A DNA stretch of 63,922 bases, filler included, from Perkinsus chesapeaki ATCC PRA-425 (taxonomy: Eukaryota > Protista > Perkinsozoa), in NCBI GenBank assembly GCA_013115145.1. It is 6 parts of 6 records of this genome, joined end to end, with 100 filler letters (N's around TTAATTAATTAA, not from the genome) between each part and the next. Parts side by side here need not be neighbours in the genome. Positions count along the whole stretch, not along the records: positions 26,374 to 51,814 come from JAAPAO010000525.1; 5 more parts are not named here. One strand, given 5' to 3'. The notes beneath the pieces were generated by a model. It searched no databases, was not told the origin of the DNA, and worked only from the letters and a program-made list of their open reading frames with translations. Positions 1 through 63,922 of this stretch are shown here, piece after piece. Both the position numbers and the translations under genes were made by a program. How positions within the stretch are numbered: position 1 is the stretch's first letter; each line of letters starts with the position of its first letter.

Positions 1-236
1 AGGAGATATAATAGAAAGGAGTTTGATAGGAAATATGTTACTAGTGATACGGAGGAGGAGATATAATAGAAAGTGTGACAGGAAGTATGTAACATGTGAC
101 CAGTGGAATAAGAAAGAACAAATAATTGGCCTCTACATTTTGTTTTCTTCTATCAAGGCTGCAATCCCGAAAACGCCCCCAGAACAACAACAAAGACTGT
201 CAGCTAGTATAGAAACAATCAGTTTTATTTTACTAT

Positions 237-3200
237 TCACAGTTGGCCGGGAGTCTCGAAAGTCTTATCTTGGCAGAGTTCCTTCAACCCTTCGCCGCGA
301 TACGACACAAGCGGGGATACCTCGAAGAGTTCATCACCGACGACATGCCCGCCTGCGGCGTCAACCCATTTTCTGATAGAAAAAACGTAAAAACGATTAT
401 CGATGGAGCCTTACTTGCACATATCCGAGATCGCCTTGCGAGCAGTATCGGGCGAATCCTGATCGGCACCGAAGGGATTCTTAATCGGCGTGAACTCCTC
501 GGACCTGACAAGGGAACGTTGCATTCGTTCATCGATCCAAGGCGATAAAAAAGGTAAGGAAGATGGAAAATTTTCATAAATGATGTAAAGGAAATGTTCC
601 AACATTCAAGCTAAAACAGGCAAACCCAAACTGAGTAGCAAATGTAAGCTTTCAATATAACCGCGAAACTTCATTATTTCTTGATTTCAGTCAGGTCGTC
701 TCAAAGACAAACTAACTACTGGACGCATCAGACGTCTGCAATAGTATAGTGCTATCGCAATGTAATAAGGTAGAAGATATTATATATGATATGTCATTCC
801 ACTATTGATCATTGGATCATCGCTAAAGTGAATGCATACGGCTGCCTCCAGCAGGGAGATATAAGGTTTGACAGCTTGTGAAGGGAACCGGAGGAATAAT
901 ATTATCATTCAATAACCGGAATAATAAACCCGGGTTTCCAGCTAAGACCAACGTCACCATAGGGCTATTACCTCTTGCATTCGAACACCACAGATCGCTC
1001 AGCCATCTCAAAGGCATCAAAGATGAACGCTTCCAGCTTCACACCGTTATTCGACGTGGGCTTCACAGTGTTTCCTAAAAAGGTAATTCCTCATACCGAC
1101 TTTTCCTCAAATATTACCATTCTCGTCAGCATGGGCTATCTTCTTATAGGCGAGATGATACCGACTATTCATTTTGGAAATCGCATTTCTGAGGAACTCA
1201 ACCGAGTAGAAATGGTTGCAGATATTTCCAGCGCCGAACAGGAGCTTTCCATCTGCTCCGACCGCACGCACCATCGGATTGTCAATACCAGCGCCTGGGT
1301 TGTACCTAGCAAAAGAATCTTTACGCACTCTGAAGATTCTCAATTATAGAACGTCGATGATTTCAACTACCCCTATAAGAAGGTAGCACGTGTTTACCTA
1401 TAGAGTTTAAAACCACAAAATCATCTACAGCTACCCAGAACAAAAGGGATAATACACCGGTATTGTATTACGATCAGAGGGTAGTATATATACTAAGAAA
1501 AAATTTGTCAGATTGGTACTAATAACGGCACTCTAGTGATACATAAAGTACGAAAAATAGATGGGAAGACATTACTCTTCCGGGTGAGCTGCAAAAGTAG
1601 TATCGACATTATTACATGATGAACGTGAGTAAAGATGGCACTAGCATAAAAATTAGTCCCCAGTTGGAAGCAATTCCCAGGGATCGGAAATGTCCCCCCC
1701 ACTGAAGACTCCCACAGATAGAAATCGAAGCATTATAAGAGGACATTAACCAACCGAGTAAGAATAATACGCCCGGATTTTATTACAGATCAGAATACTC
1801 CACCACAGAGCACTTGCCATTCTTGGTAGCAATAACACCGACCTTCTCATCCCAGGATGATTTCCAGACAACCTTGTTGCCAACCTGATAGTAGAAAACA
1901 ATGAGAAAAGTATCATCGATTTTTCCGGCGAAAATCTCAGCTACTCGAGATTTTTGCTTACTTGGGCGTTCTTCTCGATACAATAGCCGACAAACCAAGG
2001 ATCAGCCGGTTTGAGAATGGCGTTATCGACGGAGAAGACATGAAGATATTTAACGCCCCAAGCCTCGAGCTTGGAGAGGACCTAAGATATGCAAGGTCAA
2101 AAAGTTGAGGTGAAAAATATCTTACTCCTTCCTTTTCTAAAGCGTAATAAAGGCCGCCGTTGCCATCGGGACTGACACTGACTTTCGATTTTGACTCGAG
2201 GATAAGGTTCCCATCAAGAGAAAGCGCGGGAAGCGTACCTGAGGTTGAAGCATGCGTTCAACATCAGATAAAGATACTCACCTTGAGGGAAGAAAATGAC
2301 GTCTTCAGAAGGGTAACCGAAGTAGTTGTGCTCCTTGAAGAACTTCTGAACATATTCGTGATTTAATGGCGACGTCATCACCAAGAATGGTAGACGAGTT
2401 GACGGCTTGCCGGAAAGGGTCCTGATCACATTAATAGCAATCTTACTCTAAACAGTGATGAAACTCGTAATTTTTATACAACCTTGAAAAACATTCAATT
2501 ATTATTCTCGTTTCCCCACCTACAGCGGTACGATTCATTTGAAATTCCGGCATTCACAGATGAGCTTGAGCTATATCATGTAAAGAACTAAATATAATAA
2601 TGATATTAATATTATAATTATGTAATAATAATATACATTTTACTACCCATAGTTCATACTTGCATTTTGACTTTAATTATTACCAGTATACATTCTATTA
2701 CACGAAGAACTTTATACGCTATATTATAATGACATACTCGTTATATATATTTCAAATTTATTACTATTATACATTTTATTATATAATATTACACAAAGCA
2801 CCCAATACGCTACATTATAATAATATATCGGTTATATATCCAATATACAGTACCAGTACCATGCTACGATAAAATTCCATTCATCATAGAGCAATCCTCA
2901 TTGATCAGATACCACCAAACGTATCTTACCTCAGTCTAGTAAGCCTCTCAGCAAAAAGCTGGAAAATCGGCTTAGCGCTCGGCAGTCCAATATTAACCAT
3001 TCCCTTGGATTCGTGAACACCGAGGCCCATTCGAGTGCCCTGGCCACCTGCCAGAACGCAGCCAGCGACCTCTCCAGAGGCAACTGCATCGAGGCCGAGT
3101 TTCTGATAGGAAAAGCGTAAAATGGTAGAGCCCAGCTGAATACTACCTCCCAACGCTGGATGTCTTCAGGAGTCATCGCGCTCAATTTCATGACGTCGTC

Positions 3201-3483
3201 ATCAGCCGGAGGCTCATAATCGGCCTCAGTGGTTTCGTTCTGAAGATCTTCCTTGGCCTGACAGAAGTTAATAAGCGACCTCGAAAGGAATCTTTTTTCT
3301 CACCTTTTCAACGCTTGCTTTAATGCTGGGATAATCTATCCCCTTAAGCTGCTCGATCAAAGCGTTCGCCTCGCTTTCAGTGCATTTGCCAGCGTCGATG
3401 AACTTGAAAACATGTCCTTGGCCCCAGCCATCGAATCGCTCCCTGAGCTCCTTAGGAACCATATCAGCGTTAGAAGCACTCAT
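237..3483 (-). CDS. UAP1: UDP-N-acetylglucosamine pyrophosphorylase, multi-exon
   Basis: ATG at 3483 ([30 protein letters not shown]). Later exons give [11 protein letters not shown]...SKG...[51 protein letters not shown] and a last exon [24 protein letters not shown] ending TGA at 237-239. Exons are separated by GT-AG introns. Confidence 0.92.
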
Positions 3484-3937
3484 TTCGTAGGTGAGAAAAT
3501 ATAACTGTGGAAAGTTCGATCGCGGCCGCGCGCTACTAGCGTCATTTTTAGCGCTAGTAACTAAGGTAAAAATTTTGATTGTCAATCGGAGAGAAGGTTT
3601 GGAGGAGCATTCGCAGATGAAACGGTGATACATTGAATGCTTATAATGTCTGTACGGATCCTAATTGTACGTGAAGACTTACGGTTGCAATGCTGAAGTT
3701 GCAGGCAAAAAATGTCGGAAAAATGCCGCATGCCGGGATCGAGCCTGCGACCTCGTTAAATTGTCAGAGAATATCATTACTACAGTACTTCTATGTAAAA
3801 ACACAAGCTTTTATTACTCCCTTCGAATCCGTTATAGTATAGTTCATGATAATAAGTCTGTGAGCGTGCTTCACAAAAAACTGTTTTCCGAATATCCGTT
3901 TTTGGTGTAATTTAATTCTAGTTGTTTTTGTGTTGTA

Positions 3938-6226
3938 ATGTCAGCGTGGTCCTTCGAGGCTTATATCGGCATCCCTCTAGCAGCGGTGGTGCTATTTCTG
4001 CTGTTGTCAGGTAAGATTCTCCAGAGGTTAACTCGAGAACTTCCAGGACTGCCCGGGTCTCTTTACAAAAATGGATTGTGAATCGCAAACTTAGCTCAAA
4101 AATCCTAGAGTGTATGCAAGCTGATTACTTGTTAGGGGTTATTATTTTAGACCCTTAAGGAAATCCCCAGATGAACGCCTGTATGTCACAATGTATAGAA
4201 AGTATCATCGGACTGAGTTTGAACCGAGTTCCTCGGCCACTAGGCTCGCAGTAGTATTCGCAGCCGTCAGCCCTACGATGGAGAGCATGCTTACCCTCGG
4301 TCGACCAATCGTGGTAACTGAAATGCGAGAATGCTAGCTCGAATCGGCGGGGACTCCCAGTGGACGCTGATCAGTCATAGCATTATTATACTTGCTTATA
4401 TCCAGCGAAGCTTTCTAGAAATTTTCCGATTCTTAAGTCGAAGTTGGTCTTCATTTCAGACGTCCCATTCCTGCAGAGGTTCGCTTGTCGCCTGAGTAAT
4501 GTATCAATAACGATCGGCAACTACGGCATATCATTAAGCTTGGGGATGGTTGTATGGCGGGAACTGAGCGGGAATAATAATGGTTTAGCCTTCAAACGGA
4601 TAGCAATCGTCGAAATATATTATAGAACTTATTTTTAGTAATATTGAAAAATAGTTATCGCACAAGTACATCGGTGCTTGAAGAGTCTTATTTTGTGCCA
4701 GACAAATGCTTCAGTCTCCTAGTTTTTATAACCTTTTTTATCGAGAAATCTGTTAAATATGATTTCGAAAATGCCTTGTTGACTTTCGTGCCGATTAGTA
4801 TTATTGATGCTTCTATGTAACACGTTTCACTAGTATAACACACCTGACCCTGTTTCGGAAGGTCTAAGAGGCCCCTCCTGCTCCGAATATATACCCTTTC
4901 AATGGTTAAAAGGAGGGCACCGCAACGAACAAGAAATACACTTCACTAATACATTTTATTTGCATCGGAAAAGTCGTTATTTGATTCCCATTGGTGAAAC
5001 TCTTTATATGCCTATTGGGTGCGCGACTGCATTTTATATAGATATTGGATGTTAATATGTAATATTTCCTTTTTCCTGTCAGAGCATCGCCTTCGCCTTG
5101 TTTGCTTCCCAATGGATCACATTGCGTGACTTAAACTCAATGAAGGATGCCCAGCTAAGTGATATGACTACAGTTGAACTACAGGACCGGTAAGGGTGGG
5201 AAGAGATGTTTGGGGAAAGACCTTTGTGTGGAACAAATGTGTGCTGCCTATATATCTGAGTTATCTTCAATGCATTTCGATCATTGCATCATAAATGAGG
5301 CGTTTTCGCGAAGATAGAGTAGCAATCATCTGAAAGGTGCTACTAGCACCGTACTGGTTTAACAGTTTGGCGGCGGATCTGATCATTTTCGATCCCTTTT
5401 TATTTGATATTTATTTATATTAGTTATCTTATGAAAGCCTGGAGAGCCGAAAGGAACTGGTGGATATCTCTGTTCTCCCTTACCTTGTGGTTGATGGTTT
5501 GGAGGTCGGCAATGTGGGTTCAAGGTCTGCTGGATGATGAGCAAAAGAAAGATTCGAAGAAGTCACAGAGTAATAGGATTGGATTTATATAATTAGATCA
5601 TGTCGCACGCGTTCATGTATCGATTTTATCACATAGAGATGCTTATTCATCTACTTAATACTACAGTGTGTTCGCGTTTGTTGGGCAAGTTTATTAAAAT
5701 TGAATATTTCGCGTTAGAGTGATGAAAAATGGCTGAAACCTTCAAGGATATAACTATAAGACAAGGGGACATTATTGTACATTATTAACATTAAATTGAC
5801 TTAATTAAATTAGCTTCGCCGTTATTATTATATTTTGCTTATATTGTAATTCTGTACTTGTCGAGTTTGCGCAGAAGAGGGGATTCCGCTCTATGAAGCT
5901 ATTGCTCGTAAATCTGCCATGAGCTTGATAAATACAGTAAAGTGTGAGGTGTAGTGTCCCATATACGAGAAAAGAGTAGTGCTAAATGATAGCATCACCA
6001 TCAGCCCGTAGTAATAATATAAACTCTCCAGCACTCTTCAAGTTCATCACAATAACAACAATCATTTCCGTGTCGTTCAGGTTCCTCCGGTCTTACTGGC
6101 GATCTGAAGGTTGATAAGGATTCCAAATCGTCAGAGAAGCCAGCTACGAGTGATTCCACCAAGGCGTCGGGCAGTAGTAGCTCTAAGAAGGTCTCTGAAG
6201 TTGAAATGACAAGTATGAAAAAGTGA
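3938..6226 (+). CDS. BAP31/BAP29-like ER membrane protein, multi-exon
   Basis: Hydrophobic first exon MSAWSFEAYIGIPLAAVVLFLLLS. Exon near 5430-5567 reads WRAERNWWISLFSLTLWLMVWR, resembling the Bap31 RAQRNxYIxGFSLFL signature. Last exon (6081-6226) is low-complexity and ends in ..MKK-stop. Confidence 0.6.
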
Positions 6227-6899
6227 AAGTACTGAGTTCGTTTCTTGTGGAGAAGGTATTTTGTTTAGTGAGATATACAATCGGTTTTGCTCGCTTACAA
6301 AACCTCTATGTTGAAAAATCTGGGTTAGCGTGTAAAATTGGTAGCGCAGAAATCTGCCGGGCATTGCGGGCTGATGGGCGCATATAAAATGGAGATATAC
6401 GCGTCTTTGGGTCTTTTCAGTTGAAACATATTTTTCATAAGATGCGGAAATCTGCCAGAGTTGTGCGAGGTTTTTTCCCACAAGTACAGAGTCTCGAAAC
6501 TTTAATTTCTCTGTCGTTGTGTGGTGAGTGTAAAGCAGCCTTCAACTTGTAGAGCAATCCGTGATGTATTCCAGCACTCCCTCATCTACCTTGGCCATAT
6601 ATATGTATTCAGTGCATTCAATCATTGCCGCACTATAATGGGTAGCATTGGCAGTTTCGTCTTCGTCAAAAAATGCATATGGGCCAACTTTGTATATGCT
6701 GCTGATGGAAAGCGCCGATTCGCGGGATTAGTCTAAATTGCTTTTAATTGACGTTCTGTCTTCACCGTGAACCTATTGAGTTAATCGACTGGTTAACTTT
6801 GGCGGCTTGAATGAGTTTCAATGCATATCTAGAAAGCAATGATGGGGTTGGTTCGGAAGGGGTTCATTAGAGCTATCATCAGTTTGTTAATTCCGAAAT

Positions 6900-9120
6900 A
6901 TGGGATGCGCTCAATCGACAAGCGGCTCCCAAAGTGGTCCACAAGCCGGCGGTGGGCTGAATGTGGTAATAATGGCGATGAGAGACGGCAGTGGTGTGTT
7001 TCAATAGTAATTTTTACAGACTGGGAGTCGGGCATCACCGACTGGGATTGAATCAAAGATAGTTCTGTTGGGGGACTCAGGCGTTGGTAAGTTGGCTGGG
7101 AAACCGGGTTTTGGGTTTCGGGTTTTGGGTTTTGGGTTTTCTTGTAATAGCCCGCGATATTCTACTCAATCAGGGTCTGACCTGTATACTCTGATTGTAT
7201 TACCTTCTAATAGAAGGCTTCTATTATAGAAGGCTTCTATCAGGTGTATTATGTTCTGCTTTCCGGACACGATATATCAATTGGACCGCGCAGTTGTAAT
7301 TTCAATACTTCTTTCCTTTTAATATCGTAGCTATTGCCACCCTCGAGATAGTGTGAGGAAGAATGTGTTGTTAATTTCAGCTCGTCAACTTGATAGGAGT
7401 TTCAGATTCCTTTGCAGAGAAAAACATCATCATTCTTCAGGAAAATCTTCAATGGCACTGAGGTTCTGTCAAGGCCGATTCCCACCCTTCCATGAAGTTA
7501 CCATCGGCGCTGCATTCCTCCAGCAAATTGTTCGTCTGCCGGGTTCTAATACGCAATTGAAACTGCATATTTGGGATACAGGTCGGAGGGAGGGAGGTTC
7601 CGGGTTCGAACCCGGCATGTTGCATTTTAGGCGGACAGGAGCGATTCAGGGCGATGGCGCCATTGTATTATCGTGATGCTGCTGGTGAGTGATGGGATTG
7701 GTTTTTTGCGGGGGAGCATTGTCTGGTGTGAATAGAAGTAACAGAATGTTCGGCTTTCCGGTGTGTATCCCACCTCGGTGGAGCTAGTCTGAAATCGATC
7801 AGCCGTTTCATAATGCTAAATCAATTAGTAATTGATTTTATACGAAATCGATGAATTTCAAATCTATCAACCGTTTCGTAATTTCAAATCTATCAACCGT
7901 CGTATTTCAAATCGATCAACCGTTTCGTAATTTCAAATCGATCAACCGCTTCGTAATTTCAAATCGATCAACCGTCGTATTTCAAATCGATCAACCGTTT
8001 CGTAATTTCAAATCGATCAACCGTTTCGTAATTTCAAATCGATCAACCGCTTCGTAGCGCTAAACGGATTAGCGTTTACGTCATACCGCATCGATAACCC
8101 AGTTACCCGTAATGTTAATTCAATGAACCGTTTGGTCACAGCTCCTCGAACACACATTAGATTATATTTTTTTATATTTCTATCAGGTGCGGTAGTTGTA
8201 TATGATGTGGGCTCCAAAGAATCTTTTGAATCTGTGAAATTCTGGGTGAGCGAGCTCCGTTCAAAAGGCCCACCGGATGTCCGTATCGCGGTCGCTGGCA
8301 ACAAGGCGGATTTGCCAGAGTCGGAACAGGTGAGCGGCTAACATGTGTTCCGGAGGTTGGGCTCGGGCCGATGGGTCAAGGCGAACGTTCGGTTGCATTC
8401 TCCCCGTCGTGTTTGGATGCCGCGTTGCCAGAACGGTGCTATCGATAGAGATAAATAGTTTCTTACCGAAAGTGGTTCGGAAATATTACTATATTTAATA
8501 TATACAGTGCGTTTGTTTTTGTTGGGCAAGTCGCTGAAATTTGAATATCTCACGTATACATGATCAAACTGAAGTGAGACCTTGAGGACTGTAGCTATTA
8601 AACAAGAGTATAATGTATTATAGTAATAACAATCTAAAATGGATTATTTAGTTTACTAGTTTAATAAGTGATATAACTAAGCATTCATATATATATATAT
8701 TAGTAATGAGATTTTCTCATTCACCACGGCTATGTGTTGGTGGGGTTGCTGAAGTGAGAAAAATTCTTACAAAAAGACACTTACACTTTCCGATGGAGGA
8801 GAATACGGGGATTCACAAAATATATGGCACACCGTTTCAAAGGTTTTTTTTACAAAAAACCTTCGCTCCCGGAATTTTGTGCACTTTTTATAACGTGGTA
8901 TAGATCACAGCGTGCACTTGACAACGTTATGAGGTTGCAGGCTGAGTATGCTAAGGAAAATAGTCGAGCATAAGTGGTCGAGTAACAGGCCTGGAGTTAT
9001 TGAAGCCCGTCTGATAGCTATCGTGTTGTTGTCAGGCTGTAACAGCGCAAGAAGCCGAAGAGTTCTGCCAGGAGAATGGTCTGTTGTGCTTCCGAACTTC
9101 AGCGATGACGGGCGCTAATG
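6900..9120 (+). CDS. RAB5B: Rab5b-type small GTPase with N-terminal MGC motif, multi-exon; C-terminal exon not resolved
   Basis: Spliced reading MGCAQSTSG..., [103 protein letters not shown]. All G-boxes are present. Confidence 0.88.
7107..7140 (+). repeat. Short telomere-like (GGGTTTT/GGGTTTC)n tract in a Rab intron
   Basis: gggttttgggtttcgggttttgggttttgggtttt. Confidence 0.6.
7857..8056. repeat. Intronic minisatellite with 26-bp and 23-bp unit variants
   Basis: About 8 copies of atttcaaatcgatcaaccg(ttt)cgta, long and short units interspersed. Confidence 0.9.
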
Positions 9121-10877
9121 TGAGACCTGTGGGGAAACGCTTTATATAATTTTATCGATTATAATTTCACACCGAATGTTACTCTGGAGGGGACGAGCTT
9201 TCATCAGACGCGTTCAGCGGGAATGCGCTTTGGCACTCCTGCTTTCACCGAGTTTTTAATCTAATCTCGAAACGTAGAGCACTTGAGCCTTCAAGGAATA
9301 TGTTCCCGCACGACTGGACAAAGCAACTTGGCATTCACGAACGAAGAAAACTCTCTGGTGGACCATGCTGAGATCCTTACGGACTGCACTTCGCCGACGA
9401 ATTACTAGTAGAGATTGGCCTTTTGCTGTGAGGCTTTTTACTTGTCATTTTGGGGCAAATTATGTCAAATGTTGACAACTCTATAAGTTGGGGAATTCAG
9501 CTTACGTTCTCATCTTTTTCCGCTTCGGCTTGAAAAGGAACATTCTGTTGCTATGATGTTGGGAATATAGGCTAAAAGGTGATTCCTCTTGTATCATCAC
9601 ATTCGGAAGTCGGAGGTGGAAGAGTTTTTTCATAGTTGCTGCTGAGACTATGTTAAGACTATTTGAGATTTTTTGTTAAGACTCTAAGACTTCCCCTGAA
9701 TTTTCCCTGAGGAAAAATTCAACGCAGCATTTGGGAAATGCCCTACCTGAATTATCGAGAGAACGAAAAACGAAAAGACTCGTATGTCGAGATGAACGTT
9801 TTAGTGAGCTCACTATGCGAATCGAAAAATGACCGGCAGAATTGATTACCGGGATTTTGTGAGATTGGTCATTGTCGTTCAGATTGGCAAGTTGTTCGAG
9901 TCACTCGCAGAAGAAGTATATAATGTGATAAAGAGCAAGCAGCGGTCACCAAGCGCCGCTGCAACTGGAGGCCAATAAATGTAGACTTGTTATTCATTAA
10001 TATTGCATTAAAAGTAACAGTATTGTGTTGAAGAGTTATTATTGGGGGAGTAAAGGCAAAAGACTAAGCGAGGTTAAGCGGGCAGACTAGTTGTGATTGT
10101 GCAAGTACACAATTCGAGTGTCCCCTAGCGCTAGTACTCACTGATGTGTATATGTTGATAGTTAGGGTTCCATGAATCCACCAGTGTTGAGTTCTGGTGA
10201 TTACGCTGGTGGCTTCGCAATATTGAACCACGGCGGTGGACCAGGAGCCATAAAGAGACGGTAAACGGCTCCAGAAAGAACATTTGATTATGAAATCAAA
10301 CTTCAATGTTTGTTCTGGAAACGCTTGGTCTGAACAAGTTGATCATACAGCAATCATTATTTAGGAGCTTCCTATTAGTAACGCTTTTTAACCTCGAGAA
10401 TAGCGACATTTCAGCGATGGTAGGAGTATCGTGATGAAGTCGTGAATGGCTCGTATTAATTGAGCGGTGCTATCGAAAAGACGTGCACTAGACGTGTAAG
10501 TGAAACACGATAGAGGAAAGAGTGGTGAAGGTCGAATGAATGGTATTCACTGGATGCCATTTCAAGAGTTGTAGAAACGTCGTCTTTTGACCCGAACCGC
10601 GGGCGACCAGAGAAAACATCATTCACTATAATAACGCGACTTGCAGATGTTTATAGATAAGACCTTGGAAAATGTCCTTTCCTTTGCTTAGGCTCCTAAA
10701 TAACACTGCTGATGAACCGCCAATCTGAGTATCTGCGCGCATTGACAATTGAACGGGCAGATGCACAGTCGGAATTGCAGATAGTTATCAACCAGGCACG
10801 CAGGCCAAATAAACCGAATAGCAAGACGGAAGTGAAATAGTTTAACCCGGCTAGTGTAGACAACCAGGGCTCGGAAT

Positions 10878-11331
10878 TTACATACGATTTTTGACCAATT
10901 CCGGACACCCTCCTCGGGTAAGATTGACGACCTCGTCATGGAAATCCACCCTTATTTTGGTATAATCTTGGTCATAATAGTATGTGTTCATATCATTCCA
11001 ATAATGAGGAAGGTACTGGAGTTTGCATATATCATAGGCCATACGCGAAACCAGCGCGATCCTCCTCGCTGGCTTTGCTGACTGTGTACGGGTAGTTGGG
11101 AAAGAGCTTGATAACTTCCAACTCAGGTGAACCAACGAGACTATCCCCGCAGTGAATGGTCAACCCGACGGCCATTACTTGCATTGGTTCATAATGCCAG
11201 TCCACTTGTATGCATTGCTGCTTCTTGTCGGTATACCCACTATAACTGCCAGTTTGGCATTCTATAGACCAAAGCATGCATAGGAGAACCACCATACTCA
11301 GAAGCCTGTTGAGGTTGGAGAAGTTGGGCAT
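10878..11331 (-). pseudogene. Secreted 4-Cys protein family F1, copy A (frameshifted)
   Basis: Signal peptide MPNFSNLNRLLSMVVLLCMLWSIECQ. Relative to copy D a 2-nt deletion near 11050 (ccatacgc-gaaa vs ccatacgcatgaaa) shifts frame; the C-terminal half (MAYDICKL...LTRGGCPELVKNRM) continues in ORF 10878..11135. Confidence 0.8.
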
Positions 11332-12521
11332 TGTGATGCTAACCGAGATGGAACTATGGTTGAAAAATGAGTGTTCGATTCTAGTCTGTTCTACAAGAAA
11401 GTTGAAAACTAAGAAACGAAATGAAGAATGAGAAGTCGAATGATCTCTTTCTCCGACTAGTTTAGGCCTCCATGTGCATGCGTGGTACTCAATCACACGC
11501 GTACGCTGGTAAGGTAGAACTATGCCGATCGCGTTGTTATTGATTTAGGATTATTAGGACGCGAGAATCTTACAAAGATATGGGTGAGCCCCTACTGAGG
11601 CAAAACTGTCTATTACTCTTTGTTCACAAGAAATGGAATCATCGAGGAATGCATAACTTCACGCACCTGTCGGACCTATGTCACGTGACTCAATGTGGGA
11701 GGGGAGTAAAACACGTTCGACAGTTTCCCCTACAGAGCGCATTTTCCGCCAAGTACAAGTACGGAACTTCCCAGAGCGCAAACGGAAGGAACAACAGTTA
11801 GAGACAGAAGGTCTCAGAATCCAGATTGGGTGGAACCGTTGAATGGAGGGATATCGAAATCTCGAAGCAAAGTCCACGAACCATTCATGCATACTCGCGA
11901 CATGTAGGAACTCCACAATGTAGTGTTTTTAGAGTCTGAAAACACTATATTATAGAGGTCACCTTATATTTTCACGGTGCAAGTTGCACCCTTAACCAAT
12001 ATTCTTCTCGAAGGGCTCTCTTTTGCACCCAATTTGGAAGGTTACAGAAACACGCACTGGAGCTCGATGAAAAAAATAGGAATTTGAATATTAACTTTCC
12101 GAAACTTCAAGAATAGTAGCAATGTCATCTTTCGACTATAACATTATCACGTTACCTTAGTCGAGAAAATATTATTTAATACTATGGTAACACGACTTGC
12201 TGTGACGCATAGAAAAGCTAGGTCTCTGGAGTGAGTCCAGGACTTGGAGTGAATGCCTTCGCTCAGGCTTCTACACATCATTAGTGATGAACCGTCAATC
12301 TGCATATTTGCGCGCATTGACGGTTGGGCTCGCAGACACACAGTCGGAATTACACATAGTTATCAACCGGGGAAGCTGAACAAATAGACCGAATATCAAG
12401 ACAGAAATGAACTAGTTCAACCCGACTAGTCTAGACGACCTCGGCTTTTAGGTAATACTTTTATGAACTATCCGAGAATAGTTCGCAATCTCCAGACAAG
12501 TTTTGACCAACTGAAGTAATA

Positions 12522-12953
12522 TCAGCACTCTCCTCGAGTTAGATTAACGATCTCGTCACGAAACTCCACTCGTATTTCCGTATAATGGTCGTCGTAAAAG
12601 AATGTGTTCAAGTCGTTCCGAAAAGGGGGAGAGAACATGAGCTTGCACGTTTGATACAGATTACTCATGAAACCAGCGCGATCCTTCTCGCTGGCTTTGC
12701 TGACTGTGTACGGGTAGTTGGGGTAGATCTTGATAACTTTTAAGTAGGGGGAGCCGACAGCCGTATCCCCGCAGTGAACGCTCACCACGACTTGCATCAC
12801 TTGCATTGGTTCATAATGCCAGTCGACTTGTATGCATTGCTGCTTCTTGTCGGTATACCCACTATAACTACCAGCTTGGCATTCTATAGACCAAAGCATG
12901 CATAGGAGAACCACCATGCGTAGAAGCGTGTTGAGGTTGGAGGAGTTCGACAT
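12522..12953 (-). CDS. Secreted 4-Cys protein family F1, copy B (143 aa)
   Basis: Intronless ORF from MSNSSNLNTLLRMVVLLCMLWSIECQ to ...LTRGEC; clear paralog of A, C and D. Confidence 0.8.
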   Translation of the reverse strand: MSNSSNLNTLLRMVVLLCMLWSIECQAGSYSGYTDKKQQCIQVDWHYEPMQVMQVVVSVHCGDTAVGSPYLKVIKIYPNYPYTVSKASEKDRAGFMSNLYQTCKLMFSPPFRNDLNTFFYDDHYTEIRVEFRDEIVNLTRGEC

Positions 12954-13417
12954 TGTGATACAAACCGAGATGGAACTACGGTTGAAAAATGAGTGCTGAA
13001 CTCTAGTCGGTTCCGAAACGAAGTTGAATACCAAGACACGAGATGCAGAATGAGATGGTGAATCTCGTGAAGAGATTATCGTCTCCCGATTAACTCTTCG
13101 GATTAGTTTCGGTCTCCATGCGCATGCGCGGTATTGAATCACACGCGTGCGCTGGTGACGTGGAACTATGCCGGCCGCGTTGTTATTCATTCAGGCCGAT
13201 TAGGACGCGAGAATCATACAAGGGCATGCGTAAGCCTCTACTGAGGCGATACCGCCTACTGCTCTTTGCTTACAAGAAAGGGAATCACCGAGGGATGCAC
13301 GACTTCGTGACGTCACGGACCTATGTCACGTGACTCACGGTGGAGCGAAGTAAAACCCGTTCAGGACAGTTTCCCCTGCAGAGCGCATTTTTCGGCCAAG
13401 TACAAGTACGGATTCCG

Positions 13418-13812
13418 GATTTAAGCATATAAGTAAGCGGAGGAAAAGAAACTAACTAGGATTCCCTTAGTAATGGCGAATGAACAGGGATCAGCTCAGT
13501 GCCTAATCAGAATCACTTGTGGTTCTGAAATGTGGCTTGAAGGCAGTACCAGTGGCAACGCGGACGAAAGTCTCTTGGAAAAGAGCGTCATAGAGGGTGA
13601 GAATCCCGTGAGTCGTTTGCAGTTTGTCACGTATGGTCTGTGTTCTAGTGAGTCGCGTTCCTCGGGATTGGAGGGTAAACGGGTGGTAAATTGCATCCAC
13701 AGCAAAATATATACTCGAGACCGGTCGCACAAAAATACCGTGAGGGAAAGGTGAAAAGAACTTTGGGAAGAAGGTTAAATAGTACCTGAAATCGTTGAGA
13801 AGGAAGCGGATG
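13418..13812 (+). rRNA. Isolated 5' fragment (about the D1 region) of 28S/LSU rRNA; not a functional rDNA unit
   Basis: Contains LSU landmarks TTAAGCATAT..GCGGAGGAAAAGAAACTAAC.AGGATTCCCTTAGTAA.GGCGA, GAGGGTGAGAATCCCGT, GGGTGGTAAA and TACCGTGAGGGAAAGGTGAAAAGAACTTTG. No ITS, 5.8S or rest of LSU nearby. Confidence 0.9.
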
Positions 13813-14154
13813 CCGCCGTTGCAGTCCGCTTGCGACTCCGTACTACGGAGCTTTCCAGAGGGCAAACGGAAGAAAGAACAGATAGAGGCGGATTCCGTCT
13901 CGGGTTTTGACTCCGTCTGACGGAAGATCTCAGAATTCGGATGGGGTGGAGCGGCTCCACTGAAGCCGTGGAATAGAGGGATGTATCAAAATTTCCAAGC
14001 CAAAGTCCACGAACCATTCCGTAGTTTGTGCACCCTGGGGGAGCGCTGCGAACATGGGAAATGGTCACCGATAGAAAAGCCGCCGCCTCTTTTCCGATGA
14101 GTGTCACCGGATGACGCACCAATTGGTCATTGCTTGCCAATACGCTCCCACTCT

Positions 14155-15050
14155 ACATCACAATAGCCACAGGATTCACGCGTTATGATGACTCCCAGCT
14201 CACGCCGCCTATTGAACTAACCGTGGGCGTCTAAGCCGCTGGCATTGTAACCCAGTTTTCATGAGCTGCTTCCCGGGTAACAATAGGCACCCATTGTCGA
14301 GCTAGGGCGAGCATGCTCCTGTGAAATTGGCTATCAGTCCGTCCCAGACTAGGAATCTAAGGGACTAGGGCCTAGTCCGGATTCCAGAAAGAACACCCCT
14401 TAAACTATAACGCTTCAGATAGCGGCTCTCCACGCTCGGCGTAGTCCGCTACCCATACCTTCTTTCAGGTATTAGCTTGTGCTATGCAAGCATGCCCAGC
14501 GTGGCTCACATTCCGTGAGCACCCCAGCTCAGCGGCTGAGGTGCTGAACAACCGAAGATTTTCGATAACTTCGGCAGTAACTTGGTAGATGTTGACGCCA
14601 ATGAATTGATATCATCCTTGAATGAAGGCCATTACTGATTCACTTTGACGAGGCGTCGGGTCTCAAACGCCTTGAGGCGTGAGACGTCTTCAATCCTGTT
14701 CCATTCGAGGATCGAATTTCGTTCATCAACTGAAATTTTACATTTCTGCGAAATGTCATGTTTTTTCCACGTCTTATCAGACTTTTCTGGTGCTTTGAGT
14801 TGCGAATGATATTCAATTCTACTTGTGGCACCATTTCCTGGATGGAGATTGAAAGGTTGCCGAATAGACGCAGATGTTGAAAGCATGGTCAGACGAACAG
14901 GACACACATTTGATGTTGAAACAGCTAAACAAGTCGTGGGCAAACTTCAAACGATAACCGTCGAGTGTTGGCCGAAACCTGCAGAAAGTGGTTGAAATCT
15001 GAACGGAATCTAAGGAATTTAGTCACTTGGCCATTTGTCATGACTTGAGT
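14155..15050 (+). mobile_element. Degenerate repeat, probable retroelement 5' region/gag-like remnant, copy 1
   Basis: Aligns with 20495-21220 (ctaaccgtgggc.tctaagccg; peptide remnant DADVESMV...DVETAKQVVGKLQT vs DGDVESMV...DLETPKQVVEKVQT). Element class is inferred. Confidence 0.45.
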
Positions 15051-15604
15051 CAAGTCCCTTGACTGATACCTAGTGAGAGTATGTAGTTGTAGTACAACCG
15101 TTGTACTTGACGTTAGAAGATGACCACGAGCTAGTAGAGTGCTAACGATAATCTCCCCAAATACGAGGATCCATTTACTGAGAAACCTCATGGTTGCAGT
15201 GGGTGATGAACTCTTCGGTGAGTTTGACCAGCGACACTTGACTGGGCTGCTACGACATTGTCCTCAACTTTTTGCACTTTGCGTTAGGGAACTGAATTTA
15301 TTCACCGTCTTATCTCCCGTCGGGAGACAGTCTCCCGGCGACTCCCGCATTGAAAGCGCTTCGGAGTCCTTCTAACCAGTATAACTTTGGTCACCATCTG
15401 CACTATTCTATATAACAGAATCCACTAGATGGTGGCATCGAGCTCCAGTAGGACAGAAGCTCCTAACCTCCAGATATTTAGCGCAGTCTTACCAGAAATA
15501 GAGTACTACCATGAAATGTAAGATTGCGACATCTGAAGACCATCGAATTTTTCAACAGACCATATGCATTCAATCTCGGGAGTTTTGCCTTGGAAACTTG
15601 CATA

Positions 15605-16316
15605 TAAACCCCCTTACAAAATAATATGACCTCTACACTTTCGAGCGTAAAATAGTAACGAGAAAGAGTTAGGACTTGATATTTTGTGAGAACAACTTTT
15701 TTACGATACTGATATAAACTGTCATGTGACTGCTGGAAATCTCGCTCGCCCGGAATCAAAAACTGAAACTGTCACAATCTGCACGCGTCCAAAATAATAT
15801 GACCTCAAATGTGCGCTGTCATCCGATAGTTTTTAACCCATGCCTAAAGCCAAAGTTCTATCCCCACGTACGAAACAGCTTATCCGTGCGATGTGGGATG
15901 AAAAACTACCCGACGGCAAGAGAAAATATACTCATAAAGAGATCGGGAAGTCCCACGGCGTCACAAGGCAATGTGTAAGTACAATCTTAGCTAAATCGGA
16001 TACGAACCCCTCCCCGGATACCCCAGAGACAAGAGGGAGGAAACCAATACTCACTGACAGACAAAAACGACAAATAATGCGAGAATTTCAAAGAGATCCG
16101 AATGCTACATGCCCCCAGATCATGAAAGTCTGCAAATTGGAAGCATCTCCCCAGACAGTAAGGCGTTTCGTGAAGTCCATCGGGGCGGAATATGCAAAAC
16201 TGGCAACAGTACCGAGGATGACGCCAGCCCACAAGGCCATATCAAGTCCTAACTCTTTCTCGTTACTATTTTATGCTCAAAAGTGTAGAGGTCATATTAT
16301 TTTGTAAGGGGGTTTA
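15605..16316 (+). mobile_element. Tc1/mariner-type DNA transposon, internal-deletion derivative (712 bp)
   Basis: 78-bp TIRs at 15605-15682 and 16239-16316 with 2 mismatches, TA at both outer ends, enclosing a transposase N-terminus. Confidence 0.9.
15840..16238 (+). pseudogene. Tc1-like transposase, DNA-binding (bipartite HTH) region only
   Basis: MPKAKVLS..HKEIGKSHGVTRQCVSTIL..RGRKPILTDRQKR..SPQTVRRFVK..VPRMTPAHKA runs directly into the right TIR; no DDE domain. Confidence 0.85.
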
Positions 16317-16824
16317 TGTTTTTAACATCTGGTAGATGCATTGCTGGCTTGAGCATGACCATTCTTCGATACTTTAGAGACTTTACAGCAAACTTTACTG
16401 AGTAAAGGCGACCGAGCGAGCGTATAACCCAAGCGAGCGTATTTTTTAACCTATACAAAGTAAAACGAAGTGTTATATACGGTATTTATATGTAACACTT
16501 TTGACAGTTTCTCTGATTGCTCGGTAGCTCACTACCCCAAGCGAGCTTATCACGTCATATAATGCATATAACTATCGTGGAGTATTTCAGCATCGCGAAT
16601 ACGCAGTGGCAGCAAGTAGATTTCACAGGCAGATTAAGATCGGTTGCCGCACCTAAACGGCACCGTCAAGGTACATTGCACCTAATCATTCACAGTGAAC
16701 TCGAGCTCTAAGCTGTGGAAGGCAGTTAAAAATTATCGGCGATAATAGGAGTTTCTGAAACTCTATAATACAGTGTTCTCAGACGAGAGAGAATTGGAAG
16801 TGCCGTCTCCTTGCTAATTTAGAG

Positions 16825-17340
16825 GAGGTCACCTTTTCACAGTGCAAGTTGCACCCTCGACCAATATTCTCATCGAGAGGCTCCCTTATGCACCCTATTC
16901 GAGAGGTAACCAATATGGTTGAACCAAAACAATAACTGGAGATCGATGAGAGAAGTTAGGAATTTGAACTATTAACTTTCCGAAACTTCAAGAAGTGTAG
17001 CAATGTCATCTTTCGACTATAACATTATCGCGTTACCTTAGTCTAGAAAATATTATTTAATACTATGGTAACACGACTTGCTGTGACTCATAGACAAACT
17101 AGGTCTTTGAAGTAAGTCCAGGACTTGGAGTGAATGCCTTCGCTCAGGCTTCTACATACCACTACTGATGAACCGCCAATCTGGGTATTTGCGCGCATTG
17201 ACAATTGGAATCGCAGATACACAGTCGGCATTACACATAGTTATCAGCCAAGCAAGCAAGGCAAATAAACAGTTAGTAGCAAAACAGAAATGAAATAGTT
17301 CAACGACTAGTCTAGACGACCGGGGTTTTCAAGTAATACT
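16825..17340. repeat. Duplicated inter-copy spacer of the F1 array (matches about 11955-12480)
   Basis: Shared blocks gaggtcacc..tgcaagttgcacc, ctttccgaaacttcaagaa, tactatggtaacacgacttgctgtgac, ctgatgaaccgccaatctg. Confidence 0.85.
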
Positions 17341-17402
17341 TTTATGAACTACTCAAGGAGAGTTCGGAATCTCCAGACGAGTTTTGACCAATTCCGATGA
17401 TA

Positions 17403-17852
17403 TCAGCACTCGCCTTCAGTAAGGTAGACGACCTCATCATGAAAATCCACTCTAAATTTTGTATAATCTGGACTGGCATAGAATGTCCTCAAGTCATTAT
17501 GAGAAGAGGGAGATGGCACGAGGTTGCATGTGTGATAGACTCTTTTCATAAACTCAGCGTGATCGCCTTCGCTGCTTTTTCTTAGTGTGTAAGGGTAGCC
17601 GGGGAAGGGCTTGACGAATTCCAAATAAGGTGAACCGGCAGCTCGACCCTTGCAGCTAACGAGCAGCACGACTTTTCTAACTTCTTGTTCGTCAATAATC
17701 GTGGTTGGTTCATCAAGCCAGTCGGATTGTATGCATTGCTTCTCCTTGTCGGTATACCCACTATAACTGCCAGTTTGGCATTCTATAGACCAAAGCAAGC
17801 ATTGGAGAGCTACCATACTCAGAAGCCTGTTGAAGTAAGATGTGTTGGGCAT
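17403..17852 (-). CDS. Secreted 4-Cys protein family F1, copy C (149 aa, most divergent)
   Basis: MPNTSYFNRLLSMVALQCLLWSIECQ...CIQSDW...SCKG...TCNL...LTEGEC. Confidence 0.8.
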   Translation of the reverse strand: MPNTSYFNRLLSMVALQCLLWSIECQTGSYSGYTDKEKQCIQSDWLDEPTTIIDEQEVRKVVLLVSCKGRAAGSPYLEFVKPFPGYPYTLRKSSEGDHAEFMKRVYHTCNLVPSPSSHNDLRTFYASPDYTKFRVDFHDEVVYLTEGEC

Positions 17853-19143
17853 TGTTATACAAACCGAGATGGAACTATGGTTGGAAGATGAGCGCTCAAT
17901 TCCAGTCGGTTCCGAAACAAAGTTGAAAGCCAAGAAACGGAATGAAAAATGAGAAGTTGAATGATCTCTTTCTCCGATTAGTTTAGGCCTCCATGTGCAT
18001 GCGTGGTATTCAATCACACGCGTACGCTGGTAAGGTAGAACTATGCCGATCGAGTTGTTATTGATTTAGGATGATTAGGACGCGAGAATCTTACAAAGAT
18101 GTGAGTAAGCCCCTACTGAGATGATACTGCCTACTATTCTTTCCTTACAAGAGAGGGAAGCACTGAGGAATGTATGACTTTCCGATGTCACGCACCAGCC
18201 TTCGTGACGGGTCGTGACTTCACCGTGGAGCGAAGTGAACCGCATTTGGAAATTTCCCCGGAAAATCTGGCCGCATTTTCGGTCGACTGGAAGAGCGTGA
18301 TTTGACAGAGCGCGGACGGACGAAACACCATGTTGAAAAAAAGAATTTCCTGGAGTAAGAGTGAGAAAAGCCGTGGAATAAAGGAATAGCGGAGCTTCGA
18401 AGCCAAATTTCATGGAACGTGCTGTAGTGTGTTCATCCTGTGAACGCGCTGCGAGCATGAGAAATGATCAACGACAGAAAACCGCTCTGTGTGATAGCAT
18501 TTTATTGATTGATAAATATGTGTTATGTTCTATCTTGCTATCTTGTATATCCTCTAATCAGTGATGATGTCGGTGATACAGTTAGCATGTGTTACATACT
18601 ATGTAAAACAAAGCTATCTCGCTTGTTAGTTGCTGTAATACGTAAATAGTAAGTGCGAGCTACTACTACTGTTTCATTTGTTATCATGAGTTTGCCATCG
18701 TCAAGTCTTGGCTCAGGATTGAAACTCGATTGAGGCAAGTGTGACGCTTGAAGGAATACCATTTCAAGAGGTGTAAGCATCGTCTTTTGACTATGACACT
18801 TTCGCAGACGACCAGAAAATACAGTACATCATTTACTATAATAACACGACCTACTCTTGTTCATAAATAAGACAAGTCCTCGGAATAGGTCTTTGGCTTG
18901 GCTAGGGCTTCTAGATATCACTACTGATGAACCGCCAACAGTCGAGTATTTACGCGCATCGACAAATGAGCGGGTAGATACACAGTCGGCATTACACGTA
19001 GTTATCAGCCAGACAAGCTGGGCAAATAAATAGTTAGTAGCAAAACAAGAATAAATAGTTCAACCCGACCAGTCTAGGCGACCGGGGCTTCAGAAAGGAA
19101 TCTAAGACTACCGTCAATCCTTGACGCAAGAGAGGTTCGGAAT

Positions 19144-19599
19144 TTACATACGATTCTTAACCAATTCCGGACACTCTCCTCGGGTAAGATTGACGACCTC
19201 GTCATGGAAATTCACCCGTATTTTGGTATAACCTTCGTCATAATAGTATGTGTTCATGTCATTCCAATATTGACGGAGGTAATCGAGTTTGCATATATCA
19301 TAGGCCATACGCATGAAATCAGCGCGATCCTTCTTGCTGACTTTGCTGACTGTGTACGGGTAGTTGGGGTGGATCTTGATAACTTCCAACTCAGGTGAAC
19401 CAACGAGACTGTCGCCGCAGTGAATGGTCAACCCGACGGCCATTACTTGCTTTGGTTTATGAATCCAGTTAACTTGTATGCATTGCTGCTTCTTTTTGGT
19501 ATACCCACTATAGCTGCCAGTTTGGCATTCTATAGACCAAAGCACGGCCAGGAGAACTACCATACTCAGAAGCCTGTTGAGGTTGGAGGAGTTGGGCAT
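19144..19599 (-). CDS. Secreted 4-Cys protein family F1, copy D (151 aa)
   Basis: MPNSSNLNRLLSMVVLLAVLWSIECQ...CIQVNW...HCGD...DICKL...LTRGECPELVKNRM. Confidence 0.8.
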   Translation of the reverse strand: MPNSSNLNRLLSMVVLLAVLWSIECQTGSYSGYTKKKQQCIQVNWIHKPKQVMAVGLTIHCGDSLVGSPELEVIKIHPNYPYTVSKVSKKDRADFMRMAYDICKLDYLRQYWNDMNTYYYDEGYTKIRVNFHDEVVNLTRGECPELVKNRM

Positions 19600-19971
19600 T
19601 GTGATGCTAACCGAGATGGAACTATGGTTGAAAAATGAGTGTTCGATTCTAGTCGTTTCTGAAACGAGGTCGAAAACCCAGGCACGAAATGAAGAATGAG
19701 AATGATCTCTTTTCCTGATTAGCTTAAGCCTCCAAGTGCTTGCGTGGTATTGAGTCACACACGTACGCTGGTAAGATGTAACTATGCCGGTCGGCGATCG
19801 GCGGTCGCTTTGTGATTGATTTAGAAGGATTAAGATGCGAGATTGCTCAAGGAGATGTAAGCTAGCCTCTACTATAGGCGATAGTATCACCAGTATCGCC
19901 GCGATAAAGTGCTTACAAAGAGGGGAACTTGTGACTTTCTGATGTCACGCACCCGCCTTTGTCACGGTTCG

Positions 19972-21220
19972 TGTTGTGGCCCACAACTTGTGGGTCCGGA
20001 TTTATAAATATATCTTGCTATACTACTGATTCTCCCACAACTTGTCATGTCCCGAAGGGTATCACTATATCCAGGAGGGTTGTCTGATGGATTAAACCTT
20101 CGCCATTCCTTTTATATCTATCGAGCCCAATATCGGTTAGTTGCGCAGAGTAATTGTGTGTGCGTACACATGAATACGTACTGACGAAAAACATGATTAA
20201 ATGCGCGATATTGAAGGAATAATCGGAGAAATACGTTGTGTTCTATTATTTCGCAAGGGGGTTTAGATAGGTGTATAACTAAAGTGCAGTTAGTGCGCAG
20301 TGCACTGTGCGCTTATACCTAAGCTTATACCATCAATACTACGTTTGGGGGTCCCAGCCTGGGACCCCCAGGGACGTAGTATTGATGTTCTGCCTTGAGC
20401 TTCTTCCTTGTGTTATTCCTCAGGCTCTGATGCTCAGAGCTCATCAACTGGTACCGCGACAGTAGTGACAAAGGGCGGTGCGCTTAGTTCGAAATCAACA
20501 GATGGCGCGGTATCATGACCCCCAGTTGGCGCCGCCCAATGATCTAACCGTGGGCATCTAAGCCGTAATCATGTTACATATCACATGATTCGCAAGCAAC
20601 AGTAGACACTCAGCATCATGTTTGGACGAGCAAGATCCAGTAGAGTGGCGGCCAAGACTGGGATTCCTGGTCGGAGCCGAATAACTTTAAAGTTTCGAGG
20701 ATCGTCGCTATCAGATAGGGGCTACCGTTGCTTAGTCCAGTACACTGCTCTCTGGATCGTGAGTCACGATATCACGGTATTATGGTGTGCCAGGCTAACA
20801 TGCCTCGAGTCGAAGCCCTCGACGAGACTCTCCTGCTGGTGCACTATTTTCGGTGACTTTGGATGCTTTGAGTTGTGTCACAACTGTTGTGAATGATGTC
20901 TGAATGCTATCAATGATAGTCCATCATTGCTAACCATTTTCTGGTTTATCATGGAGATTGAACTTCTAAGAGGTTGTCTGAGAGACGGAGATGTCGAAAG
21001 CATGGTAACACAAATAGCACGCACACCTGATTTGGAAACACCTAAACAGGTCGTGGAAAAAGTCCAAACGCTCCTGAGAGATCAACCGTCGAACCCGAGA
21101 ACGTATCTCATCGCTCTGCTACAGGATGAACTCGGGTTGGCCGGTCAAAAGGAAACAGAGGTACAGTACGCAGTCGAAGATAACACTTCCCGTCTCCGTT
21201 GGATGGTCAAACTTTGACCT
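19972..21220 (+). mobile_element. LTR-like terminus (TGTTG...) followed by a degenerate gag-like remnant, copy 2
   Basis: Homology to the F1 upstream region stops at about 19973 and new sequence begins TGTTGTGGCCCACAAC; 20495-21220 aligns with 14155-15050. No second LTR or TSD found. Confidence 0.45.
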
Positions 21221-21877
21221 AAGAATCTCCGGGTGCAATCAGAATTCATGACGAGCTATTCGTCCGCGTACTGATTGTTTTTCAGAGAAATCCGTATCGT
21301 AATCCAAATCACGACTTCAGAACACTGCATTCATACAGGACGTCAAGTCCAACTCGTACTCGCTGTCAAGATTAGGCTAACCTCATTATGATGATCATCA
21401 GCTCGCAATATTCATATAGAAGGTCCTCATATATGAATACTGCGAGCTGATGATCAGCATGAGCTTATGATAAGCAGCTTATCAGAGCATCTGCTGATCT
21501 GATGAGCCTATAATGTTGACGTCTTCGCTGATTTCGATTGCAATGAAATATTTGGCGACATCTAGAAGACCGCAGACAAGTTAATTGAAGATAATTGTTG
21601 CGCTACAAATGGGAGGTATCGTTTTTATACGTCATTCAATTGAAACGTCTTGAATGATTCAAATCCTTTTCGATCAATTCGTTGGCAGCCGTAAAGCGGT
21701 TCGGTAAATGAATTTAACGTGTTAAAATCAACTTCTGAATTATGGGCTCAAACCTTATCATTACTTCATGACTAGACTAGTGACGCTAGCTGATATGGAC
21801 CTTTGTCTGTGGGCTAGCCTCAGGGAACTAACGCGGACATCCGAGTCCGATGGTTTTGTAACTCGCGTTGAGACCTG

Positions 21878-23890
21878 GTGGATCAGCCATTGTTTCAGAA
21901 GCAAGAAGACTCTACCAGCTTGCTCGGCGCCATTAAGGCCATCAGCGCTGAGATTGTCCCTAAGGAGACATTTGCTGCCATTATATGTGAAACTCGCAAA
22001 CTTCTTAAGTGCGAACGGTCGGTAGAAAAAACGTTAGAAGGTTTGACACCCGATCTGCTCCAGAGTGCGCCTGTATGTCTGCGACAAAACGGATGGACTT
22101 CTCATCTCAGCCGCAGTCGATGAGGAAGACGTAAAGCTAGTCGCAGTAGGTGAACGACCATAGAGCCATATGCTTCAGGCCAAAGAGGTTGAAGTGGGAG
22201 AGGGCATCGTTGGACGAGTGTTTGCAACAAAGAATGCTGAGAGCAACGTTCGAGATGCAGAAAGTGTGACACTTCCTGTGACAACCAAGTGTGAAAACCA
22301 AGACACTTCAAGTGTCTTGGCAGTGCCCATAAGTGGGACCAGTTACAGGCCTATAGACCGGTGAATCTGGCTTTAGTCGACTTCGACGGTGAAAATCTCG
22401 GGGTACTCGAAGCTCTGAACAAAACCGAGGGAGCTAAGTTTACACACAGGGTAAGTTGGAAGGGGTATCGCTTTTGGCAGCTCCCCCTTAGGATCAACTA
22501 ATGCTGGATAACATAGCTCAGCATGCTGCTATCGCCCTCAGGAACTCTGAGGTCGGCAAAAGGGCGAGATGCCACAATATGTTATTCAGAATATCCTTCT
22601 CAAAAAGGGAAAAATGCATATCTGGCGCATGTGCTTATATTTTCAAACCATTCAGATGGAACGCGTGCTCGAGGTTGGAGTGTGCAACCATCTTGAGGAA
22701 CCTGACTCGAATTTGGAACCCGAATCAACGCTGCGTCGTGGACGATTTCCGACATAACTTCATTGGTCTGATGGAACCTGAGGCTTCCAGGTTTACCGTG
22801 AGGTGATCGCATCAACGGAGCGAGCGGCCGCGCTTTTGCGTGTCATAAAATCCATTGGCGAAAATCTCGGGAGTCAAAGCCTTCTACTGGCCATCATGTC
22901 GTATGCCTACGAGCTCGTTCAAGCTGATAGGTAGCACGATTCATATCACAGTCCATGCAGTATCCTCCAGATGCACTGTGTTCACCGTGGATGATGCACG
23001 AGGCATTATATTTTCTATCTCTTCGGACTCCGGTGAGCGCAACTCGGTGGACTCGAGGGTCACGTAGACTGTTTCGTCTTGCACTCTCAGTATGCTATTA
23101 CCATATTTGTGGACTGAGCTCGGGAATCAGCGATTCCGAGTCAGTGATCAGTGAAATTTACTCGAAGTGGTACAATATTCATTGGGGACTCCCTCAGAGG
23201 AAGTATTGATTTCAGAACTCAAAACTCAGAACGTGAATCCTTCAGATTCTGAGGGATTCACATGAAATACGTTCGAAGACGAGTTGTCTCAGACAACTCA
23301 TCGTAACGATAACCTCGCTCTCCGAATGTTACTTCGTTGTACATCGTTTTCATTTACCTCAGGGCAAGAAGTGAAGCTTCGGAAAGGGCAGGGTATAGTG
23401 GGCAAATGCGCGGAGACCTGTGCAACTATCAACATAAGAAACGCGTATGAAGATAGACGGTTCAATCAAGTGCGTCTGTTGTTTGAGCTGAGTTCAGTTG
23501 ATATATGTAGGAAATCGATAAGCTTACCGGATATAAGACAAAAAGTATAATGGCAGTGCCAGTGACACATCAAAGGTGACGCAACGCGAATTGTCGTTTT
23601 AACCGTTAAACGACCGTTGAACTTTGACGAGGCTGTTCAGTCGAGCCATCGGTGTTATTCAAATGATTAACAAGAAAGAGCTCGACGGGACTGTTGGTCA
23701 ATTCACAGATGACGATGTTAAGGTAGCATCACCTTCGAATGAAATTCGTGTAACTCGTAAAAGGTTATTGAGATGTTCGCTACCCTGGTGGCCAGTAGGC
23801 TAGCTCGGTCCCGACTGACCTGCTCCCCGACTGAATCGACATACTCAACCGAGACAGGCCTGCCTTCCCCTCACAATTTCGGAGCAGGTA
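21878..23890 (+). CDS. Tandem GAF-domain protein (PDE/cyclase-type GAF-A/GAF-B), multi-exon; termini uncertain
   Basis: Exons read ETRKLLKCER, VGEGIVGRVFAT, SSVLAVPI, LGVLEALNK..AKFTHR, MLDNIAQHAAIALRNSE, YELVQADRCTVFTVD, RKGQGIVGKCAET..INIRNAYEDRRFNQ, GYKTKSIMAVPV, VIQMINKK..GQFTDDDVK, VIEMFATLVASRL. The NKxxxxFxxxD motifs are typical of PDE GAF domains. Confidence 0.85.
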
Positions 23891-25523
23891 GGGAAAGCGA
23901 TATAATAGGCTACTATTATGAATAGGTAGCATGAAAAGATACGGTGGGCTGTATACGTACCAGAAACACCGTAGAACTGAGCCAATTCTTGCACCAAACG
24001 CTATCTGGGAAATTAGCAATGGAATGATGATTCTCGATCGGCTACTAAACTCATATTCCCAAGTCTAAGGCTCGGGTTTTACTTCTATCCTGTCCAGTTC
24101 ATTCGACGGGATCATCTTGAGTAGCCTTTACTTGCTGAGACGATGGGACGCATATGTCGTTGCTCAGAGTCCGAAGTTTTGAAAGTAGAAAGGAATTGGA
24201 AACTGCGAAATAGGACAATTGAAAACCACTTCGGGGGTCATTTTTGATTGAGTTTGTTTAGTTAGACATTCTTAGCCATTTTGTTTGATTGACAAGTTTA
24301 GCATAGAAACATTCACTTAGTATTAAGTACTACTACGGTAGTGGTACTCGGACACTTCTTCCAGGCTCGGGCAGGAAGTCTTTCTCGTCAAGTGCGACAA
24401 TAGAAGTGAGCCACCTATGTTATCCTAAGTATAAATCAGGCCTGATTTCAGGAGGAAGCATGAGCGGTCTGATAACAGTGTGCAATACCTTACTCCGGTG
24501 TTGAGTTTCACCATGTAACATGGAACTTTCATCGCGAGGCTTTCATGGGATTTCTGGCTCCTGGGCTCGTGGAACTCATTTTCGAGTGATTTCTACCGAG
24601 TGAAAAAGGAGCCAGAACGGACTTGTTACACTCGAAAAAGGCGTTACGCGTTGCGAAGCGTGGCTAAAGCAGCGAAAGATACTCAGAAGGGGAGGGGGAG
24701 TGGTGAGAGGGCATTCCTCTGTTAACACTGCACGGAGTATCAATGCTGCCACGAAGCTCTCAAATTCTCTGGCACAAACTCGGAGTCCATCGAGTTCTCA
24801 TCTCCATGAGACCCAGAGCCTGGGTTCCAAGCTTGAGCTTTGACAAGTACACTTGGGAACTGTGAGTCTAAAGATCCCGAGTTGCTAGGGCTGATGCATG
24901 TTCACCACAGCTGAACTGTGCAACAACCACAGCTGGATCCCAGTAGTATTCCACGCCATTTGGGCTGTCTGCGACAGTCACCGTCTGCCAGTCGGTGACT
25001 GTCACAGTTTGCACAAGATATAAGTCTCTCGCTATGACCTATTCACTGCGGCGAAACCTTCTTGTCTAACCAATGGTTAGTAACCATATTGCGCGGCATG
25101 GCGGTTCTTGCGCAAGTCGCACCACCAAAAGGCGCTCAGCACAGCTCATTAATTTTGCGAACGTTTCATTCTAGCGGTACTGTACTACTAGAAGTACTTC
25201 ATAGGTGCATTACTTAGCTGACCGTGCATAAGGGGCGTTCATCCGCTGTGTCCACTTGACTGTTTTTAATCCAGAGAACATGGTGCTGGGGTCTTCTTAT
25301 CTAAGCGATACCAGCTTCGGCTCGCGGCGGCGCGGGACTCCCGCGTACACTCAGGATGGCCACTCAGATTGTGATTTTCATAGTAAGGACCCCACCGCGC
25401 CTGAGTGAGGGAGGAGCCCGAGCGGAACCTGATAGTCGATGTTCAATTCCCACGTCCGAAATACTGATGGCTCGGGATGTAATATCGAGACCCTTAGGAT
25501 TGAAGGCTGATCCATTATCATAC

Positions 25524-26273
25524 ATGTTGCTCCGCTGCCTCGTGCTCGGCTACATCACTGCCTTGAACATCGCTATTCAAGGCCCTGGAGGAGGTCTCTC
25601 TGGTACAGCACGCGGCTCTCCCGCGAACGATCCTCTCTATCCGCGGCAGGCCTCATACCTGGAAGCTATCAATGTTCCGGGAGCCTGGAAGCGCCTTGCC
25701 TCCACAAGAGTGGCCAGAAAGAGGGTCACAGTAGCCCTTATCGATAGCGGAGTCAAGCCCGATCATCCTGACTTGGTTGCCAATCTCGTAGAGGGTTATA
25801 ACGTTCGTAGTGGTGACCATGATACTCATGAGGGGGGCATGGTACTGAAATGGCCGGGATACTTGCTGCTACTGTGAACAACACCGAGGGTATAGCGGGT
25901 GTTATGGATCTCGTTAACATCATGCCGATTTTCGACGGTAACTTGGGCCACCAGGTTCTTATGGAGGCTGCTATCGACTATGTTATTACCAACAGGGAAG
26001 CGAGAGATATAAAGTTTATATTGATGCCATCTTCAGATGATAAGATTTACACCTACTTGACCGACAGGATCAAGCAAGCAGACCAAGCTGGAATTCTCAT
26101 CATCCTGACTGCTGGAAATATGGGCAAGAACATTACTACAGAGAAGACGTACCCCTGTGCTTTCTCCGAACAACTCGATGGAGTTTTGTGCGTCGGTGCG
26201 TGTTGTTGTGCAACTGCACAACAATGGAGCCTTAAGCTCAGCTCGACGCTAGTACTGCTACTAATGTACTAAG
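25524..26273 (+). CDS. Subtilisin-like S8 protease, 5' part (1-nt frameshift; truncated by gap)
   Basis: Signal peptide MLLRCLVLGYITALNIA, catalytic Asp in VALIDSG, His in HGTEMAG after a frameshift at the G6 run 25832-25837, oxyanion AGN. Catalytic Ser not reached. Confidence 0.8.
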
Positions 26274-26373
26274 NNNNNNNNNNNNNNNNNNNNNNNNNNN
26301 NNNNNNNNNNNNNNNNNTTAATTAATTAANNNNNNNNNNNNNNNNNNNNNNNNNNNNNNNNNNNNNNNNNNNN
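26274..26373. other. Assembly gap/linker (44N-TTAATTAATTAA-44N)
   Basis: Identical 100-bp linker at five positions with stops in all frames. Confidence 0.98.
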
Positions 26374-26520
26374 GTCATACCGCTCCCTTCTATTATTAAA
26401 GTATCTTATATGGTCATACCGCTCCCTTCTATTATTAAAGTATCTTATATGGTCATACCGCTCCCTTCTATTATTAAAGTATCTTTTATGGTCATACCGC
26501 TCCCTTATCAAAGTATCTTG
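26374..26520. repeat. 39-bp tandem repeat at contig edge (3 full copies plus a partial)
   Basis: gtcataccgctcccttctattattaaagtatcttatatg starting at 26374, 26413, 26452 and 26491. Confidence 0.92.
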
Positions 26521-26746
26521 TTTGTTCGCGTGATTCCTCTTCACAAAACGAATACGTTACTCCGCGATCAAAATTCACCACGACAATTTCGTGGCGCAGT
26601 GACGAATTCTCAGGGTATCTGTTCAATAAGCTAGAGAAGCTCCAGAATATCCACGACAAATCGACTTATCAATATTACGATGTCATGCAGTGGACCACCG
26701 GTGAAGCCTATCGCCGAGCGACAATGAAAGCTATGTAATAAAAATA

Positions 26747-26815
26747 CCCTTGCTGGGGATCGAACCTGCGAACATGGAAAAGCTATACGTTGGCCACGCT
26801 AGACATTCTGTTGAT
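26747..26815 (-). pseudogene. Possible degenerate tRNA-like/B-box remnant
   Basis: Minus strand contains GGTTCGATCCCC (T-loop-like) and TAGCGTGGCCAA; I could not build a convincing cloverleaf. Confidence 0.2.
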
Positions 26816-27709
26816 TTCCTCTTAGTTTTTCGCCTAATAGTACAAGGGGGTATGCTTCTGAGATGAGTTGGTGCGATTCGTAGTGGTGGGACTAGCTCAT
26901 TTCACTTCATCATCATCCTAAGCGAGAGCCTCAGTTCTACCAATCACAGTGGAACCGCGTGCATGCGTGCGTGGCTGAATAATCGTGAAATTAACATTTT
27001 TCATATTTTACATTTTGTTTTATATGTTATATTTCCACACTGTTATATATTAATATTGCCTTGCTACATAGCTTGTTACTTATCATTATTATCAAATAAT
27101 AGTTATATCTCCTTCATTACATTTATATATTATTTATATATATTTATTATTTCCCTCGTTTCAGACATAAGGAGCTGGTTCACGAGCTTCCTTGTGACAA
27201 GTACCGGCCTATAATGTAATAATAATAATCCGAACTCAACCGTTGCATGAATAATTAGGTACAAACTGGTCGTAGATGATACCGAGTTCAGTCCCACCGA
27301 GTCGGTGGCAGCACGAGGGGGTGGTGCGGCTGCCACGTGATCAGTCAAACATGAGTGCATGGAAGCCACAGTTCGTTTCTGTACACCTTTTGAAATCAAG
27401 TTGCCAGTCTATAGCATTTCTGAAGCTCAGGGTTCGCGAGGGTCGGATCTGAAATCTGGGCGGGCGTTCCGAGGTGAAAATGCTTACATTCGTAGGCGAA
27501 CGTCTAGTTGGCTACTTCCTTATGGTAATCCATAGCTCAGTCGTATATTGCATATTTTCGCGTTTTCCCCACATACCGTAAGTGTCATTTAAACTATATG
27601 AGAAATGGACATCATAGTGTGGTTGTACTGGCAACGGTTTTTTTCTGTCGCGAAAGTACTCTTTAGAAAGATATCACTTTTTCCCGCTTTTTCAGTTTGT
27701 TATATAATA

Positions 27710-29462
27710 ATGTCCAGCAAAGTCCTAGGTTTGGTATCTCAGCAGTGCCTCGATAAGTTCATGCAATTCGACTTTGAAAAGTCCTGTGTGACAGAGTTCT
27801 TGGTGAACGGCTTGAACATGGTAACCCAACTCGACCTCTTTTGTATCTTTTATTAGTTCCTCTCGTGTAGGGTATTATGGCTGGTGCTCTAGCTGTCAAG
27901 TTGCCTCAGATCATTAAGATTCTCGCCAATAAGTCCGTTAAAGGTGAGAATCAGATCAAATATTTTAATGTTCAACATGGGTTGGATATTTATGAGGGAA
28001 TCTCTCTTTATAAATTTCGATTAATCGGTAAACATTGTATTTGTTATTATCTCACGAATACGTAATACGTTCACCAAGAACGTCCAAAGTTTGGTCACTT
28101 TTATTGCCAAACAAAGTCAGTTGGTGAATATCGGATTTCTTTCGTTTCTTGAGCTCGTAATGACGATATACTATCTTTGTTTCACCGAGTCGAGTACGTA
28201 CTTCACTGAAATGTACTTCTGATCAGGTATCTCGGAGGCATCGTTTGCTTTGGAGTTCCTATCAAGTTCGCTATTCTGCACCTACAATATGTTGATGAGA
28301 CACCCCTTTGCAGCTTGGGGAGAGATGGCCTTCATCTCGATGCAGTGCATGATACAGCTCATACTATTCTGGTAAAGCTCCTGCTCTTCACTTTCCCGAA
28401 CTGTCGATGGCCTGGCGTGACATGAGATATATTAAAGTCCTTTACTATCAGCACTCATGCGTGATACATATTTATTATTATTGCTGCAGTATATACGTAT
28501 TACGTATGGGACTATCATTAAAGTATTGAAAGTTACAGTGACATAGTGCAAGAAGCACTTATTAAGATAACAATCAGCCTATAGTGAACCCCTTCAGTAT
28601 CTCTCTACTAGTAAGACAACGCCACATTAACATAAATCAGAATCGGGATGATGCTGCATAACGTACTTTGCTCATTTGTGCTTCCAACAGAAAAGGGATA
28701 CTTGCAATTCTCGTCATCTACAGCGGACGCTTCTTGACAATCGATGTGCTTCTCAAGTGCAGCCAATTTTCTCGCAATGCCAGGAATTGGACTTGTTCGC
28801 TGTATTTAGCGGGTACATCCTTCATGTCGGTGTATTCTGTACCAGTCGAGTCATAAAGCTCAGATCTCGTTAGAATCTTTGGCATTTCACAAAATATTTC
28901 ATTTTCAGGTGGTATTCCAAGGTGGACATGCTGCCTCGTGTGTTGCTGATGAATCTCCTATCATTCGCCTTTATGTGGGCCATGAGCGGTCAGATGCCTC
29001 AGCAGGTATCCGCTTTCCGTAACTTCCATCGATCTACGCAGTTCTCTTAGCTCCTCCCGATTCTCGGAATGGCGCCTGCGGTCGTCGGTGTAGCGTCGAG
29101 GTTACCTCAGATCGTCCTTAACTTCAAACAGGGCAACACTGGTGAGATTTATCGACGATTATTTGTCCGAATGACCCGTCATTTCCGCTTCAGGTCACTT
29201 GGCCTTCCTTACATTTTTCCTATCGTTCATGGGCAATCTCGCCAGGGTATTCACCACACTCAAGCAGCTCAACGATCCTGTTACTCTGTAAGATTTCGCA
29301 CTGTGGTGGATACGGAGTTAGATTTGTTTGTTCAGGGCCGGCCATGTGTGTGCTGCGGTGTGCAACGGTACATTAGTTTTCCAAATTGTTTACTACTGGA
29401 ATGCTACTAAGACCGCCAATGCGAAGGAGGACGAAGCCAAGAAGACTAAAAAAGATGAATAA
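27710..29462 (+). CDS. MPDU1: Mannose-P-dolichol utilization defect 1 (Lec35, PQ-loop) protein, multi-exon
   Basis: MSSKVLGLVSQQCLDKF.., GALAVKLPQIIKILANKSVKG, HPFAAWGEMAF, GVASRLPQIVLNFKQGNTG, LAFLTFFLSFMGNLARVFTT, ending KKTKKDE-TAA; two PQ loops. Confidence 0.88.
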
Positions 29463-32400
29463 GAAATGTACACACTGTTGATTCATTCAAAGCGTTTCAA
29501 GTGCTAGCAGACTTCTGGCTGTCAATACCGTGTAGCAATAACTCGGAGTTATAAATAACTGCTATTTTCCTGTATTTTATTCTATACTATGTATGGTTGT
29601 TATTACATACACTTGTATTTTCCTATATCCGGAGTTATTAACTCCGAGCCGTGGAGCGCAAATCGCCTTTTGTTAACTTTTGCAGAAATACTCAAGCTGC
29701 AAGTACGGCTCACGAAAGAACAAATCACTGACCACATCACCTAATGGTTGTTCGGAAGAACTTCTTCCTATGCTGTATATGTATACCTGGTACACTGATT
29801 TAGCTTAACATAACGACCAAACGTTTGCGCAAAATATAGTTTTGGCAATATTATTTTGTTTAGGAAATTATTAACACTTACGAATATATATTTTCGCGAG
29901 CGCAAAGTACGATTTTACCGGCGTACACCGACGTCAAGGCAACAACTTATCCGATTATAGCCTTACTTGAACCCAAAGCTCTTATCGAATGACCAGGAGC
30001 TCTGCGAGTAGTAATTAGTAATACTAGTATATCTAATTTGTGAGATTGAAGTAGCGATATGAAAGGCTCAAGCCCCTCGCATCGCATCGCGACGCATATT
30101 AGTGGCGCGTGAAGCGTCACAATAATGAACGTCATTGAGTGAAGGTGAAGCGAGCGATAAAAGTGGTGTATAGTAATTGGCTTGCAGAGCAGTAAAATGC
30201 TCTATATAAAAACAATTTGTTAAGATAAGGAAAACTTGGGTCTTCGGAGAAGATGAAGCGAGCCGTCGCATACGCTCTGAGAGCGACTACACCCGGCGGC
30301 GCTTCGAAGTCTCGGACAGACTGCCCCTGCTGCGCGAGCTCTCTCTGTCATCACGACGATTATCGACAACCGGGGTCTCGAACAGATTCTGGGTTATGGA
30401 AGGACCTCGTATAACAGAGACATGATTAATCGAAAAGCTCTCGCTACCATCTTGGTGGCCCAGGACATATCTCCTGTAGAAAGCTTCGCGAGAATCTTTG
30501 TTGACATTGTAAAGTTTGAGAAAGCATCTCATCCTGTCACAGTCGTTTCTCTGAACTGGTAGCTTATACCTCGGTAACCTAGTACCCTTACCCTTAAACC
30601 ACATTCTCGCCTATAGGCGGCGACCATGAGGGGAACAATGCAGTTCATGGATAAGTATCCCATATGGCCGAGATCTAAGGCATTATCGGTGAAGTTGCGG
30701 AAACCACGGTCCCTGAGAAGCGAGACTGTACCCGCGTGATAAGCGGATTGTTTTCTTACTTGGGCACAAAGACTCGGACTCCTATCGCCGCTCCGGCAGA
30801 CTTCACGTCAGCATCACCAATATCGAAAACACTACTTCCTAAATCGAGTTGAAAGTTGGCACGAAGGCGTCTCTGTATGGCAAGGGGGATGCCGCATACA
30901 ACTTTTACACAATCCTAAGACGAGCCATTGACATGTCCATGTGAATCGCGCTAAGTGCGACCAGCTCGCATGGTGCTCACCGGGTTTTCCAGCATGCTCC
31001 GTAAACCAGACTTCAACTCTGGTTTCCTCAAGATATAAATATATACTCCACCTTCGATAGTCGCCACTGATATCTGAAGTCAAAGTGCAAACGCTCTTAT
31101 GCGGTTATAAGCTATTCTAGCGGTGTGAACCGACTCACAGCCTGTATTCCGTTCCATCCCGCATTGCACTGTATACCAAGACCAACAACTTTATAGCGAC
31201 GCCTGAGGGGAACTAGAGTGTCGGTTTGGATCGTGGAACTGACTACATCATATTTGCTATTGCGGGAGACTCATCGTCGTAAATTACTGTCGTGTGGCTT
31301 ACATGTACAGTGTGGTTGTTGCACATATACTCCGGGAAGCCTGGGGGACAAGACGGCGACCTTGAGCTCCCCTCATTGACCGGACGAGAAGACATAATGG
31401 GATGGGATCGTGATAACCTGCCGCTCCAAGTGGCCTGCTGTGCATACATCGCACGCTAACATCGTCCAGACCGCGGACTTCAGAGTATCGGCTCAGCGAA
31501 AGCCTCAACTCAACGAGCCTATGATTCCAAGAAGCACCTTAAGGACACAAACGATAAAAGAGAGTATCTCCGAACAGGATTGATTCTGGGTCTTTCCACC
31601 ATGCATGAGCCTAAAAGCAACGGGACGTAAACTCTAGTTGTACGCATGCGTACATACCAAACATGAATTCAGGGCAATTATTCAGTAATATCATATTCAA
31701 AATGATATGATTCATCTCCCTAGTTCTGTTGGAAGGTGGGGACGTGACTTAAGTCCCGATGCCATCGGGCCGATGGAGTTTATTATGTTGTTCGTCATGA
31801 ATGTTTATCATTATGAAGGTTACGCTTGAATTAGTGATACAGTTTCCACTTATCAATAAATCGGCAGCCTCATAGTGGGTTTTGCGGGAACCTTTTGTGA
31901 AGTAGATCTGCCCGAGAGTGTAACTTCGACATTAAATCATACTGCAACCTAAAGTTTTGCCCGAGTTCAATGGTCAACCGGCTACGGAGGCTACGGAGGG
32001 ATTGATCATCAATCCTCGTAGCTCCTGTCTCCGAGGTCACTATTTCCAAGTCAGTTTTTAGATAGCGGGGCCTTGCCTCAGCCCGGGAAGGGAATGATGG
32101 AGTCCACATGTGCAAATTGGTTAGGAGGGCTTTGTGCTACGTATTTAGAGGCCCAGACACAAGGAGGGGGGAGCTGAGAGGAGGACCAGTACGATAGATA
32201 ATATGATACATATGTTAATAATGCTTGTGTAATGCTATGAAAATCCTACTATCTGCAAAAACAAAGGCCTGAGTCCTATTTGTAAATTGGATGGGTGAGA
32301 TAGCATCATCGAGAGTTTGTTCTCCCTCATTCTCACAAACCACACTGGACCAACACTTGCACGAGCGACTTCCACTGCCACAAATACGATCTGGTTCACT

Positions 32401-34184
32401 TGCCTCCAAGACCACTAAATCTCCTATTCCTGAGGAGATATTTTCGGCAAGACCCTCGCCTAATAAGGTCCACCGCAGAAGCGCAACTGCAGGGCGCCAT
32501 AGATTATCTGTCCCATGGATAGATTGTCTATCATAGTTGCATGAGAGACTGACGACTAGCCTCCAGGAAAACATCTTGTTAGGCGCCTACATGACCATTC
32601 CGGATAGAAAGTATCTGGAAGTAGGGGGGATTGATTATTTGTCTCGGGGGTTATCTTTCCGACCCAATATGCATTTTATAATAAACCACCAACCAATTAA
32701 TGCTTACGGAAATGAAGGGAGGCTTGTTGATTGAAATAGCCCTTCCGAACTCTTGGTGAGAGCGGGGCCGTAATGCCTTGGTGAGGGCTGAACATAAAAA
32801 CAGCTTCAATCAGAAGTACTCCCAGATCTCCTACGTCACGCCGTGACGATGCTCCGAGACATGACCGTCTGCACGCGAAACATAGACAACGCGCGCGTGC
32901 GGCGTCACGGGAAGCTTCCAGCTCGTCTTTTTTATCTTTATAAACAGCAAAAAAGATAGATTATGCCTCAGCTTCGTGCTGTGACTGCTCAGCGTAAGTA
33001 ACGTGCTAACAGTAAGTAAGGTAATACCAACTGCAACTGTACCGACAATAATCTAAAGAGAGGTAGGAGACGGCAATTTCCCGCGGCTCAGCGAGCCCCG
33101 ACATGGATACGTCACCGGTGCCGTACACGCAAAGCCGACGCGCGAGCGCGATCCCTTACATATATAGTGGTGGTTGTTGTAGTCGCTCACTAGTGGAATG
33201 CTCTCGAAAGGAAAAAGCATGCCCTTTCCGTTAAAACCGTTCGGGTGACTCCAATTGGATCCCCTCGCTAGCTGTCCAGATTTCAGATGCTGTCAGATGA
33301 CTGTGGAGTATATAAAGTACGCTTCACCGCCGATGTGCTGGTTATGCCGCGACGGCGCTCCCGGGCGCGATTTCGGCCGCCTTTCCACAGTATTCCTTTT
33401 AGCCCATTGGGTACAGTGCACTACTCAGTAGCCACCTCCACCAGGTGACTTCTGGTGGCGGGGTGCATGGTCCAGGCTGTATTTGATGATAGGTACATGG
33501 GAGTCACCTCCCATTGGGAGGTTTTACGAATCGTGGGTCACGATTATATGGTTATCTACTGCATCTATGACAGATAATCTATCTATGACGAGCATAAACG
33601 AGAATTCGCGGCTCGATAGCAATGACTTTTGAAAGCCACTCAAGGCTTCACTTGAAGCCCAGCAGTCAAAGCATCAGAACAGATCTGGTATATCTGTAAC
33701 CTTACTTGATGAGTGAGGTCGGCTTTGTCGACCACATAGTGCGGTTCATTTTGATACATGTTTTGCGCCATCAATATATCTATAGGAAAGGATCTATCAG
33801 TTCTATGAAACGAGAATTGATACTAGTAGCGGGCTGTTCAAGCCTAAGCCATCGTGGAGCCGATCGCCTAGGTCTATTTGTTGGTTTCCGATTAGCTCAA
33901 TTTGTATTACATCTAGCTACAGTGTACGGTTCCGAATCGTTTTGGAAAAATTAGTACTGAGTAAAACTATGAGTCATACGAGTGCGGAATGGCTTCGTGG
34001 CCACTTTTCATGTCATGCGCATGAATAAACTCCTTTCGAGGGAAGATCTCTGTCCTCCTGCTTGGAAAATACTATCCTGAATCAGGACACTCTTCCAAGT
34101 CTTAGCTAGTAACTTGGTGCGCGCAAAAGCCTCGTTCCATCAAAAACGTCCAAATTGAAAAGATGTGGTGGTCTGTGCATAGGC

Positions 34185-34359
34185 GACTATGACTCACACA
34201 GCTTACGGCGGGGTTCTACGCAGCACATCCGGGAGGACGAGTTCCTTGAGTCCAGTCAAAGACCCAGAAGGTCTACCATAAGACCTGCGTCAGAGTAGCA
34301 CCTCCATCGGCGGTGATGTCTTGCGTAGAAACCCGTCGTAAGCTGTGTGAGGCATAGTC
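34185..34359. repeat. 175-bp fold-back element with about 45-bp imperfect inverted repeats
   Basis: gactatg.ctcacacagcttacg.cggg.ttctacgca..acatc at 34185-34229 is inverted at 34315-34359. Confidence 0.8.
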
Positions 34360-35394
34360 AGTGGGAAAGTCGGATTCAGGGCCCTGAATTTAAGATTGTG
34401 AGGGAACAATCATATGTTCATGTACACCATTGAAGATGAAGGTTGATCAATTGAGCTCCAACTCGTGCCCACAGAGAGGGAAATAACAAGTTGTTATTTA
34501 CCTCTCTTATTAACAACCCACGATCATCGTGGCACGATGCCTTAGTGCTGAGCATGGCATTACCAACAATACAACAGCAGATATTACGATTCTAGATCAT
34601 AGAGGTACCCGCAAGTTGCGGGCCGCAACAATCTGTTTCTCTGTGAATGAGAAGTGATACAATCAAAGTGGTGAAGACCCCAGCAGACTAGCCTAAAAGC
34701 CTACTGTCAGCAGACTAACTGCCTACTAGCAGGAAAAGATGGTTTATGGGAGTTGCCTAGCTGACACACGGAACATTATCTAGAATAAGCTGTATGTCTT
34801 ACAAACGATCATGTATTATGGTGAACTGTCATTGGCTCATTCTTAGTCCGAAGCCTATCGAAGAAAGAAATCGCGAGTGAGTAAGATTAATGGTGTGAGT
34901 TCCTTGAATTTTTTTATATATCGCATTTGCCTAATCGAGCAGCATAGTTGACTGAGTGTGCCATTCAGTATGGCCCATACTTATAGTAGGCTTTCTCTCC
35001 ACAGCAGATTCTTTGACCTCTGCTCTCATCATTTCTGGCCTGACCTTTCCCCTCATTATTCTTTCGAGAAGGTGGACTAATGCCCATCAAGAACTCCTGC
35101 GAGAACTCCTTACGGGAATTACCCATGCATCGATACAAAAAACAATTTGGATACTCAAACAAATCTGCGAATATGCTACGAACGCATGCACATCTTCGAC
35201 GCAGCAACAAAATAAATGATGTACGATGCACGCGCGTGACTGCACGCGTGCGGAAAATCGGAGCTGGGTTATGGAGCAACCTATCCTTCCACGCTCTAGC
35301 GATGTTCTATGGGTTCACCTACACCGGAGTCTCTTAAACAATTTTCAGTGAGTTTTTACGACTCGATGCCATGGCAAGGAATTTCTATTTGTCC

Positions 35395-35820
35395 ATGTAG
35401 TTCTCTTAGTTATTCCCGATTTTTGGAGTGGCGCCTGCGGTCGTCGGTGTGGCGTCGAAGCTACCTCAGATCGTCATCATCTTCAAGCGGGGCAACACTG
35501 GTGAGATGTATTGTCAGCTATTTGTCCGAGTGACCCATCGTTTCCATTGATCGCATTTCTGCCAGATATTTTCTGGTCACTTAGCCTGCCTTACGTTCTT
35601 CTCGTCATTCCTGGGTAACCTCGCCAGACTACTTTCCAAGGATTTGCATGGCGAATCCCACGTATTATGGAAAGCCTTACAGAGTAACACTGGCAAAGTT
35701 GGATATGTTTGTTCAGGGCGCGGTTTGCAACGGTACATCAGCTTTCCCGATTGTCCACTATTCAATCCAGTAGTGGACAATTCCAGTGGAAGGCCACTAA
35801 GGCCGCTAATGCTAGTATGA
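35395..35820 (+). pseudogene. Degenerate duplicate of the 3' half of MPDU1, introns retained
   Basis: ggcgcctgcggtcgtcggtgtggcgtcgaagctacctcagatc.. matches 29071 onward, including intron gtgagat..atttgtccga; has indels and frameshifts. Confidence 0.8.
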
Positions 35821-36257
35821 GATAGTTTGACATCCAACAAGATGTGCAGTATGAGACATAGTCTTGCCATGCCTGCCGAGGAAGCTCAGGTTGAGGATTT
35901 GATCATTATTAGGTGGCTTGCCAACTACGCATGATTTATCTTGTTTGAAGAACATGATCAGTCGTAGCCTCGAGTAGCCGCGTAGCCAAGAGTAGCCAAG
36001 TCAGTAGCCCCTACTCGAAACATGATACATGATTGTAATGCGACATACACGCTTGTAGCTTGACGTAAACGAAAGGCAATGTTGGAAGAACGGATAATAA
36101 AGTTCGTTGAGTAGACTGAATGCCGACCGGCTGATGAGCGAACGTAAAGAGTGCTCAAACGTAGATGACTATCAAATGAATCATACAATCGCCAAATTGA
36201 GCACTTTCGATGACTAAAGAGTCGTTACTAACCGTGCCATTCGTCTCACCGAAAGAT

Positions 36258-36680
36258 CTACTGACAAGAACCGGAAGCTAAGTCTTCGTACAGCTCTGGA
36301 CCAAATTGTGTACGCACAATATTACTTTGAGAAAAGTATTCATAGTCCCTCAGATCTCCTGGGTCAACCCTTATAATCCCCAAACAAACGCAATTCTCGA
36401 TAAAGCCGACAAAGTCGACATAAGTTGGATACGATGCTGTGGTGATTTCGTAGTGCGTAGGAGAGCTCTTCTTAATAGTCAAGGTAATATTATCCTTATC
36501 TTGCCCACAAATTACGAGTATATTCAGCGGTTGCGCTGCATTAGCTGCTCTATTGAGCCAGTCTACTTGCACGCAGACATTACCACCGATATGCTTGAAG
36601 TATTTACTGACAGGGCCAGTACTTGCTTGTAATTCCATAAAGGATAGTGAGATGGTTAGTAGCAACCAGACGAGGGCCAT
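36258..36680 (-). CDS. Secreted 4-Cys protein family F2, copy 1 (140 aa)
   Basis: Signal peptide MALVWLLLTISLSFMELQA; CVQVDW..ICG..VCL..GSCQ. Confidence 0.78.
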   Translation of the reverse strand: MALVWLLLTISLSFMELQASTGPVSKYFKHIGGNVCVQVDWLNRAANAAQPLNILVICGQDKDNITLTIKKSSPTHYEITTASYPTYVDFVGFIENCVCLGIIRVDPGDLRDYEYFSQSNIVRTQFGPELYEDLASGSCQ

Positions 36681-38526
36681 TTTTGGGTAACTATAACTAA
36701 CTCATGAGCGACCATGGTTTCTTAACCGGTGATCAAGAAGACAAAATCCCAAAGGCGTTGAAGCCATTAGGGCGTTCGTTTACTTGTATACAACCCAGGT
36801 ATTCCCAAATTATGGCCGACTTTAGCTCGAGGGATCTCACCACCAAATCACATCGGCAAGACTCACGCTCGTTGATGGATGATTTACACGCAACAGCTTT
36901 GCCTGGTGGAGCGGCTCCACGATGGAGCCTCCATCGTAGCCACGAGGGTAACTCGTAGTTTGCAAATTAACGGCCCAAGAATTCAGGATTTGAACTTTGG
37001 GGACACTCCCAATATGCATCGCCCAACATGTTTAATACACCACATTTTACACTGTTAGCCTTGTGGGCGGAGTCATGACCGATGCGTCCATTGATAGTAA
37101 CGGTACTACAGACAGTGCCAATTGACATATCGATCATCGCATACTGCACGATGGTCTTCTATTAAGGGTTCATACGAAATACTGCTTACTGGGCAGGCAG
37201 AACAGATACGCACAATAGCTGTAGACCTTGAATCAATGAAGCTAGCTGATCTCAGCATGATCCCAGCGTGTCTGTTCCTATGACTAATTCGCTGTGCACG
37301 TGGCACGTGTGCGCTGCGCACTAATCCGCTGAAGAAGCGCCACGCCCATGGCCCATGGCCGACGTCAGCGGAATTTAGTGTGTAAAAAATGGTTGATTGA
37401 ATCGATTCCAGTTTCGAGAGTGAAAAATCCCAGATAAGTAATTCGGGATTTAAATTCCTTTATCAATGAGATATTCTCATTGAGAATAATATAACCTCTA
37501 ATACGACAGCATATATCAAAAGCAAAAAGAGTAGTATCACTCATAACAGTCTGTTCCCCTCTCAACCAAACTCGATAAGATATGAGTGGGAGATACTTCG
37601 AATATAGTGGGCATGTGAGCCGCGTACCGATTAAGACTTACTCTGGAACTCTGATTTCTTAAGAGCTCAATAAGTATTATACTATTACGGACCAGTCGCA
37701 CAATAATTTTCAATTCTATAGTGATACCATTTATATAGTCCGAGTTGAAACGTAATTCACGAGTGCACTTGATGTAAAAAAGAAGGTCATGTGTTGCGCG
37801 CTTAATACAGTTTACTGAGCTCAAGGGTATGTCTTTATTGTGATTGCCATGAAGTGGAGCGGCCGATATTGAAATCGGCTCGCTGAGTTCAGGTTGGGTT
37901 CGGTGAGCGATTACCCAGGTCGGAGCGAGCTGCACGCAAGCTGCAGTCACGTACTGCGTCATGCTTGAAATTGCAAGTGGTTCTTGACTTGACAATGTTA
38001 AGCTTGGATTAGACGCGGCACGCCGTCGTTTTCCATTAACAGTTTAACGCAATATTACAACCTTGGTTGGAGTAGAGCTGAGTAGACGAGAGAGGGTCTA
38101 TCCGGGTTACTAAACCGGCTGGTAATAGGCGAATAGTCGACTGTAGCTTACCATATAACACGCATGAACAAAAGGCGTGTGAGCGGAAGTGTATATAAAC
38201 CTGCTTCAGTGGGCAAGGACTAGCCACTGGACAAACGAACTGTTATGACCATTATGGTCAGCTATGGCAGTACCGTACTGTCAGCATGTAGTACGCGGCG
38301 CTTCATGTGCGCGGTGATAACTGTGGAAAGATACCAACCTTACCACTCGATAAAACTAGCGAAGTATCAGCCTCCGCAAATAAATGACCATCACCAGATT
38401 CAGCCTCTCATCATCGAGAAGCAGTAGTACTACTATTGAGATGAAAATACGGTACAGAAAGGAGAGGCTGACCTTCACAGTTTACCATAAACAAACTCCA
38501 GCTAGGCTAGCTGAGCTAGCAACCTT

Positions 38527-38931
38527 CTACTGACAGGTGCCTCGCTCCAGTTCAATGAGACTGCCCTGAAAAAGTGTGGACACAGAGCCTGAGCCTTCGT
38601 TGTAGAAGAAGAGCTTCATGTCAGGTTCCTCCGGAGAGGTCTTGAGTTCGCATTGCTTGTGTGACTTATCAATGAAGTCGTTGTACTCACCTACACTGCT
38701 TGCAGCTATAGTGTATGTTAGGTTATTAGTCTTATCGACAGCCAGATGTGCCGAGTATCTTTCATTATAGCAATAGATGATATCGTCAACGAAGGTTTGT
38801 TCTCCACGGCTTGTCCAGATAGTCTCAATACACACATCTTCGTCGATCTTCTGGCTAAAATTGCCGTGAAGAGCAACCTTTGAGCACCGAATGCACAAGA
38901 GTAGACTGGACAGCAGGCGAATGTCTACCAT
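38527..38931 (-). CDS. Secreted 4-Cys protein family F3, copy 1 (134 aa)
   Basis: Signal-like MVDIRLLSSLLLCIRCSKVA; CIETIW..YCY..QCEL..GTCQ. Confidence 0.75.
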   Translation of the reverse strand: MVDIRLLSSLLLCIRCSKVALHGNFSQKIDEDVCIETIWTSRGEQTFVDDIIYCYNERYSAHLAVDKTNNLTYTIAASSVGEYNDFIDKSHKQCELKTSPEEPDMKLFFYNEGSGSVSTLFQGSLIELERGTCQ

Positions 38932-40144
38932 GCTAACGATGAGAAAGAATCAACGAACCTGAAGATCTGTCCGAATATTGAGACTTACAGTTTAAATGTA
39001 GAATTCCCATGGCAACGACCGTTGCCAAGCACAAAGCCAATTATCCTTGGAGATTTTCCAAGGAGGATTCCTCCGATTGGAGAATAGCAGTTTCACAGAT
39101 TGGTCAGGATTACGAGGAGTTTGCCATCTAATGGGGTGTATTTCACCAAGCCTGTTGACGTAGGATCCCATTTAAATTATCCGAACGAGCCTTTATTCCG
39201 GCCACACACCCATGTGCAACTTGGATCCACTATGATGCTGTCCGTGGCTCCCCTCCCTTTCAACGGAGTTCCACGATTCACGCTACACTTATGGCAAGGG
39301 GGTGTCTTCAAGACATCCCCGGCGAAATTTCTCACCCTTTAGGCTTCCGATTAGAAAAAAGGTGCACTGCCATTTTCCGGAATCATGAGAATCTATCAAG
39401 ATCGCATGGGATCATGCAAGACCGCACATCTCATGTTCATGACTATGTAGACCGAATGGCGGTACCGTGCGCCACCGTAACGTGTTTGGTGGCAAACGAG
39501 GAGAGATCTCCTTTTAACTCTGATCTCGTATGGGAGTAGAAGGCTCACGTTTAGCACAAGTCGCCCTGGCTAGGTCTGCTATAGCGTTATTCCAAAACTG
39601 GAGGCTTGAGTTGCTCGATCTGAACCGCTGGCTTCAGTCTAAAACCGTGACACGGAATAGTTCAAAAACCAGACGCGGGTGGTGTGACGGAGCTCGACCG
39701 AATAAAAGAACAGCTCTAGGCTAAAGCTGTTCATTTGTTCGTGTGCGTCCCCTCAACTGTTGAGCGTCTCTTCCCGTGTAAGATGAACCACTCCAAGGCG
39801 CAACAATCTCAAACAAGCCAACTCTCGTGAACAATCTCTAGGCCAACTCATGTCACCAACAAAAGCCATGGGCCGCGCACATTCAACTCGCCTACAGCTT
39901 CCTCGTCAACCTTGGAAGTAACCTGAGACAGCGGAACCATATCACTAGCAGGAGACGAACTTGCTCCGATATGAAAGCCGTCTCTAGTTACCTACACGAG
40001 CGAAATATAAGGAAGGAGGACAGATTTGTCAGTTTTCTTCTCGAGGACAATATAAACGCGCCTGGTTTCTTCGTCGGAGATCTAGACATCTCCGGAAATA
40101 CTGTGAAGAGGTGGCCTTGCCCTGACTGACGCATTGTGTCCTAT

Positions 40145-40573
40145 CTAGCGCGCTCCTAAGTAAGAGAATGCTGGAGTTCTCTCGCGATGAAAGGCTTGCA
40201 AACATGGCGAAATCGTGTAGAACATGGCACCGTGTCTAGCACACGCGGTGTAGGGCTCAGGAATCGTCAGTTCAACAGCAAAAAGTGAGGTAAGAGATAC
40301 CTCAATTTTCGGTTGAGCTTTGATCAAGTTGGAGTAGCTGGACAGCATGTCAGCGACATGCATCAAACTGATGCCTCCAATGGTGGGGAAACACCATTGC
40401 CTTCGGCAAAGAGTAAACCCCAAAATGGTCGTAACGGGCAAAAGCCGTGTAATTTGAAACCGTTCGATATCAAGGAATCCTACCTCGGAATGCAGTCGTG
40501 GAGAGGGGCTTGCCGGATCCAGGAGAAATTGGCCTACAGACTGGAACTCGGATTTTGACGATAGTATAGTCAC
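40145..40573 (-). pseudogene. Possible decayed tyrosine-recombinase fragment
   Basis: PEPYTACARHGAMF resembles an eroded YTxHSxRHG motif, preceded by MHVADMLS. The adjacent 39985-40137 is repeated at about 47485-47655. Confidence 0.3.
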
Positions 40574-40709
40574 GATACTATGCCAATAGAAGGGTCGATT
40601 TCAGTTTCGGGAGTAGAGAATCTCAGATAATTAACTCGGAATTCAAAGTACTCTATCACTGAAAATAATATAGCCTTCAGTACGACAGCGTATATTGGGA
40701 GCAGAGAGA

Positions 40710-41877
40710 GTAGTATCACGGCGTGATAATCACGCATAACAGTCTGTTTCCCTCTGAGCCAAACTCGGTAAGATATAAATGGGAGATACTCCGAATATAT
40801 TGGGCCTGTGGGCCGCTTACTGGGTAAGACTTACTCTCGAGCTCTCAACTATTAAAAGCGATATTTTACTATAACGGGCTAGTCGAGGATTTTCACACGA
40901 GAATTCTCAATTCTGTATTGATACCATTAAAATAGTGCGAGTTGCAACATAAGTTACGAGTACACTTGATGTAAAAAAGAAGGTCATGTGTTGCGCGCTT
41001 AATACAGTGTACTAAGCCCAAGGGTATCTCTTTGTTGTGGGTGCCATGACGGTGGAGCGGCTGATATTGGAATCAGCTCGCTGAGTTCTCAGGTTGGCTT
41101 CAGTGAGCGAGTACTCCAGTCGGAGCGAGCCGCACGCCAGCTGCAGGCACGTCGTTCCCCGTTAATAGTTTAACGCAATATTACAACCTTGGTTGGAGTA
41201 GAGTAGACGTCTATCCGGGTTACTAAACCGGCTGATAATAGGCGAATAGTCGACTGTAGCTTACCATATAAATGAACAAAAGGCGTGCGAGCGGAAGTGT
41301 ATATAAACCAGCTTCAGTGGGCAAGGACTAGCCACTGGTCACCATAGCCATAGGTCACCACTAGCCACTGGATAAACGAACTGTTATCACCATTATGGTG
41401 CAATATGGCAGTACCCTTCTGTCAGCATGTAGTACGCCGCGCTTTATGTGCGCGGGGATAACTGTGGAAAGATACCAACCTAACTACTCGATAAAACTAG
41501 CGAAATCTCAACCTCCGCAAATAAATGACCATCACCAGATTCAGCCTCTCATCATCGAGAGGCATTAGTAGTACTATTGATATGAAAATACGGTACAGCA
41601 AGGTGGGGCTGACCTTCACAGTTTATCATCAACAAACTCTAGCTAGGCTCGCTGTCAGTGAGTCTAGCTCAGTGAGCTAGCAACCTTCTACTGACAGGTG
41701 CCTCGCCTCAGCTGAATGGTACTGCCTTGAAAAGCTGTGAACACAGAGTGTAGAGCTTCGCCGCAAGTAAAAAACGTTATTTCAGGTTTACTCCTAAAGG
41801 TCTTTAGTTCGCATTGCTTGTGTGACTTATCAATGAAGTGTCGTTGTACTCACCTAAACTGCTTGCAGCTATAGTGA
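40710..41877. repeat. Partial, diverged third copy of the duplication unit
   Basis: Aligns to about 37525-38710 with indels. Confidence 0.85.
41688..41877 (-). pseudogene. F3 3' fragment (5' end missing)
   Basis: gacttatcaatgaagt..ttcgcattgcttgtgtgac..cacctgtcagtag matches the F3 C-terminus (..QLRRGTCQ-stop); homology ends at about 41877. Confidence 0.8.
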
Positions 41878-42955
41878 CAGTGCGACACGCTTGGAGAGTC
41901 ATCGTCCTTTCGCGTACGAAGCTTTGAACGGATGAGCTGCAACTTGCTACCTGAAGAATCCTACGTTGCTACTCTCGATTCGGGAGTCCCGAACCAGACT
42001 CTTCCGGAATATTATTCCGGGAATACAGCGTCCAGATACGGACAATTTTTCCGGGAGAAGGATTCCATGGACTGGCACTTGCAAGAAGAGCTAGCTTGAG
42101 CGGATAAGTTACAATTGTGAGATTCCTCTCACGCCGAGTCGACGTCGTTGTCGACCTTTTCATGTCGTGTATATCAATAGGAGAGGCCGGGCCTCAGAAG
42201 CCCTATTAATGCTATGAGACACGAAGCTCCTAGCAGCGGGAGACGCTAGCACAAGCCATCCAAGAACCACTGCTCAATTCATTGATCAGTTTAAGCCGAC
42301 GATCATCTTAGCGTGTACAGGATCTAGCTTAATTGCGCTGCATAACTTGTTCAACGCAATAAGAGGCCATTTGGAAAGAAGTACTGAACTGACGCGAGTG
42401 ATGAATGGCTACATGACCCCTTATCATGTAACGTGCACGAAGAACCTTTCTTCGGAAAGGGCACGTGTAAATGACTCTGGCCTCCTACCTGTAGAGTAAC
42501 AGATTGGGCTCTCTAGCTAAGTCATTCGGAATGATGATAGATGACGCCGCCATCATGACAGCGTTCGTAAGAAGCGAAGCTTGGGAGTTGGTATACTAGC
42601 TGCAGAAGAACATTGCAATCACCTGGGAGTATAGCCCTTACTGCGGATGATGTAACCCCTCCACAACGATTCCGATGGAGGAGATTGAGTAACAATGGGA
42701 CCCGTTCATTCAGCCAGTTCCCGACGATTCCCCTTTGACTAACGCTACTCGGCGGTGTCATCTGGACTGTGATGGAGACTAGTTAATAGCTACTATTGAT
42801 GATAAAGTCTGATGATCTCTCATATAAACTTAACCCTCATCCATATAGCTCAAAGCGTCGTGAAACCGCACCACCGGTTCACAGGATAACGAGATCGATA
42901 TGATGGGCATAAACAGACACGCGGTAGCGCTAATGTGCAGCAAAAGAGAGCCTCT

Positions 42956-43456
42956 CTACACTGTGGACTTTGGTATGCCGTGATCCACCACTTTCAGAGT
43001 CTCACCAGCCTCGATTAAAGTAAGCTCAACTTTGTAAAGTCCGCTGAAGCCCAGCGTGAGAGATAAAGAGTCTGGATCATCCGCGGCGACCCAGAATATA
43101 TAGTGCAAATACTCCAAACCTATATGAGCGAGCAGACCTGGAATACATCCGTCATGCTCGGGAGGATAAGATTGCATGGTTTTCTCGTAACGGAAGTGGC
43201 TTCTACAGGTATAAGGCCCAGCGTCGGTTGTGAAATTGAGAGTCGCGGAGAATGTGCGTTTCGACGCTGCATATACATAGGCCTCATAACGAACCTTATT
43301 GCGCATACCCCCATACTTCCCAATATCAACGGAGTACTTTGGATCACCGCAGCTCTTCAATCCAGTCATCATGGCATAAGGAATAATAAGCAATACACAT
43401 CTCAACCAAACGGAGTATGGCTTATCGGCGGGTTTAGCCGTACGACGGCAAGTCAT
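42956..43456 (-). CDS. Putative secreted/surface protein, unrelated to F1-F3
   Basis: 166-codon ORF with hydrophobic segment VWLRCVLLIIPYAMM, then GKYGG and a C..C pair (YTCR, DGCIP); true start uncertain. Confidence 0.55.
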   Translation of the reverse strand: MTCRRTAKPADKPYSVWLRCVLLIIPYAMMTGLKSCGDPKYSVDIGKYGGMRNKVRYEAYVYAASKRTFSATLNFTTDAGPYTCRSHFRYEKTMQSYPPEHDGCIPGLLAHIGLEYLHYIFWVAADDPDSLSLTLGFSGLYKVELTLIEAGETLKVVDHGIPKSTV

Positions 43457-43933
43457 ATCTTCGTACTATAAAGTTTAGGAGAACAAAGGTGCTGTGGAGA
43501 ACCTCAATGGCCAATATTGTTGATCCGACAGGGCCTAACTCGGGGGATTGCGTTCTGCTTGCACGCGACTCGCGTGACGCGAGAATAACCGATGTAAATT
43601 ATCAGGCTTGTTGATGTGCGGTAGGATATTCGCAGCCAAAAGCATCATAAGAGGCGATATTACGAAAGCTCTCCTCCTGTGAATGTGAAGCACGACGAAG
43701 CTTGTGCTATCATACGCTCTGATGGGAAAGAGGGGCCCGTCGAGCGCGTGCGTCAATCTCATGTCACGGTGTACATGCGTACGATAATCGGGGGGGGGGG
43801 AGCTGCTGAAGGCGGTTGAGACTTTTACTGGAGGTCTAAGAGTTTCAGGTTCGTTACTGCAGAGAGTCTGAGGGTCTCATTGATTCGCCCTCGCCCGGGA
43901 TTTCTGTTCTTCTATAGTATCACTACTATTTGC

Positions 43934-44250
43934 CCAGCCATATGCTATGGCCGACTCTCAGCCTGTGAGATTCGGGGCGACCTTCTCCCCCCTACAGATA
44001 GGGCTCACGCCTTAGATTACTCGGCCATATGCTTTGGCCAACTCTCAGCCTGAGAGATTCGGGGCGACTTTCTCCCCCTTTACACATAAGGCTCACGCCT
44101 TAGATTACCCAGCCATATGCTATGGCCAACTCTCAGCCTGAGAGATTCGGGGTGACTTTCTCCCCCTTTACATATAAGGCTCACGCCTTAGATTACCCAG
44201 CCATATGCTATGGCCAACTCTCAGCCTGAGAGGCTCGGGGCGACCTTCCC
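43934..44250. repeat. 87-88-bp tandem array (about 3.5 copies) inside the YR element
   Basis: gccatatgctatggccaactctcagcctgagagattcgggg.. starts at 43937, 44024, 44112 and 44200; no unique spacers. Confidence 0.92.
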
Positions 44251-44499
44251 CCTTTCGCTGCCGGGACCAGTGATCTTAGCTCAGTCTCATGCGACAAAGC
44301 CTATGGTGCTAGTTCATCTTCCCAGCTTGCAGATAGGGCTCGCGCCTCCTCTTACAGAGAATACTACGCAAGGGCGTTTATCATTGACCATCATACTAAC
44401 CTTCATTTAGTTCTTCTCCCAGGGGGACATTGTTGGATCATCCAACTTGGATGTACTTCAATCGGATTCTGTCATCACTGTTCTGGACCTCTGCTCATG

Positions 44500-45417
44500 T
44501 TCACCACAAAGTCTCTCATGCTCACCAAAAATACGTTGGCATATACTCTGGAGTCGCAAGTTAGGACTCACCCCGACTTCAAAGCAGCTTAAACTGCTGA
44601 AGATTTGTGTCTCCTGCAGCTCGGAAGTCCTACAGATCAGCACTCACATGCTTCCTCCTTTGGCATTGTACACACCTTCCGAGAGCCTCGATATTCTCCT
44701 GTGTCGTCAATATGATTCAATCGCTCATTATTGCTAATCGGGCGCATGCTCGCTACGTTACAGACTGTATGAATTTTGCTCATCACTGTAACTTACAGTG
44801 ATGAGCAAAATTCATGCTACATTATCCCTCCCTATCAACTTCGATGATTCCTTAACGTATCTCATGGTTAGAGGTGCATTAAAGGTGATTCATCAGCGTC
44901 GTACGCGAAGGACCTTCGTCGAAGCCTTCGACTTGAAGGTCTCTTTGGTGCTTTCTGTGTTCTTTGTTACAGGCTGTAACTTACAGCTTTGGCCTTCGAA
45001 TACCATCCGAGCTTTGGATCCCGGGACATTGTTTTCTCCGGATCCTCTATTTACTTGACACTACATTACCGGAGGAATGATTCACCTCCTAGTCAATCAC
45101 ATAGGTCGAGTACATGCTCCTTAACGGGGAGTAAACTATGTCCCGTTGAGCCTGGAAAGATTGCAGTGGCACCTCGACCCGAGTCCTTTTCGCAGTCCAC
45201 CTTCAATCGGTTACTTAATAACTGCACCAAATTTCTACCTGACATCTCACACGGTGCAAGCTCTCATGCTTTCCGGCGAGGTTTCACAACCGAGCTGGTC
45301 CTAGCTGATGGTCCAGGTTCTACCATTGCCAAACTAGGCGTTCGAAAGTGTCCTGCAACTATGCTGCACTATCTAACTCGTCGTGCCCGTAGATGCTTAC
45401 AGCATAAACGACGTTAG
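44500..45417 (+). pseudogene. Tyrosine recombinase (phage integrase fold), frameshifted
   Basis: Core-binding remnant RKSYRSALTCFLLWH; catalytic-domain remnants RDIVFS..IYLTLHYRRND, KLCPV, SSHAFRRG (HxxR), LG...PATMLHY (catalytic Tyr). Confidence 0.85.
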
Positions 45418-48400
45418 TTGATGCTATAGCGGCGATAGTATTGCCTACTAATATAGACTAGCTTTTGCTCATTCTCTACCTCACCTCTTCTCGTCATTGG
45501 GAAAGTTCGGTTCGGTGCCGAGAAAGTATCACGAATTGCCAACTATGGGTGAGGCTCACTCAGTAAGCACATTGGAGGCTTGCTCCTATCTAATGGGGAG
45601 AGGACTAGCGGCCAGCCATCTTGACAAAGAGTGTCTTACAATGGGGACTCACTCTGTCAAGATGGTTGTCGCTCGTCTCCGTTGCTCACCGCCCAACGTA
45701 GTTTGAGACGGACATGGGCTGAACTATCGAGGAGTGTATGTGAAGCACGACGAAGCTTGTGCTATCATACACTCTGATGGGAAAGAGGCGCCCGTCGAGC
45801 GCATGCGTCAATCTTATGTCACGGTGTACATGCGTACTATAATCGGGGGAGCTGCTGAAGGCGGTTGACACTTTCACTGGAGGTCTAAGAGTTTCCGGCT
45901 CGTTACTGCAGAGAGTCTGAGTGTCTCATTGATTTCGTCCCGCCCTTCACTCACTCACAATTGTTTGAAAGAGAGTTCACTATGGTTGTCGCTCGTCTCC
46001 GTTGGGACTCACTCTGTCAAGATGGTTGTCGCTCGTCTCCGTTTCTCACCGCCCAACGTAGTTTGAGACGGACATGGACCGAACCATCAAGGAGTGAATG
46101 TGCTGCATATTTGAAACTCGGTTTCCAATCCTCTCGAGTCCGAAATTCATCCTCCACCACCGTATCCAGCCTACCGAAGCTAAACCGTAGTACGGTTACC
46201 GTACGGGTTTTGCATAACCTACTGTACTAGGTTAAACCTAGTCTCGCCCAAAAAGGCTCCCCAGTTTTTTTACTAGTACTAAATAAAGAGGATGCTTGGC
46301 GGACGAGTGTGTGGGGAGTGAGTTACTTCAAGTAACACTCCTGCCGGAGTCTCCCGGGGTACGCCAATTCATCGCCAATGGAAACTTTCCACAACGTGCG
46401 CGTTCAGCTCACATCTGTGCCGTGTTTACGTTTCTTTCATACATAACCCATCGAATGAGATATAAGGATATAAGGATGGGACCCATCCTTATCCTCTATC
46501 CTCCCCTTATAATAGTCTAGTGCATTAAGTTGTATCTGTTCTATTACTGATAAAACAGATACAACTATACTTGGGTTATCCAAGCTTCCTGGCGCGGCAA
46601 CGAGTCACACCCAGGATGGCGATGCCAATTCCAGCGGGTACTTCGTAAGTTTAGTAGCGAGAGTAGCTCGCTTGTAGTGAAAACTACAGCATGTACTACT
46701 CTAGGAAGAACTCAAAAGTCTAACTTAAATCTCTTTTCTTTTGATTCGACCCCATTTAGGCAGGTACAATGCTATAGGGTGCTGGCAGCACTCTATAGCG
46801 AGTTCCAAATCCGATAGCACATTTCCGTATGTAGACATTCTTTCGTTTGTTCATTGCTCAAAGCACAGTAGGAATATCGGGTTGACTCGCACGGCACTGG
46901 AAAGACCTGGTGAGAGATTTCGAATGGTAACCGTGCTAACAACAAGTTCGCACGCGTTATGAAATCCCGAAGGGTGGGTCTTTTTGCAGCACCCTGTATA
47001 TGCTTCGGTGTGTTATGACGTCGGGATTCCCGACTCGGGAACTTCCCGACGGGAAGGCACTATTGACTAGCCTAGGATGGTATATGGTGAATATACTACA
47101 GCCCACCACAATGAAATATAATATTTCGTTTCTTAACGATTTCTCGTCCGCTATTGAGCGTACGACCCAGAAATTTTGTAGCATAGTACTAGAAAACACA
47201 GCAAGGAAGAATATGTGAATCGGTCAACCGTTTCATGCCTTGGTGCAAAGATAACGGCGCGCGAAATTTTCCGCGCGCGCAGAACTGCCCAAGTGAAATA
47301 GAATACTTTTTCCTGGTGGTACCAGAATCTAGTAACTATGGATAGTGGATAGTACCTGAGATGGCAAAACAATATCACGACCAGTGAAATAGCGAGTCTG
47401 ATGCTAGGCTAGTGATTTACTAGTGTAAATCACAACTCGAGCAACTTCAGCACGGGACTTGCTCAACTTGAGCAGCTCAATGGTATCTCTAGTTGCCTAT
47501 ACGGTCTAAGAGCCCCTCCTAAGAGTCTCATAAGGAGCGCTTTGTCAATTCTCTTCCCGAGGCTAATATAAACGCGCCTGGTTTCTCTGACGAAGCTCTC
47601 GACATCTCCGAAAATACTGTTAAGAAGCGACCTCGCTCTGGATGGCGCATTGTGACGCAACCTAATCGGTAAAATACTGAACTGAAGTCAGAACTTACTG
47701 CTACTCAAGCGGGAGGAAAAGATTTCTAATTATGCCCATGATGGAAATTCCATCTCAAAGCCACAACACTCAGGGAAATACCAAGCGTGATTGGAGGAGC
47801 TACACTTGCAGGAATTACCACAATTTGGCCCAGAATAAATGGCATAGTATTCTCTGCTCTATTGTGAGTGCCGCTGAAGCTGCAGCCTTCTTCTTCTTGC
47901 CTTTACCGGACTTCTTCCCTTTCATACGCAAATGAAAACCTGCTACCTCAGCATTTTCCTTAGACAACTCACCCCTCTAGCAAACGAAAAAATATGCTTG
48001 ACCAAAAATGCCGCTCTTCAACCAAGTTTTCCTATTGTCGCTTTTTTCATTATGTGAGCAAGTGAACGGTCGACGAACGAATCGACCAATCCAGCAACAG
48101 TGAAGACACCGCCCACGATAGCACAGACTTGCACGATGAAATGTGCGAACGATTTCCGCATTTCGACGAATTCAACACTCACTGTAGAAATATCGTAGCG
48201 AATGAGCGGTATGAGGTATGATGTGCGGCATGAGACATACTCTTGCCGTGCCTGCTGAGGAAACTCACGTTGGGGGGACCATAACGAAACGCAATGTTAA
48301 CGTAAACGAAAGGCGAAACGAAAGGCAATGTTGGAAGGACGGATAATTGAGTTCGTTGAGTGGGCTGAATACTGACCGGCTGATGAGCGAACATGAAGAG

Positions 48401-48513
48401 TGTTCAAACGTAGGTGACTATTAAGTGAATCATACAATCACCAAATTGAGCACTTTGGATGAACCATGATTGACGAGTCGTTACTAACCGTGCCATTCGT
48501 CTCACCGAAAGAT

Positions 48514-48936
48514 CTACTGACAAGAACCGGAAGCTAAGTCTTCGTACAGCTCTGGACCAAATTGTGTACGCACAATATTACTTTGAGAAAAGTATTCATA
48601 GTCCCTCAGATCTCCTGGGTCAACCTTTATAATCCCCAAACAAACGTAATTCTCGATAAAGCCGACAAAGTCGACGTAAGTTGGATACGATGCTGTGGTG
48701 ATTTCGTAGTGCGTAGGAGAGCTCTTCTTGATAGTCAAGGTAATATTATCCTTGTGTTGCCCACAAATTACGAGTATATTTAGCGGTTGCGCTGCATTAG
48801 CTGCTCTATTGAGCCAGTCTACTTGCACACAGACATTACCACCGATATGCTTGAAGTATTTACCGACAGGGCCAGTACTTGCTTGTAATTCCATAAAGGA
48901 TAGTGATATGGTTAGTAGCAACCAGACGAGGGCCAT
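48514..48936 (-). CDS. Secreted 4-Cys protein family F2, copy 2 (140 aa)
   Basis: Differs from copy 1 at four residues that I can see (S/G, D/H, C/Y, R/K). Confidence 0.78.
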   Translation of the reverse strand: MALVWLLLTISLSFMELQASTGPVGKYFKHIGGNVCVQVDWLNRAANAAQPLNILVICGQHKDNITLTIKKSSPTHYEITTASYPTYVDFVGFIENYVCLGIIKVDPGDLRDYEYFSQSNIVRTQFGPELYEDLASGSCQ

Positions 48937-50659
48937 TTTTGGGTAATTATAACTAACTCGTGAGCAACCATGGTTTCTTAACCGGTGATCAAGAAGACAA
49001 AATCCCAAAGGCGTTGAAGCCATTAGGGCGTTCGTTTACTTGTATACAACCCAGGTATTCCCAAATTATGGCCGACTTTAGCTCGAGGGATGTCACCACC
49101 AAATCACATCGGCAAGACTCACGCTCATTGATGGATGATTTACACGCAACAGCTTTGCCTGGTGGAGCGGCTCCACGATGGAGCCTCCATCGTAGCCACG
49201 AGGGTAACTCGTAGTTTGCAAATTAACGGCCCAAGAATTCAGGATTTGAACTTTGGGGACACTCCCAATATGCATCGCCCAACATGTTTAATACACCACA
49301 TTTTACACTGTTAGCCTTGTGGGCGGAGTCATGACCGATGCGTCCATTGATAGTAACGGTACTACAGACAGTGCCAATTGACATATCGATCATCGCATAC
49401 TGCACGATGGTCTTCTATCAAGGGTTCATACGAAATACTGCTTACTGGGCAGGCAGAACAGATACGCACAATAGCTGTAGACCTTGAATCAATGAAGCTA
49501 GCTGATCTCAGCATGATCCCAGCGTGTCTGTTCCTATGACTAATTCGCTGTGCACGTGGCACGTGTGCGCTGCGCACTAATCCGCTGAAGAAGCGCCACG
49601 CCCATGGCCCATGGCCGACGTCAGCGGAATTTAGTGTGTAAAAAATGGTTGATTGAATCGATTCCAGTTTCGAGATTGAAAAATCCCAGATAAGTAATTC
49701 GGGATTTAAATTCCTTTATCAATGAGATATTCTCATTGAGAATAATATAACCTCTAATACGACAGCATATATCAAAAGCAAAAAGAGTAGTATCACTCAT
49801 AACAGTCTGTTCCCCTCTCAACCAAACTCGATAAGATATGAGTGGGAGATACTTCGAATATAGTGGGCATGTGAGCCGCGTACCGATTAAGACTTACTCT
49901 GGAACTCTGATTTCTTAAGAGCTCAATAAGTATTATACTATTACGGACCAGTCGCACAATAATTTTCAATTCTATAGTGATACCATTTATATAGTCCGAG
50001 TTGAAACGTAACTTACGAGTGCACTTGATGTAAAAAAGAAGGTCATGTGTTGCGCGCTTAATACAGTTTACTGAGCTCAAGGGTATGTCTTTATTGTGAA
50101 CGCCATTAAGTGGAGCGGCCGATATTGGAATCGGCTCGCTGAGTTTAAGTTGGGTTCGGTGAGCGATTACCCAGGTCGGAGCGAGCTGCACGCAAGCTGC
50201 AGTCACGTACTGCGTCATGCTTGAAAGTGCAAGTGGTTCTTGACTTGAGAATGTTAGCTTGGATTAGACGTGACACGCCGTCGTTTTCCGTTAATAGTTT
50301 AACGCAATATTACAACCTTGGTTGGAGTATATGAGAGAGGGTCTATCCGGGTTACTAAACCGGCTGATAATAGGCGAATAGTCGACTGTAGCTTACCATA
50401 TAACACGCATGAACAAAAGGCGTGTGAGCGGAAGTGTATATAAACCTGCTTCAATGGGCAAGGACTAGCCACTGGACAAACGAACTGTTATGACCATTAT
50501 GGTCATCTATGGCAGTACCGTACTGTCAGCATGTAGTACGCTGCGCTTTATGTGCGCGAGTATCACTATTGAGATGAAAATACGGTACAGCAAGGAGAGG
50601 CTGACCTTCACAGTTTACCATAAACGAACTCCAGCTAGGCTCGCTGAGCTAGCAACCTT

Positions 50660-51064
50660 CTACTGACAGGTGCCTCACCTCAGGTTAATGATACTGCCCT
50701 GAAAACGTGTGAGCACAGAGCGTGAGCCTCCGCTGTAAGTGAAAAAGCTCATGTCAGGTTCCCCCGGAAAGGTCTTGAGTTCGCATTGCTTGTGTGACTT
50801 ATCAATGGAGTCGTTGTACCCACCTAAACTGCTTGCAGCTAAAGTGTGTGATAGGGTACCAGGCTGATCGACAGCCAGATGTGCCGAGTATCTTGCATTA
50901 TACCAATAGATGATATCATCAATGAACATTTGTTCACCGTGGCTTGCCCAGGTAGTCTGAATACACACGTTATTGTTGATCTTCTTGCTATAATCGCCAA
51001 AAGGAGCAGCCCCTGCGCTCCAAATCCACAAGAGTAGACCGGGCAGCAGGCGAATGGTTACCAT
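50660..51064 (-). pseudogene. F3 copy 2 with premature TGA four codons before the ancestral stop
   Basis: agg TGA ggc acc tgt cag TAG, versus gag CGA ggc acc tgt cag TAG in copy 1; Cys2 is also replaced by Trp (IIYWYN). Confidence 0.7.
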
Positions 51065-51814
51065 GCTACCGATGGGGCAGAATCAACGCAGCTGAAAGAC
51101 TGGCGTTCAAATGCACTCCCTGAAGCCCCGAGAAGGCAGGGCATAGTGAACTTGCGCAGACTACGCTGCGAATATACCCTATAGCGGTCCAAGGTGGCCC
51201 GCGTGAGGCATCATAGTTACGAAACTCTCAGAATATTGAGACTTCCAGTGTAACTATGGAGTTTCCTCATGGCCGTTGCCAAGCAAAACGGCAATACCCC
51301 TTTCCAAGGATAATTCATCCAATGAGAAAATAGCGGCTTCAGAGACCGGGATTACGCTAAATCGGATTTGCATTTGCATCATCCAAACAAGGCTTTATTC
51401 CAGCCAGGCACGCATGTGCAACTTGGATCCACTAAGGGACTGTCTCGTGGCGCCTTTTGGAGACGTTCCACGCGTCACGCTACACTTGGGCTCCTCAAGG
51501 ACCCGAGATCTTGTGCCACTCGAGCCTCCGGCTAGACAAGAAGGTCACTCTCACTTTCTCGAGATACACGAGCTCATCAAGACCACACGCCTCATTCTCT
51601 TTACTATGTAGACTAAGAATGGCTATGTCATGGCGCCACCGTAACACAGTAAGTAACACTTTTGGGGGCGCATAAAATCCCATCGAACACGGGAGTGCGG
51701 GAGGAATACTCAAACCCGAAACCCGAACACACTCCAAAAGCTGAGCGGGAAGAGGTTTCGGTTTGGGTATCCATGTCAAAGCAGCAAGTGACCCAAGGCA
51801 AATCTAGGGGCCGT

Positions 51815-51914
51815 NNNNNNNNNNNNNNNNNNNNNNNNNNNNNNNNNNNNNNNNNNNNTTAATTAATTAANNNNNNNNNNNNNNNNNNNNNNNNNNNNNN
51901 NNNNNNNNNNNNNN
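51815..51914. other. Assembly gap/linker
   Basis: 44N-TTAATTAATTAA-44N. Confidence 0.98.
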
Positions 51915-51987
51915 GCAGAGAAGGCGACGATGCTGCGAATGCTAAGCATTTAGACTTGATGCTGGCAAAGCTAACAAACATCACATT
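51915..51987 (+). repeat. 73-bp contig-terminal repeat, exact inverse of 59351-59423
   Basis: gcagagaaggcgacgatgctgcgaatgc...aaacatcacatt. Confidence 0.95.
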
Positions 51988-53492
51988 AACGAGCTAATGG
52001 AGAGAAGAGATGAGCTGCCACATGTCTTGAACTCCCTTTACAGTTAAGAATTAATCCCCCAGGAAGTCCAGATGCTATACTCAATAATGTGCGTATTCTC
52101 GGCAGAGAAAGCTTCCATGAAACCGTCAACAGTTTTTTCGAGAAGTATCTTTGTGTTTGCGTGCTTGTCGTGTACTAGACCGCACCGTAAGTCGATTTCG
52201 GCCGAGGTCTGCCAGACGGTGCGGAAAACCTTGAAATAGCATTATCATAAACCATGTTACACCGAGTCGTGCAATACAACAAATCATCATGACGTGTCTT
52301 GTACTGCGAACTCAGAAAACTTAAACCCGAATGAAAGAGCAACTTCGTGCGTTCCTTGTGCTGCTTTGTACAAGATGGTGGCGGACTTCAATTTCTTGAC
52401 ACCGTGGAGGGATACCTAGTCAACTAATGTTTAGCAATAATCGTTTATATAGCCCAAGTCCTCTGACTCTCTTGTTGAGGGCAAGTAGCCTCGCCATCGC
52501 TTCCTCCTCCTAAATAAACGGCCTAAGCTGAGGCCCGTGGGCTAAACCTTGTAGCCGTAGTGGTGCCGCTGAAGTAGTCAAGGGCTGGATCCTGAAGGGT
52601 TCTTGCGGGATGACTGAGTTAGAAAGCACGGATGCTTGGAGGTACAGTTCGAGCCGGAGTCGGTTCCTTGTCCTGTCCCATTGTGTTATAGTTACACAGT
52701 GCTAGTGCAAGCCAGTCTAGCTAGTGAGTGAGTGCTTCAACTGTAGCGTGGAGGCAGGTCACTTTGCTGTATTTGCTCGTTATCATGTAGTCTTGGCTCA
52801 AGTTGAGGCATCACTGCTGATTTTTCTTCTGGTTTGTTCTGGCACATTCTCTGCGGTCGACTATTGACTGGATATGTATATACTCATGATACTACTGTTG
52901 TATGTATATATATACATTCATTTAGATGTCTATTCGGCACTGCACGGTATCTGTGCTGCACATTGTGTGGCGGTGGTCCGCTATCGGTACCAACTGCAGA
53001 AAAGCCAGATGATTAGCCCATGAGTGTATTAACTGTTGTGTTACAAGGATCGGCTCGCGAAGGCGAAGATACTGTATCGGTAAGTAGCTTCTGTACAGTC
53101 GCATAATGTCATTTCATACGTATAGGGAATGCACGAATCCGTTAGTGTCCGATGGGTACAATCTGGTTGCGACTACTGAGCCTTGCCTGACTATAAACTC
53201 AACAGACCTGCTTGAGACTCAATCGTCATGTAACCATGGAGAGTCTACACCTAAAGTCCGGCTTTGCGGATAATTGCTCTGTAACGAACTAACTTGACTT
53301 AACAACTTTGACATGAAAATCTGAGACGATAAACAACGCCGCGAGACTGAGGTGGAGATTAGTTAGGAGCACTCACCAATTATCGAACCTAATTCAACAT
53401 CAACGTCTGTTCGCATCGCTGCTGTCGGCTTAAACGATAACACATTAGGATAATCCCGAAAAGGATGAGTATAACCATACCGATGGCCGGCA

Positions 53493-56400
53493 CTAACGAA
53501 TGAACCTTGAAAGGGAAGCGTTAATCAACTGCTTATGTGATAGGATACCTCGGTCACACCATAGTGGGTGGTGTCGGATTCCATGTCTGACAACTAAGAA
53601 GTCGAGGTAATCCACCACAGTAAGCTTACGCGTATCCCTCAAGCGCCTGGCTTCAGTAGTAGTAACCACCTCTAAGGATGCTCCCAGGGAAGTACTTGTC
53701 AGCGTCAGCGCTTCGGTGTCGGTAATGGTATCAGTTGTCGCTGCCGGTGTCATAGACGTGGTGACCGTTTCAACTGTTGGTTGAGTGGTAATCATCGGAA
53801 TGCTGCTGGGCAATACTGAATACCCAGGAGTAGTTAAATGCATACTGCTGCTGCTAAGGGATGGCGGAGCACCGATGGCTTCTGTTGTCAGCGTAGTTAC
53901 GGTTGTCCACGCGGTGTTGTCAGTCGTTGTGGCCGGCCATGAATTTGTTGATGTTGCAGATGTCGTCAGGGTTACAGTGAATGGACCCGGGAAAATATCT
54001 CCACTCGGTCCGCTGGTTGAACTGTTCCACCAGCTTATCGTCGTGGTCGTTGTTGTTGTTGTTGTTGTTGTGGTAGTCGTGACGCCAGTAACCGTCATTG
54101 CCGTACGTGTCGGGAACTCCGGCGTCGGCTTCTTATCTCTGGGATCCTCTGTAGTAGTTGTATTAAGCGGGAGAGCTCGAATGATCTTCTCACCAGCTTC
54201 TTTCATATACTTCCATTGACTCATGGCGAACAAGCCGCCAAAGACACAGAAGCCTTCGCAGTTCCCGGTGCCGAGCGTATTGGTCTCTTGTCCCACAATA
54301 ACCATACCACTCCTTCTTGGCATCCTCCTAGAGGGTACCGCAATCTTCCCGTCGCCATCAGCGATCAGGACCGATGTCCAAACATCATCATTGAGTCCAT
54401 CGTCAGTACCAATTGCCGACCATCCCGAATTGGTGAGGAGTGCACAGACCAAACGATTGTCGGATGGATTCCAAAGCAAGTAACGGAGGCCGTTCACACC
54501 AACCACGTCGTTGCCGCCGCAGTTGACAACTCCAAAGGGAATGTCAACTTCGCGAGTCGCCTCAGCCATCACACTAACCGGTGCCCGACCGGCTGGCACT
54601 TCGAAAGTGGCCGTTGCTCGACCATCATGGAGGATAACATTATATTTCTCGAATACTTCCTCGCCTACTTTCATTGAGACTGTTACCAATAGTCCAGTCT
54701 CCGCTGTGTTGACGATACCACCGTACTGCAAGGCCAACACGTCAACTCCTGTCGGACCACCGTAGCTCGAGAGGGCTCCGTAGCTGTCTAGGAGCTTCAC
54801 ATACAGGGACTCGGTCGCGGACATGGTGATTGGTGGAGCGGTCGTCGAGCTCGATCCCGACACTGTGAGCTCTATACCCTCTGACCACCCCTTCTGGGCT
54901 TGTTCATGATGATGAGAACCAGACATGTCGCCGCAGGAGCCATCGAGGAACCAGTTTCCAGACCCGAAAGGGGGCGCATTCAATGTTGCTTCGACAGTGA
55001 GGGTTGTTAAGGGAGAAACAACTACAGAAGATGACGAGACTCTCGGTGACCACACTAGTGCCATAGCGCTTGTCTGGTTGATAATGCTGGCAGAGTTCAC
55101 GTAGCCGAAGCCGACCGCCACAGAGTCGCCCATATGCAGTGATTGTCTTCCATCGTAAAACAGGATAACACGACCATCGTAGTGCAGATGGAGCTGCGTC
55201 GTCAGGTTAGCTTGGGATCCTACCACACCAAGGTTGCGCCACTCGACGACAAAGCTCTCATCGGTACTGAGGTACGCCACTTGACAGCCCGTGAAACAAC
55301 CAGCTCGCTCTGAAGGGACGCTGTAAGCCGACATACTCCCTCCTGGCGAGTGGAACGGCGAGACTCTGATGGCTCCGTTGCATAGGATACCAACATGGTC
55401 AACTTCATGGCCATCGAAGAGTATCGTCGAGTTGAGATGTACATAAGTCGTCTCTCGTTGTTGAGCCGTACACTCGAGAGTCGTCCCTCTAGCTCCGATA
55501 TCCTTGGCCCAGCCTCCACCGAGGGACGTCAATGGCGAAGTGATATCTCCAATGCGGATGGGTTCCATAATATAGTATTGTCCCCTAGGCCTCAGCACTG
55601 CTCTATAAGAGGTATCGTTGGATGGATTCCAGATTGACACTTCAACGTCGGCTGAGTTGCTCCCGGCCGGCAAGGACACTCTGTCCAGGTCGACGCTGGT
55701 GATGTTGAGCGGGCTAGGTCTCACAGTTGCGACAATCGTCAGTGGTTCGCATCCGTCAACCACGGAAGGCACTTCAATCTTGACATTGCCGATGGTATGC
55801 GCCAGAAAGTTAAGAGTGATATTGGCAGACTCGCCCTCGTTGAGGGTAAGAGCAGCGGTCGGCTCCATCACAGTAATGATCGGCGACCAGCCTACCAACT
55901 TCACAGGGTCGATGAGCAACTCCCCTGCAGCAGTATTGTGAATCTTGTATGTCAGTGAACCTGAGAGATAACTGAGCCAACCGAAGAGACAGGTTGTGGT
56001 TACCCAGCTGACCATAGGCTAGTGCGCCCAAATCAGCCACCCCTTCGTTGACCGGCTCGCATACGCCAGCATCCTTCGGACCGCTGCGGCGTACCTCTAT
56101 GAAGAGCTTGACTAAACCTCCACCGATTGTGCCTCGGATGTCATATCTGGTAACGTAATATATCTATTTCCGGCCTATTTCCAGATTCATCTTGCTCGAA
56201 ATTAACTCCAAAAAGGGAAAGCACGCGGTTAAGACCTCCTAAAGAAGCCTATTTCTACTCAGGGGTAGTCGTTCAACCTCATTAACCTGCGCCCGTACCC
56301 GTCAAGTGCCCCCGCATGCGATAATAGTGTATCCTCTAAGGTAATTGACCATTGCAAATTGCATATTGTAATCCTGCTCTTAGCGTTATGAAAGTCACGG

Positions 56401-58755
56401 TATTATTTATATATTCCCTGACCATCGGCATACTCGCGGTAGCCGATCAGTGTCGGCAAATAGAACACCCTCAGTGTGATTGTCTTCGACTGGGCTGGTC
56501 TCAGTTTGATTCTATTAACTGTTTTCTCCTCGTCACCAGCCACGACACTGATGGGCCTGGCAAAGCACTTCAAATGGCTACTGGTTCTCGAGAGATACCT
56601 TCTCGGTGTCTTGAGTCCAGTGATAGCCTGCAGAGCTTCCTCAGCATTAACGTGACCGTAAGCTGTTCCTTCTGACGCATCAGCTGTGGTGATTATGGCG
56701 GCCACGACTTCGTCGAACGTCAACGGGAATGGTCTTCGGGCTGAACAGTTAACATAGAAAAGGCAGATTGTCTCCGGGAATTGCCTGCGGTTAATAGAGC
56801 CATGATGCCAGCTAGCTGGGCCGCCGCCACGCTGGTTCCGGTCGCTGTGTCATAATCTCTTCCTATTGTTGCCCCGCGGATGTTTTCCCCCGGAACCAGC
56901 ACGTCGACAACGCCTGGGAAGCGGTCGATCAGGAGAGCTATGAGGGAAGACATTCACCTGGTCCGAAATTGGAGTTCATGACAAGATCACCGTCAGCTCC
57001 TCCGGCTGCGGTACAGATGACATTATTAGCGGCAAAACCGCAAGGGTAGCTTCCAGCAGTCTCATCCAAGCTCACACCAGAGTTCCCAGCGCTCGCGACG
57101 AGCAAATGTCCCGACTTCTCGGCACGGTCCACAGCCAAACGGAAAACCTCCGAGTAGCTATCGAGGACCCACGTGACGCTGCTGATTGAGACACCCTTAT
57201 CGATGGCGTAGTCGAGAGCACTGAGTGCATCCGAGAGCCTGCCGTTGTTGGTATGACCGGTCTCGAAGATCTTCAGCGGGAGAACTCTGGCATATGGCGG
57301 CCCTGCCAGGCCGGCAGCGAGGCCATCACTGACACCGGCGATCAAACCTGTTCTTTGACGGAGCGATTCACGAACTTTCAAAATGCTCATCCTACTTGCG
57401 CAGTGGGTACCATGTCCAATATTATCCATAACGTTAGCATTGTCGTGGACGAAGTTCCATCCACGAATCTGAGTAAGCATCATAATCATCACGGATGCTT
57501 GCTGTCGACCAAAGACGTCACATCATCAACGAATCCGTTGCTGTCATCATCAGTCGCGACAATTCCATCGGTCTCTGGATGGTTGATGAAGATTGACTTT
57601 TCTAGGGCGGGATGAGTGAAATCAATACCTGAATGGGACCTAATAAAGTCATTTGCTTGGATTCCCTCCACCTGAGTCTATCACCGCCACAGTCACTAAA
57701 GAGCTATCGTCTACTCGCCAGCTGTTTCCAGCACCAAGCCGGTCAAGCATTGACGATCTGAGAGTGATGGTGGGCGAATCAGAGCTTGCTTCTGGCCCTA
57801 CTCGTTAATGCTTTTAATATTGGAATAGTCGTAGCCGACAAAGCTCCTCTTAGACACGGCCTTCGTCAATTCCGTCCAAGCTATCGACTCTCCAGTCAAT
57901 ATGAGTGGTAAGTCGGCCTCAGCTATCACTCCAACTGCTGCTAGGTGATCGATGACGTGGGCTCTAGGAATCACTATTACACTTGCTGACACACTCTCAG
58001 ACCTACATATCCGAAGTGCTGGGTACTTGTAATATGCCCAAGCTGAGCTTGTCGAGAACGATGGTCTTTTCTATCATCGCAGACATATTCCTTGATTCGA
58101 TCACACTCGAAATGTTGTGGCCGGCCAAACTGTGACAAAACTCTTCACCAAAAAGTCAGCTTAAGCCTCACTCTAAAATGATCCTTCTTGTCGATGTCTT
58201 CGCCTTCTGGTCTCGTGGGAAGTTCTAAGACCAACAATGACCAATGAACACAAAATACAGCAACTCACTCTGGTGAAGGCAGGTGTTCCCGCTACACGAA
58301 TGCTTCGGTTTACCAATGGGGAGATCTGAGTGAAAGTTTCAGCAGAACAAGGTTACCATCAAGCCGTCCTTACCTGATATCCTTCAGTGAAGTCTATCAC
58401 TTTCAAATCCTGCCCGATGTCCTCAAAGTCGATGATCTCAACACCGGGTCCTGTGTTAGTGAGCACTATGTCGTAGTCTGTACTGCCGGTGTTGTTTGGG
58501 CTATCGTATGCCCTGACGAAAACACCTTACTATTATGTCATCTTGATGGCCTCCTCACATTTGCATGGTGACAGCGGACGGGGTAGCGGCAATGTACTTC
58601 GTGGTCTGTAGAGATCGGCCACGACGGGCCCTTTGACATGAAGCCTCTTCCTCCCACTCAAATCCATCACCATCGAATGCGTCGAGACAGTCTTCATTCT
58701 GCTGAGCTACTGCGACTACCGACTGAATCATCATAAGAATTATCAGCTTTATCAT
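53493..58755 (-). CDS. Large secreted subtilisin-like S8 protease with long C-terminal extension and Thr-rich stalk, multi-exon
   Basis: Signal MIKLIILMMIQSVVAVA (58755); Asp in VTVAVIDS|GIDFTHP (split by an intron), His in GHGTHCA, ASAGNSG, Ser in GTSVAA. Then a 2.5-kb open exon (ORF 53493..56015) with FVVEWRN..TQLHLHYDGRVILFY and poly-Thr. Exon joins are inferred. Confidence 0.8.
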
Positions 58756-59350
58756 GTTGCGAAGAAGTAATTATATTTCAACTGCTTTACATCGCGGGCT
58801 TCATCTCACTTTGCGGATCAGCTCAAAGGGGGAAATTGAAGGCGCGTATAATGTATAGGAAGCCATAGGCGATCAGTTCGCCGTCTTCAGAAGCATATCT
58901 CCCAGGCCGATCAATCTTCTTTGAAGTACTTAGAGTGTTAAAGTCTAGTACGAAGAGTACACTAGTAAGTACACTTCATGTTTCGTACTAACTGACTTAC
59001 ATTCATAACCTACTTACACGATTTACACAGGTTAAGATTTCACATAGTTCTATCTTGGCAAATCTTCGTATCACTTGAAGCTACTTTATCATATTCTGGA
59101 ATGAGGTTGAGTACACCCCACGACTGGCAATTCCTCTGCTGGAGAGCGCGTTTAGTACACGGCAAGCACGCAAACACAAAGATACTTCTCGAGGAAAACT
59201 GTCGACAGTTTCATCGGACCGCACGGCCCCAGTCGAGGATGGCCCCTTATCAATTACTTATGCGGCTTATCCATATGATAGCCTCTTTGGCCGTGTTGGG
59301 AGACCAAGTATATCTTCAATTTATCTCACGTCCTCATTAATTAACTTCTA

Positions 59351-59423
59351 AATGTGATGTTTGTTAGCTTTGCCAGCATCAAGTCTAAATGCTTAGCATT
59401 CGCAGCATCGTCGCCTTCTCTGC
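59351..59423 (-). repeat. 73-bp contig-terminal repeat, exact inverse of 51915-51987
   Basis: aatgtgatgtttg...cgtcgccttctctgc. Confidence 0.95.
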
Positions 59424-59523
59424 NNNNNNNNNNNNNNNNNNNNNNNNNNNNNNNNNNNNNNNNNNNNTTAATTAATTAANNNNNNNNNNNNNNNNNNNNN
59501 NNNNNNNNNNNNNNNNNNNNNNN
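59424..59523. other. Assembly gap/linker
   Basis: 44N-TTAATTAATTAA-44N. Confidence 0.98.
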
Positions 59524-59529
59524 CTACGC

Positions 59530-59690
59530 TGTGAAGGTTGTGATCGATCAACCAATGAGAAGAGTTTATTGGTGTGTGATAATGATGCGTGTCAAAAAGG
59601 GTATCATCTTGGGTGCCTCACTCCTCCCCTACCAGTTGAGTCTCTTAAATGTGCGACCTTTGAAAGTGAACGGTGGCTTTCCTCACACTG
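59530..59690 (+). pseudogene. PHD finger fragment, degenerate or partial gene at contig start
   Basis: CEGC..LLVCDNDACQKGYHLGCLTPPL..WLSSHC (C4HC3 pattern, seventh ligand missing). Confidence 0.65.
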
Positions 59691-61237
59691 CACCGGTGCA
59701 TTGAGAATTATTAATAATTTAATGTTAGTGCAGATGCTGACTGTGAGCTCACTCCCAGCTTTTATGAGCGGCTGCGCAGGACCTCACATGTTACTCACCA
59801 TATCAGTTGAAGGTGGGCGTGATTCTATGCAAAACAGTGAAGCTGTATGAAGCTTATCGAAACATCATCGAACACCGAGTTAGTTTGCACCGTTCGACAG
59901 GATGGAGAATTGGGAACCTCTCCGCAGGCTAGCTCCCACGACTCAGCCCGAAGCAACGACACTATGATATGGCCTATTGTATAATGGTATGGTTTAAGGC
60001 GTGAATCGAGACTGGCCCCACTTTCTCCAGTGCAGCACTAGCACTGCTAGTGCTGCTAGTCTGCTAGTCTAGCAGACTGCTAGTAGCAGTGCCTATTCTG
60101 CCCTCTTGTCTCTTACAGCTCTCAACTGGCATCTGATGATACCATTCTGTTCAATACCAGTAGATGAATTCCAATGAATTGAATGTGGCATTTCATCAGT
60201 CGATTCTGGCCATTTTAGGAGGGATTGTAATCCTTCCTCAACTTGTCTTTCTTTTTGGTTTTCTGTCATTACCCCGGCGAACGTTGGTCTTACGCTAGAG
60301 GAAAATCTCTTGCGCCAACTGAGAGGCTCTAGGAATAGTGGTTGCCACGATTCGGTTAGCATTCATTCTACGTTTAACATCTACCCAGTCAGCTTAGTAG
60401 TCGCCGCGCTCTTCTTTACGCCAACACCACTTTTTGTCAACATTAGTAGTGCGCCTTACCCATCGTGTATAACCACACCCTATTTTGTGCGGTGAGCCAT
60501 TGTGCTGAACGAGCCAGGCCGTCATTCAACACTGGGGATTGATTAGCTTCCCAGTTCAGTGCTTCGCCATGGGCTATGAGCCAGTAGTTACGCACTCATG
60601 GTGTGTGAGCACATAATGGGACGACAGTTGCGTGACGTGGCGTAGCTACCCCCGATATTCTACTGGTGGATGACTGTGTCCCGCAACCGCACAGCGGAAG
60701 AATGCAAAACTCTGGGCGACCATTTAGATCCGCACGGTCATTTAATAGGGCTTGAGGGTCCGCGTATCACTCAGTGAGAAGGTTCCGATCACAGGTTCCC
60801 TTGCCTTGTCACGGCTCTCGCCACAGTGACATGAAGCTCCGCCACCGAACACCCCGAACTGGCTATCGTGTCCGGGTGACATTGTAATCGGTGACGCTGT
60901 AATACTCCCACCATTATTCATCAAGATATCGGTTTGTTTGAACCTCGACAGAACTCGTAGTTCAAAAGGTTGATGGCTCATTTGTAGAATGCTGTCTTTC
61001 TCCCTTGTGTGCTCGCGTACACCCGCTATGAGCCCAGGTATCGCGCTGGTCGGGCAGCTGTTTCGTGGCCGTATCAATCAGGATGAAGTCATAGAAACCT
61101 CGCTTCTCCGCCATTCTCTATGATCTAGAGACTAGGGGGTACAGCCTACTTCTTGCTTGACTCGTTCGTTGGACAGGTTTTTGGTTTCCATTTTCGAACG
61201 CTAAATGATGAACGAGCCGGCGAGATTATCGCGTATT

Positions 61238-61337
61238 NNNNNNNNNNNNNNNNNNNNNNNNNNNNNNNNNNNNNNNNNNNNTTAATTAATTAANNNNNNN
61301 NNNNNNNNNNNNNNNNNNNNNNNNNNNNNNNNNNNNN
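61238..61337. other. Assembly gap/linker
   Basis: 44N-TTAATTAATTAA-44N. Confidence 0.98.
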
Positions 61338-62611
61338 GCTCGCTTGGGTGCACTGCGCTGCCCCATCCGCCTTCGTGAGAGAGAGTTGGTTGATGACGTA
61401 AAACTAACCGCACTCATAGCAAGATACGGAGTAAGGTCAAGGCTGTCATATTGCCCGCCCTCATGCTTGAACTTGGAAAAGTCATCATCGCTGTGCCAGC
61501 AATGGACGTGCTTGATTCGGGTATCCAGGGCAGAATCTTTAGACGCCGCCCCGAAGTCCAAGTAACCCGTCTCCCCCGAGGATCTTGAGAAGTTACCGAT
61601 GTGATTCAATGCAACATGACCGCTGTACATGGTAATGACATGGAAGTGCCAATGTGGCCATGATAAGACACCAGCACAGCAGGTCTCAAAGTTGGAGAAC
61701 TCCTGGGTGAGGAGCCATCGAGAGGCTGATATGGAAAGCTTGGCCAACGACCGTATGAGGTCCAATCGGCCATACCAAGTGCTCCCGACATTATCATGAT
61801 TATGCACGTTACGGAGATTGAGCTCCTTGGATACAAAGGCCAAGTGGGCTTTGCTGTTCTCGACAATGTAGCCTCCTTGACCAACAATAATATTGGCGCC
61901 TTCAGGTAGAGTCCAATTGGCAAACCCAGGCATTAGGAAACAGTCCAAGTCAGTTCGAATGACATAATCATACATCTATCCTTCGTACTCTGCAGTGGGC
62001 ATGATACTATTGAGGTAGGTACCATACGACACCAGCGGATCTGCAGCGTCACCATCTGGATGGTGACGGTCTTCAAGCATGATGTAATCAACGATAACAC
62101 AGGACGAGTTCCCTTCGGCATTCGTTCTCCCTACATCTGTGCATCCGAGCTCTCTAGCAAACTCGGCACCTCGGCCACTTGTTGCGATGACCAGGTCAGT
62201 CCGGAAGCTATCAGGCTGACGCGATCGTATGAGCAGCCATGAGAGAAGCATGGCTCGAAGCTCCCGAAGGAAGCCGGCTGTTGGAGTGGACGGCAAGGTG
62301 ACAAAGACACCTCGTGTGATTCGATCAGGATTATTAGTGCTGTTGCTGATCTTGGCCAAAGTGTCATCAACCAGCTTTGCGGACTAAGCTACATCGGCTT
62401 TGAGGCGATTCCTGCCTTGAGACGTTTTCCAGTAGACTTCGCTGCCGACTAGGTCCCACAGGTTAGGTTCGGCTTTCACCGCGGTGCTCATAGAAGCTGG
62501 TCTATTAGAGACGGCCGTGCGAAGATGGGAGCGAGGCGAAAGCCAGGTTCCCAATTGCACACCACAAAGTATTAGAATGATGGCCACTAAGGCCAGTGCG
62601 ATACAGGGCAT
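61338..62611 (-). pseudogene. Type II membrane protein with DxD motif (glycosyltransferase-like; resembles DUF7164-type proteins), two in-frame TAGs, 3' end in gap
   Basis: Three ORFs in one frame: MPCIALALVAIILILCG..DVA-TAG-SAKLVDD..AEYEG-TAG-MYDYVIRTDLDCFLMPGFANW..VGQGGY..HVHCWH. The family name is from memory and has not been HMM-checked. Confidence 0.6.
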
Positions 62612-62811
62612 CTAAAAAACTTAAGGCAACAAAGAAGAGGTGATTTATTCCTCCCAAGGCTGCTCTACCGACACTGAGGACTGTACGTGAGCACGTTTCA
62701 CGAGCATGTTCATGTGTGCGGTACGAAACACATCAAGGGTGTGGCGTGCGAAGGCTCACCGCCGTTCTCGCTCGCCAAGATATCTTTTTGTGTAGAAGAA
62801 ACCGCTAGGCT

Positions 62812-62911
62812 NNNNNNNNNNNNNNNNNNNNNNNNNNNNNNNNNNNNNNNNNNNNTTAATTAATTAANNNNNNNNNNNNNNNNNNNNNNNNNNNNNNNNN
62901 NNNNNNNNNNN
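62812..62911. other. Assembly gap/linker
   Basis: 44N-TTAATTAATTAA-44N. Confidence 0.98.
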
Positions 62912-63423
62912 TAACCTTACGACGTGCTTACCTAACCAAAGCAAGTCTGGCAATGAGTTATTACAAAGTGTCAATCATCAACTCCACCCCTTTACAGTTA
63001 ACCCCTTGACTCCTAATAACACTAACACGGTAGTGTGATGGCTACACTGGCGATCAACATAAATACTATATCTGTTGTTGCCACAAGGCGCGATAGAACA
63101 CTGGCAACTCCAGACTCAGGAGTCCAGAGTTGATGGCCAAGAATTGGGCTTAGCATGATTATCGGATCCGGATGAGTTAGCGAGGCGAGAGGTCCGACTC
63201 GGCGACTTTCTACAAGCTGAAGCATGGGGAAAAATGATTTGATTCTGTTCTCGTATCGAACGCAAGCAGCGAAAAGCTTGTTGAAAGACTCAGCTAATAC
63301 TGATGCATGCAATGAATGTGTGATATGATGTGGAGAAGTTATACACGTAGGACAGAGTGACAACCTAAAACTCTCCCCTCTCACGGGCCTCAGGCCACTG
63401 AGACGCGCGCTCATCGTCAGCAC

Positions 63424-63921
63424 CTAGGGTGAGAAAGTAGTAGCTGCTGGAGTGGTAGGAGCCACAGTAGTAGCTGCTGTAGTGGTAGGAGCCACAGTAG
63501 TAGCTGCTGGAGTGGTAGGAGCCACAGTAGTAGCTGCTGGAGTGGTAGGAGCCACAGTAGTAGCTGCTGGAGTGGTAGGAGCCACAGTAGTACCTGTTGG
63601 AGTAGTAGCCGCCGGAGTAGTAGCCGCTGGAGTGGTGGTCTCTCCGAATGTGTCACACACACTGGGTCCACATGGCTGGTCACCATCGAAGCATACAGGA
63701 ACATGTAGCCACCACTTGCAGTAGGAGACTCTATCACCGCCAAGAGCAGGGTTAACGGATGTGCAGTAAGCATCACAATTCGGGCTCGGGCCGTTGTGAG
63801 AGTCCGGAGGTCCCTGGGTAGGAGCGGCAGTTCCAGTGTCACAATCGGAAGAGCTGCACGGCTGGTCACCACCATAGCAGACAGGTTCAGCCTTCCACCA
63901 TTTGCAATATGATGTCGGTCC
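63424..63921 (-). CDS. 3' end of a Cys-rich-repeat, mucin-like surface/wall protein (5' end outside window)
   Basis: Frame is open to the window edge: SYCKWWKAEPVCYGGDQPC..C and SYCKWWLHVPVCFDGDQPC..C, then (TTVAPTTPAA)n, stop TAG at 63424-63426. Confidence 0.8.
   Translation of the reverse strand, partial: GPTSYCKWWKAEPVCYGGDQPCSSSDCDTGTAAPTQGPPDSHNGPSPNCDAYCTSVNPALGGDRVSYCKWWLHVPVCFDGDQPCGPSVCDTFGETTTPAATTPAATTPTGTTVAPTTPAATTVAPTTPAATTVAPTTPAATTVAPTTTAATTVAPTTPAATTFSP
63437..63586. repeat. 30-bp coding tandem repeat, 5 copies (TTVAPTTPAA)
   Basis: gtagtagctgctggagtggtaggagccaca with period 30. Confidence 0.95.
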
Positions 63922-63922
63922 A

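Follow-up and report, generated by a model that had tools for sequence, protein, structure and literature searches.

A probable internally deleted, inactive copy of a Ngaro-like YR retrotransposon in Perkinsus chesapeaki

Contig JAAPAO010000525.1 (25.4 kb; assembly GCA_013115145.1) of Perkinsus chesapeaki, a parasite of clams, carries a 2.4-kb element bounded by split direct repeats. The element was analysed within a window of 63,922 nucleotides, the whole stretch of DNA to which the coordinates below refer. A first-pass annotation had proposed the order A1, 88-bp array, YR, B1, A2, partial B and B2, and repeat alignments together with TRF bear this out, giving the following features.

43679..43896, + strand: A1 repeat, 218 bp, opening with the left core copy, GTGAATGTG (43679-43687; 9 nt)
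43933..44252, + strand: 88-bp tandem array (TRF, 3.7 copies, 91% matches)
extending to about 44347, + strand: degenerate partial unit of the 88-bp array
44447..45417, + strand: pseudogene remnant of the pol 3' end (RH-YR linker and YR domain), matching P0001 residues 753-1082 in three frames
44590..44592, + strand: in-frame TAA stop within a conserved THPDFKAA-L-AEDL stretch
44764..44798, + strand: 35-nt frameshifting insertion, a direct-inverted-direct duplication anchored on GTTACAG; L001 is uninterrupted there
44973..44986, + strand: 14-nt frameshifting insertion of the direct-inverted-direct type at a second GTTACAG; L001 has no break there
45418..45643, + strand: 3' untranslated region, from the pol stop to B1; 45475-45516 is 87% identical to L001 8212-8255
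45613-45635 and 45646-45668: inverted repeat across the start of B1
45644..45742, + strand: B1 repeat, 99 bp; the final 9 nt, GTGTATGTG (45734-45742), are shared with the beginning of A2 and make up the core of the internal B/A junction
45734..45945, + strand: A2 repeat
45977..46004, + strand: partial B, 28 nt, reiterating the 5' part of B (93%), as in L001 8789-8884
46004..46102, + strand: B2 repeat, closing with the right core copy, GTGAATGTG (46094-46102; 9 nt)

The two A repeats are 91% identical over 219 columns, including a 6-nt indel in a run of G, and the two B repeats are 94% identical over 99 nt. The 9-mers lie at both ends and at the internal junction, where the first-pass annotation had placed them; the pattern GTGWATGTG occurs at exactly these three sites in the whole window, with 0.38 expected by chance and a count of three reached in none of 100 shuffles. 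No second copy of the 2.4-kb element is present elsewhere in the 25.4-kb contig, and a search of the same contig for a paralogous empty site found no second copy of the 1-kb flanks. The contig is rich in segmental duplications, among them one of 12.25 kb and one of 3.1 kb.

The region between the array and B1 had been annotated as YR; the YR-derived sequence is indeed there, and the open gene is not, since what is left is a broken remnant across three frames. Frameshift-aware alignment matches this remnant to P0001, a P. chesapeaki polyprotein of 1,082 aa, at residues 753-1082 only (189 identical codons among 322 aligned). The open part is limited to the final 142 codons (44989-45417), and the protein closest to it is again P0001 (residues 950-1081; 67% identity, E 2.7e-45). 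The frame is shifted at least four times, near 44600, 44760, 44957 and 45015, and the 35-nt insertion yields a perfect 47-bp palindrome (44769-44815; 23-nt arms, 100% complementary) together with stop codons. Two GTAACTTACAG stretches, considered as 11-nt introns whose removal restores the frame, are ruled out as such; alignment with the full-length relative L001 shows them to be parts of the 35-nt and 14-nt inverted-duplication insertions. Of the YR signature (R, K, HxxR, H/W, Y), the C-terminal HxxR and Y motifs are recognisable, and the conserved catalytic Lys and Trp are both replaced by Arg. Homology to the recombinase begins mid-polyprotein, in the linker some 40 residues before the YR domain, with no start codon of its own. 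Pfam assigned no family to the six longest ORFs of the element, and a PDB sequence search returned weak integrase matches alone (E 0.4-0.85). The YR leftover is a pseudogene.

The absence of gag, RT and RNase H noted at first pass holds: tblastn with ORF1 and the polyprotein of L001 was significant within the element only at polyprotein residues 753-1080, and tblastn queries with gag, RT and RH from the relatives gave only noise (E > 0.08). About 3.9 kb, comprising ORF1, RT and RH, is missing and is replaced by ∼550 bp made up of the 88-bp array and other sequence; the array plus 44253-44446 occupy the position of gag-RT-RH. The array itself has no similarity to the relatives L001 through L005 and matches no tRNA and no Rfam family.

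The same genome holds an RT-bearing relative, L001, a 5,971-bp element on contig 708 that shares homologous A and B repeats with the window copy. It has the layout A1...B1A2(b)B2 (A1 3009-3184; ORF1 3488-4513; pol 4710-8066; B1 8474-8568; A2 8563-8738; partial Bs; B2 8885-8979) and encodes a 341-aa ORF1 and the RT-RNase H-YR polyprotein P0001. The window copy is collinear with L001 from about pol residue 753 to B2, and the A and B repeats of the two are 79-87% identical: the first ∼105 nt of the window A1 match the L001 A repeats at 79-80%, and B1 matches the L001 B repeats at 83-86%. YR identity to this closest full-length relative is only ∼59-67%, and the window copy thus belongs to a sister lineage rather than descending directly from L001.

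The domain assignments in P0001 come from several comparisons. The RT carries a YMDD motif, and P0001 matches a homologue bearing RVT_1 at E 1.8e-20; RVT_1 is detected in two family members (best E 4.7e-12). A PDB search for RT returned nothing with P0001 alone or with a two-sequence profile, and a profile of seven family sequences matches the Ty3 RT structure 4OL8 (E 2e-7). The RNase H residues D571, E608, D633 and D683 are invariant, and residues 930-1070 match Phage_integrase (PF00589; E 1.4e-6); Pfam reported no further domain in P0001 beyond those named. The RH extends to about residue 690 and homology to YR is picked up from about 790, with only ∼110 residues between RH and YR. A second relative, L002 from P. 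olseni, shares the layout of L001 with separate gag, RT and YR genes. A metagenome scan with a YR alignment found no relatives. Both L001 and L002 have the domain order gag, RT/RH, YR with no methyltransferase domain, and the split direct repeats A1...B1A2B2 are found in all three elements. The alignments show intact Perkinsus relatives organised as A1, gag-like ORF1, RT/RNase H/YR and B1A2(b)B2, with A and B repeats homologous to those in the window.

These relatives bear on other readings of the repeats and the recombinase. In a contig where segmental duplications abound, A and B might have arisen by ordinary local tandem duplication unrelated to transposition, as the first-pass annotation allowed; the chance of this is vanishingly small, because homologous A/B repeats in the order A1...B1A2(b)B2, with a conserved junction, recur around full-length elements elsewhere, both on other contigs and in a second species, namely L001 and L002. 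A Crypton-like circle dimerised in tandem, the second unit then being deleted, was also considered, and is ruled out by the same layout around RT-bearing relatives. The first-pass annotation had further proposed a minimal element that kept only YR, or a type intermediate between Ngaro and Crypton. A true YR-only element, whether a DNA transposon akin to Cryptons that bears split direct repeats or a step in evolution between the two groups, could account for 2.4 kb devoid of gag, RT and RH in which HxxR and Y are still recognisable. As a functional element it does not survive the missing start codon, the four or more frameshifts, the stop and the loss of catalytic Lys and Trp, and as an intermediate it is at odds with a homology that starts at residue 753 of an RT-RH-YR protein, in the linker, and with A and B repeats shared with an RT-bearing element of the same genome. 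A search for YR-only relatives of 180-580 aa gave only a 352-aa protein, located downstream of an end-cut 336-aa gene, and one partial fragment. We regard the YR-only reading as very improbable.

The core at the ends and at the junction recurs in the relatives, with a length of 9 bp in the window element, 6 bp (AGTGTA) in L001 and 8 bp (TTGTATCA) in L002, and the junction GTGTATGTG is also present in the P. olseni fragment L003. L002 is inserted in phase within a 43-bp satellite, 33 units of which display the uninterrupted, empty site; its integration took place at a short sequence common to the B/A junction and the target, with no target-site duplication. The proposal that a circle integrates at the core shared by both ends and the B/A junction fits these observations. 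Following the established DIRS/Ngaro model, which the relatives support, a double-stranded circular cDNA would be formed in which the B2/A1 joint copies the B1/A2 junction, and the element's YR would integrate this circle. Conservative recombination between the short core at the joint (GTGTATG-like) and a similar target sequence would leave the core at both ends without a true target-site duplication. In the window element the ends read GTGAATGTG, whereas the internal junction reads GTGTATGTG; a simple crossover to one side of the differing base would leave T at one end, so heteroduplex resolution or later mutation is needed to explain the mismatch.

The 2.4-kb element is very probably an old copy of a Ngaro-like (DIRS-order) YR retrotransposon of P. 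chesapeaki that has suffered an internal deletion and been inactivated by mutation; its placement draws on architecture rather than on a tree. The alignments show that it retains the repeats at either end together with the final ∼330 pol codons. Because RT and RNase H, present in the full-length L001, are missing, we class the window copy as a deletion derivative and not as an autonomous member; with gag lost as well and only a broken recombinase tail left, it appears to be a commonplace transposon remnant rather than an element of a new kind. Another part of the interpretation in the first-pass annotation that stands is the Ngaro/PAT-type arrangement A1...B1A2B2 in a derivative lacking gag, RT and RNase H. 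No enzyme can come from this copy, which at most could have been moved in trans in the past.

The K2P distances between A1 and A2 and between B1 and B2 are 0.078 and 0.058 in the window element, 0.006 and 0 in L001, and 0.028 and 0 in L002. The contig is short (25.4 kb), the assembly is a draft, and homopolymer and palindromic insertions can arise in sequencing; some of the single-base frameshifts and the 11-G run of A1 could be assembly errors. That the internal deletion, the frame breaks or both are artefacts in a full-length element is nonetheless highly unlikely, as repeat divergence of 6-8%, catalytic amino-acid replacements and a substitution-type stop are untypical of assembly errors.

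The deletion may instead have preceded insertion, with the 2.4-kb form belonging to a non-autonomous family that was transcribed, reverse-transcribed and integrated by the proteins of autonomous Ngaro-like elements. Complete repeat ends, a complete B1/A2 junction and a core at both ends agree with this, as do autonomous-looking relatives in the same genome and the published precedent of SIRE and VIPER (PMC6681497). Against it, the 25.4-kb contig shows no further copy that has this deletion junction, the protein collections hold no closer protein fragments, and decay in place gives an identical picture. We consider such a trans-mobilised family unlikely. A broader version is equally tentative: a SIRE-like family of the 2.4-kb form might be moved in trans by Perkinsus Ngaro-like elements that share a conserved, clade-wide junction core of the GTGTATG type and select targets identical to it over 6-9 bp, one lineage homing into the 43-bp satellite. 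If this SIRE-like family and core-matched targeting were real, they would provide natural empty and filled sites for the study of YR retrotransposon integration.

The dead 2.4-kb copy itself is of very little importance, truncated and remnant YR retrotransposons being common (PMC3783388, PMC6681497). Its context has modest value, as it points to apparently undescribed Ngaro-like families in P. chesapeaki and P. olseni, which include young copies with repeats 99-100% identical and ORFs open. Clean sequence evidence for conservative integration guided by core homology also comes from the cores of 6-9 bp and from an insertion for which the flanking satellite offers 33 repeats of the empty site. 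In the DIRS order, such integration has so far been mostly inferred.

Among known systems, DIRS1-like and PAT-like elements are YR retrotransposons for which integration by way of a circle is assumed, and PAT also has split direct repeats. Unlike DIRS1, the window element has neither inverted terminal repeats nor an internal complementary region; among the inverted pairs in 42500-47500, none is terminal. The Perkinsus polyprotein differs from both groups in lacking a methyltransferase domain, an absence that separates Ngaro from VIPER, DIRS1 and PAT. Cryptons have a YR gene that is intact and stands alone, lack long split direct repeats, and owe their short terminal direct repeat to recombination between a circle and a target with a few bases in common (PMC3212892). 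The window element resembles them in having YR-related sequence without RT and a short direct repeat at both ends, but its YR is the truncated, inactive 3' end of an RT-RH-YR polyprotein gene; in place of an intact YR gene as sole transposition enzyme it has a broken frame with no initiator codon, starting at residue 753, and in place of 4-6-bp direct repeats alone it has split repeats of 218 bp (A) and 99 bp (B). SIRE of Trypanosoma cruzi, a truncated, non-autonomous, high-copy derivative of VIPER of ∼0.4 kb, corresponds to A2 and B2 (PMC6681497). It is likewise a deletion derivative of a YR retrotransposon with split direct repeats, with repeat ends kept and no working enzymes, whereas the Perkinsus form is known from a single 2.4-kb copy that retains A1, the pol tail and B1A2B2.

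Ngaro retrotransposons of the DIRS order (Goodwin and Poulter 2004) are also known from Cafeteria (PMC8547959). Compared with Ngaro, the window copy is without ORF1, RT and RH, and of its YR only a broken tail is left; in L001 a single gene model of 1,082 aa spans RT, RH and YR; and Pfam RVT_1 falls below significance on the Perkinsus RT itself. What the window element and its relatives have in common with them is the arrangement of split direct repeats, A1-[ORFs]-B1A2B2; in full-length Perkinsus members, a gag-like ORF1 followed by RT/RNase H and then by a YR that has the HxxR and Tyr motifs; too little space for a methyltransferase domain; and no target-site duplication beyond the short common core.

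The 2.4-kb element at 43679-46102, which carries a tyrosine recombinase (YR)-like sequence, is a decayed, internally deleted copy from a Perkinsus Ngaro-like family; it is a known kind of element. Its split direct repeats align with 91% identity for A1 and A2 (219 alignment columns) and 94% for B1 and B2 (99 nt), in the following layout:

43679-43896, A1 repeat
43933-44252, 88-bp tandem array, 3.7 copies (TRF)
45644-45742, B1 repeat
45734-45945, A2 repeat
45977-46004, partial B, 28 nt
46004-46102, B2 repeat

The first bases of A1 and the last bases of B2 are GTGAATGTG, and the B1/A2 overlap is GTGTATGTG. GTGWATGTG occurs at only these three sites (A1 start, B2 end, B1/A2 overlap) in the whole window, against 0.38 expected by chance, and a count of three was reached in 0 of 100 shuffles. 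Alignments, array, and GTGWATGTG sites agree with the repeat order and core positions of the first-pass annotation, which were accurate. An imperfect inverted repeat spans the start of B1 (45613-45668) and recurs in L001 (8443-8499), a P. chesapeaki locus with a full-length relative; both elements also have reiterations of the 5′ part of B in the interval separating A2 from B2. These features may represent a conserved cis element of the family.

Pfam gave no matches for the element's ORFs, and the longest of these (44989-45417, 142 aa) has weak PDB integrase matches. An exhaustive phmmer search matched it to residues 950-1081 of P0001, the L001 polyprotein (E 2.7e-45, 67% identity); with tblastn and frameshift-aware alignment the match extends over P0001 residues 753-1082 (window 44447-45417) but not beyond them, spread over three reading frames. 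The lesions are as follows:

44590-44592, TAA stop
near 44600, 44957, and 45015, frameshifts
~44764-44798, 35-nt insertion, which makes a perfect 47-bp palindrome
44973-44986, 14-nt insertion

The L001 DNA is uninterrupted at the sites of both insertions. Even in the open last 142 codons, Arg stands at two conserved positions, the catalytic Lys of the RKN motif and the Trp of the GGW motif. Taken together, the stop, frameshifts, insertions, and Lys and Trp replacements mark the recombinase of the window copy as a pseudogene fragment rather than a retained gene. Both insertions (44757-44815, 44966-44992) are direct-inverted-direct micro-triplications anchored on the heptamer GTTACAG; possible origins are fold-back (template-switch) errors in replication, footprints of hairpin-type excision, and sequencing artefacts. 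A reading as 11-nt introns was rejected, as the stretches belong to the inverted-duplication insertions.

In P. chesapeaki, P0001 carries the annotation of a hypothetical protein, and its gene lies on JAAPAO010000708 (L001). An exact-sequence look-up with an ORF of the window assigned the 25,441-bp piece that holds the element to JAAPAO010000525, from that same assembly; PMC11513098 also supports the species link. P0001 has a YMDD motif, matches an RVT_1-bearing (Pfam) homologue (E 1.8e-20), has Atlas neighbours with RVT_1 and RT_RNaseH, and shows a Phage_integrase match at residues 930-1070. A seven-sequence family profile matches the Ty3 reverse transcriptase (RT) structure 4OL8 (E 2e-7), Pfam RVT_1 is found in two family members (best E 4.7e-12), and the RNase H (RH) acidic residues are invariant. 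P0001 is thus an RT-RH-YR polyprotein. The L001 element is 5,971 bp long:

3009-3184, A1
3488-4513, ORF1, 341 aa
4710-8066, pol
8474-8568, B1
8563-8738, A2
8789-8884, reiterated partial Bs
8885-8979, B2

Identity is 99% between its A copies and 100% between its B copies; with an open ORF1 and a 1,082-aa RT-RH-YR gene model, L001:3009-8979 is apparently young and a candidate active element. Window and L001 repeats share 79-87% identity, with collinearity from pol residue ~753 through B2. With homologous A/B repeats and P0001, L001 represents the RT-bearing parent kind. The P. olseni element L002, a more distant relative, shares its layout, but there gag-like, RT/RH, and YR are separate genes. 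Ordinary tandem duplication as the source of A/B was rejected, given that further loci, including some in a second species, show the identical layout. An intermediate or YR-only (Crypton-like) type, as earlier proposed, was likewise abandoned: the YR piece is broken and its homology begins only partway through the polyprotein, and RT-bearing elements have homologous repeats. The proposed derivative status holds insofar as this is a deletion derivative of a Ngaro-like YR retrotransposon, but no functional YR was kept.

Some 3.9 kb (ORF1, RT, RH) is absent from the window copy and replaced by ~550 bp (43897-44446) comprising the 88-bp array and sequence unmatched in relatives. K2P between its repeats is 0.078 (A) and 0.058 (B), compared with 0.006 and 0 in L001 and 0.028 and 0 in L002; this divergence and the YR decay indicate that the copy is old and dead. 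Assembly error could account for some single-base frameshifts, not for repeat divergence or catalytic substitutions. The deletion may predate insertion, the window form being trans-mobilised in the manner of SIRE-like elements (PMC6681497), or may have arisen in place afterwards; no fragments closer to the window element were found in the protein collections searched.

The contig also contains segmental duplications (36067-38725, 40656-41839, 48316-50858; 12.25-kb and ~3.1-3.2-kb spacing) encoding orphan small proteins of 134-169 aa with a hydrophobic N terminus and C-terminal G-x-C-Q; two share 26% identity (E 7e-9), and the family has no Pfam matches. A 39-bp tandem repeat (26374-26506; 3.4 copies, 98% matches) occupies the extreme contig start, and a 45-nt inverted repeat (34185-34359; 89% complementary, 85-nt spacer) could be a hairpin or MITE-like structure.

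The shared-core idea was retained. L001 has a 6-bp core (AGTGTA) and L002 an 8-bp core (TTGTATCA), each at the A1 start, B2 end, and B1/A2 overlap. The L002 element (4023-9581 of P. olseni JABANP010000948) lies exactly in phase within a 43-bp satellite (2400-4022 and 9582-10702), each unit of which contains TTGTATCA; 33 units at the locus have the uninterrupted site (left flank, one TTGTATCA, right flank). These units are a natural empty site and show that insertion duplicated nothing apart from the core that is part of the element. L002 may reflect satellite-targeted integration. No paralogue of the window copy's flanks was found within its contig. The B/A junction of L003, a P. olseni fragment, is identical to that of the window element (GTGTATGTG), and that of L001 is GTGTATGCG; the junction core is therefore conserved across lineages whose YRs are only 30-45% identical. 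These data fit the established DIRS/Ngaro model, in which the circle's B/A joint recombines conservatively with a target that has a few bases in common with it. Position 4 of the window core is A at both ends versus T in the conserved junction; this difference requires either later mutation or a heteroduplex in the overlap that was resolved in favour of the target allele at each end. As by-products, the intact relatives and the insertion within the satellite are of more use than the window copy, itself of low interest.

The Perkinsus relatives resemble Ngaro elements as described (PMC8547959, PMC13465315) in their split direct repeats and gag-RT/RH-YR order. Only ~110 residues separate RH and YR in the polyprotein, too short for a methyltransferase, and none is present. 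The family thus has the Ngaro architecture and is a putative member of that clade, an assignment made from this layout rather than phylogeny.
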